DNA from: Ylistrum balloti
Taxonomy: Eukaryota
Assembly: GCF_031769215.1 (NCBI RefSeq)
Contig: NW_026781981.1
Span: 124,001 to 188,000 of the forward strand
Direction: 5' to 3'
DNA length: 64,000 nt
Of the stretch, positions 1-64,000 are shown one piece after another. Every line of letters begins with the position of its first letter. Positions within the stretch are counted from its first letter, which is position 1. Under the pieces are notes generated by a model, which worked only from the letters and a program-made list of their open reading frames with translations, was not told the origin of the DNA and ran no database searches. The position numbers were made by a program, and so were the translations under genes.

Positions 1-1290
1 AAGTAAAACCAATAAAAATTATATCACAGTTTTTTTTAAATTTCTCCATGTGCAATTATCAATAAATATTGTACACTTTGTATAATGTAAGAGATATGAT
101 CTCCATATGATTTGATTTATATACGAATAAAACTTGGGGTCTCTGTTGATGTTTATCATGTGCTAGAATGGGAAGCAGTTGTTACACACGACCTCAAAGT
201 AATATAACAAAAATATACTAACTGAATTTTAGTTTATAAATTCTACAACCATGTGCTGCGGTTATAATAACAGTGCTGTTCAGTTATAGATTGATCACCT
301 GATCATAGTTAAAATGTTAATTAGTTCAATATTAAATAACTTAAACCCTTTGATTTAATGTTATGAAAAACTTCACAAAAATACATAAATATGTATGTAA
401 ATATTAACACAGGACTTCAGTACTTGATGTACATATCACATGTATTTATATATATTTAATATGTTATACACACGATTATTGCTATTTCTATGTACATTTT
501 GATATAAACATGTTATATAATTCGTATACATGATTTACATGTTTAAATATACAAAAGATTAATATGTTATTTACATGCACCATCTAATGTTCATCTCTTC
601 AACACGACTTCATACACAGATCTACTATTGAGGTATTCTGAGAACGTACCTACATGTACCCAAGTTAAAAAGTATCACAATAAAATTTACTTCACAACAA
701 TAGAAACTATAAAGAAACAATAAATATAATGTATCACACTTCTTATTAGTAAAAATCAAAAAGTAAATGTTGGACTTCTATATAGAAAGTGGTTTGCAAG
801 GAGATCGCTACTTTGATAGGACAAATAAATAGTATATTCTTTCAAATGTTCATGACTTTTCCAGCTGTTAATAATCTTTCCAAACGACAAATAATGTTCC
901 AATGTACAAATTAAGCAAAAGTAGGTCAGTTATAAGAACAGAGGTACAAAAAACTGTTTAAATTAATAAATAAAAATTCAACTTTTCAGATTCTAAGGTT
1001 AGTAATGACATAAATATATCAAGGATGGGTCTCATGGACATATGTATGTAAAGTGGATTCGAATGAAAGGAACACAAATATGCCTTTCCACTCCATAATG
1101 ATGTTAATATTGAAATGAAATCAGTTCTTCTGATTTAGACTCATGCAAGGTACTGGCTCTAATAGTTGTATTTATAAATAATAATCTACTTATATACTAT
1201 AGATATTCTCACATGTACACATATTAGTAGAAGGTCAATCACATTACAAGTTGAATACAGTAGGCATTTGTTTAGAACAGTATTTTTTTC

Positions 1291-1296
1291 TTTATT
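1291..1296 (-). terminator. Candidate polyadenylation signal AATAAA (first canonical hexamer I found downstream of the AKNA stop)
   Basis: tttatt on the + strand; a variant ATTAAA lies at 1924-1929. Confidence 0.3.
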
Positions 1297-1621
1297 TCAC
1301 AAATAAATATTTTGTTGATAAGTTAACTGAAAGAAGACAATAAAAAGAGACCTTGAGTCTCTTTTACAAATTCTCTTGTCTCTGTGTAGACTTATACTGA
1401 CCACCATAATTAGTATTACAATCTTATGTGTTAATGAAACAGAGAGTCAGACGAAGCCAAGTTACTATCCAATCTGATATGTTGTGCTCAATATTAATTT
1501 TACTTTCAGTATAATGTGTCACTCAAGTTTGTGCTTTGTAATGATTTTCCTGCAACAAGAGCAGCAACATAGAGACCCTGATACAGAATTCAATGGAATT
1601 TTTTCTCTGAAATCTTAATGT

Positions 1622-1752
1622 AATGCAGAGTTATCTGCTCTTGTGGGCAGATATTGATCATTACACCATTAGTTTTTGTCAGAAAATTCGACTCTCACAA
1701 ACAAATGGGGTGACAAGGAAAACCTGCTCACAAGAGCAGATAACTCTGTAAT
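1622..1752. mobile_element. ~130-bp MITE-like element with 29-bp terminal inverted repeats
   Basis: aatgcagagttatctgctcttgtgggcag (1622-1650) vs reverse complement of ctgctcacaagagcagataactctgtaat (1724-1752): 26/29 identical. Confidence 0.7.
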
Positions 1753-2289
1753 AAGAAAAGAGGGATTTGAAACTTAACAGAAATTATCACCAGGTACGAC
1801 AAATTTAGATGTTATGCTTGATACATACTATACAATCATGTATACCTCTCCTATTCATTTTTAAATGAGTATAGTTCCATATGTGCATGTGCACTCAATC
1901 TATTCTCATCTCATCTAATCAAATTTAATTATTCATTGGATATAAAAACTATTATGTAAGTTTAACGGGGCCATATCTTGTCCGATATCATTCACATACA
2001 CAAAACAGGTACATGTATATTAAGATTCCTTACATGTGAAACATTTCTTCTGCTCCACCATGGAGAACACTCTATCTTAAGACACACTTATACCGAAGCC
2101 TCAACTTAATACATTACCAGCAAGTGTGAACGAACCACAACTCTCATTGTCCAAATATTGTCTCTCATTGTTGAACAGGAGCACACTTTATCAACATACA
2201 GCAGTCTTATAAACACACAAGTTGATAAATTTGTCTCTGGATGTCCATCCGCACACTTTAGTACTGGTTTATATGGACAGTTTTGCCAA

Positions 2290-2640
2290 ACATAGCTAGC
2301 TGATGATTTTATCTTTGCCTTGTGATAACCATGGAAGGACAACCAGTCACAGCTAGCTAGACAAGTGCATCTTTTCCCTTGTTAGGTTTATGGAAATACA
2401 GCCAACCATAACTCTCTTGACAAGTGCATCTTTTCCCTTTATAAATCTGTGGAAGCACAGCCAACCACAGCTAGCTAGATATGTACATCTTTCTATTGTC
2501 TATGCAGGACAGTTGTGTCATCCATTGCAAGGTCGATGAGTACATATTTTCCTCGTAAAATCTATGGTGGGACATTCTCACTGCACAGCAGAGCTGAAAG
2601 AGTACACTTTCTACCATGGTAAATCTACTGCTGGTACTAT
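2290..2640. repeat. Old degenerate tandem repeat, ~59-bp period, ~6 units, just 3' of the AKNA stop
   Basis: gacaagtgcatcttttccctt at 2360 and 2419; diverged homologues at ~2301, 2478, 2535 and 2596. Confidence 0.7.
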
Positions 2641-2712
2641 ACTTTATGGTGTGTACTGATCACATCTTCTTCTTTAGTTCTATGAAGATCACTTTCATCA
2701 ACAGTACAACTT

Positions 2713-2850
2713 TCACCACACAGAGGAGCCAAAGTCTTTGTGTTTCTTGGCTCTCTTTAGTTCGCCACGAACTGTACACATCATCTTGGTTGTGAGGTCA
2801 TCAATTTCTTCCGTCAAATTGAGTGACTGGTTCAGAGCGTCCTCATACTC
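2713..2850 (-). CDS. AKNA: AKNA last coding exon: EYEDALNQSLNLTEEIDDLTTKMMCTVRGELKRAKKHKDFGSSVW*
   Basis: ggttgcag acceptor (phase 0), TGA at 2715-2713; resembles the AKNA C-terminal helix. Confidence 0.85.
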   Translation of the reverse strand, partial: EYEDALNQSLNLTEEIDDLTTKMMCTVRGELKRAKKHKDFGSSVW

Positions 2851-5800
2851 CTGCAACCATACGTAATTGGTCATAACATTATTTTGGTAATAAGTATTGA
2901 CTATATAGTAAATGATATCCAACAAGGGACATTTGATGATTAAGGTTTTACAATATTTTCAAACTTTTCATAGAGGAGGTGAACTTCACCCCTAATAAAG
3001 ACAACAAAGTCACCTTCAGACAAACTATAATCCTAAACTTTCAAATGTCAGGTTATTTATCCAGTGAAATATCGTCCAAAAGGTTGAGAAAAAAATTTAG
3101 AAATTGAAATGTCGATAAATCACATTAGATACAAAGAAACATGAAATTTATTACAAAAAGATTTTAAACAATATATAACTAGACATTGTTAATGTTGTTA
3201 ATTAAGGTTCAAATTTTCCATGCTTAACTTAAAATATGAAGTAGAAAGATTTTTAAAACTTTCTTTATATTTCCAAAAAAATTCTACAACAGACCATAAT
3301 TCCTAATGTATCTTATTGTAGAGTATCAATTTTTTTGCAATATCATCCTTTCCCTGAAAAAAGTAGACAAAGCTCACAGCACACTCAGTAATAAATAGTA
3401 TATAGATGTTATTAGTATCACAGTCTCTAATAACTGGTATAGAGATGTTATCAAAGTCATAGTAAACAATAACAAATTGGATTAGGCACAAGCCATCACA
3501 TCTCACAACTTCTACCCAAGAAATGTACAGTGATGTTTATTAACAAGGGCATGCTGCCATGTCACCTCAATTCCAACCAAGGGAGATAAATCCCTCAGTT
3601 TTCACTATACCAATTACTTATTATCCTTGCCTTTTTTTCGAGAATCTGAGTGTAAATATTACAGTTTTTCAAATCATGCAATTTCAATGAGTTTGAATTA
3701 AGATTTTGTTGACCCGTCAATAATGTCTTAGTTTTCATATTTTCACTTTCATTGCTTGACATGGGCATCACAATTTTTAAATCACCCTTTTTCTCCCTTT
3801 CATTTTTAGATTACATGATCCCCACCAAGACAGCATATAAAACTGAGTAAGAAAATGCGACAGAAAATATTTGTAGAATAGTATTAATAATAGGTGTTGC
3901 TCTGGGTGACATACACACATTTAGCTTGCAACAAACTCATTCAAGCAGAAAATAGAGGTCACAGTAATTGAATGTCTCTGGATAGTGCAGTAATAATGCA
4001 GATATATCAACATAGTTTTAATGACTGTAAGGCTAACAGTATCAGAAAAGTGTGGAGCTTATGTACGTTTAAGTTCAAAGTTTTACTAATAAAAATGCAT
4101 ATACAAATCCACAAGATTGATATAATTGAAGCCATATTTATTTTGAAATAGAAAAAAACCCATAAAGCAATGTAAATGATTTAATGTATTTTAGTGCATA
4201 AACAGAGAGGGATGAGGTGCTTGTGGTACAAAGGAAGCATGCAAGTTTATAAAACATACTACATATATATATATATATATATAGACTGTGTGATGTTACA
4301 GAGGTTAGACAGACAACAAACACTAGTCTTTAATATTACAAGTATGTAGACTGTGTGATGTTACAACAGAGGTTAGACAGACACCAGACACAAGTCTATA
4401 CAATTAAAGGTATATAGATTGAGGGATGTTACAGAGGTTAGACAGACAACAGACACAAGTCTATACAATTACAGGTATATAGACTGAGGGATGTGACAGA
4501 GGTTAGACAGACAATAGACACTAGTCTATAGTATTACAGGTATATAGACTGAGGGATGTTACAGAGGTTAGACAGACAATAGACACTAGTCTATATGGTT
4601 ATAGGTATACAGACTGAGGGATGTTACAGAGGTTAGAAAGACAAGAGATCCAAGTCTATGCAAAATACTGCAGGATGTTACAGAGGTTAGACAGACAATA
4701 GACACTAGTCTATAATATTACAGGTATATAGACTGTGTGATGTTACAGAGGTTAGACAGACAATAGACACTAGTCTATATGGTTATAGGTATATAGACTG
4801 AGGGATGTTACAGAGTTAAGACAGACAACAGACACAAGCCTATAGTATTACAGGTATATAGACTGAGGGATGTTACAGAGGTAAGACAGACAATAGACAC
4901 TAGTCCATAGTATTACAGGTATATAGACTGAGGGATGTTACAGAGGTTAGACAGACAACAGACACAAGTCTATAGTATTACAGGTATATAGACTGAGGGA
5001 TGTTACAGAGGTTAGACAGACAACAGACACAAGTCTATAGTATTACAGGTATATAGACTGAGGGATGTTACAGAGGTAAGACAGACAATAGACACTAGTC
5101 TATAGTATTACAGGTATATAGACTGAGGGATGTTACAGAGGAAAGACAGACAATAAACACAAGTCTATACAATTACAGTTATATAGACTGAGGGATGTTA
5201 CAGAGGTTAGACAGACAACAGACCCTAATGAAGGAGATGATCAATACAGGGAAATGTCATTATTTTTGACATGGATATTCTGAAAAAGTAAAGCCTTGAA
5301 TTTTCTGATAAATTACTTTACAAGGTAACGCAAATTTGCCTAAATGTTTTCTCTGGCGATATGGGTAATAGCTGAAAAAGGCTGATAAAATTTCACATGC
5401 ATGTAACTTCACATTAGTAACTACCAGATACTGAGAGCTTAAATATATAATTTCACAACTGTTAATACAGGAACATTGGCCTAAAGATAACTATTTGGGA
5501 ATATCTACATCTGACACTAGGTCGCTTCACTTGATACCGACTGACCCTTATTGTGTGAGTGAAGAGTAACTGCTATCTGTACGGTCTGAACCGAGTGACA
5601 TACCCCTTCATCAGAGTCATTGTTAGGTGGATTAGTCTCAACAGCAGTGCAGACACCATCACCACGGTCACCATGGCTGGGACTACCATGGTCACCATTT
5701 TTTACCTTTCTGTATCGCCGACCAGGTCTTCGCCGCCTCCTACCCGAACTTCTGCTCCTATTCCAAATTAACAATTCACAACATGCAGTCAAATTTTGTA

Positions 5801-8800
5801 CCAAAATTAGCCATCTTGGCGCTGAACTCAATACACTTGATCAAATATAGACTCAGAAATATATATGTATATTATATATATTCTTCAAAAAAGTATTGTG
5901 TAAAGTGATACAAATTAATAAACAAGGACACTTTAATTTAGGAAAATCTTAGAATGCCATGTACTAGTTCATAAAATCAATTAATTTACATGTATCTTAT
6001 TAGGTATTGAGATACTCTCCAAAACAATCTGACTACTAAATGGAGAATTGACAAATACATACAACTTGATTTACATATCCTACAGCAACTTTCTTTTACA
6101 AGGCATAATAATGACAATTTAACAGAAATTACAAGCATGATGTAAAGGGGAGATAACTCTAACACAAAGTATAGCAGGATCATCTTAATTCTCATTCATA
6201 TATTCTTATTGGTAAATCTTATAATTTATCAAATTAAAAAGGAAATTTTCATCAACATGGAACTTATCTCTTGTCCATGAACTTGTCATCCACATCAAAA
6301 CTCATCGCTCAAGTTTCATATGGTTTTAAGATGTAAGGTATATAACTACAAATAAGCTTCTCACAGAAGAAATAAAGAAAAAATGTATTTGTATCATGTG
6401 TCTTCTGCCATTTCCACTGCTACTTACCTTCTATGATAAAACTCATCCTCTGACTCGGCACTCTCACTCTCGCTGCGATACTCTCGAACAAGATAACGTG
6501 ACCTCCTTTTGCCTTCAGGGGAGTAGTGGCGCACCCTGGTGGCTGATTTGGATCTTTGTCTTGGTCTTGTCCTTTAAAGAGAATTAATGAACATTCAATA
6601 AGTAAATGCATGTTATAAAGATAAAGTAAATATAATGCTTTAAAATTTACAAATGTTACAAAAGTTACAAATTTACAATGGTGTAAAAAATAAATCATAT
6701 TATTTTACCTTCCATTTATTAAGACTTAATTACTGATCATAAAATATCAACAGCACACAGACAAGTGAATTACTGATAAAAAAGACAGAAGAGATATGTA
6801 GCGTTTCAGAAGATGGGATAATATATATATAGGATTCATCAGAAAATAAGTACAACATTGCTACTTTCTTTTTTGTATTTATCTGAAGTACCAAGTATAT
6901 ATACAGTATATATAATAGTTATGATAACTTAATAGAACACGGTACCTTCGGACTGGTTCTGGTAGTGTGTATACCACTGTGGGTCTGGCTGTTTGTGGAG
7001 CTGCTTCCTGTTCCGTGTGGGTGTGGTATCCTTCTCCTCCACAGAGTGGACAAACAGCATTATCTACAGTAGTTTCATACACTGGTTCAGTGGCTCCTGG
7101 CACCTGGTCTGTCAGGATATAAGCCACAGGTGCTGGTTGGTAGGTCTGACCTTGACCCTGAACATCCATGTCATCATAAGAGTATGTGCGCTGTTGTTGT
7201 GGTGATGAGGGAGTCCTGTATCGTGCCCTTGGGCTGTATCCAGCAGAGATAGGAGTTGAGTAATTGGCACTTCTGGGTGTGTATTGCTGAGTTGGTGTGG
7301 ACTGTTGAGGCACTGCTGCATATACCTGAGGCTGGACATTGGCTGTGGGGTAGGCCCCATAATAAAGATTGGGTTGTGAACTGTAGCGTGCTGCCCTCTG
7401 TGGTGCCTGCTGTGGAGTGGCTGCCATCTGTGAAGGTTGGTGGTATCGTGGCACATAGTAACTAAACAACTGATCATCAGTGACAGTAGAGGCTGTGGCT
7501 CTTGTTGGTGACTGGTCAGATTCATATCCTGCTTGAGTCTGGGCTGCATTCTCAGAGGTTGTCTTGCGATACTTTTTGCGGATACGATGACGACCTCTAG
7601 GACGTGCCTCTTGTCCTGATTCCAAGGCAGCAGCTGTGGCTGCAGCGGCTGCTGCTGCTGCTTGTCTCCTAGGAGTGGCATAGGAATCAGCTGCAGCATA
7701 ACCAAGAGGAATCTCAGCTCCATCATTAGGGTTATTCAGAGGGTACTTCCACCAATCATCCCAGTCTCTTACGCCTGCTCCTGAGAAAGAATTCGCTCTT
7801 CTTCGTGGACCTCTCATGAAGGCATAAGCATCCTCAGTGGGGTCAAAGTAGTGATAGTCATCCTGTTGCTGTTGTTGCTGTTGTTGAGGAGGTTGTGGTT
7901 GTTGAATTGGTACATGTTGGTGATGTTGATGGTGTTGCTGTTGTAGTGTCTGTTGGCGTTGTTCTTCTGTTGCCTTTTTGAATTCATCTCTAAGCCGGCC
8001 AATCTCATCCTGCAGAATCCTGAATTTCTCACTGGAATAAAGATATTTAAAAAATGACAAGTGCTATATCGAGCAGCAAAAATCTGAACACTGGCAATTT
8101 GAGCTTAAATAAAAATTACTAATTCTGACAACATCAGATTAACACCAACATATTTTATGAAATGAATCTTCTTGTGAACATGTGAAGATACTTTACCTTC
8201 CTTCAGATGCCTTAGTAGTAACTGTTGCTGCTTCTGAGCCCTCCAGAGTGTCATCACTATCTGACCCGACACTTCTATCAGCCATCACTTTAGGTTTTGT
8301 CTGTTCAGTTGGTCTTTCCTGAGTTTTCACATTTCCTCTGTGACCTCCACTCACCTCCCGACCTTTGGCCCCAGGAGTGGGGGGTCTCTCCACCCTTGCG
8401 ACAGGTGGTGTCTGTGGTCGACGATGTTGCTGTGGTTGCCTGGTAACAGTGGCAGGTTTTTGTGCCTCTACTTTTGGCTCTTCAATGGGAATTTGTGGTG
8501 TTTGCTGTCTTGGAGTGTCTTCTCCCGATAAAAAGACATCCTGACTCTCATTAAAACTGACATTGGGGGTTGCCCGTGGTGTAAGGTGTTCCCCAGATAT
8601 GTTTAGGGATGACCTGGAAACATCCCCTCTTGACTTTGCAGGCTTGCCTGGAGTACGAATAATAGGTTGATGTGGTTCTACCCGTGACTTCTGACTTTGT
8701 TTTGTTTGCTGTTGTCTAGGAGTGGCTGGAGGACGACCTACAACAGGACATGTAAACTTCTCATTAACGATTTCAAATCCTATGACATGTTAAAAATGTA

Positions 8801-11800
8801 CATATATCTATAAGATTCTATCTGCCTTCTTTATTGTAAAATGTGCTGATGAATCACTAATTCTTAACTCACTAACTGTTTAAATATTTTGTTAAGAGAT
8901 TATCTGACAATTCTTTATCTCTGAAATGGACATAAGAGAAACTTATGAAACAAGAGATTCTATATTCTAGACCAGAATACACCTAGTATTGTATCATAAA
9001 GATTATATCAACAGTCTTTTGCCTTTAAAGCAAAATATTCATATAGCAGAAATGTTCTTTACATTTGTAGTCAAATTTTTCCAAGAAACCTGAATTAACT
9101 CAAATCTAAAAGTACAAACCATTTATCACAAACCAGACAATACATTATTTTCTATACAATCCATATATATAATTTTATATATAACGAAGCTGTCAAGGCT
9201 TGATCATGTCATGTTTGGTTGTACTTTCTTGATTAAGGGTTTCTTCCCAGGCTAAATCTGTAACCATCTTGTATTTATGTATAATCATACTCTACACAAA
9301 AATTCAATATATTGTCCAATAAAACAAATTGTTTTTGTACAGCGACAAATTCAGCTTTCTACAGAGAACAAAATTGTGCTAAATTTTTAATATTATCATG
9401 TCTGACTTTAGAAAACAGGTTCCACAGCATTTTAAAAAAATGTAGTGACAAGGAACTTTTAAACTTCAAATGAAATAAATAGTGCTGCATCAACGATTAT
9501 GTTAAATAGCTATGCTTTAGTATTATCATTTCATGAAGAAATATTTTTCATTTGAAATAACTGAAAACTCTACAGAAACAGAAGTTTGAAAATCTGGCAC
9601 TATGCATACTAAAGATAGTACCTATATACACAAAGCTGAACAAAAATAAAACTTTTCATGAAAATTTCTTATAATAATGAAAAAAGGTCAATCTGCTCAT
9701 CTAGAATCAACAAAAAGAAATGTTCAACCTCAGCAATACAGTTAACGTACAATGTAATAATGTCGCAAGATATGACAAGTAAAGATATACATGTATTACA
9801 TATATACAGGGGTTGGGGGGAGGGGTAAAGTTTTCAGCAGTACAGCTATCATACATTGTAATAATGTCGTAAAATATGAAAATATGACAAGTAAAGATAT
9901 ATACATACATATATTACATATATACAGGGGTTGGGGGGAGGGGTTAAGTTTTCAGCAGTACAGTATAACGTATGACTTAGGGGGTATAGATATGTTTGTT
10001 ACACTGTAATGTGACTGAGAGGTATACAGACATTTTTATATACTGTAATGTGATTGAGGGGTATACAGACATTTTTGATATACTGTAATGTGACTGAGGG
10101 GTATACAGTCATTTTTGATATACTGTAATGTGACTGAGGGGTATACAGTCATTTTTGATATACTGTAATGTGACTGAGGGGTATACAGACATTTTTGATA
10201 TACTGTAATGTGACTGAGGGGTATACAGACATTTTTGATATACTGTAATGTGACTGAGGGGTATACAGTCATTTTTGATATACTGTAATGTGACTGAGGG
10301 GTATACAGACATTTTTGATAACAGCTGACTGATGGACTGAAGAACAGTCATACTGACTGACTTACAGAAAAGGTGCCTATCGTTCAGTGATAACAATAAA
10401 TTTTCATTGCTGAAATTTTTGCAATAAGATTAGACTTAATCTTATTTTTTGGCTGTTTGTCTTTTTTTATCATAATTTTATATAGATTTTGTTTTGTTTT
10501 TGTTTGTTTTTTGTCTTTTTATTTCCAAATGACAATATTTGTAATCCACTGAAGATCCAAAATTGCGGTATTTAATGTATTTTTGTCTTCCATTCTCAGG
10601 TAACTTAGATATTTACTTTTTAGAACTTGTAAGAAGTAAACTGCTTTCTACTGATGTTTTTGTGGCAGGGACAAAAAACATCAAAAGGAGAAGTTACTAA
10701 TACAGATCAGAATTTTGACAGAAAATGATACTTAAGTATGACAACTCATTATAAATGCTGGCAACTATGTAAATTATAAACAAAACTGAGGAGGTTCAAA
10801 ATCCAAAACTGTAAACAAAGCAACACAGGGGCAGTTATGATGAAGCCTATCAACACAATACTATACACACAACATATATATATGATGGGTATATATCTAA
10901 CCCCTCATGTCAGCTAGCCAACGTAAATTAACCGTGGCGTTCTCCTCCGATCTTAGTGTTTCTCCACCTGTGAAGAAATATTAAGCAGACATATGGATGG
11001 CTTCTTCTATCAATTATATTTCTTAAAGGAAAAAAAGACAAACAAGTGATGCTCTGTCATTCCAAGATGGATTCCAAAAAAATTGGCATTAACAGGTAAC
11101 AGAGAATATGTTGAGAGAGTGGAACAAGAAAAAGGGCAATAACTCTAGTTTATATCAGAGTAGGAAACCTCTATGACCAGTAACTAATTTTTATAATGGT
11201 ATAGATGTACCTAATGCAACTTAATAAATTGACAGACATACTGAGTTCAGTGACAAACTTTACAATGATAAAGATATCCCTTATACATTGACAGACATAC
11301 TGAGCCCAGTGACAAACTTTACAATGATAAAGATCTCCCTTATACATTGACAGACATACTGAGCCCAGTGACAAACTTTACAATGATAAAGATTTCCCTA
11401 TACAAGTTGATACATTGACAGACATACCGAGTATAAAGCTAAGTCAGCCGACTGTGTAGGCATCACTTGACGACTTCACAACCATGATAATCATTAATAT
11501 GGAGGATGTCTTGTTATGTTTTACTACCAGTAGCAAATGTATTAAAACTGATCTGAGTTGCCCACCTGTAACTGTATTACTAAACTTACTATAACTTATC
11601 ACAGCTAACCAGCTATGTCACCAAATAAACAATTTTCTCTCACCTCAACTTAGTAAAGAGACTCTAACCAAGTATATCATATAGTGAAGACGAGCGCTGC
11701 CATACAGCTTTATGATCTATAGTTACATACACTATCATTGTACAAGTATAACCTGACAAACTCTCACCTTCCTCTTCCTCCTGTATAGAGGCTTCTACCA

Positions 11801-14800
11801 TACTGCGAGGTCGTTGTCGACTACGACGAGAGTGGTGAGAGGAGTCAAAACTCACATCACTTTCTGTCAGGGTGTAACTATCATCGGTGAAGTCCCTACT
11901 CATATCTGTGGTCATGTCACGTCGACTCCCTGACCTCAGTGACCCTCGAGATGAGGGTCGATCATCATGCCTTGTTCTCCCAGACCTAGCTGACCTTGAA
12001 CTTGCAATGGAAGCTGTCTCTACGTCACGTGATCTGGACCTAGGTCTGTAAATAATAAATATATAAACGATGATACCTTAGGTTTCAGCGGAACAGGTAG
12101 AGCCTAGCCTTTCAAGTTGTTAGATTTCTGAGACAGGCAGTATACCCCTGCTTTAACCAACTTAGTGACTTAACAACAGTGTGTTGTTCATAATTGCCAT
12201 GTAATTACAATAATTATACACAAATGTATTACAATCATTTTAACTTAAAAAAATTCACATATGTAGAAGACAGTAAATCTTTATAGATGTGTAATAGGAC
12301 ATTCTAATCTAATTAGGATTTTAAATCAGAATCTCTTCACAAATAAAGGGGAGACAATAATCAGTAGAAAATTATATGATTATCACATCTTAAAATTATA
12401 ATTAAAGTATAAAAAGGTGTTATTAACATAGGAATTTAACATTAAAGAAATGATATAATCAGTAAAATCTATGATACGTGAATCTATGAAGTCCCACCTT
12501 TCTTCATTATCTGCTGGATGTCGTAACCGTAATGAGGGTTGAGCTTGGTCTTGATGCTGCAGTTGCTGTTGCCGTGACGACATCTGACTGACCTCTGACC
12601 CTACCATTGAACCTATAAACCCACTGTCTGCATCAGGAGCATTTCTCTGTTTTGTCATTTGTTTGAACTTTCCTGGCCCTGGAAGGCTGGAGAGATTGCC
12701 CGCTGTGGCCCCGCCTCCGTTAGTGTTGTCGTGTTCAGATATACCACTGTCACCAAGACTACTGAGGCTACCTCCATCTTGTCTCTACAGGAGATAAGAC
12801 CATCAAGACTTCACTACAAAATCACAATTAATTACACCAGAAAAATATTTCCAAATCATTTAAAACAGAAGAACAAAAAATTACTATACGATGTATACAA
12901 GCAAAAGCTCTAGGCATCTTTGAGATGTACACCCCTGTATGCAACTCTTTCAGTAAAAAATTCAAGATTTCTCAAAAAAGTTTTACATTTATAGATTTCT
13001 CATTTAATTAAAGATGTAAACCCAGATCTGTTAGGAATGGCTTGTGCGGTATCTCAGTAGGATACATGTCTAACCAGATCTGTTAGGAACAGCTTGTGAG
13101 GTATCTCAGTAGGATACATGTCTAACCAGACAGATCTGTTAGGAACAGCTTGTGAGGTATCTCAGTAGGATACATGTCTAACCAGATCTGTTAGGAACAG
13201 CTTGTGAGGTATCTCAGTAGGATACATGTCTAACCAGATCTGTTAGGAACGACTTGTGAGTACCTCAAAAGGATACATTTTTAATTTTTTTAATTTTTAC
13301 ATGCTCAGAGGAAAAGTAGTGAGGACCAAATACCACCATCACAAGTGCAAGAGACATTAAATCTTAATCAAATCTATCAGATGTTTTACAGGACTAAAGG
13401 GACTTTTTATAACCTATCAAATTAACCTTGACAAATAACTTTCAACATCCAAGTGAGTCTAACTAACATTTTTCCTGACATGTGTAGGACAAACAACAGA
13501 CACGACATTGTATGTGTTGCTGTTAAATATTAAGTAAGTGATAAAAGATGGAGGTTGTGAAGAAAACAAAAATCTATAACAAGCAACAAACCTGCCACTG
13601 CCATCTTTTCATGAACTAAAAACATATGATATGGATCATGTTTTCAGTACTGCATACGACAAGCTTAAAATTTTGTGATGAAATGTGTAATGATAATTTT
13701 ATCTTAAATATTAAGTGAATAGTTTTGTTAAGTTATCTAGAGTTCCTTCTGGAGGAAATTGTATTTAGATAACAATTAAGTTTTTGTTGTCACTTTTAGA
13801 ATTCAAATATTTACAAATAAATCTTTTGTGGAACTAGCTGTCAAAATTAGCAGCTTTGCAGTTTTCAGTGTTTAGGGATAATTCACCTTCTTGAGTCCAT
13901 GTTTCCTGTCGGGGTGGTCATGCCTTCGAGGTCGAGGGAGCCTGGGGTTGGGGGAGTTCCTGTCTGGATCTCTAGGAGTCCCTCGTGAGGATAGGCTGCT
14001 TCGACTGCTGCTGACGCTGCTAGACTGGCGTAAACTGTTGTCCTGGGGTAGGCCACGAGGTGTGTCTGGGGAGGGATTACACATATCAATAGACACACAG
14101 TCATAACTATTGCTCTCAACTTATTATTAGACATTAAGTAAAAACTTACTTGTGTTTCTTTGAAGACTTAAACAAATCAAAGTAAACATGGTACTTACCT
14201 CCATTATACTCTGAGTACGACCTGTCCATCGACCAGTTGTGGGAATTGGTTGGTGTGTCTCTTCCCTAGCGACAGAAAATCTTCAGTATAAGAACCATTG
14301 TAATACACATTCCCCAGAAAAAAAGTTAAAGCCAGATATATTTCCATCACCATAAAGAATAATAACTCAGAGATACAAAACAGCTAGCTACAAACATTTT
14401 GTGATGAAATGTGTGATAATTTTATCTTAAATATTAAGTGAATATGTTATCTGTCCTTCAATTGTATTAGATAACAATTAAGCTTTTGTGTCACTTTTAG
14501 AATTCAAATATTTACAAATAAATCTTTTGTGGAACTAGCTGTCAAAATTATCCTACATTTGTAAGGAATTAATTAGATATTTTACCGGCTGATAATAAAA
14601 GACATAAATATTAATCTAAATCTGATAACATCTGACTTTCTACTGTCTGAATACCTACCCTGGTAAATGATCTGATCTCATACCTAACCTGGTAAATGAT
14701 CTGATCTCATACCTACCCTGATCACATACCTACCCAGATAAATGATCTGATCTCATACCTACCCTGGTAAATGATCTGATCTCATACCTAACCTGGTAAA

Positions 14801-17800
14801 TGATCTGATCTCATACCTACCCTGGTAAATGATCTGATCTCATACCTACCCAGATAAATGATCTGATCTCATACCTACCCTGGTAAATGATCACATACCT
14901 ACCCAGATAAATCACCATAAAGAATAATAACTCAGAGATACAAAACAGCTAGCTACAAACATGTGACCTGTGTAAACCCTACAATATGATGTCCATCAAT
15001 ACATACCAGTGTACCCAGATAAATGATCTGATCACATACCTACATTTGTAAGGAATTAATTAGATATTTTACCCTGATAATAAAAGACATAAATATTAAT
15101 CTAAACATCTGACTTTCATACCTCTGATCTGATCTGAATACCTACCCTGGTAAATGATCTGATCTCATACCTATCCTGGTTTAAATGATCTGATCTAAGT
15201 AACACCTACCCTGGAAAATGATTGGTTCTGGACACTAGCCATCTGTTCACGTTGTTGCACCTGTTGACTTGGGCGTCGCCCCATGACAGGGGAGGCAACT
15301 GACATTCGCCTTCCATCCTCATCTCGCTCCTGCAGTTGTTCCCACCTGTTGTTAGAGTTCACAGTTAGTGTTAAATGTGTTTGTATATAAAGCTATGTCA
15401 TCTCCTAAGATATATACACAATATTGTAAATTCTGGAGAGAACTGAATCAACTTGGAAGATCATTTATTCATCACTAAAAATGTCTTAACTAGAAATTGA
15501 TATAATTATGCCACAATTTCACAGATTCAATTAGAATATCATCATAATTATCATGTACAATATATCAGTAACATACAGCAGTTCCTGTATACATGTATAT
15601 CAAAACATATTTAGTACTTCTCTGAAAAATTATGTGACCATTGATATCTGTTTTCAAAAGAGTCCAACTTTATTACCATAGTAAACTTTTGTATTTTTAA
15701 TTTCAAATCTCCCTAAAAACAAAACCATTCAATTCATTAACTTTCGCAACATTTAACTATAAAGTGTTGATGCAACATTAACACTGGCTCATCAGATATG
15801 AATCAGAAGTATGGAGCTTTTTAGTATAATTGGCTTTTTAAGAAGAAATTTTTAGACTATCAGGTTTTGGACATCTACAATTAATTGATAGCCAATTTGG
15901 TACTAACAATACCAAAACACATCAAATGTCAGCTTAACACCCTCAATGAGCAGTGAGAAGATGAACAAAATCTTATCATTTCTTGAATTTTGAAAGTTAA
16001 ATTAAGGGTCATAAAATATGTTAACTGTAACCAAAAATGAATGTGACCAGCAAAACATGATACAGCTACATAATATATACCAAACTTCAGTTCAATGTCT
16101 CAATTTGTCAAAGAGTAAATTAACAGAAACCAAAATAATGATAAAATGATGGGATAATGACCCTTGCCATTTTATTGCAAGGATATAATGATATGGAATA
16201 TTGATCAGAACAATTAGTTATACTGACATCTGATAACAAACCTGTCGCATAAAATATTTCTTAGTTCACCCTAGAAATGTCACGATATCTATGATAGGAG
16301 AGCTACTCTTACAGAACTGTAACCTATCACTCTAAACTCTACAGAAAGATATCATTCAGTCAGAGACTGGATATGCAGTACAGGCCTGATCACCAGCATC
16401 ATTGTAACTATTGGTGATCGGATTCTATCAGAAATAGCTTATACAAATGCTGAAAATTCTTCACATAGTACATGAAAAAGGTATATACTACTCATTATTT
16501 CAATCTTTCTTATTTCTTTTTTTTTTTTTTTGGGATGGACACACATTTGGAAAAGAAAAAATATTGTTTTGATGTGTGCTTCAACAAGAACATAGACACT
16601 CACAAGAGGCCCAATGGACCTGTATTGCTCACCTTGACAATTCAATAAATGACTTTTTGAACAGCATTATTAGAAATACTTCTCCATATAAGGTCCTGTT
16701 TATCAGTTGCAGAAAAAAAGCTTCATTTCGTTATATGATATTCCCAAGTCCCAAGGATAACTCGAACACTTAACCATTCTTCCTGTATTTTGCAAACCCT
16801 CTCTCTTTTGAAATGGTTCCCTTCTACCTAACTTTGCTCCTTACTATTTTTAAAGACATTTTGAAAGAAGGGCACAAAATTGATGGATGGATTGACGATG
16901 GATATCATGCCACAGATGGTGAGCAGAAAAATAATTTCTAGCAAATACTCATGTGCAGAACAACAGAGTGACAATATCACAACAGGAAATGTGAAGGGTT
17001 CCAAATGCTTGATACTTAATTAATTCTCTGTCTACATATTATTTTCACTTTTTTAATTGAGTCCTACATTTCACAAATTATAATAAGAAATTTGCATAAA
17101 ACTTTTCTGAATATCTAGTTATAATTTTACTGTTTAATATTAACTTAAACATGCAAAAATAGTGCAATTACTTAGGAAAATTTTTAAAATAACAAAAGCT
17201 AATGATAGAGAGGGTGTAAAAGACTAAAGAAATTGGACTAATGCGAACAGATCAGGAATCTATACTAAAAGGTAATAGACACATTAAAACAGCTTACTTC
17301 TTCCTTCTGTATGAACTTGTGGGGTGAAATCAAATAAAACATTAAACATCATGTTCATCACACTAAACTAAACATTATTTTAATACAAAAGAAAAATGAA
17401 TTCCAACCTGTATTAAATTAACATTCTTTTTCAGTCCAATCTGATAAGCACTTCACTTATCCAATTCATAAGTATTTGATAACAAGTCTTAGAAAACTGA
17501 GTATACTTTTGGAATATCTGAATGTGTGTATCAATATCAATCCAACCTATTGTTAAATATTAATTCCTAGATGCAAGGTAAATTTGTGAGAAAATCAAGG
17601 AACAGTGTGAATGGGGATGATATGAGTATTAAGGTGTGTCATTATATATAACCTCTCCAGGATCCAACTTTCACTTGGTATGATTTTTTTCTACCACCAA
17701 TTGTTTTCCATAGCTATGTAACCTCCCTTTCAAGCTGGTGACTAGAAAGTGAGGCTGCATAGCTATCAATCTGCTGTCACAAGACAAAACAATAACCGTG

Positions 17801-20800
17801 CATCAGGAAGGGGAGACAACCAGCAAGGGGAGACAACCAGTACTGTGCAAACCAGTGATACATTGGACAATGATTTACCTGGCCGGTTCATCGTCTAAAT
17901 CACTACCTGTTTGGCTAACATCAGAGGCAAACGAGATTTCTAGGCCTTGACTGCAATTACGGGAAATCAATAGTACAAATTTCCCGTGTTATTACCGTAA
18001 CAGTCTGGCTATAATTAATATTGATTACTAGTTATGTTTTTTATTATGTCGTTGTTTCTGGTCCTTTTCATTCTGTCCTCATTTCTGACAATTACCGTGG
18101 GACCTTCGACACAATATTATCTTTTGTTTTACAAAGCAATCTATCATAAAATGTACTGAAAGAAAGATAAAAATACCTGGGTAATAACTGCTGACAAATG
18201 AGTAATACGATACCTGTATGTATATCTACAGGTAAAAACAATCCAGGATATCCTATAGGAGACCAATACAATGTAATGATATCATGAAACTTAATACTAA
18301 TCATTAATAACATTTCTGAATCAATTAAATAACAGTTAAATTACCTTTCTTGCAATTCTTTAGGCATCTTGAATATTTCTGGCTCTGAATTACAGATGTG
18401 TTTCAGTTTCTGGAGAATGAAAGAAAAACATTAATAATTGTAGAATTAACAGAAGATAAATGTACGAATATTGTGCTTAATGTGATAAAATACAATCTGA
18501 CATGTACGATAGCAATACTGATTTTCATATCATGTGACAAGTATAAGCTTGCAATTTTTTGACATCATTCTCAAATCTCCATTCTCAAATCTCAACCAAT
18601 TCTCAGACAATGTTTTTTGTACTTTATAATTCATCACTTTGTACAAATATATTTTATACATGTTTTTCAGAAAACATTTAAGATTCTACAACAAGAAAAT
18701 AAAAGCATGTGCTGGAGACAGAGAATCTTATGTTAAGGGTGTGTATGTGCCTTAAGGATGGTGGGTTTTCTAGTGGAGGACAAGGGGTGGGCAGGGCCAT
18801 TAAATACAGACTCTCAGTTCAGAAAGTTTTTCTTCAGTAAGATGTAGTCAATAGTTCACAGGAATTTAAAAATCATCAACACAAAAAACAAAAAAAAACA
18901 ATACAGTAAGTCTATCAAAAATGTGAAGCAAACAGGGATTTAATTCACACAAAGGTCTGATAAACCGATACTTAACACAGTATCATTTGTTGTTTGTTTA
19001 TAACTATAGGTAAAGTGTGGGAAAACAGTAAACATTGAAGCTGTCTCATAGTGTTAGCTCGGTCTGGTACTATACACTATTGTCTTCAATTAAAGTTGTA
19101 GAACATCATTTATTTGTTTGTTTGAATTAAAGTTTACCTTAACAGATCTGTTGTTTATTTGTTTGTGGTAATTAATGCCAATAGATAAACATCTGTACCA
19201 GTAGTAAAAGAATGATCAGTGTAGGTTATGGTCTGTTAAAGATCCAGAACTTGTCTAAAATCTTCTGCCTTCTATTATAAATACATCTAAAACATGTTCC
19301 TAGCCATTTTGTTAACAACCCTGTGTATCTGAACAGTTTGATTCCATATTTTTCTTTATACCTGTACCCTTTTATACCCCTACCCTAACCATATCTAAAT
19401 TGTAAATATGATGTTGTTTATAAACATCAATTTGTCAGAACAAATAGAAATTAGTGAAATTACATCAAACTCTGTATCTCACTAGTGTTTTTTTCTCTTT
19501 ATTAATAAGAATATTATAAAACTTCTCCTATATAGCACAACAAACTGTCCCACGAGACCATTTCTCTGTATGAAACTCTCCCTGACAAGAAGCTAGACAG
19601 GACATTTGACATTTGTTGTCATTTTGATTTAACTTATTGATTTGGGTTGTCTTTATCTTGGCATTAGACTTAACAAGTGACATTCTAGGAGAAGTGGTAT
19701 CCTAAGGTTTAAAATTCTATATTCCTGGCGGTGTAAAATAATCGGTCAGCAAAACTCAAAAAGGTTTCCATTCTCCAGTCACGTTTAATATCCAATGTAG
19801 AACAGCTGATCCTGTCTACCCCCCATTACCTATCATTGTAGAACAGCTGACCCTGTCTAACCCTATACCTATCATTGTAGAACAGCTGACCCTGTCTACC
19901 CCCATTACCTATCATTGTAGAACAGCTGACCCTGTCTACCCTCCCCCACCCTATATCTATAACTGTAGAACAGCTGACCCTGTCTACCCTCCCCCACCCT
20001 ATATCTATAACTGTAGAACAGCTGACCCTGTCTACCCTCCCCCACCCTATATCTATAACTGTAGAACAGCTGACCCTGTCTACCCTCTCCCACCCTATAT
20101 CTATAACTGTAGAACAGCTGACCCTGTCTAACCCTCCCCCACCCTATATCTATAACTGTAGAACAGCTGTCTACCCTCCCCCACCCTGTCTGACCCTGTC
20201 TACCCCCCCCCCCCCCACCCTATATCTATAACTGTAGAAACTGAACAGCTGACCCTGTCAGCTCCCCCACCCCCTGTAGAACCCTGACCCCCACCCTATA
20301 TCTATATCTGACTGTAGAACAGCTGACCAGGTCTACCCCTATATCTGTCTACCCCTATATCTATTACTGTAGAACAGCTGACCATGTCTACCCCTATATC
20401 TATCATTGTAGAACAGCTGACCCCTGTCTACCCCTATATCTATTACTGTAGAACAGCTGACCCCTGTCTACCCCTATATCTATAACTGTAGAACAGCTGA
20501 CCCCTTTCTACCCCTATATCTATCATTGTAGAACAGCTGACCCCTGTCTTCCCCTATATCTATCTTATGTACTTCACCATAACCAGATGGGTATAAAACT
20601 GTGTACATGTTGTGAACTTATAGACCTATAATCTATAAAGCTTATCATTGTAAATCGTCTTAGCACAGTGGTCCTCCATTAAAATTATATGTAAACACTT
20701 ACACATTAAATGTTTGAAAAAATGCCAAGACCATTGTAAGTTACCTTCACCGTCTAAACTCTAAAACTGCTATGCTATAGTAAAAAGTTCGAGCTAAATG

Positions 20801-23800
20801 GCATTCTGTGCTTTGTGATGTGATTCTGTTCAATGAATAAATACCTAACACACAGTAATAGCGTTTCAGCAAGGCCATGCGGTCACAAAAATTGTTGACA
20901 TATGCCAAGACTCAGTGTAATAACAACAGGTAATGCAAATCTGAACTCATGATGAATGGCATCAAACTTGGACTCTATCAAACATAACTGATGAAGGAAA
21001 ACCATTTTTAAGTCGTGCCTTCTCTGGGCCATGTACTCATGATCTACTGCACTAAATCAGGACATTTGTATTACAATTCACAAAGGCAAAACCCTTTTTA
21101 GACTAGTGCTCTGTCCAGGCCATGATCCCAGGATCTACAAATGGACTAGCCAAGAAATAGTACTACTACCTAACCATTACATCACCATAAATTTCTGAAA
21201 AAATGTTTGGATATCATAGTAATGTGACTAAAGACAAGAAATTCTTGACATGATCATTAAGTGGCAAACTGTAGATTTATTGTAACACTGGATGTAGTGC
21301 AAATGGTCAAGAATTAATTGCTTCATTTTAAAATTGAAAAAAGACAAGAAAATTGACAGGCACAAGAGGAGAAAAAATTTTCACGTAGAGGGGGATAACT
21401 CAGAACCATTCCTTTCAAAGGATTTAATGAAATGTGAAAGCCTAAAGGACACAATGTATTATGCCAAGTTTGAAAGAAACATTCTATTACTTTATACTTG
21501 ACCTGACTATACTAGAAACTGGCAGTTAGACTGGGTTTACTAATACATATATATACACCTGTAGTTGGATGAGAGCCAGATTAAGATTTTTTGACAGCTC
21601 AACATCACTGTTTATCCTAACTGTTTTCTGTCATGTCAGCACTACCCCACTACATATGTCACCCAAACATATCAGGGACCTGGATCCCATGATCTCGTGT
21701 CATTAGGTTCTATGAGACAAAAGTTTATTTGGTTGAAGGATTTCATGTTCGGTCAAAATCAATATCTGTTTTTTATTCTTTAACTTCCACCAATCCTTAG
21801 CTACCTATATGGGGGCATGTTACCTGTTGTTCACCTGTCATCAGAGACAGGTGTTCATTACCACTGGTGAATCAGGTGCCCCTATTTTTAAATTTACAGT
21901 TTTTTATGCTTTGTTCTGGTATCCGTAAAATTTCAAATCCTTAAAACTTTGCCCTATTTCTTAAGTCAGGCCATCAAATTCCTGTCCAGTACTTAGCAAG
22001 GTGGGAGGCCTACCTTTAATTAATGATAGGTGTATAATGATATACATAAGTACCTTTACTACAGGTAAACCATATCCTTTATATCAGTTTATAATCATAA
22101 ATAACAACTTTAAAGAAAAAAATAACTGCATTACATTTGGCCTAAAAAGGAAATAAAATAAAAATTACTAAAGATAATAAACTAAAAAGAGAAAAAAAAA
22201 GAATGGATTCCCACGTTCTCATGTATGTAAGAATCATTGTTTCATGAACTTGCCAAAATTGTCATATATAACCTTTGACCTTTAACCTTGCCTGATGAAC
22301 TTGATACTACAGGGTAAGTATGAAATGAACCAAATCAGTTGAAAGGTTATCAAGATATTATAGTTTTTTTTCAGAAGAGTAGTGACGGGCAAGATGGGAA
22401 GGAACCGGACAAACAAACACACTATATATGTAGCCCATTCCACCCCACTCCTGACACCTCCCCCTTCCCCCCCCCCCCCCCACCCACCCACCCAAATAAA
22501 ACTATGGAGACAGACCAGTCATATTCTTATTCACTGGAAACACACTGTCAGGGTTTTACAACTAAATACTACAGGATCGTTAAAACACAGAGGTCCTACC
22601 GTTTAAATATCAATTAGTAAATAATTTACTTACCTTGACTAAATTATCAATTTCCTTGTCTCGTTCGGGTGTTTGTGCCATCTGTTTCAGTCGACGGTAC
22701 CTATCCATCAAGTTGTTATACTCCACATGCAGGCGATTGACGGAGTCCTGAAACTCTTGTTCCTTGTGAGGCTTGACTAGATCATCACCAGCCATGGCAC
22801 TGGTGATTTTCTTTTTAGTGTGATCTATGGCACGACCTTCGACATCACTACTATCCAATGAAACATCACCGTTTGCTTGTGTACGATTACTCTGGAATGG
22901 CTGTCGTTCTGAAGATTTCTTTTGTCTATTCTCGTCCACTTTTTCATGAATTTCATCAAATTTCATTCCCAATCGAAATAATTCTCCTTCCAGTTCCTTT
23001 TCTTGATCAAAATTCACGTCTCCAACATTGGCATTGGCACGTTTTAACACATTGTAATCCTCTTTTGATTGAAGATAGTCCCTGCGCAATTTTTCATGGT
23101 CTGTCCGAATTTTTTCAAACACTTTTTCCTGTTCATCATGTGTCAATTGCTGTTCATCCAACAAAGTTTTGAAGGATTCCATCTGACAATGAAATGAAGG
23201 AAAACATTGTAAAATCTACAATTCTCTTTTACTTTCTTTAGTCTGATTCATCATAAGTCAGACTGGCTCATGGCACAATTACTGATCTACAGTTAATCTT
23301 ATATAAAATTGTACAAGTAGCCAGATATATTAAAAATAAAGACGACTGACCTGGAGGCTGACCTGTGAAAGGTCTTTGATTATCCCAGTATCTAGAAATA
23401 CTAGAAATGGAGATGACTGACCTTGAGACTGACCTCTGTACATCGATTGATCCTTAAGGAAGGTGAACATTTTCATGTTTTCCAGTTTTCCTCCCAAAAA
23501 TAATATTTTGTTTTTATCATCTTACTAACTGGCAGAATTGTTAAAGATTTTAGATTATCAACACTATAATATCATAATACATTAACAAACACAAGTGTAA
23601 ATGTCCAAACCAAAACCTAATATACCTGATCTGTTCTTTACATTTCTCTGTATCTGCTTAAATGACATTTATATAAAATATCAATTCACAAGCACGACAA
23701 CATAGTTCAATGTGTATATTTACAGACTTAACCTTATGAACAGTGTCAACTTCTATCAATGTGATGCCCACATCTTCTGATATCAAAATGAGAATATATT

Positions 23801-26800
23801 CAGTCAACTTCATTCAATTTCAATTAAATCTGTTTATAATGTCTTAACCATTTTCAATAGAAGCAGATAAGGAAATAAATACAAATGTTAATATTACTGA
23901 AAGCCTTTATCCTTATACCATGCTGAATGAATTTATCCCCACAAAAAAAGCATGCTTTTATAAGGCAAAGGTAAAGAGTGGGTCTATGTACAATGTGTAT
24001 CGATAATTGAAGATTAGTCCTGATTCAAGCTGAGAGGACCAACACAACACCCCCGGATCAAAGTCAGGGGATGGGCTTATTACAGGAGCATGAAACAACA
24101 TTTGATGGTAAACATACAGAATAGTGATGGATCTGGTAGGCCTATTGCCAAGTATGGACTAACAGGTATGATTGCTAAAACGGTACACTTTGTACTACCT
24201 ATGTGGATATCTGGGCTAATCAGCTGATCTGTATCAGTGTGCTTGTAAGTTATAATGACCAACTCAAACAGGAAATAAACTCATCAACATGAAGAACAGA
24301 ACTAAATGTCAAAGCCATGATTGCATATATTGTTTCATCTACAACAGAACCACATAAACACTCAGGGAACGTACTGTAAACATACCCGATTTAGTGAAAT
24401 ACAATTTTGGTGTATTATCACTTTTTGAATAAGTGCATAAATGAACTTCTGCAATGCTGAATTTGGACAATTCTGAATTCATGCAAGGATATATTTTCAT
24501 AATGATGAATTCATGCAACAATGAATTCCTTCAATGAAGAATCCACACAAGAATGAATTCATACAAGGATGAATTTGTCCAATGATAATGTTCGTATCAA
24601 TTAATTTGTACAATGATGAATTCATACATAAGTAATATTGTTTTATCTAAACAATATATAATAATTTTAGTATGAAAATCACTACTATAAGATAGCCACT
24701 AAAACAACTACATACATTTATAGTAATAGTTCAGCCCATTATCGGGTTTAATGCAACCCAATGTGGTTTAAGCCCTTCCAAGGAAACTCATGGATTGTTC
24801 TGTGCCTTGGGCAGGACATATCACCAATTAATCTGGATGTTATGTGGTAAGCCTCCCACATGATGTTCAGTGAGGTATCCACAAGATATCACAAGGAGAC
24901 CCTAGTTCGAAACTACCTTGGCTACTTACTGAACTATGGACCCCGCAAACCAAACATATTTGTTCCCTGATATTGTCAATTCTACATGCACCTACCCTGT
25001 CATCAAGGCCATTGGCCTGAAAGATGAGGCCGAGCTTGACACTTTCCGCTCCATTTTCCGACGATAGCGCCATGTTCCGTGCCTCCCTCTCAGCGTTACC
25101 GTTAGTGAGTGCAGACTCGGACTGAGACCTGAACTTGTTCTTTGAGCCTTGGCCCTGGTCATTGTAAGAGTCAGCAGCGGTACTGTCTGAAATCAAAAGC
25201 GGATTTTCACCATATTGATGTAGGTCTACAGTCCATGTCAATTTATTTAGCAATGTACAATATAAATATAAGATTATTAAATGCCTGTTTACAAGATATA
25301 AGATAAATATTGCCCGCTGTATTATCCTCCATTGGTATCTCATTTTATCTAGTCAGTCAGTGACTTATAAACACAGTAATACTGGTAAATATTCCTAAGC
25401 CTTGTTCATTATGCCTGAAATTGGTGTTGATATTGATCATGTGTTTTCCACAAACACTATTTCTCTTTATTAAACACAAATATTGTACATCTGATTGAGT
25501 CGTAGATGTGTACAGTAAGTCGGTCACATTCAGGAATCTTTCTACAAGTTCACATATATTATAATCTACCTAAAAAATTTATATCAAAAAGTTATACTTC
25601 ATTCTCACAAAAACAATCAGTTATACTTCATTCTCACAAAAACAATCAGTTATACTTCATTCTCACAAAAACAAGCAGTTATACTTCATTCTCACAAAAA
25701 CAATCAGTTATACTTCATTCTCACAAAAACAAGCAGTTATACTTCATTCTCACAAAAACAAGCAGTTATACTTCATTCTCACAAAAACAATCAGTTATAC
25801 TTCATTCTCACAAAAACAATCAGTTATACTTCATTCTCACAAAAACAATCAGTTATACTTCATTCTCACAAAAACAAGCAGTTATACTTCATTCTCACAA
25901 AAACAAACAGTTATACTTCTTTCTCACAAAAACAATTTCATTCTCACAAAAACAAGCAGTTATACTTCATTCTCACAAAAACAAGCAGTTATGCTTCATT
26001 CTCACAAAAACAAGCAGTTATACTTCATTCACTTTGCCTTCCTTACTTTCACTTTACAAAGGAAAATAATTAGACAAAAATCTAACTAAATTGGATCAGT
26101 TCCAACTGATATCAAATTTTCAATTCCGTTTTCAGATAAAAACATTGCTTGTACTTTGGTGACCTGCTGCATATGGTATGTAAAGATCAACACAAATATG
26201 TCAGGTATTTCCAGAGTGTTTTTACACTCTCCCATTACCTGTATGGGATATGCTAGATTTCATGCCAGCTTTACTGGATTTCTTTATCTTTTATAAAAAT
26301 ATAAGTCGGCATGAAATTTGTTTGTCTGTAAAGTAGTATACATGTTTTCTAGACCAATGGAATTGCTAAAATACCAATGATTATTTCTGCATTCCATGAA
26401 AATTTTGCTATATGATAACCAAATTGAACAAGACATCACTTATGATAAAATTTCCCACAATGGATTACATACTTCCACTTGTCACAGAAATATCATTATT
26501 AAACACCTGAACTTTGCCACTATCACAACAGCTGAGAGACATCATTATTAAACACCTGAACTTTGCCACTATCACAACAGCTGAGAGACTTCATTATTAA
26601 ACACATGAACTTTGCCACTATCACAACAGCTGAGAGACATTATCAAACACCTGAAATTGACCACTATCACAACAGCTGAGAGACATCATTATTAAACACA
26701 TGAACTTTGCCACTATCACAACAGCTGAGAGACATCACTATTAAACACATGAACTTTGCCACTATCACAACAGCTGAGAGACATTATCAAACACCTGAAA

Positions 26801-28197
26801 TTGACCGCTATCACAACAGCTGAGAGACATCATTATTAAACACATGAACTTTGCCACTATCACAACAGCTGAGAGACATTATCAAACACCTGAAATTGAC
26901 CGCTATCACAACAGCTGAGAGACATCATTATTAAACACATGAACTTTGCCACTATCACAACAGCTGAGAGACATTATCAAACACCTGAAATTGACCACTA
27001 TCACAACAGCTGAGAGACATCATTATTAAACACATGAACTTTGCCACTATCACAACAGCTGAGAGACATTATCAAACACCTGAAATTGACCACTATCACA
27101 ACAGGTGAGAAACATAATTATTAAACACCTGAACTTTGCCACTATTACAACAGGTGAGAGACATCATTATTAAACACCTGAACTTTACCACTATCACAAC
27201 AGCTGAGAGACATTATCAAACACCTGAAATTGACCACTATCACAACAGGTGAGAAACATCATTATTAAACACCTGAACTTTGCCACTATCACAACAGCTG
27301 AGAGACATCATTATTAAACACCTGAACTTTGCCACGATCACAACAGCTGAGAGATATTATTATTAAACACCTGAAATTTACCACCATGACTATCACATAC
27401 TATTACATAAATGAAGGAGACTATAACAATACTAGATTTTAACGAAATTACACGACAAACAAATAATAACATATACAGTCAATTGGATAATCTGGTGGCA
27501 CAGTGATAACACACTTGCTTTTTACTTAGCCGTTCTGGGTTTGATGCCCGAGGACAGACATGAAAAGGTAAGAGTTCAACTGCCCAACCACATGGGTTTT
27601 CCCACAGTACCCCAGTTTCCTCCCACAGTAAGACCCCTCACATGTTTCCATCTGGGCCAACAAGAGTGACTAGTATAAGTTTAAAATGATATTACCTAGT
27701 AATTCCAATATTGATTTCAAACTACTACACATACATAATTGATAAATAAGGAAAAGTTCCTTGATCTACAGAAGAATTTATTTCACTTCCCCATGGGATT
27801 TTAGACTTGGGTTTGGTACATAACAGTTATGTACTTATACAGCTATTTAATCCCGATACAGCCATTAATCTCCAGCTGATTAAAACACAGTACCGATTAA
27901 ATATTGTTAGAATATTATAATCACTTACTTCTTTACCTTTACTAAAATCAAAACGTCATTTTTAAACAGATCACGAAGTCCAAACGATAACTCATTTTGG
28001 CTTGTAATAATGCCAATTATAAGTGTATCCGGTTTCTACGATTGAATTTAAAGACATGACTGACCATAAAAGACCGAGGTCATGTGATTAAAAGTATTCC
28101 TGTAACATGAGTATCATTTGTATACCTAATATATACCTAATTCAGAAATACAGTAAAGATTACGGAGTTTTTATTTCTACACTTGCCTTAAGGTACT

Positions 28198-28228
<31 letters not shown>

Positions 28229-31200
28229 GGATTTGGAAACTTTATACGATGGATTTTTTTTTATTGAAGAGATTAAAAATGAAGTCATATTACCCTCTTA
28301 AGCACTCAAAGTTGTACTTATAAACCACTCTTTTCTTTTTCCAAAAATAAAAGCAAGTCATTAATGAAACATAAACAAAAGCAAAGTTAATGAGTCAGAT
28401 CAACTTCTGCCAATCCACATCATTATCATCATCAGGACTTTGTTTCCTTTTTAAATAGAAAGCCAATGATGTATCATATGAGAGATGTAAACATGAGAAA
28501 GACATTTAGCCACTCCTTCTAAGGTTTATGCTTTGTGACAAAGACTGGCTCCACGACTTAAAATGTTTTTACTATAATACGTGTTTGCTTACTTCATACT
28601 TTATACGTCTAAACAATTTCTGAACATCACAATCTGTTTTATAGTAAATATATGCTCTACAACAAGCCTTTGTTTCTTATGACTTTTAAGAGAGGATCAT
28701 GACTTAGAATTAAAACTTTCCAGATTATCACATGTTTGCCCTGCAACATATTTGTTGTGATAATAAGTTCTGTTAAATCGCAAAGAAGATAAGAAAATAA
28801 ACAAAGTTCTAGATGTTTAATGCTGTATTTACAGATCTTCAGGGAATCACTTAACTTATTTGTCCCGGAATTTTCAGACGCCTTCTTTGTTTATTACATA
28901 ATTTTAAATTGTTTTTATTTACTGGTTTGAAGATAGTATTATATACAGCTCCTAATTACAATATTGAGATAAACTGCTTTGGAAATGGCTTTCAGGTTGT
29001 AGTTTGAAGACAGCTAATTGGCCATGCTTCTCAATATCCCTTAGGAATGTTCCTGATAAAACTGATTTAGTCTCACATCTTTCTCCTTCAGATGAAGGCA
29101 ACATGTACTAATGTATGTTTTCTACAAGAACTTTGGAAATGACAAGTCTCTCTCTCTGAATTTACTAAATCAGCTGATTAACATCTAGAAATTGTTTGTT
29201 TACAATGATGAAGATGTAAAATTAACATTGCTAGAAACACAACAAAGGTTAGGTACAAATTACATCATAGTTTTAAAAATTTCACCAACACATCATAACA
29301 CCCTTCAATACCATCAATCACAGCCCACCACAACTCACCTAGACCAGGAAAAGTTCGTCTTGCTACAGGTGACAAAGATATTTTGTTTTAAACTTAATTA
29401 TTATACACAGCATCAATTAAAGTTTACCTGTGTTAAAATGAGTTTCATCAGATTTTTTTTCTAATTTCCAATGCATTGGTAAAGGAAGAATTAGATACAT
29501 ATATTGCTAAGATGACGGGTAGACGTTCATCAGAAATTTACAATAATAAGCAAAGGAAGTATTAGAGACACATTGCTAAGGTGATAGGTAGTTATTCCTT
29601 GGCTCAGAATTGTGCAGTTGACATAATACTCAATGATATCATAGCAGTTTACTATAAAGTTTATTCCACAAAGACTTGTTAAATTGAAGGCTTGATGGCC
29701 ATCCTATCAGTTTTTATACATCTGAGAGAGTTTATTTAATTTATTTTATCATACACAGGGTCCAAGTTTTAATTCCGGTATGTTTATTTGTGTAATTAAA
29801 CCTTTAGTTGGATTAATCTAGTAATTCTAAACTGCCCACCCCTGATACTGACCAATATTTATTTATAGGTGACCTTGAGTAGACCAGTAGACATTTGAGA
29901 GGATTATTGTGTATGACACAGGGATGACCTACAGATTATGGCCTCGCCCATATTTGGCCGTTAATACCTACATGTGGTCAACATATGTACTGAACTTCTG
30001 ACGGATTCATTAAACATGAAAAAAATGAAAGATTCAATTTAGAAAAGAACAGATTAATATGGGACTTTAATAGATCTAATGACCGTAGCATCAGAAACAA
30101 TAACATACCTTCTTCAAGAGAAACTTCCAAAATATCGTATAGATCTGCTGAAGATATTACAATGTTTTGCATGTGGACACTGCATCCAAGAGATTTTTAA
30201 CCTTCATACTTTTCCATCTGTGTTTTAAGTTTTCACCAACAAAGTGTTTTTGTCCAATTCAAGCGTCAGAAATACCTCGACCATTTAAACACCTTTCATA
30301 TAATGTCCATATGTGCCATTGTTGTTATATAGCGATTGCGTTCGATCTAAGATGCCAACCACTGATAAATATTTCATAAAGAGGCCATTCAAGGGCGGAC
30401 AAATACCTTTCACATAGGCCCACTCAAATAGCATGACTGAATAGGTTATCCTTATCTTCTCAAAAGACACAGTGAAAGTTATTTAACGTTTTCTACAAAT
30501 CATGTTTAAAAATACAGATTTCTCAAAGGAGAACACCTTCATTAACACATTTATAACACGTTAAATCTAGATGTGTTTTTATGGTAATTGAGTTTGGCTC
30601 ATGTTTAGGTCCAAATGTTGTTTATGTGGAACTTTTATCAACTAATGCCTAGAATTTAGACAGAGTGTGTATTGACTAAAAGAATTTGCCACAGAATTTG
30701 TATCTCAAGTCAAAGAGTTATTGATTTGAATCACTTAGATGATAACAGGAGATTGAAATATCCTGACAAATCAGTTGAACCAAAGAGTATTAATGAAAAA
30801 TCAATTAAGTTCAGAGAAATGAGTGAAGTTTGCACGCTGTTACCATCTTAAAGAGATTTTTTACGGTAAAACATTGAAAAGGTTGCAATACATTTTAAAT
30901 CAAATATATTTAATTTCTCAAGGTAACAGATAATACTAATGTAAAATTCGGTTTCAGCATCTTGTACCCAGGGGAAGTAGGACGGGATTGTTGACAGTGG
31001 GCACTTAATAAATATAGAGCTGTATACATCGATGTACAACCCCTATATTAGAAATTTCCTGTTGGCCTGGTATTGCATATTAGATTGTTTAGTACCCATG
31101 AAGCAGTATTCATGTACCTACATTGACGTTATGTTCTTCCGTTTTAGTATTGACGAACACATTAAATGCCGAGCTAGAGATTGACGGCACATTCCGGAGA

Positions 31201-34200
31201 GATCAATACACCATACATATGTTAATGAATTTTAAAGCAAACAAAGATATATATTCAGTTGAAATTGGGACAGCTTTTTACCTGTCACACCTAAAAGCTA
31301 GACCCAGTGTAACTGTCCAGTTGTTCTTAACTTTCTAAATATGATATCGAAAAATGTTTAAAGCATCTTTAAAATTTCATACTTTTGTTAAAATAATTAA
31401 TAAGGTATTTACATGCACAAATCACCTCTGAAATTGTAGTAATATATACATTAATTGAATGATAAAATAAAATCCAGTATTTAAACTGGGACTAACAAGA
31501 CTTGGGACACCAGTGGGCAGGTGAGACAAGGTGAGGCTGACGAGCCCAGACATGTACCAGTTTTAGGTAATTCCTACCTGTAATTTTAGCCTATAAATCC
31601 ATTTACAGATATAAGGGCAATCTTATGTTTATGACCTAAAGTGCAGTTTGGCACACACAGACAAATTTATCCTCAACCAAACCATTCACTAGACAATTTG
31701 TATGAATATGTTTGGGACGTTGAATATCCAAAGTCAATTTTAATGTTGTGAAGAACATTGCTAATATACATACTATTAACGAAACTTATCAATTAGCAAA
31801 CTAATTCCATTTAAACATGAATAAGGAAATCAGGTTAACTCTACATCTAAAGACTTAATTGGTAGCAAACATTCGTAAATAAAAGTTTGATTAATGTGTG
31901 ACAAATTACAGTTCATAGTGTCCTGGGGTTCACACACGAAACACAATAATTGTTCAATGCATTTTCCCCATTTTTCGTAATTATCATGTCTTTATTGTAA
32001 GTCAGGTATTCTCTAACCTTCTGAAGATATTGAACAGACATAAATATGCATTTCAAATTTTTTGATGTCCTTGCCTTTTCATCACTTAGATATAGACATA
32101 TGCATAATGCATTCTTTAAAAAACTAAGACATTCTAAAGTACAGTAACATATGAACCTTTGATATCATCTACAATGATATGTAACATCTACCTGTTTTCT
32201 TCTTAATATAACAATCAATTAGTTAAATGTGATAAAAATATTTCATATATTTGACATGACACTAGATGGGGAAGTAAAAGACTATATATTTTCCTCATGA
32301 CAATGATTAACACCTGCTTTTCCTACCTGTATAATGCGATTACTATCTACCATAACATAATGAAAGGCAATCTTGTATGATGATAAATTATGGAGCAATT
32401 TGTTACTATTTAAGAAGTCAGCAACATCTACTACAGGAAGCAGTCCCACCAGGGTAATGTCTGCCCTTTCACCTTTGCTATGTCTAGACTTAGATATATC
32501 GAAATAAAAGGTTTACTGGTGATAATATAACATGACCACCACAAAGTGGTCAGGTGACACAGTAGTAATGCATTCTCTATTGGGTCACCTGCCAAACCAT
32601 ATAGGTCATCCCCAGGTACTTCTTTTTCCTCCCACAGTACCTCACACACACTGCCATCCAGGCCAACAAGATTAATATGTATAAGTTAGAATAATTGAAC
32701 AGAATAATGCTATGACGTAATGACTGTAGTATTATCATGGTTTTGCACTTACCAACAGACATTGGACTGGCATATCCCAATGACCCCTGGAAGGGTGACG
32801 GCGACTTGACCCCACGGTTCATCTGCATGACCTGTGGTTGTTGCAATGACTGCATTGACCCTGTGGTGGCCTGACTTGGGGTCGGTGAGTTTGAATGTAA
32901 CGTAACCCGTGCCCCGAGGCGTAACTGGTCAATAGTGAGTTCAGCACTGGCATACTTAGACAGAAGTTTATCATAGTCTTTTTGAAGTTGCTGAACCAGC
33001 TCTGTTGCTTGTTTTCTCTTGTGGAATTCCTGATTCAGTTTTGATGACAGCTCATTTTTCGATTTGTCAGAGGTAGAATTCTGGGCCTCGCTTTCATGTT
33101 CTTCAAGTTGTACACGAGACAGGTCTGATACAGACATGTGTTTGGGTTTAATGGGACCAGGTTTGGCAGCGATATTGGTGGTACTTTTACTTTTGACCCG
33201 ATAAGACTGACTAACCTCAGTAGAATTGGGTTTTGGTAGCAGACGTTTTGGCATTTTGTCTGGCGTTGACTTATCTGCAGATCTAACAGGCTGAAGTTCA
33301 GAATCCTGGAAAAAGCTTTCCTGTGATCTAGCTTTTGAAAGTGATGAGTTGTCTTCCCTTGAAGTATTATGTGATGACCTTTGCCTTGACCTGGCTGACA
33401 ATATTTCAGATGCTGCTGACCTCTGACTGGCAACAGAATCTGGTCTTGTAATTTCTGATTGGCTAGTGTTTCGTGGTGTCAGTGACCCTGGTCGAGCTTC
33501 TTGGTGAGACTCTGAGAACACTCCTGTGGATACAGGTGTTAAAGAACCATCCCTACTGGTACGGGATGTATAAGAATGGGTACTTAGAAATGAATCGTTG
33601 TGGTCAAAAGATCTCTCCTCACGTGACCCTGGGCGTCTAGGCAACTGATTTGTTTGTCCTCTTTGTCCATTTGAATGGTTGCTCATGAAAGAATCATTAT
33701 GATCAAATGATTTGTCACTTCCTCTAGAATGTGGTCTCCTTGACAACTGACCTTTCTTGTCATGCGGCGTGTTAGAGCGACTTCCATCATGACTCTGACG
33801 ACTTCCTGACCTACTGCCAAAACTAGGTGTCAGCATGGACGGCGTATCTCTCTCAGTCCCATAGGCACGCCTTTTGGCTGGCTTTGGAGCGTCAGATATT
33901 CTACTAGTTATATTGAATATCTCGTCATCATCTCCAGTCCTCTGGGACTCCTCAAAGTCTATACTATCAGCATCTCTCACATCAAAATCCAATTCCTGGT
34001 CAGGATCACTCACTCTTTCATTGTAGTATTTCAATGCTTCCTCTGGAGAAATTTCGGGAAAAGATCGACTACTTATTGTTCGGGCGGAACTTGCTGTGTT
34101 TGGTCTTGTATGCGTTTGACGTTCTTCAGGTGGTTCATATTCTTCACGATTATCTCCCTTGTCACCATGGAAACCTCCAATGCCTGGACTTCTGATTGGA

Positions 34201-37200
34201 GTTTTCTTCAATAAGTTATCAAAAGAATTGTTGGGTTCGGGAGAATATTCAATATCTTCCCTTGACACATGATCTTCTAATATTTCAAACTCATCGAGAG
34301 AAGCCAGAGGTTCAGCTAATTCTGCACCATCAATTAAAACACCAAGTTCCTCCAACTGTTTATAATAATCCGAATCAAATAATTCCTTGTTTCCTGAATC
34401 AGTTGTACTTTTGAAATTATCATTTGTATCATCAAACGTTAATGAGTGTTCAAAGCTGCTTCTACTGCTAAGTGCACTCTGAAGATCACTTTGGAGTTTA
34501 CCAGATGGTGACCGAACATTTCCATTGTCATAACCAGTGTCTCTGTCAAAACTGTTCCTGAACGCATCCCCCTCAAAACTGAGGTCATCTTTGGATGCCT
34601 CAAGGTCACTGATGTTCACGCGACTGTCCTCTAAAGCCTCATAGCTAGGGTAGGATTGAAGGTCAAACTGACGGATGGTTGATGTGCTTCCACCCGACTG
34701 CTTGTCTCCACCTAGTCCAGAATCTGTCCAGTGGGTAGTAGAACTGCGAGAGGTGTACTTACTCTGAGCATCAAAATCATCTCTTACTATCCCATCATCG
34801 TCAATAAGTATACCACCAGCTAAAATGAGAAAAGAAAATTGGTTAGAAAATGAGCAAGGTTAAATGTGAACTGGAGCTATTAAATACTTTAGTAAAATGA
34901 CAAAAAAGGAATTTAGTTCTAGTAATATATAACATCGAGTCCTAGTAATATATGATTTCAATCATTTTATCTACCCTTCATGTGATTTTCTTTGAAAGCA
35001 AAATCACTTTATCTGCCTAAATGACATGAAATTTGAAATCCTTTTAATTCTTATACCCTAAGTTATATGAGATTCCACCATGGACAGGCCAATAACTGAC
35101 TTTACTTCAGCCTTTAGTAAATAAATTATAGAGACTTGTATAAGAGAAGCAGGGCCCAGTTCAACTGTTCAACTATTGAATAATGATCAGGTTTCTACTC
35201 ATATAACACAAGAACACAGTCCTAAAAACAAGCAACACATTTACATCGTTTAGAAATTTTCTGCTGGTTGTAAATTGCTTACTTTAACAAATAATATTTC
35301 TATTTTCATGTACACTGATTTGGTTGAAAAAGCAAACTAACATCCGATTGGCTATGTCTTTTCATTTTCATGCATACAATGTTACAAAATATTACCAATT
35401 TGTCAATATACGTTGAACTTTATGTATTGCAAACAAGACAGGAGCAGACGGTCGATGACCATTATAATGCTTCACTGCTCTTTGGTATTATTTTATTCTA
35501 ATTTGAGCCCCTTATATATTTATACATATGAGACTAGTTTGTAGAGTTGTAATGACTGTCAACAGATCACCATAATCAAGGGCTCAGCTTAATTATTTAT
35601 AACCAACACTGAAATACCCTTAGTAGATGGAAAATGCAGTGTATCTCCCACAGCAATAACTTGCTCCATCACCATGGAGATGTAATGCACAAGACTATTC
35701 ACTCCATAATCAACTATTAACTAACTATACACAAAAAGAACAGTAAACAGCCATTTTTTGTATAATATAATGGTCCTGGGCAATTAAAGTCACTTCAACA
35801 TACCTTGTACATCAATAATTAATATCACAACATAATGTGTTGAACATATGTTGACAACAACAAAACTACATCGGTTGCCCCATTTTAGCAACAATAGATG
35901 TCAATTGGAGAAATACTATTTAAGGTCAGACAGACATATGTTTACATCTTAATATTTACAGATAAAATCTTTTTTCATTCACAGAATTCCTGGAAATGTT
36001 TTCTTCACAAATTTAAAGTAAGCTTTGATAATCTGGCCACCCATATTATAGGAGGGTTTTGGGAGAACATTATATTAGGTATCAATTAGTCTGTATGCTT
36101 AACCAGGACAAAAAAAAATTCTATAAGATCCAGAAGTATCGTTTTAAGTTTACAGATATACTCCCCGCTATATGAAGTGTTTGTTTAAATATAGACCTAA
36201 TATCTAGCTAAGTCTCTCTGTATTATATATAAACACATTTCTACAAAGTCAATAAAATCTCTCTTCGGTGTGTGTCTGGATTATGCCTAAGTTACTCTGT
36301 AACAATACAATACAACCTGGTAATTTGATTTTCAGCACTGCTGATCTGACCTACAAAGGGATATATGTTTATATATAAACTCCGATCCATAATGTCTTTC
36401 TTACAGAACAACATTAAGTTAAGAATTTAATAGTGAAATCGCTGTTTTTGAAATTCAGTATGTCATTGCCATCAATTAAATGTAATTATAAAAACTCCTT
36501 TTTTGATATTCATCTACAATCTGGACCATCAGCATAAACTTGTTTTTGGACAAACAGAATTTCATAATTCTAAGAATCACTTCTAAACACCTTAAGCCTC
36601 TCAGAGCCAACATAAAGTCCCTGAGTTAGTAAAAACAGGATACTGACTACAAGAAGTTTTAATATTGTATTGTTTTACACTTTGAGAATCCATAGATTAA
36701 TAAATGCCAAACCCTTCGACCATTATATACACATCAGTGTTTTATCATGGTAAACTTAAAAGTTATCATACTAACAACTGTAACAGCTGAAGCTAGTTCA
36801 CATGTACTGGAATCCTCCATGATAGGGGATATGACAAATTTGACATGAAACCGGTATATATTTTGAATCTAGAATCAGGTGTAAAAACTACTATCACAAA
36901 GTTGTTATATCTGAAGCTGATGTTGCCATGTGTCCAGATTCAAAATTTTCGTACTTTTTACTTTCCCTAGTTTCAAAATATTTCTAGTTTGGGTTTTGAG
37001 TATAAGACACCAAAATTCACTACTTTTTACTTATCTTTACTTTCTACAAACCTTTAAACTCCAAATTTCGTTATGTTTTACATACTTTTAGATTCCAAAT
37101 TTCATTTCTTTTTACCTACATGTACCTTCACGTTGGCCTGTTTCCTTCATTATTACCTTACCTGTTCAGGTATACACTCAAAGTTGCTGACTTTGAAGAG

Positions 37201-40200
37201 TTAAGAGTCTCCAACATTATAAAGCCTACAAACGATTTCCATCCAGTTTATGACATCTTATATTATATGTACAACATGATAAGTGTGGAGAGGTTTATAT
37301 CTCAAAGTACAGGGTATATCAGGTCGCCACTAACAGATGTCAACACATACATATATAACATATGGAGTGATAAATTTTGGATGACATTTTCCCCAATATC
37401 AGAATACTGTGGTCGACTCTGTGTAATAAAGGATTTGATACCAGACAGAGATCTAACCAGTTTTATGTCACCAACAAATCTTTAATGGCATTATAATGAA
37501 TTTTCCAACAAAAACCTCAAATATAGTCCACTAATGAAATATCTGAATTTTTTCATTAGTTTGTGAAAGTTCAATCTAATAGTATTAGTTTTAAATATCG
37601 TAAATCGTATTCATCATTTTTTTTTTATATTATTTCAATTCAAATACAAAATAATTTATCTATACTCCACTTTATACTGTATATTCAAGATACATAAGTT
37701 TCGAAGAAACTGCCATCTTACCTTTTTCACAAGACTGTCATGTTCTTTAGAACAACCTTATACTGTAACATGCAGGCCTCTATCCCTTACACTATAACTA
37801 GTAACGCACAGAATACTGGTCTCCGAGTCAACTGACTTATCTCCCAGTAAATTCTTCATTTAAACATTGAATGGATGAGCATGCAGTAGGCCTTCGGGTC
37901 AGATTTAGAGGAAAGTCTATTACAGAAGTAGTACAAACACAGAAGAAGCTTTAAAGACAGCGAGTCACAGAACGAAGTGTGTGATAGTAGTAGCTTCAAT
38001 GGTTGGTCATGATCAATCCTGTTTAGATTTTTTTAATCTCATTGATTGTCATTGACACTGTGAGAAACAGTGCCTTAGTTAGCCTGAAACCTTGCAATAA
38101 AAAAATCTTTCAGAAAACAAAATCTTTAACGTTTGCACAAATTGTTAATCTATTAAACCAACTCATTTACAGATGTACAGATATTAGTTTCTCTGTGAAA
38201 TTATATTTCAAAGCTAGGAAATAAAACTGGATAAAACATTGAGAAGCTGTAATTCAGACACCAAAGCTGACAAATATCTGTAAAACAGTCTACTGACCAG
38301 TCAGTGAAAAGATTATGTTATATCAGTGTGAAAACTGGTCAGGTTTAAATTCAGTCAAGTTCCATAGAAAAATGGCCACAATTCAATAAACATTTCCAGT
38401 ATACATAAAAACACTTCAAGTACAAAGTAAACATTGGAGGGCAGAAATACACATTGAGATCAAAGTTGTGTCAGCACTTAAACAACTAGGTAGTTATTAA
38501 TATGTACACCTGTAGAAGTTTACGATGCTTAAGATATATCTGGTGCATTAGGTCCCCATGGGTCTTTACATACAAAATTCATGTTGACCTCATTTTAGAA
38601 CAACAGAAGTATGTCTGAATCAACCATGACTCTTAGAATGCCAAAAGACATGCTAATGGGTGTATGGATGTTTCCACACCGTGATTGTTTGAACCACTAT
38701 AAGAATTGTTAACAAAGTTGCTTATCTAGCAGATTTTAAACAAATAATCAAATCCTTAACAGAAAATGTTAGGATCTTTATCAGTCCAACTGTGCATGTG
38801 CTTGAAACTTTGTAGAAGTATTGAGGCAAACCAAATGAGGCCAATGTCAGGACCTCCAAACTTTGAAGGAGCCTATTTAGTTCTACCTGAAAATGTCACA
38901 TACTGTAAACTTTTACATAGCAGTGTAATAGGTCTGTCTACAGTACTATAGTTCTCCCTGATAATGTCACATACTGTAAACTTTTACATAGCAGTGTAAT
39001 AGGTCTGTCTACAGTACTATAGTTCTCCCTGATAATGTCACATACTGTAAACTTTTACATAGCAGTGTAATAATTCTCTCTATAGTACTATAATTTTCCC
39101 TGATAATGTCACATATTGTAAACTTTTACATAGCAGTGTAATAGGTCTGTCTACAGTACTATAGTTCTCCCTGATAATGTCACATATTGTAAACTTTTAC
39201 ATAGCAGTGTAATAGGTCTGTCTACAGTACTATAGTTCTCCCTGATAATGTCACATATTGTAAACTTTTACATAGCAGTGTAATAGGTATGTCTACAGTA
39301 CTATAGTTCTCCCTGATAATGTCACATACTGTAAACTTTTACATAGCAATGTAATAGGTCTGTCTACAGTACTATAGTTCTCCCTGATAATGTCACATAC
39401 TGTAAACTTTTACATAGCAGTGTAATAGGTCTGTCTACAGTACTTTAGTTCTCCCTGATAATGTCACATACTGTAAACTTTTACATAGTAGTGTAATAGG
39501 TCTGTCTAAGTACTATAGTTCTCCCTGATAATGTCACATACTGTAAACTTTTGCATAGCAGTGTAATAGGTCTGTCTACAGTAGTATAGTTCTCCCTGAT
39601 AATGTCACATATTGTAAACTTTCACATAGCAGTGTAATAGGTCTGTCTAAGTACTATAGTTCTGCCTGTTATGTCACTTATTATATAAAGTTTTACATAG
39701 CAGTGTAATAGGTCTGTCTGACAACAATAACCCATTGTAATAGTCTGATATTGATCTGTACTAACGTAACAGTGTCTATATGTCCATACACAGATAAACA
39801 CTTACACTAAACCTACCCATTATAGTAGTATCGAGAACATCTATAATATTGATTCATATCTCAACAGGTACAGTATACACCTGTAAACAAGTACAACATT
39901 AAAACTAATATTTACATCTATCACGTGGTCAACCAATCAAATTTTGATGTTTTGTAGTGAATTTTTGAAATTTTCAAAATCCACTGTCATGTTTCAAATG
40001 TTATTTGACGCACCTAAGATTCTCAACAACATTCCATTAAACTGCAAATTGCAATGTGTTGCCATAAGTATGCATAACTTGGCAGTAATGAATCCCGTTT
40101 CACTGATTATGATAACCCATTTTTGTCAGATGAGAACATATACTCACATGAAGCAGAGTCTCGAAGGATTCCATCATCATCAAGGTCAAAATCGTCACTG

Positions 40201-40217
40201 TATCCAAGGAATGCCAT
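2713..40217 (-). CDS. AKNA: AKNA-family centrosomal/microtubule-organising protein; spliced CDS, 15 core exons, 6060 nt = 2019 aa + stop (up to 2065 aa with two cassette exons)
   Basis: All core exons are bounded by GT/AG and all phases chain without a stop. Family motifs recognised from memory of vertebrate AKNA: LQKDYDKLLSKYASAELTIDQLRLG (AKNA domain), FDQEKELEGELFRLG, PDADSGFIGS, LQDEIGRLR, CPLCG and a C-terminal helix ALNQSL...TTKMMCTVRGEL. It could be the co-orthologue of AKNA and AKNAD1. Confidence 0.85.
4283..5223. repeat. Minisatellite, 65-bp unit, ~14 copies
   Basis: gactgagggatgttacagaggttagacagacaacagacacaagtctatagtattacaggtatata; preceded by (TA)n. Confidence 0.95.
5604..5757 (-). 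CDS. AKNA: AKNA penultimate exon (phase 2-0); donor either at 5604 (GGG|gtatgt) or 5706 (AAG|gtaaaa)
   Basis: ttggaatag acceptor; within ORF 5517..5831; both donors are phase 0. Confidence 0.7.
6428..6571 (-). CDS. AKNA: AKNA exon (144 nt, phase 2-2): TRPRQRSKSATRVRHYSPEG...EDEFYHRR
   Basis: attctctttaaag acceptor, AAG|gtaagt donor. Confidence 0.85.
6946..8031 (-). CDS. AKNA: AKNA exon (1086 nt, phase 2-2): LQDEIGRLR coil, polyQ/H, polyA, CPLCG motif
   Basis: tctttattccag acceptor, AAG|gtaccg donor; core of ORF 6879..8060. Confidence 0.88.
8197..8737 (-). CDS. AKNA: AKNA exon (541 nt, phase 1-2), Pro/Gln/Thr-rich
   Basis: gtcctgttgtag acceptor, AAG|gtaaag donor; read through manually without stops. 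Confidence 0.85.
9762..9965. repeat. Two-copy ~120-bp direct duplication with G-rich tract
   Basis: atatgacaagtaaagatata...tattacatatatacaggggttggggg...aagttttcagcagtacag occurs twice. Confidence 0.8.
10002..10320. repeat. Minisatellite, 40-bp unit, ~8 copies
   Basis: tactgtaatgtgactgaggggtatacagacatttttgata. Confidence 0.95.
10902..10967 (-). CDS. AKNA: Candidate AKNA cassette exon (66 nt, phase 1-1): GGETLRSEENATVNLRWLADMRG
   Basis: Good acceptor taatatttcttcacag and an open frame. The donor GGG|gttaga is weak; without splicing the frame ends GGT TAG. Confidence 0.5.
11228..11425. repeat. Minisatellite, 59-bp unit, ~3 copies
   Basis: attgacagacatactgagcccagtgacaaactttacaatgataaagatctcccttatac. 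Confidence 0.9.
11753..12045 (-). CDS. AKNA: AKNA exon (293 nt, phase 2-1), Ser/Arg-rich
   Basis: ttattatttacag acceptor and a weak CAG|gttata donor chosen for phase; includes most of ORF 11664..11915. Confidence 0.75.
12498..12784 (-). CDS. AKNA: AKNA exon (287 nt, phase 0-2) with PDADSGFIGS motif
   Basis: tcttatctcctgtag acceptor, AAG|gtggga donor; includes most of ORF 12383..12658. Confidence 0.85.
13020..13265. repeat. Minisatellite, 52-bp unit, ~5 copies
   Basis: aaccagatctgttaggaacagcttgtgaggtatctcagtaggatacatgtct. Confidence 0.93.
13887..14119 (-). CDS. AKNA: AKNA exon (233 nt, phase 1-0), preceded by a 79-nt intron with an AAG acceptor
   Basis: Extends ORF 13872..14096; donor AAG|gtgaat. 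The acceptor position is less certain (AAG), but it is the nearby site that keeps frame. Confidence 0.72.
14199..14265 (-). CDS. AKNA: AKNA exon (67 nt, phase 0-1): GRDTPTNSHNWSMDRSYSEYNG
   Basis: ttttctgtcgctag acceptor, GAG|gtaagt donor. Confidence 0.8.
14650..15215. repeat. Interrupted minisatellite, 29-bp unit
   Basis: tacctaccctggtaaatgatctgatctca, interleaved with copies of nearby unique sequence. Confidence 0.9.
15210..15345 (-). CDS. AKNA: AKNA exon (136 nt, phase 2-0): WEQLQERDEDGRR...NQSFSR
   Basis: ctctaacaacag acceptor, AGG|gtaggt donor; open frame; phases fit. Confidence 0.8.
17879..17950 (-). CDS. AKNA: Candidate AKNA cassette exon (72 nt, phase 2-2): SQGLEISFASDVSQTGSDLDDEPAR
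   Basis: ttgcag acceptor and CAG|gtaaat donor. Open, frame-preserving, and lies in a phase-2 intron. Confidence 0.6.
18345..18409 (-). CDS. AKNA: AKNA exon (65 nt, phase 0-2): KLKHICNSEPEIFKMPKELQE
   Basis: tttttctttcattctccag acceptor, AAG|gtaatt donor; phases fit both neighbours. Confidence 0.8.
19795..20570. repeat. Minisatellite, 41-48-bp unit, ~17 copies, C-rich on + strand
   Basis: ctgtagaacagctgaccctgtctaccctcccccaccctatatctataa and shorter variants. Confidence 0.93.
21340..21540. repeat. Fragment of a dispersed repeat family carrying an (A/G)GGGnnATAACTC motif
   Basis: Motif variants at ~6145, ~11132, ~21388 and ~53284, with a related AGATAACTC in the 1622-1752 element; family identity not assignable. 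Confidence 0.35.
22634..23182 (-). CDS. AKNA: AKNA exon (549 nt, phase 0-0), coiled-coil with FDQEKELEGELFRLG
   Basis: cttcatttcattgtcag acceptor, AAG|gtaagt donor; ORF 22610..23182. Confidence 0.9.
24996..25225 (-). CDS. AKNA: AKNA exon (230 nt, phase 1-0): DLHQYGENP...LGLIFQANGLDDR
   Basis: ctgtag acceptor, AGG|gtaggt donor; core of ORF 24867..25343. Confidence 0.85.
25590..26030. repeat. Minisatellite, 29-bp unit, ~15 copies
   Basis: agttatacttcattctcacaaaaacaa(tc/gc). Confidence 0.95.
26490..27385. repeat. Minisatellite with 49-bp and 46-bp variants, ~18 copies
   Basis: atcattattaaacacatgaactttgccactatcacaacagctgagagac / attatcaaacacctgaaattgaccactatcacaacagctgagagac. Confidence 0.95.
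27493..27680 (+). mobile_element. tRNA-derived SINE with V-domain core (V-SINE-like), degenerate
   Basis: A-box-like tggcacagtgataac and B-box-like gggtttgatgcccg, then gggttttcccacagtaccccagtttcctcccaca, resembling the V-SINE core GGGTTTTCTCCGGGTACTCCGGTTTCCTCCCACA. Confidence 0.65.
32753..34819 (-). CDS. AKNA: AKNA large exon (2067 nt, phase 1-1), contains AKNA domain at ~32895-33005
   Basis: Acceptor ttttctcattttag and donor TTG|gtaagt. Covers most of ORF 32577..34619 and extends it upstream. Confidence 0.9.
38890..39720. repeat. Minisatellite, 71-bp unit, ~11 copies
   Basis: tagttctccctgataatgtcacatactgtaaacttttacatagcagtgtaataggtctgtctacagtacta. Confidence 0.95.
40148..40217 (-). CDS. 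AKNA: AKNA first coding exon (whole exon 40148-40324): MAFLGYSDDFDLDDDGILRDSAS, phase 1
   Basis: Acceptor ttttccattacag at 40325 and donor CAT|gtgagt. ATG in accATGG context with an in-frame TAA upstream. It joins the next exon in frame. Confidence 0.75.
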
Positions 40218-40574
40218 GGTTACGGTGTCAGAGCCTGAGGATTATCATCACTGGATAATGAATGGTCAGTACTTAATCTCTCTATATATAGCCTGTCCCT
40301 GATGACCATTGGTCATTCTGTTATCTGTAATGGAAAATAGTGATCAGGTTAGTAACAATTAATGGATTACCAAACCATTAACGTTCAACACACATAATGG
40401 TAAATACTCTTCAGTTTGATGAACGTCACATATTTCAACACACATAATGGTCCAACTATATATAAATACTCTTTCACTTTGTTTGATGAATCAGTCACAT
40501 ATTTCTGTACCTGTTACAGGTACTGTATGTATCCAGTAATAACCACAAGTCTGGAACCAAGTCCAACTATATAT

Positions 40575-41560
40575 AATCACTCACTTCCAGGACATACTGG
40601 TGGCAGTCAACAAAGACTGTCAGTCAACAAATCACTGGTGGCAGTCAACAAGACTGTCACTCACTTCCAGGACATCCTCTACTTTGTTCAACAGAGATCA
40701 TTTTAATGAGCCCACCATCTGATTTTGAGTAGGATGTGATCATGTGTTGGCCACCTAGACTTATAAGGATGAAAACAGTAAATGCTTGTCAATGTTGACA
40801 GTTTTTTTTCATAAATCTTCATCACAGATATAGGACATATATTTCAAAGACTGTCACTCATCAGGACATCACACCAAAGACTCACTCACTATCAGGACAT
40901 CACTGGTGGCAATCAACAGAGACTATCACTCACTTTCAGGACATCACTGGTGGTAGTCAACAGAGACTGTCACTCACTATCAGGACATCACTGGTGGCAG
41001 TCAACAGAGACTGTCACTCACTTTCAGGACATCACTGGTGGCAGTCAACAGAGACTGTCACTCGCTATCAGGACATCACTGGTGGCAGTCAACAGAGACT
41101 GTCACTCACTATAAGGACATCATGGGTGGCAATCAACAGAGACTGTCACTCACTATCAGGACATCACTGGTGGCAGTCAACAGAGACTGTCACTCACTAT
41201 CAGGACATCACTGGTGGCAGTCAACAGAGACTGTCACTCACTATCAGGACATCACAGGTGGCAGTCAACAAAGACTGCTGCTCACTTTCAGGACATCACT
41301 GGTGACTGTCAACAAAAACTGCCTCTCACTATCAGGACATCACTGGTGGCAGTCAACAGAGACTGTCACTCACTATCAGGACATCACTGGTGGCAGTCAA
41401 CAAAGACTGTCACTCACTATCAGGACATCACTGGTGGCAGTCAACAGAGACTGTCACTCACTATCAGGACATCACTGGTGGTAGTCAACAGAGACTGTCA
41501 CTCACTATCAGGACATCACTGGTGGCAGTCAACAGAGACTGTCACTCCCTATCAGGACAT
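40575..41560. repeat. Minisatellite, 44-bp unit, ~16 copies (main array 40850-41560) with scattered partial units upstream
   Basis: ctgtcactcactatcaggacatcactggtggcagtcaacagaga. Confidence 0.95.
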
Positions 41561-43429
41561 CAACACACCAAGATGTTTACCCACACATTTAGGATGATGT
41601 TCCACTGACAACTAGTATAGGAGATAAGACCCCAGACAATTTTTTAATTTGTTATAGGTCAAAGGTCACTTTCTTTTTGATACATGATCCCATCCCCCTC
41701 CCATACACAGGCACACACACATCAAGGAGAACCAAACATATACCCCAAGTATAAAATTCTGGTGACAATGACAGAAAGAGGGAAGGACAGCAGGACACAA
41801 AGCCAAATTATAGCATCAGAAACAAAACACAATATCAGTTTATATCACCATGAGAAGTGCTCTTATTTTATGAAATATGTCCTACTTTGATGGTAAAAGA
41901 GAGAAATCCCTACACAAACAGTGTAACTGAAGGCAATGCTTAACAGATATATGAAGTAGTGTATAAACATTTATCCAAGCAGTCAACCTTGTGCGTTTAT
42001 AACCAACACACTAAAAATCATGTAGGTATGATATAATTAACAGTTATCAAATTAGATATATTAGTTTGAATACAATCATTGACAGTTGTAGTATCTGGAA
42101 ATTTAAATGTCACAACTGTTACTATAAAACATCTTTATAGATGTGTAAACAGTCAGGGAGAAACATGCATGTACGTCCCTGACTTTTGGTTACAGAAGGT
42201 CAGCACATCACTTTATCATACTCTAAGAATGACAGACAGACACATACAACCAGAATGGAAAACAAGTCAGTGAATAGAGGGAGATGTCGTGATCAATACC
42301 AGAAAGATTGGACACCGCAATCTCCATCACATAGCTGCTGTCTCTTGTGTTGTTTATCTCACCAACAAAGTTTAAGCATTCAGCAAGAGTCACGATGGAA
42401 GCAGTGAGTTGGCTTCACATGTACAGAGCACTAGTAGAACCAGTGGTTACACCAGCTGATAATGACACAGAGACTGACATACACAAAATAACAAACACTG
42501 CATGATTTTCAACAACTCTAAACCTTGTATGTAATATTCCATACCAACCTGAATGGTATTCAGTTATACGTCTCTCTGTCCAGTGTAAATGGAGATTAGT
42601 GGCTAGCTTTCAGCATATCCAATCAATGTATACATAATTTCAGTAATATTCAATCTTAACACTTAAACACCTGTTTTCTGTATTTGCAAATTTAAAACAA
42701 AGTGAGGATCCAAACTGATTATGTGATTCACCTGTACCTGTTGTACATGAAGGTGTGCCTTGAAGAACAGTCCAGGTAAACTTTGCACAGCTATCAGAAT
42801 CTGTCATTAATATACATGTACTTCCGAATATACAACTGGCACTATTCCAGTTGTATTGTTCATACTAGTGTGGAAATGTTGGGTTATGTTCCAGTCATGG
42901 TTCAGTGCCATGCCGCTTAATCATTGAGTTCTGGCCCCGTTATTCATTGACAGGAGACAGAAGTATCAAATGGCTTAACTGTACACAAAGCTCTGCCACC
43001 AGCTTGTATTTACTATGTAATATAAAGACTGCAGAAGATGAGCATGGTGGAACCTGGCTAATGTCAGATTGTCAGGTGAATCGTGGTAACATGGTCAGGT
43101 AAAATCTAAGATAATAATTGTCCTCGAGATATTACAGGGTCATCCCAATCAGATATTGAAGTAAAACTACAAGGTTGAATTGCAGAAATGATTTTTCAGA
43201 TTTTCTTTAAAGAGGTGATAAATTTCTGTCTGTTTTGACGGCCCTCCCCTCCATGTAGATTCTACAGGTTCTTTGATGTAGGTCACCTCCTATTATACTG
43301 TACATAGATAGGGCAGGCAAATTGCTTGTAGTGGGATCTAATAGGTCCTTTCTTGTTTTTTTTGGTTTCGACACATAAACAGTAAATGATGAAAAATCAG
43401 AGAAACCAGGAAAAGAGGACAGACAATCA

Positions 43430-44790
43430 CCATGATGGAGACTCTTTCTTAGTCTCTGTTGTCAACACATACCACTGGATATAGCAGGATACCATGATGG
43501 AGACTCTTTCTTAGTCTCTGTTGTCAACACATACCACTGGATATAGCAGGATACCATGATGGAGACTCTTTCTTAGTCTCTGTTGTCAACACATACCGCT
43601 GGATATAGCAGGATACCATGATGGAGACTCTTTCTTAGTCTCTGTTGTCAACACATACCGCTGGATATAGCAGGATACCATGATGGAGACTCTTTCTTAG
43701 TCTCTGTTGTCAACACATACCGCTGGATATAGCAGGATACCATGATGGAGACTCTTTCTTAAGTCTCTGTTGTCAACACATACCGCTGGATATAGCAGGA
43801 TACCATGATGGAGACTCTTTCTTAAGTCTCTGTTGTCAACACATACCGCTGGATATAGCAGGATACCATGATGGAGACACTTTCTTAGTCTCTGTTGTCA
43901 ACACATACCGCTGGATATAGCAGGATACCATGATGGAGACTCTTTCTTAGTCTCTGTTGTCAACACATACCGCTGGATATAGCAGGATACCATGATGGAG
44001 ACTCTTTCTTAAGTCTCTGTTGTCAACACATACCGCTGGATATAGCAGGATACCATGATGGAGACACTTTCTTAGTCTCTGTTGTCAACACATACCGCTG
44101 GATATAGCAGGATACCATGATGGAGACTCTTTCTTAGTCTCTGTTGTCAACACATACCGCTGGATATAGCAGGATACCATGATGGAGACACTTTCTTAAG
44201 TCTCTGTTGTCAACACATACCGCTGGATATAGCAGGATACCATGATGGAGACACTTTCTTAAGTCTCTGTTGTCAACACATACCGCTGGATATAGCAGGA
44301 TACCATGATGGAGACACTTTCTTAGTCTCTGTTGTCAACACATACCGCTGGATATAGCAGGATACCATGATGGAGACTCTTTCTTAGTCTCTGTTGTCAA
44401 CACATACCGCTGGATATAGCAGGATACCATGATGGAGACACTTTCTTAAGTCTCTGTTGTCAACACATACCGCTGGATATAGCAGGATACCATGATGGAG
44501 ACACTTTCTTAGTCTCTGTTGTCAACACATACCGCTGGATATAGCAGGATACCATGATGGAGACACTTTCTTAGTCTCTGTTGTCAACACATACCGCTGG
44601 ATATAGCAGGATACCATGATGGAGACACTTTCTTAAGTCTCTGTTGTCAACACATACCGCTGGATATAGCAGGATACCATGATGGAGACACTTTCTTAAG
44701 TCTCTGTTGTCAACACATACCGCTGGATATAGCAGGATACCATGATGGAGACACTTTCTTAAGTCTCTGTTGTCAACACATACCATTGGA
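43430..44790. repeat. Minisatellite, 62/63-bp unit, ~22 near-identical copies
   Basis: catgatggagactctttctt(a)agtctctgttgtcaacacataccgctggatatagcaggatac. Confidence 0.96.
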
Positions 44791-46339
44791 TACAGCAGAA
44801 TGATCATTTGTTTAAGGGAATTTTTTCATGTATTTTCTTATTACACGACATGTACAGATGACATGTATAAAATGCAAGAAGACTAGATAGAGGAGCAGAT
44901 GATGTTAGCACAAAACACTGGAAAGCATTATATAAACCCTGGCATTGGGGGATAAAATACCACGAGATCCAGCAGAGCATATCAATATCACAGATCCTGT
45001 ATACATACATGTTCTCAAAATATCTCTACCACTTTACAAAGTCCATGAGGATTCACCATCAGTTAAAAGAGTTGGTTCATTAGAAACGCTTTTGATTAAA
45101 ATCTAGCAGAAGCAATTTTCTTTCCAGAATAACTGAGATATTGCTGAAGACAAAGAAAGGAACAATGGTTTTGATTCTTACAATTTCAAACTTCAAAAAA
45201 ATATTTCAAAAAATCAGAAAACATTTCTGAAACAAGCGTTTTTAATCCTCCATGGCAGAGGTCACCTAGAATTGTATGAATACAGCCCAAACTACAAGTT
45301 AAATATCACAAAGAAAAGGTCCTAATGACCAGAAAAGGCCACCCTTGTCAACATTACAAACAAATTATTTGAAAATTGCTTTCCACCTGCTATGAACAAA
45401 AATCTATGGATATTTTGAGTTTAGTAATTACACAAATGACTCCGAACATTAAGCCACTTTCAAGAGTATAATTATATCATGACAAGTTCTTTCTACAAAC
45501 ACTGAGAAAAGGAACCAGATTTTAATCTTTTGTTTAGCACTGGTGACCTTACCTGGAAAAAAACTAAGATTGAAGACGAAGGTCATTTCATTACTCTACT
45601 GACAACAATAACAGAGATTGTATAGCTTATGTAGTTCTTAAAAGACACAGTAAAGTCATGGATCGTCTTCAGTGATATAAGATTACACACAAAGAATTCA
45701 TATAATCTCTGGTACTTTTGTATGTCTATACAACATATACATCACAAATCTTTTTTGTAACAGGTACTTATATCTGACAGGTATTACACTGAATATCACC
45801 TTCTAATCTTCAATGTTTTTATAGATAGAGCAATAATGTTGTAACATTCTCAATGGAACAAGAATGTCATGGAAATTAAACTGCCAACTGAAAACTCTGA
45901 AAGGACACATTACACACCATGTTCTCTCTGTGTGGATACCAGTAATACATAAAGTCAAACTATATATTCTCTGTTTGAGGAACAATCTACTTACTTGACT
46001 ATTCAGCAGTTCTCTTTATTTCACAAAAAAAAAGGCAATCTCAATAACGATTGAAAAAAAAATAATAATAATAACAATAATTTCACCAATGATTTGTTGT
46101 ATATTTGATCTTTTATCAGTTTTCAATATAAAAGATATTTACAGAGGAAGTCTTAAATCTCCCTGTTTCATGTGACTGCAGTGTTGGGCTCTCAAACAAG
46201 ATCTGTTGTAACACAACACTATTACCTATCACACAAGATATCTTATGTCACAACACTGTTACCCATCAAAATGGATCTCTTGTGTCACACCACTTTTATC
46301 CATCACAGGATGACATTAAATGTTGTGCTATTGTAATCC

Positions 46340-47930
46340 TTCACACAGGATCTGTAATGTCATGCCACAGTGATCATTCACACAGGATCTGTAATATCAT
46401 GCCACTGTGATCCTTCACACAGGATCTGTAGTGTTATGCCACAGTAATCCTTCACATAGGATCTGTAATATCATGCCACTGTGATCCTTCACATAGGATC
46501 TGTAATATCATGCCACTGTGATCCTTCACACAGGATCTGTAGTGTCATGCCACAGTGATCCCTCACACAGGATCTGTAGTGTCATGTAACAGTGATCCCT
46601 CACACAGGATCTGTAGTGTCATGTCACAGTGATCCCTCACACAGGATCTGTAGTGTCATGTCACAGTGATCCCTCACACAGGATCTGTAGTGTCATGTCA
46701 CAGTGATCCCTCACACAGGATCTGTAGTGTTATGCCACAGTAATCCTTCACATAGGATCTGTAATATCATGCCACTGTGATCCTTCACATAGGATCTGTA
46801 ATATCATGCCACAGTGATCCCTCACACAGGATCTGTAATATCATGCCACTGTGATCCTTCACACAGGATCTGTAGTGTCATGCCACAGTGATCCCTCACA
46901 TAGGATCTGTAGTGTCATGCCACAGTGATCCCTCACATAGGATCTGTAGTGTCATGTAACAGTGATCCCTCACACAGGATCTGTAATATCATGCCACTGT
47001 GTCATGCTAACATGACCCCTCACACAGGATCTATAGTGTCATGCCAACATGATCCCTCACACAGGATCTGAAGTGTCATGCTAACATGATCCCTCACACA
47101 GGATCTGTTGTGTCATGCCAACATGATCCCTCACACAGGATCTGTAGTGTCATGCTAACATGATCCCTCACACAGGATCTGTAGTGTCATGCCAACATGA
47201 CCCCTCACACAGGATCTGTTGTGTCATGCCAACATGATCCCTCACACAGGATCTGTAGTGTCATGCTAACATGATCCCTCACACAGGATTGTAGTGTTAG
47301 GCCACAGTGATCCTTCACACAGGATCTGTAGTGTCATGCCAACATGATCCCTCACACAGGATCTGTAGTGTCATGCTAACATGATCCCTCACACAGGATC
47401 TGTAGTGTCATGCCAACATGACCCCTCACACAGGATCTGTAGTGTCATGCCAACATGACCCCTCACACAGGATCTGTTGTGTCATGCCAACATGATCCCT
47501 CACACAGGATCTGTAGTGTCATGCTAACATGATCCCTCACACAGGATTGTAGTGTTAGGCCACAGTGATCCTTCACACAGGATCTGTAGTGTCATGCCAA
47601 CATGATCCCTCACACAGGATCTGTAGTGTCATGCCAACATGATCCCTCACACAGGATCTGTAGTGTCATGCCAACATGACCCCTCACACAGGATCTGTAG
47701 TGTCATGCCAACATGACCCCTCACACAGGATCTGTTGTGTCATGCCAACATGATCCCTCACACAGGATCTGTAGTGTCATGCCAACATGATCCCTCACAC
47801 AGGATCTGTTGTGTCATGCCAACATGATCCCTCACACAGGATCTGTAGTGTCATGCTAACATGATCCCTCACACAGGATTGTAGTGTTAGGCCACAGTGA
47901 TCCTTCACACAGGATCTGTAGTGTCACTTC
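46340..47930. repeat. Minisatellite, 37-bp unit, ~43 copies, two variant domains
   Basis: cacacaggatctgtagtgtcatgccaacatgatccct (right half) vs ...gccacagtgatcc(c/t)t (left half). Confidence 0.95.
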
Positions 47931-49739
47931 ACTGTTACAATCCTGATTTTCTATAGGAACTTTTGCCTTACTACTGACTGCTATGTACATTAAAATAATA
48001 AATTTTTTTTTTTTAAAAAACTGCTCTTACTCTTCCTTATGTCATTGTAAATAAATTTCAGGTATAAGTATTTTGTACAGAAATGAATCTATGAAGAATG
48101 ATTAACAAACAGCTTAATTTACACAAATTTTAACAACTTACATTTTGTGTATGTAAAGAGGAAATATATTGCCTTCTATATAGATCCAGAGTGGCCTGAT
48201 AATTAGCCCTATATTCCAGTCACTTGTTACACTATCACACTGATCAATGATATCTGAAGAGCAGGCGTAGGTGCCACAATCCAATAGAACATTCACAAAC
48301 ATTACCAGGCGGGTTTTTATTCTAGCTTACCTATATATACCTCAATAATACCAGGTCAATACAAACTCAGATTTGATACAAAGCCAAAAATTTCATTTCA
48401 CGATTATCAAAATAAACACATAGGTATGCCTCCTTAGGAGTTCCGCAGGCATTTATGGGTATGGCACTTGGGTAATGTTATCAGGGACACACCAACACAT
48501 GGGGAATACCTGAACAAGAATATACAACTGGTTTAAACTACATCTAAGGGACTGTATTCAGTGCAACAATTAGGTTCTGATTAATGATCTAAACAATGAC
48601 TAATGGTAAATGAGCCTTTACTTTTTTAATCAAACAACGCAACAAGGATATCATTTTAAAACAATATTTTTGTACATATATAATAGATGATCGTTTCAAG
48701 ATTCAAATAAACAATGACTGATATCTGCTTTATGTTTCAGATCAACCATTGTTTCAGTATTTACTACAATAACTAGATGGTCATAAGTGTTTCAAGCTAT
48801 TATGTTAAGAAAATTTCACGAAATCTAAATTTTCACTTATCTTGACATCTCTGTTATTTTTAATTGAATATTTTCAATTGCATTTTTGAAACAATGCAAA
48901 AAATCTGCAGTGAACAGGAAGGCATTAAGACCCCTTTATTACAATATACTGTAAATCAGAAGTTGTTGAATGTTCCAAACAGTCCATTTTGATGGTGGTG
49001 GTGGTGGGGAGGTGGGGGGGGGGGGGTTGTAAGGGGGACGGGGTACAGTAAAAAAAATCCTGTTATATCACAGATATCATCAAATATTATCAGACGCTAG
49101 GATGCAACGAAAAGAAATTACAAATTCGTATATATTAGCAATGTCATAGAGGACATGCATTTGAATTAAAATCTCAACCAAACTGTGGGCAGGTATTTAG
49201 CATTAGGCCCTGAAAGCCTACATGTGTGTACTACATGTCTTGTTTTCGTGTATAGGCATGTACAGCTGAGACATCGGTAGGGAAATAATACCAATGTACT
49301 GACAATGGTATAGCCATGCAACTCATATCAAAACATAGTATTTCAATCGGCTTGATTTCCATTTAACCCCTTCCTCCCCCTCCCCACTTTTTTCTCACTC
49401 TCCCTCGCATTTACTCCTTCTTGAAAAGAATTAACAGTCGAGTTACTAGATCATCTAGTTCTCGCCATTGATGCTGTGTTGATAATTATTCAGACAATTG
49501 CCATATGTTGTTCGAAAGACAATATAAATTCGAATAAAAACATTATTTACTTGTAAATTAACTGGGGTCGAAAATGACAAAAAGATATCCGCGTACACGT
49601 TTCCACAGAAACCGCGTCGCTTTCCTAGATACGAGCAAGATAGCAAGGTGCCCGTTATTTACGGCGAATGCCGTCGCAATAATACTCGGGAATGACATGT
49701 ATAAAAATATATAATGAAAATAGAAATGAAATAACTTAC

Positions 49740-49870
49740 CTTTGCACATCATAAACCTTATATCCACACAATGAATATTTCATATAAACATCCGACTCTT
49801 AGGTCACTGACAGATGTCCCAAAATGTGTAGAGTCGATGATTCGCCTGGGTGAACATGTGCGGTTACTAT
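49740..49870 (-). other. AKNA: Probable first (leader) exon of AKNA; 5' boundary approximate
   Basis: Strong donor AAAG|GTAAGT (intron starts 49739) next to a CpG-retaining stretch (49540-49700). The exon ends ATG ATG TGC AAA G (phase 1). The TSS is not determinable. Confidence 0.45.
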
Positions 49871-50509
49871 AAAATTAGGAACGAAAATATTGCATATTAA
49901 ACGGAGAGCAGCTCTACATTCAAAAGCTTTTAACCGAAACGTTTCTATTTGGTATTTAAAAGCTAATAACTATTGTCCAATTCAAGATATATTGGTTATA
50001 AACAAACTATTTATTTCTATTTCATGGCTGTTTTTTTTATTTTATCACATCTTTTTTACAACTCCTTTACCTTGCCCGATGTATGTGTATTTGGATTTTG
50101 TTTCATTATTTTTTGATGTCTGTATAGTCAAGCATGTATATCTATGCGATTTTCTGCCGGAAATTTTCTGCAAGATCTTAATATTGTACGTTTCAGTTCC
50201 ATGTTGTTCCATTATTTAGTTATGATGTAGAGGAGTTGATTTAAAAATCGCCTATGTTCTTGGGGGAAGGGGAGGGTGCGGTCAAAACCATACTTTGATG
50301 GAGTGATACGAAAGTTGCAAGGGTCTTTTTCACTTTCAAAAAAGATATTCTTAAAGTAGGGAGGGGGGACAAATGGTTAAGTTATTCATACTTCTGCCAT
50401 TGTATGATGATAAAACACCTAATATACATCATTGTCTTTGCCACTAATCTTATGTGGGATCACATTGCTGTGAGTTTCTAGTTCAGGAGTGTCAATCTAC
50501 CAAACAAAT

Positions 50510-51330
50510 TGAAGAGTGAGTAACTGTAATTTATCTGGAATGGTCTACTGCAAGTATCAAACGCTGGGTAAAGGAATTCCAGCGTGGCTGAAGGTAACCT
50601 CCAGTAAGACAGCCATCAATTGCACCCAATATATTAATTGACACTATACAAAAACCAGTGATGGAGAACTTTTTAAGTATTACATTTTTTATGAGTAAGT
50701 TAAAGCTGCACTTTCAATGACAAACCGCATGTCCAATGTATGTGAAAGATTTGTATCGAGAATACTTTCGGATGACATAGTATAATTCGGTAAAACACCA
50801 ATTAACTTTATTTTTATTTTTAGTTTACAACACGTGAGGAAACTTGGTTTTATCATAACGCTCCAGTGAATGGAAAGCCCCATGGAACAAAGCATTTCAA
50901 AGTCGCAAGGTCCACCAAGAGGGTCAGGGACCATTTTTATGCTCTCCGAAAATTTTTCGAGGGAGTATGGTCACCATCTTATTTAGGACAGTAAAAGACT
51001 GATTCCCATCGACTGCTTGCCCCATGGAACCACAATTGATGGGGGTATTGTGCAAACCCACCGAAGCAGGAGCGTCAATAATTCAAGAAGAAACGACGAC
51101 TCTGGAAATTCCGCCGAGATGTTCTGCTTCACCAGACATGGCGCGCCAGTCCGCATCAGCCGAGTAGTGATGGAAACTGTACGTAAGTGTGTGGCTGTGA
51201 TGTACTCCCTCAGCCACCCTGTTCTCTAGACCTCGCCTCCAGCGATTTCCACCTCTTTACCAGAGGCCAGGGGCCAGAGATTTGAGGATGATGGTGAGCT
51301 GTGTGCCGCTTGTTCTTTCTGTATGAGACT
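50510..51330 (+). mobile_element. Decayed Tc1/mariner (mariner-like) transposase pseudogene
   Basis: Frameshifted pieces in the correct order: KRWVKEFQRG (HTH, 50559), EETWFYH (~50835), KHFKVARSTKRV, IDCLPHGTTIDG, KKKRR...RDVLLHQ, VLPQPPCSLDLASSDFHLF (51202-51258; mariner HPPYSPDLAPSDFHLF), GQRFEDDGEL. Many stops; no convincing TIRs. Confidence 0.85.
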
Positions 51331-51595
51331 CAAAACTATTTCACGTGTCCTTGTATCCTGGTTTCCGAGAACAACATTCCCAAAAATATTACACCCACGT
51401 CTACGGTGTATTGTAATAAGTAGTAATATAATGTACACAGATGAAGGATATCATTCTACCTATAGCTATGTTGTCTAACTCTGTAAAACGTGAAATGATT
51501 TTAATAATTTTGGCTATGAACCAGCTCCAAAGTTATGCAACGTTTTCACACAGACTTTATTTACATGTGTAAGTCGTGATGCAAATTTCAAAAAA

Positions 51596-51626
<31 letters not shown>

Positions 51627-51843
51627 AATAAACGAAATATGAGAGTAATTTCTCGAATAATATCGTTTACAGTGGCGATCGTGTGTTGAAAATGTACTCA
51701 TTTCAGTTGCAATATTTGAAAAAAAAATCGATACATGTATCTGCAATAAGTTACACTGATTTCCGCATAATTAAATGTTTAATTGTTCTTGTAATTATAA
51801 CATGGCAATTTTAATTAAAATTCAACAACCGAAACATTTAAAA

Positions 51844-51967
51844 CTTCGGAAATGTGAGCATTATTCATTACTTATGATGGATGGTTAGGAGTGACAGCTA
51901 ATAAGCCGGAAAACTGTCACTCTTAACCATCCATCACTATAAATGAATAAAAATCACATTTCCGAAG
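51844..51967. repeat. 124-bp imperfect inverted repeat (MITE-like hairpin), ~56-bp arms, ~12-nt loop
   Basis: cttcggaaatgtga...gatggatggttaggagtgacag pairs with ctgtcactcttaaccatccatc...tcacatttccgaag. Confidence 0.8.
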
Positions 51968-51999
51968 CAACATCTCACAAACACCTTGGCGTATTTCTT

Positions 52000-53215
52000 T
52001 CTAATAATGGGAGTTAGAATATTCACATTAACTATTTACAAAGGTTTCGCCAAAATTAAATATTTTTTCCGGAAATTTAAGTTTAGTGTAGACCGCTCTT
52101 GCCCTCAAACCTTATATTTCTCTCTAATTCGGTCATTATTAGAATACGGAAACATTATCTGGGACAATCTCACCCAAGCACAATTCGATCTTCTGGAAAA
52201 TATTCAGTTAGAATTTGCACGCATTGTCACTGATGCAACAAGACTAACAAGTAGATCCAAACTCTATGCGGAAACTGGCTGGCTTCCACTTAATCCAATT
52301 TCACAAAATGGTTCATGGACTTATACACCCCAATACCTCCAAGATCTGCTTCCTGCATGTAACAATTTGACACACAGTCATAAAACTCGCACAGTCAATA
52401 ACTTCCGCTCTATCTCCTGTCATACAAGCTTTTATAAAAAGTCTTTCTTGTCTTCTGTAAATTGTTCATGGAATATGCCGCCAAATCGTATAAAATGTGA
52501 TCCATCAATAAGAAAACTTAAAAAACATGTAAACGAGCCTAGCATTAGAGTGCCGCCTTTATTATACTGGTAGTAGATTGGGTCAGATTCTCCACGCCAG
52601 ACTACGAATGGAATGCAGTTCCCTCAAATTCTACTTGTTTAAAAAAAAGCCGCTAAGAGTCCACTATGTCTATGCAATGAAGGACACGAAACAAATTAAC
52701 ATTTTTTATTGTATTGTCGTCACTCGGACCAACTGCGCGTAGGTACGGTGAATTAACTTGCCAGATTTCAACGGACTTACTACTCTTTGGTAGCGAGGAA
52801 CTGTCTGTAGATGACAACAAAATTACACCATAAGCTCCAAGAGATTTGAATGGTGCTTTTTTACTTTTGATTTGAATTTTGTAGTATTGCAATTAGACTT
52901 TTCACATTATCGCAGCAAATGCAGTTTATGTCTGTGTGCATTGGTTTTCTGAAATCTTATTCTTTTGACATGACGGAAACTCCTCTCCCTCCTCCTCAAC
53001 CTACCCTATCCCTTTCTTTTTCAATTCTCCTCGTTCCTAATTAGCATAATAGCTGAGTCTAGACTGTTTACTCCTTGCCTCGTCAAAATTAAGGAGCTAA
53101 TATCTTAAAGCGGATTAATATAAGTGTTTGAACACTTGTTTCCGTATCAAATTAAATTGATTTGTTTTGATGGCTACTGTACACTGTTTATATAATGATT
53201 GAATTGAATAAAGTT
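52000..53215 (+). mobile_element. 5'-truncated, degenerate non-LTR retrotransposon (CR1/L2-type LINE), post-RT C-terminus plus 3' UTR
   Basis: LYFSLIRSLLEYGNIIWD...LENIQLEFARIVTDATRLTS...LYAETGW, then via frameshifts YYTGSRLGQILHARLRMECSSL and SPLCLC..ET.*HFLLYC...LLLFGS. gaataaa tail near 53205; the 3' boundary is approximate. Confidence 0.8.
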
Positions 53216-54250
53216 TTATATCAAACATTTAAAAATTGCATTATACTCAGTCTATAACAAAGAAATGAAAAAAATACTGAATGAAGGGAAATAACTCTAG
53301 TAAAGCTAAAGCTACACATGGACTATGGCAAAGAGCAGTATTTTAACGTACAGATAGTTTTCAAGAAAAACAAGTTTCGTGGTTTTCTTATTCTGGTCGT
53401 CATTATTTTTCGTAAACTTTAAAGAAATGTTTTCATTAATTTTCTTTTTATATAAAGATAAATGAAACCAGTTGAAATAATAGATCGCATGCTGCAGACT
53501 CTATCAAATAGAAATATTGTTCAGATATGAATAAGTCCAAATAAAACATACGATTCTTTTCAACGTTCTGTTTTCAAAAGTCCTTTTTCCTCACACTACT
53601 GAGTATTATGGCATTTGGGTCAATCAACTGTCAGTGGTAATTTGGTACATTCTTTGTATGAAATATCTAAGGCTGCATTCGCGTCATCCGGTTGAAACGG
53701 TTCAAGTGGTCTGGAATTATTCCACTATACGCGAACGCACGTGTACCGGATGCTGGATCTGAACAGTTTCGGAATATCCTGTCAAGCATAAATCAATTAA
53801 CTAAAATTAAGAAACCATCCATTTCACTCATACTCTCAACCACAATGCTCCCGGAAATATGAAAGTCAATCGGCTCTACTTTTTATGATGAACTTCTGAA
53901 AACTAATGATATTCGAGAAATTAGTTTCGGACGGGTACGGCTTGACCCTACAAACTGCGCGTGCCAAATATTCTGCAGCCCAGCCTCGGTCCTGATCGGT
54001 ACCTGGCATTTCTCTTGAAAGTTCAACCGTTTCAACCCCTTATATTACCTTACGACAAATCCGACAGTGATGTTTGACACAGTCATCTTACTGCGGAGTA
54101 TGTCCGTCAGTCTTATTACACGAGAGCAACTTAAACACCGGATGAAAGCTGGTCGGATGAAGATCGGAGGCTTTATTAGAATATTATTACCTCAGATCAA
54201 TTACATAAGTTGGTGTTTTAACCGTGGGACTTCGAGGTACTCAGATATCA

Positions 54251-54490
54251 GTGAGCCAGAGGTCCTGGGTTCGAATCCTAGCTGAGGTGTTTAAATAAAA
54301 CTAGCTGTTCTTTGTTACTGTATTGGCGCCCATGTAGGGATTTGGGAATATTTCTTATCGTTACTTTCACAGGCATCGCTTTAACCGCAAGGAACCCATG
54401 GACGAGTTATTAGCCGTAGGGAGAGTATGTAACCCCTAGCAGCAATAGATTAGTAAGCCAGAGGTTCCAGGTTCGAATGCTAGATGAGGT
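54251..54490 (+). mobile_element. Two copies of a tRNA-derived B-box fragment (54251-54289, 54453-54490) with a PBS-like TGGCGCCCATGTAGGG (54324-54339) between them; possible SINE/LTR remnant
   Basis: gtgagccagaggtcctgggttcgaatcctagctgagg vs gtaagccagaggttccaggttcgaatgctagatgagg; no complete cloverleaf. Confidence 0.4.
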
Positions 54491-54643
54491 AGCGAAATAA
54501 ATATTGACATATGTGACTGATGAACATTGTTTTTCAGAAGTTTGTTGATTTATAAATACGTGATTTATATTAATATATAATTTTTAACTTACAATATAAT
54601 GAAATAAGAACGAATGAAGTGATTACATTACTGTGTGTTTAAT

Positions 54644-54681
54644 CACGGACTTATATACACATAAGTGTATATAAGTCCGTG
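54644..54681. repeat. Perfect 17-bp inverted repeat with 4-nt loop
   Basis: cacggacttatatacac-ataa-gtgtatataagtccgtg. Confidence 0.9.
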
Positions 54682-54889
54682 GTTTAATAATGTGCGAGCT
54701 ATTTTAACTGTATAAATTTTGTTTGAAATTATGCATCCTCGTTACTGCACAAACTGACGCTTCTAACCAAGAAATACGTTGTGTTACCTTTTCACAAAAT
54801 GAGACATCAATTAAATTAAACAGTTGCTATGTTTTCTAGTTATTTCATAATAAAGTATTTCGTAACAAACATGTTAAAAGGTGTGTAAC

Positions 54890-55049
54890 TTAGTGAGGCT
54901 GACGTATGTCACATGACCTAATTGCGAAATATATAGCGTGGTTATTGACCAATCCGCGCAGAGCAAACTATTAACTCCGAATCCAAATAAACACAGAATA
55001 CTGAGGAGGAAAGTGGGCTGGTCTCCAATTTTGGAGATTTCGCTTCAAA
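54890..55049 (+). promoter_or_regulatory. Probable FLOT1 core promoter/5' UTR: E-box GTCACATGAC (54908-54917), CCAAT (54949-54953), CRE-like TGACGT
   Basis: Motifs read directly, in a CpG-retaining stretch just upstream of the ATG. Function is inferred. Confidence 0.4.
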
Positions 55050-55095
55050 ATGGGGTTTGAAACATGTGGTCCGAACGAAGTGATGGTTGTTTCGG
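55050..55095 (+). CDS. FLOT1: FLOT1 coding exon 1 (46 nt, phase 1)
   Basis: aaaATGG start, TCGG|gtaagt donor; [15 protein letters not shown]. Confidence 0.95.
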
Positions 55096-58000
55096 GTAAG
55101 TACAATATATTTCTTAATTACATTTCTTTTAAAATTGGGTTGCATCTACGATCTCGGTCAAATTCTAGTTCCGAGTCGTAACATCTTAGTCCGGAAGATT
55201 GATCCTAAAAATTATCATAAATATGATAATATCTATCATATTTCCAAGCTTTCGTTTGTTCTATAATTCTGTTCGATGTTTAAGAAAGCTTAGTGTTATG
55301 ATAATGTTAGTATTGATAAAAGCTTATTACATTAAAATGCATTGGTTCTGCGGAAATATGACTACATCTCCGACCTCCGGCCGGATCGTTTGCAATTCCT
55401 GTACAAATGGCTGCAGCTGACCCCTTGGGACTGGGTAGCGTTCGCACGAAATGGGCACACATATTATCGAGTGCACAGACAAATGCACGCTCGTATCCCA
55501 CGGACAATAGTTGCGAAACGAACTTTAACATTGTAGACGATCAAAGATGAAACGGTCGCCCGCCGTGAATGAGAAACATAATCACTCATGCGTGAGATAA
55601 ATTGTTTGGGAGTTGGCTTCGGCCATGCCTAACATTCCTAGTATACATCTCTTCACATATGTGCTGAAATCTTTAAGAAAGTGGGCATTTCTGACTTTAG
55701 AAGAGATTACGTTAAGATCCTTCTGGTACATAGTGCAGATGTCGCCATATATATTTGATTAGAACTGGTGCACTTATCCTTTCAATCACTGGGCAGTTTG
55801 CTTTAAGGCTATGTGGAGTGATGTTTTTGTTTCTCAGTGGAGATCATGTTACATTGTACTACAATAAAGGCCTATATCAGAAACATTCCAGCATAAAAGC
55901 TGACAGTGAACAAATGAAGATCTACATGTAAGATTCCATTTCAGTGATAGACTCCTAGAATGATGGACGGATATCTCTGCCATGTTATGGATTAAGATTA
56001 AGCTGATGATGTTGCAATTACTGTAGATTAAGATTTTACAATATAGTGGTAGTAAATATCCAAACCTCAAATTCAATTTTTATCTATTTCGCAGTTAAGT
56101 TATGTTCCTTTTTATCTTTGTTTCCGCATAACTTTAAGTAACACAGATAACACTCACATGTTGATTTTTTCATTTCGTTGTTTGATTTAGATTTTGGAAA
56201 AAAAAATCTGATGTTTATATTGTTTTAATGATTATACAATTACTTAATAAAGGTTTAATGACCTTGGACCATGAACATATTAGGTGGTTAAGTTATTTAA
56301 GGCCATATAGATGGTTCACTGTTATAATATGACTTGTTGTTTTTCACAGGATGCTGCCATTCCAGGTCCCTGTTTATCCCTGGTGGGCGTGTCTTTGTAT
56401 GGCCTGTTATACAACACTTACAAAGGTCAGTGTCACATCCTGCACCTGCCTCTTTTGTTATTATATATATATAGAATATAGGGTATATTCTGTAATATAT
56501 TGAATTTCGGTAATTTATTGAATCACTCTTACAAATGCTCAATAGGATTCCTAAACTCATTATGAACATTTTGTAATGAAAAAGGTGGATATAAATAAGT
56601 ATATGAATCTTGCATGAAATTACCAGTAAGGATTAAATTGAGCGATGAAGATTGATATTTGTAGACTACACAGATTGCAAGCATTATTTCCTTTGAATTA
56701 TCAGATGATATGACTGATCATGACAAAATGAGTGTAAAATGACAGTGTATTTGTATAATGTTACACTACTGTATAGAATAGTAATAACAGCAGGGGTAGA
56801 AATTATGTCTAGGATAAAATGTTTTCTGATTCTAATTATAGTCAATAATTGATTTAACAGCGAGTGACATTCTGGCAAATTCCATGAAATGTGCCAGAAC
56901 AGCATCTTGCTGTTATTTTGACCTTAATATAAAACATAAAATATTTCATCAAAATAAAATTACAAACAACATTTGAGGTAATAACTTATGTTGGTTACAG
57001 AGTAAATTCAGTAACAGTGTAAACATAGATGGCCAAAAGCAGTATTGTGACATCACATTACTATGGAACCTGTTACATTATTAGAATGTTTTTCTAGTTC
57101 TGTTGTCACAGAATAGCAAATGTTAAAAAACCTGTTAGAATGTGTCAACCACTTAACTATAATTTTTAGTCATTTTTGCTTATTAACATCCTTATGTTGA
57201 ATACAAGAGTAAAAAAATGATAGAAAACAATGTTGTTTTTTAACATGAATTTACGTGTAATATGTATAAGTGCATTTTGTTTTATTGAATAATGTAAAAC
57301 CTGACATATTGTGGCAAAGATATTTGATTTATGGTGTTAATACTTTATGTAGTATAAGTTGATATAGTTTCCAAGAATTGGGTTATTAAGATCAGATAGA
57401 CTCTGTAGAATTTATTCATTACATATTTCTAGTCTTGTTATACACAATATGAGTAAACATGTAAATGGATAGGTAGATAAGAACATTTTTTTTTCAATTT
57501 TTAATAATTTTCAAATATTTTGCGATCATTTTATAGAGCTTTGCTTTGTTTTCTAAATTACTAGAAGTCATGAACATTTATCTTTAATAACAATTTTACA
57601 TTTCGAAATTCCATTTGACTTTATTATGTGAGATTTTGATAAAATGAGTCAATTATGCTTGAATACAGGATGTTTATAATTGATGTTTTTCTGTCTCCTG
57701 AAATTGCTTAGAATGGCCCTGTGTACCTTGACCCTGGCAATAGAGAGCCCCATGGTATACACCAAAGAAGGTGTGGCCATATCAGTCACTGGTATTGCAC
57801 AAGTAAGTGCAGTTAGCAGTTGTCTGCCCTTGGTTATCATCCCATTGTTAGACACTTGCTTACCTTTAGCATGAGTAGCAGCATATACAGCAGGGGTGTA
57901 AAAATCATGTCAAAATGAAATCCAGATTATATTATTAGACAGCCAGCTGGTGGCTATAGCTGGCAGATTTCATGTTTGGCCTTGTAAATATGAAGCCACT

Positions 58001-61000
58001 AGCGGTTTTGTATTATCATATAGAGTAATATTCATATTCAGCTGCCAACAAGATGACAAATCTATTTACACCTCTTCAGCTCCATAAATATTGTGTCAGT
58101 GTTTTATTTTTACAGTCTTATTTGAATTTGTTCCTTTATTTTAATTATAACTGATGTTTAGTTGTGTGGCAGTTTGATAATTTTGAACAGGTTTGGTGGT
58201 GTTTTTTTTTTTTCATTAATGAAAGAAATCTTATAATAAATCATATACCTGGAGATCAGTCCATTAGCCTTTTCAGTAAAAAACGCCACAACTCCTACTC
58301 AACATCAGCTTTTTGTTTCAGTTGCTGCATATATATCTTTTGTTTTGTGATTTCGGCAGTATTTGTTTTGATGTATATGGCTAAGTGTTGAGGGTTTATT
58401 TCAGACTGACCTTAAACACCATGGATATCCAGGTAGATAGTTCCAATGTATACACACAGCTCGGTGTAGCTATTTCTGTGACAGGAATCGCACAGGTAAG
58501 CCAGCTCTAGTTTAATTAATGAACTGCTATATTTACTCTCGAACGAGAAATCTAGAAATTTCATCAGTGCTCTCTTTTCAATTTTGCTTTCTCTTTTCTC
58601 TAGAAACTGAGATGTCCCATCTGTAATTAGATTTGAAACGGTATATGTTAGGGTATTTGAAATAAATTAGGTGAATTTAAAATAAAAAATACTTTTAAAA
58701 ATACCCCTTTTAACAACTTTAAACCACAAACATTCATCTGCTTCCTTTGAAGTTACATTAAAAAGTACACAGTAGTTATCAATAAAACGGTATTGATACA
58801 GTAATTTGAAACAAATTTGTTGTTGTGTCTGAAATGCAGTCAGTGATATCGGTATTGCTGCTGTGTCCATATTGCTGCAAATTCAGCAGTTAGATATAAT
58901 GGAGTTATATGTTATAGAAATTTGATAGATTGTGTTGGATTGGTATCCACTGAAACATTCATCTCTATGTACACCATACATAAACAAATACCAAGGGAAC
59001 AGACCGTAGCCTAGAAACCACTACTGATAGTAAACCTGTGTAACTACTATTACTGTACGTTGTCTGACCTCTATAAAAGATCCTTACTGCTTGAATTACA
59101 AATAAACTAACACATAAACTACACAGTGTATCCCTTCATTGCTATCTGAATTGGCCCCAATAATACATAGTAGGTATAGACAGCTCAATGCATGTTTTTG
59201 GTTTTTAGCATTTCTATTTTTTACGTTGGTACCATTTCAGTTGACCTTTCTTTCTAGTTCTATATTAAGACTCTAAGGCATGTTATATATAAACCCTAGT
59301 TATGGCTGCCAGCATGTATATGTGTCCATATAATCTACACTAACGATTGCAAATCTCACCAAGAAAAAATTATATAGGTCTATATTATTACAGAACTTTT
59401 ACCCAGTACTAACTAGAGTTGGAGTATTTTGTGTCCTGTAATCACATTTAGAGGCTGTGTAAGTTATGAGACATACATACTAGTTGAAAATGTGTGTGTC
59501 CTGATGTACATTTGTACACACACTCAGTACTTAGACTTACATTAATGTTTATATAACAGATTGTAAAAGGGACTGGAGATTAATCATTTACTATCTTATG
59601 CCCTAGTTGAAGTCTCTGACTGCCTCATAAAGACTTGTATAACTTCCTTTATTGACAAATAGAAAAGCTGAACTAATTTTGTATTGTTTAGGTACTAGTG
59701 TTGATATATGTATGATTATTTCATACAAAAAAAAAAAAAAAAAAGGAAGGAAGGAAGCCAAAGAGATTATTACCATGGATACAGGTTACTGTTAGACGCT
59801 TGATAAGGGGCAGGGTGATATTTGTAAAATGTACACAGAAATCAGTGTTGCTCCAGTAAATGTAGAAGTTCACATTCTGCATGTGCCAAAGGACTGCTGT
59901 CAATACAGTTATGTATATCAATGCCTGTGATGCTTTTTCTATAGAGCCTGCTTAGCTGAGAAATGCTGTCAAATGTAATATTGATCTGTTATTCAGTCAT
60001 TAGGCTGTGTACAGTTTTTGCTATGTATTGCGGTACAAACTCGTTCGATACTCAGAAAGATGAAGCCTGCAATTGTATTCATAGAAAAAGAAGCTATTTT
60101 TTCAATAATAATGATTTGAAATGTTTTTATATCATTAAATAGTAGATGTGTATATTTTAACAGTCATATGTCACTGGAAGTGAGACTTCATTATGGGTAC
60201 CTAAAGAGATACTGTAATGGTGCATCAGGGATGTGATTATCTTCTCTTAAACCAATCATTATCAGAAAGCTTACTGTATGAATCATCTGACAGTGGTTAC
60301 AACTCTTGTTACTAGTTCACTAACTACTGTATTTTGCCTTAAAGTTATGTGGTTGTAGGATCTTCTTGGTTCCTAGTTGTGAGTATTTGCCTTCAAGAAT
60401 GATTAATTAGAAAAAAACAAGAGAGCTATAATAGATGGCTTTTTCATATAAAATGACAGTTTAAGTTACAGGAAGTTATCATTGTCTCTCAGAGAGTGAT
60501 TGAAGGCTCTCTTTCCAAGTGTAATTAGACGAGGGCTACTGAATCTGGATCAGAGAAATACGAGGGCCTACAAAAGGAACTGGTCATCTTGAATTTAGAG
60601 AGTCAAAGTTTAATAATGATACATTGTATTTTATAGAAAGTAAAGGAAGAATCTTTCTCATGTTTCAGATGTAAGTCCAAATGAATATAATGGTCACCAT
60701 TTTTCCATATAAATTTTAGGACTGATTCGAAACCAAGATGGCTGTTTTGTCATTGAAAGGACCATGTTTATCAACACTGTTACCTTTACTCAGTAGTTTA
60801 CAAACGGATTGATTCCAGATTTTATATGCATGTGTTTCTTGGCCTCATCATTTGGCATACTGATGTTATGAATTGATAAAAAGTGGACGAAAGATGGTCT
60901 TCTTTAACTTTTGAGTTTGTTACCAGATAAAATTTGCTATTTCTCAGAAACTAGTTCTATTGGGATCTTAAAATTTCATATATATATGAACTGAGAGTCG

Positions 61001-62655
61001 TTTGTGTTCTATGCTGTTAACGTTTACTACATGTATGTGATTGGAGTCATGACGACATCTAGCAAGAAATTTTGGAACTACTACTGTTTTCGTTCATGAA
61101 AATTTCATTAAGATATCTCACATTTGACTAATCAAAATGCTGTGTGTTAGGACACTGCAGTAGCCAGCTCCGGTCTGGACCAGAGAAATAATCATTATCT
61201 CAAGATTGAAATTGTCAATATGCCCATACTTTTTTAAAAATTATATCTACATTTTTTGATCACAGAAAAAAATGTCTGATAGAATTTTCACCAAGAAAAT
61301 GAAGAGGAGAAAAAGAGCCATTTGCAAAGATCTATTGATTATGGGTATCAAGCTGCTTTAGGTATCTCTCGTATCAGAATCTAATATAAAAGTTGGTAAT
61401 CACATCCCTGAATGTGTATGGGACCAAGTGTAGCAGTAACACAATCTCTTGTATAAATAATAGATGATACGTATTTTGAGTACACACATAAGTATAAAGG
61501 TGTAGAAATGTATTGCATTTTCTAGTCTATGTGTTTTTATTATACATGCTTTCAGGAATATATTTGTTAATGGTGACTCCTAACTTTGTAGGTAAAAATT
61601 CAGGGCTCCAGTAAAGACATGTTGGAGTCTGCCTGCGAACTTTTCTTGGGAAAGCCAGAATCTGAGATCCGTAAGGTGGCTCAGGAAACCCTAGAAGGTC
61701 ACCAGAGAGCTATTATGGGAAATATGACTGTAGAGGTACTTACTCGTCAGCTTGTAAACTATCTAATTGTATCAGGACCTGTATATTGTTAATCACTTTG
61801 ATTTAGTGAATAATTTATTTTGGGAACTTAGCTTTTCAGACATACTTGTGAATACATGATTTTGCGAATGCTGATCTAGAAGTGACTTAAAATTTGTAAT
61901 TGGTGAGCTGCTCGAGCATAGATTCTGTGCTCAAGCAGACTGTTTAATAATTCGCCAAAATCATATAAAATAATACAAATGTCAAATATAAACATTGAAT
62001 ATAACTTTGACTGGAAGTCCTTTCAAACTTTTTTGAAAATTTCATGCTTGAGCATGAGAATGGTTTCATGAATACGGGCCCTGGATTCTGTAAGACTCTG
62101 ATATCATTAACAGAATCAACATTGGTGCCATCCAGAGTTATTTACATACAAACAATAGAGAGAGGTTTTAACTCCTGATTGTTTCTCTTTGTGTATTTCG
62201 TGTACGAAAACAAATCCCTCTTGAAATATCAGTGATTTACAGTATACTTGTCAAATATTCAGCAGGTCTTACCTTAACCTAAGAACAGGGTATATTCAGG
62301 ATCAAAATCCTGCCACTGAGCTTATTGTTTAATATTTGAAATGTTCAAAAAAGATTAAGAAGGAAGAAAGGTGAAAAGGAAAAAAAATAGCAATCATTTA
62401 TATACCTTAGAATCGCAAAATATAAAAGGTTTATTTTGAAATTTTATCAGTGTATAAATAGACATTTACCTTTTTACCAGTATGTATTGTTCTTGGTTTT
62501 GGATCAAATTGCCACTATTTGCTTTTGGTAAATAGGAAATCTACAAGGACCGTAAGAAGTTCTCCAAAGCTGTGTTCGAGGTAGCTTCCTCTGACCTGGT
62601 CAACATGGGAATCTGTGTCGTGAGTTACACACTAAAGGACATTCGTGACGATGAG
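55050..62655 (+). CDS. FLOT1: Flotillin-1 (SPFH/band-7 domain), 5' partial: exons 55050-55095, 56350-56425, 57712-57802 or 58405-58495, 61592-61735, 62536-62655; continues beyond window
   Basis: Spliced translation [41 protein letters not shown]-[exon 3][88 protein letters not shown]. Closely matches flotillin-1 rather than flotillin-2; canonical splice sites. Confidence 0.95.
56350..56425 (+). CDS. FLOT1: FLOT1 exon 2 (76 nt, phase 1-2)
   Basis: ttttcacag acceptor, AAG|gtcagt donor; GGRVFVWP motif. Confidence 0.95.
57712..57802 (+). CDS. FLOT1: FLOT1 exon 3A (91 nt, phase 2-0): [31 protein letters not shown]
   Basis: ttgcttag acceptor, CAA|gtaagt donor. Confidence 0.9.
58405..58495 (+). 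CDS. FLOT1: FLOT1 exon 3B (91 nt, phase 2-0): [31 protein letters not shown]
   Basis: tttatttcag acceptor, CAG|gtaagc donor; paralogous to 3A; missed by the ORF track. Confidence 0.9.
61592..61735 (+). CDS. FLOT1: FLOT1 exon 4 (144 nt, phase 0-0)
   Basis: ctaactttgtag acceptor, GAG|gtactt donor; [12 protein letters not shown] motif. Confidence 0.95.
62536..62655 (+). CDS. FLOT1: FLOT1 exon 5 (120 nt, phase 0-0)
   Basis: aaatag acceptor, GAG|gtaaat donor; [10 protein letters not shown]...DLVNMGI...SYTLKDI. Confidence 0.95.
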
Positions 62656-62729
62656 GTAAATACTACAGTGTCCCAGAGAAGACAATACTGTGAATAAAAG
62701 TGTATTCAGATCTCTCAGCAACACTTTCA

Positions 62730-63465
62730 TGGTGTCATCACAGGACAGTCTGGATGTCCTGGGTGTCATCACAGGACAGTCAAGATTTCCGGGGTGTAAC
62801 CACAGGCCAGTCTGGATGTCCGGGGTGTCATCACAAGACAGTCTGGATGTCCTGGGTGTCATCACAGGACAGTCTGGATGTCCTGGGTGTCATCACAGGG
62901 CAGTCAAGATGTCCTGGGTGTCATCACAGAACAGTCTGGATGTCCTGGGTGTCATCACAGGGCAGTCAAGATGTCCTGCTGGGTGTCATCACAGGACAGT
63001 CAAGATGTCCTGGGTGTCATCACAGGGCAGAAAAGATGTCCTGCTGGGTGTCATCACAGGACAGTCTGGATGTCCTGGGTGTCATCACAGGGCAGTCAAG
63101 ATGTCCTGCTGGGTGTCATCACAGGACAGTCTGGATGTCCTGGGTGTCATCACAGGGCAGTCAAGATGTCCTGCTGGGTGTCATCACAGGACAGTCAAGA
63201 TGTCCTGGGTGTTATCACAGGACAGTCCTGATGTCCTGGGTGTCATCACAGGGCAGTCAAGATGTCCTGGGTGTCATCACAGGACAGTCAAGATGTCCTG
63301 GGTGTCATCACAGGACAGTCTGGATGTCCTGGGTGTCATCACAGGACAGTCTGGATGTCCTGGGTGTCATCACAGGACAGTCTGGATGTCCTGGGTGTCA
63401 TCACAGGACAGTCAAGATGTCCTGGGTGTCATCACAGGACAGTCAAGATGGCCTGGGTGTCATCT
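62730..63465. repeat. Minisatellite, 31/34-bp unit, ~23 copies, in FLOT1 intron 5
   Basis: gatgtcctg(ctg)ggtgtcatcacagg(a/g)cagtc(tg/aa). Confidence 0.95.
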
Positions 63466-64000
63466 CAGTAGAGATCTGACTGTTTTTTTAGCTATGACTG
63501 ATATATGAAAGTCAGATAATTTACATGGCCAAGGAATTCAAAATATGAATTTTTTTCTGTTTTTGGCATAGAAAAACTGTGAATTTTAAATGTCATATGC
63601 TTTATAAAAAATATGCATAGAACTGTCACAATATCAAACCCTCAAGAACAGATGGAAATACATAGTTAAAATTTGAATACACTATATGTTCAGATTCAAT
63701 CTTAATAAAAAAGGAGCTGAAGGTCTTTAAAGATATTGTGACAGATCTAAGGCTGAGGCAATTTCACAACTCACTGCTCCTATATATTGTCAAAAATTAT
63801 ATCGAACAAGGATTCATACTGCATGTACACTGCCTTACTTTAGGAAATACTAAATGTGACATAGTCAACAAGCTATTGTGGTTGTTTTATTCATAACTTC
63901 ATGATATTTCAGATAAAGCTGACAGCATTTCCAAACATTCACAATTCTCTTATTGGACTGATCATGTATTGATCTTAAAAGATGTTTGATATGATCGACA

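Follow-up and report, generated by a model that had tools for sequence, protein, structure and literature searches.

Two tandem versions of flotillin-1 exon 3 in the scallop Ylistrum balloti, probably an ancient pair of mutually exclusive alternatives

The flotillin-1 gene of Ylistrum balloti contains two homologous 91-nt exons in tandem, 3A followed by 3B. They are likely to be the product of a very old tandem exon duplication and to be used as mutually exclusive alternatives, and we hold this reading with good confidence. This interpretation is well supported through comparison with related species, whereas the conclusion that exactly one of the two exons enters each mRNA is based on the annotated isoforms of these relatives and on the requirement to keep the reading frame. 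Features of the gene found in the window, that is, in the whole 64-kb stretch of DNA analyzed here, are listed in Table 1.

Table 1. Exons of flotillin-1 and candidate regulatory features around exons 3A and 3B (positions in the window).
Feature	Coordinates	Strand	Description
Exon 1	55050-55095	+	Start codon, 16 residues, ends in phase 1; in-frame splice to exon 2
Exon 2	56350-56425	+	76 nt; 3' end AG provides bases 1-2 of an Arg codon
Exon 3A	57712-57802	+	91 nt; A-type version, residues 41-70: 19 variable, then 11 constant
Hairpin holding the 3A 5' splice site	57783-57827	+	Loop with the GU; stem with intron positions from +5
Conserved intron block 3' of 3A	57803-57922	+	Holds GCAUG and a G-run; adjoins 3A directly
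Conserved intron block 5' of 3B	58266-58404	+	Pyrimidine/GU-rich; adjoins 3B directly
Exon 3B	58405-58495	+	91 nt; B-type version, residues 41-70; constant half same as in 3A
Exon 4	61592-61735	+	144 nt, phase 0-0, constitutive
Exon 5	62536-62655	+	120 nt, constitutive; last flotillin exon within the window

By protein similarity, the gene is flotillin-1, a FLOT1 orthologue from the SPFH/Band 7 family, as had been proposed in the original prediction. The exon 4 peptide is nearer to human FLOT1 (PDB entry 9bq2_B, residues 71-118, E 8e-16) than to FLOT2 (E 1e-8), the peptide of exon 1 is identical to that of scallop RefSeq flotillin-1-like proteins, and residues 1-159 spliced from the window match the X1 RefSeq protein "flotillin-1-like" of Ylistrum balloti (P0395) without a difference. 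The window covers residues 1-159, and the domains PF01145 (Band 7) and PF15975 (Flot) were assigned via Mizuhopecten X1 (P0364), the representative of the 90% cluster of P0395. Exon 2 is conserved in Mizuhopecten and Pecten with pN 0, and either exon 3 supplies the first A that completes the Arg codon split with exon 2. Both versions have canonical splice sites: the acceptor ...ttgcttag/A and the donor CAA/gtaagt in 3A, and ...tttcag/A and CAG/gtaagc in 3B. The original prediction of two intact 91-nt exons of the same phase with such sites is reproduced to the base, together with both peptides, the end of exon 2 at 56425 and the start of exon 4 at 61592.

The proposed tandem duplication also stands, as the exons are homologous and have the same length and phase. 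They share 54 of 91 nucleotides and 17 of 30 amino acids (57% amino-acid identity). As predicted, the last 11 residues are identical despite many synonymous differences, with nine of 9.7 synonymous sites changed in these codons (pS 0.93, pN 0). When either peptide is compared with all 64 kb by tblastn, only the other exon is retrieved, at E about 1e-7, and the next best match has E 0.3; hence the similarity is not due to chance, and the window has no third copy of exon 3.

As the length of each exon is 3n+1, double inclusion or double skipping gives an early stop. From the sequence, this stop falls 11 codons into 3B if both exons are included, and at the exon 2/4 junction (TAA) if both are skipped, in agreement with the earlier argument that exactly one exon is needed to preserve the frame. 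The RefSeq isoforms X1 and X3 of Mizuhopecten yessoensis contain one exon each and differ solely in residues 42-60, and the same one-or-other pattern is observed in dozens of mollusc annotations. Isoforms with the A-type or another version are present in Patella, Pomacea, Babylonia, Littorina, Octopus, and Liolophura, and likewise in Dreissena, Mya, Mercenaria, Ruditapes, and Sinanodonta.

The order A-then-B is also found in Mizuhopecten (locus L001), Pecten (L002), and the limpet Patella (L004), with intact 3A orthologues at 6653-6743, 5017-5107, and 7700-7789 of these loci, respectively. AG and GT are retained at both exons in the window and in all three loci, and pN is well under pS for both exons. 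Among the three scallops, 3A has accumulated 3-7 synonymous vs. 1-3 non-synonymous changes (pS 0.13-0.31, pN 0.015-0.044, pN/pS about 0.1-0.17), and its protein sequence is 83% identical to that of limpet 3A. The peptide of 3B is identical in Mizuhopecten, Pecten, and Ylistrum proteins (pN 0), and its pS is just 0.04-0.09, compared to 0.33-0.60 in constitutive exons 4 and 5; Fisher p for this synonymous deficit is 1.6e-4 and 7e-4. Judged by these ratios, both copies are under purifying selection, as had been claimed.

All retrieved RefSeq isoforms of Ylistrum, Pecten, and Argopecten contain 3B, as do both scallop contigs of transcript length in the protein collection. Three scallop annotations lack exon 3A, among them that of Ylistrum, the source of the protein matching the window; this is probably an annotation gap. 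Thus, the use of 3A in scallops is indicated by one Gnomon model, Mizuhopecten X3, and by sequence conservation. Exon 3B is probably the default, being the sole version in the scallop transcript-length contigs and the sole version kept in oysters, and 3A is probably a regulated alternative restricted to certain tissues or stages.

The lack of 3A forms among the isoforms retrieved from these three scallops would also be expected if 3A were an unused relic heading for loss, with 3B alone functional. Such a loss has a precedent: as judged from the Magallana gigas locus, where exon 3 is present once, as a B-type exon, and no 3A remnant is recognizable between exons 2 and 4, oysters have lost 3A. 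We consider a relic unlikely in scallops, as the frame and AG/GT sites of 3A are intact in all three species examined, its changes are mainly synonymous, and approximately 120 nt of conserved intron adjoin it; with these features, a relic would not persist across pectinid genera. Sequence variation points the same way. Contigs from a DNA-like public run span 57351-61798 in one piece and differ from the window by approximately 0.7%; the run is genomic, as the contigs pass through introns at an even depth of about 10, with no joints. The only difference inside either exon, and the single polymorphism seen in 3A, is A>G at 57757, which is synonymous.

Slightly more improbable still is a role of 3A as a conserved "poison" exon that, being joined with 3B, introduces the stop and lowers flotillin-1 output via nonsense-mediated decay. 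Double inclusion does yield a suitable stop, 3A is missing in most scallop isoform annotations and transcript-length contigs, and its donor lies inside a hairpin, as expected of a tightly regulated exon. However, a poison exon needs no particular amino acid sequence, yet 3A has a low pN/pS among scallops, is highly similar to its limpet counterpart in protein, and retains the constant 11-residue half though the synonymous sites are saturated relative to 3B; moreover, RefSeq/GenBank models from many molluscs splice A-type exons alone and in frame. Finally, an assembly artefact merging two haplotypes or paralogous genes, for which nothing speaks beyond its mention as a general possibility in the original prediction, is excluded by the contig from a separate data set that spans both exons and by the same tandem arrangement in the genomes of three other species, and 37 of 91 bases differ between the exons, whose flanks are unrelated.

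Under the preferred reading of 3A and 3B as mutually exclusive exons, the choice between them is probably set by conserved intron elements, as intron conservation among scallops is observed mainly between 3A and 3B. The block downstream of 3A is alignable with Mizuhopecten and Pecten at approximately 85-90%, and the block upstream of 3B is aligned up to the exon from 58301 (Mizuhopecten) or 58266 (Pecten) at 87-89%, with a likely branch site CUAAG approximately 21 nt from the 3B acceptor; introns at constitutive exons 2 and 4 are alignable for approximately 6-20 nt only. Constraint on the nucleotides of 3B itself probably also contributes to the choice, and so, perhaps, does masking of the 3A donor by the hairpin. 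The latter has a folding energy of -16.7 kcal/mol (z -2.9), and the same fold is found in Mizuhopecten (z -2.6) and Pecten (z -3.0), although this observation was made after the fact, and the sequences of the three scallops are too similar to one another to provide covariation support. At 3B, the corresponding stretch gives z +0.4, folds of the conserved blocks themselves are not significant (z -1.3 and -0.5), and there are no convincing direct or inverted repeats in 5.5 kb. Stem-loops at donor sites are known from MAPT exon 10, and the 3A hairpin would resemble these more than docking-site/selector pairing. Transcripts with both exons or with neither would encode truncated products and would presumably be cleared by nonsense-mediated decay.

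The genomic tandem layout was compared in the window and in the Mizuhopecten, Pecten, Patella, and Magallana loci, and the wider distribution of exon 3 versions was assessed from a tree of 74 sequences. All 19 versions with the "VYTK" motif and one chiton version form one cluster (SH-aLRT 87), in a tree built from just 31 columns that include the label residues themselves. As this A-type ("RM...VYTK") cluster spans four mollusc classes, that is, bivalves, gastropods, cephalopods, and chiton, the pair is probably ancestral within molluscs and older than the divergence of the classes. The number of versions per gene is two to five in molluscs, three in a brachiopod, and six in a nemertean, and hemichordates have paired versions; no exon 3 pair is present in the flotillin-1 sequences retrieved from vertebrates and insects. 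The original prediction had left open whether the switch is convergent or ancestral: within molluscs the latter probably holds, and the extra copies in the brachiopod and the nemertean look independent. Lineage-specific expansions of exon 3 versions are seen in abalone and clams. Together with the loss in oysters, they make this exon a clean phylum-wide case for studies of splicing evolution.

The membrane-attached cages formed by flotillins were resolved structurally only in 2024-2026, and we know of no discussion of natural variation in the membrane-inserted end of the protein. Residues 41-59 would be replaced by the switch, with residues 60-70 staying the same. According to published work on the human flotillin cage (PMC13000311, PMC11260169), a hydrophobic hinge core that is critical for assembly surrounds Y160, a phosphorylation-sensitive hinge residue, and includes V61 and I63, and F30 and C34 are membrane-buried residues of the membrane-inserted SPFH1 region. 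V61 and I63 belong to the constant strand encoded by the unchanging half of exon 3. From the neighboring residues named in these papers, residues 41-59 would be located in or near the membrane-embedded part. As the constant strand holds the hinge-core residues and the variable part directly follows F30 and C34, the isoforms most likely differ in membrane/lipid or neighbor contacts, and not in cage architecture. An AlphaFold model of the N-terminal 200 residues of the scallop protein had a mean pLDDT of 46 and was discarded as unusable. The retention of the switch, probably from a time before the mollusc classes split, marks residues 41-59, chiefly 41, 54, 58, and 59, as functionally tunable, and makes 3A and 3B a natural variant pair for probing the role of this surface, be it in the choice of lipids, in contact with partners, or in the curvature of the cage.

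Molluscan exon 6 (residues 159-190) encodes the counterpart of human Tyr160. A broader scenario, which we offer as tentative and rather doubtful, is that exon 3 of flotillin-1 has been duplicated in tandem again and again, as a hot spot, in several animal phyla and works in molluscs with a second mutually exclusive pair at exon 6 (6a/6b), so that invertebrates use one gene to build combinatorial cages that differ in membrane insertion and in the hinge, and vertebrates may do similarly via FLOT2.

Duplication of a flotillin-1 exon is present in no published catalogue or paper that we found, and searches for reports of an exon switch in invertebrate flotillins gave nothing. Hence, the switch appears to be undescribed for flotillin-1, the kind of splice switch itself being already known. 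Similar to clusters controlled by docking sites and selectors, such as insect Dscam1 and 14-3-3zeta and human ATE1 (bioRxiv 10.1101/2020.06.04.134791), conserved intron sequence adjoins the variable exons. Unlike in these clusters, the two conserved flotillin-1 blocks show no pairing beyond that of shuffled controls (equal duplex energies in each of the three scallops, z -0.4 to +0.4), they are not connected by a long inverted repeat, and the sole structure found is the local hairpin at the 3A donor; control by such RNA pairing was rejected.

Human FLOT2 is listed as a case of tandem-duplicated exon substitution (ENST00000394908 vs. ENST00000585169) of at least Chordata age, with proteomics support and tissue-specific in nervous tissue (PMC9741552 Table S2). 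The mention of alternative FLOT2 exons in the original prediction was thus partly confirmed, in that the paralogous flotillin has a duplicated-exon switch, whose exon may be equivalent to exon 3 of flotillin-1. As the paralogues and the phyla are different, the two events are at most parallel. Human sets of tandem-duplicated exon substitutions and mutually exclusive exons have been catalogued (PMC9741552, PMC8373072), and 3A and 3B resemble these pairs in being adjacent, equal in length and phase, and provided with their own splice sites, in having a length indivisible by three, which allows the frame to be kept only with exactly one exon, and in appearing ancient, with purifying selection and a conserved flanking intron; unlike the human sets, the event described here is molluscan and affects flotillin-1.

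The first five coding exons of flotillin-1 lie within 55050–62655 of the window, and the third is available in two versions, 3A and, downstream of it, 3B (see the table). Exon 4 matches residues 71–118 of human flotillin-1 with E 8e-16, compared to 1e-8 for flotillin-2, and the 159 residues spliced with 3B are identical to the Ylistrum balloti RefSeq "flotillin-1-like isoform X1" and one residue apart from the Mizuhopecten yessoensis protein; the introns are strongly unlike those of Mizuhopecten and Pecten maximus, which marks the source of the window as a different member of the pectinid scallops. The coordinates, splice sites and peptides of the two intact exons were checked and are precisely as described in the original prediction. 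In each of them the first base completes an Arg codon as its third position, and identity between the two amounts to 17 of 30 residues and 54 of 91 bases. All of the last 11 residues are the same, with 9 of approximately 9.7 synonymous sites differing (pS 0.93, pN 0); this synonymous saturation with unchanged residues indicates that the copies are old and that selection has kept the common residues. As the sole tblastn match of either peptide in the whole window is the other exon (E ~1e-7, next match E 0.3), there are exactly two copies here.

Coordinates of flotillin-1 exons in the window and of tandem exon pairs in related loci
Sequence	Feature	Position	Strand	Remark
Window	exon 1	55050-55095	+	
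Window	exon 2	56350-56425	+	
Window	exon 3A, candidate third exon	57712-57802	+	91 nt, AG acceptor, GTAAG donor
Window	exon 3B, candidate third exon	58405-58495	+	91 nt, AG acceptor, GTAAG donor
Window	exon 4	61592-61735	+	
Window	exon 5	62536-62655	+	
Mizuhopecten locus L001	exons 3A; 3B	6653-6743; 7352-7442		
Pecten locus L002	exons 3A; 3B	5017-5107; 6079-6169		
Patella caerulea (limpet) locus L004	A-type, then B-type exon	7700-7789; 9133-9222		
Mizuhopecten locus L001	exon 6 pair	18581-18676; 18814-18909		
Pecten locus L002	exon 6 pair	16076-16168; 16306-16410		
Patella locus L004	exon 6 pair	11885-11983; 12240-12335		

An assembly merge as the source of the pair is excluded, as a single contig from a separate public run, behaving as genomic DNA, spans 57351–61798 and covers both exons; it is ~0.7% different from the window, and its sole difference inside 3A or 3B is a synonymous change at 57757.

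In-silico splicing of 3A alone or 3B alone yields an open flotillin frame. Inclusion of both leads to a stop 11 codons into 3B, and skipping of both, to AGG-TAA at the exon 2/4 junction, so the expected frame shift is borne out, with a premature stop in each case. Simple steric exclusion is ruled out by the 602-nt spacing of the exons; the use of one exon is enforced by the reading frame, presumably with nonsense-mediated decay of wrong products.

Together with the frame, annotated isoforms of relatives give indirect support for mutually exclusive use. Mizuhopecten RefSeq isoforms X1 and X3 (427 residues each) are unlike only at residues 42–60, where X1 has the peptide of 3B, and X3, one of A type that departs from 3A of the window at two residues. 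One-or-the-other isoforms are also annotated in bivalves (Dreissena, Mya with four versions, Mercenaria, Ruditapes, Sinanodonta, Mytilus), gastropods (Patella, Haliotis with five versions, Pomacea, Babylonia, Littorina), the cephalopod Octopus and the chiton Liolophura (three versions). Gene models of Plakobranchus and Nucella wrongly run through both exons, making the A-then-B order directly visible. That alternatives are expressed in at least one bivalve is shown directly at the transcript level by a transcript-length contig of a unionid, in which a third version is present. In scallops 3B is the major form: every isoform obtained for Ylistrum, Pecten and Argopecten has it, their differences lying elsewhere, and so do both transcript-length contigs; 3A probably represents a minor form, or one of restricted use, that several annotations have missed.

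Loci of four relatives, Mizuhopecten, Pecten, Patella and the oyster Magallana gigas, were compared. Every orthologous copy of 3A and 3B retains the AG/GT sites and an open frame. Among the three scallops (the window species, Mizuhopecten and Pecten), pS and pN are 0.13–0.31 and 0.015–0.044 for 3A, 0.04–0.09 and 0 for 3B, 0.12–0.35 and 0 for constitutive exon 2, and 0.33–0.60 and 0–0.026 for constitutive exons 4 and 5. Decay of one exon in relatives had been named beforehand as an argument against the pair; neither is decaying, and with pN below pS for 3A and zero for 3B, purifying selection on both is upheld. Synonymous changes are significantly depleted in 3B (Fisher p 1.6e-4 and 7e-4), indicating extra constraint on this exon at the nucleotide level. 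Such constraint is frequent in regulated alternative exons.

In the Magallana locus (L003, region 2526–3719), exon 3 is single and of B type, the 590-nt intron that follows exon 2 contains nothing recognisable as a remnant of 3A, and all oyster isoforms examined (Magallana, Crassostrea, Ostrea, Saccostrea) have one and the same version; this looks like a loss of the A exon specific to the oyster lineage. A-type exons are recognised by V-Y-T-K at positions 16–19 and Met at position 2, and B-type, by Leu and V-Y-T-Q-L. A maximum-likelihood tree was built from 74 versions of exon 3, on 31 columns that include these label residues. With moderate support, it unites all 19 V-Y-T-K versions and one version from a chiton in one cluster (SH-aLRT 87) spanning bivalves, gastropods, cephalopods and the chiton. 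The tree and the conserved gene order point to one duplication before the split of mollusc classes, after which oysters lost A and the B type was duplicated further in abalone, clams and mussels. Haliotis rufescens has five versions (comparison-set proteins P0269–P0294). The nemertean Lineus longissimus has six (P0459/P0377/P0461/P0458/P0457/P0460), and the brachiopod Lingula anatina combines three versions of exon 3 with two of exon 2, giving six isoforms (P0340/P0371/P0324/P0374/P0379/P0327). The exon-3 versions of these two fall outside the A cluster, as would be expected of expansions that arose separately. Hemichordate isoforms X1 and X2 (Ptychodera P0464/P0463, Glandiceps P0466/P0372) differ only at scattered positions of residues 19–64; these isoform proteins suggest a duplicated alternative block over exons 2–3 in deuterostome invertebrates as well. 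The 488-aa gene model P0189 of the firefly Lamprigera yunnana ends with a second exon-3-like peptide, distant from the first, which hints that this beetle has an additional copy of exon 3 or a fragment of a gene nearby.

Next to the constitutive exons 2 and 4, only ~6–20 nt of intron are alignable between scallops, compared to ~120 nt downstream of 3A (57803–57922) and 100–140 nt upstream of 3B (58266/58301–58404). Save 26–42 nt upstream of 3A, extended conservation is confined to the 3A–3B interval. Predicted pairing between the two blocks (57803–57922 and 58266–58404) is no better than in shuffled sequence. The 3A donor lies inside a hairpin at 57783–57827 (–16.7 kcal/mol, z between –2.6 and –3.0 across the three scallops), and nothing comparable was found at the 3B donor. 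This hairpin, noticed post hoc and without covariation support, could hold 3A repressed until opened.

In the human flotillin cage, the SPFH1 end is sunk halfway into the membrane, F30 and C34 being buried, adjacent SPFH1 domains contact each other via less conserved loops, and V61 and I63 are packed into the core of the hinge at Y160, which assembly requires (PMC13000311, PMC11260169). The variable half of exon 3 (residues 41–59) comes straight after the membrane-buried residues, and the constant half is the V61/I63 strand; hence the most likely effect of the switch is to adjust contacts with the membrane or with neighbours, the core of the cage being unaffected. At 56409 in exon 2, the other DNA data set has T instead of A, which would turn Ile 36 into Leu (VWPVIQ to VWPVLQ), a possible non-synonymous polymorphism close to where human flotillin-1 has its palmitoylated Cys34.

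A second tandem pair is found at exon 6 (residues ~159–190), beyond the right end of the window, in the region corresponding to the human Tyr160 hinge. Its types are M-A-R-T-A-Q-V and M-K-R-T-S/A-E-V. This pair is mutually exclusive and explains the X1/X2 differences in Mizuhopecten, Pecten, Ylistrum, Argopecten, Haliotis, Biomphalaria and Mytilus; in the oyster locus only one copy of exon 6 was detected.

Intron 5 contains a minisatellite (62731–63468, 31-nt unit, ~23 copies, 88% matches), the source of long spurious ORFs in several frames; repeated "CCHSD..." tblastn matches at ~22250–23500 of the Pecten locus may be related to it. Directly upstream of the gene, a 195-aa ORF (51986–52573) has the motif pattern (…LIRSLLEYGNIIWD…LENIQLEFARIV…), which resembles that at the C-terminal end of reverse transcriptases from non-LTR retrotransposons, and is probably a transposon fragment.

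The flotillin-1 switch was not found in the papers and catalogues searched, and so far is represented only by unremarked isoform models in genome annotations. The alternative exon of vertebrate FLOT2 named in the original prediction is confirmed in part, at the level of the gene, human FLOT2 being listed among tandem-duplicated exon events as present at least in Chordata and tissue-specific in nervous tissue (PMC9741552 Table S2). The mutually exclusive interpretation of the flotillin-1 exon-3 pair is supported, and 3A/3B is probably an ordinary case of tandem-duplicated exons used in a mutually exclusive way, ancient and phylum-wide, that has been lost or expanded in particular lineages.
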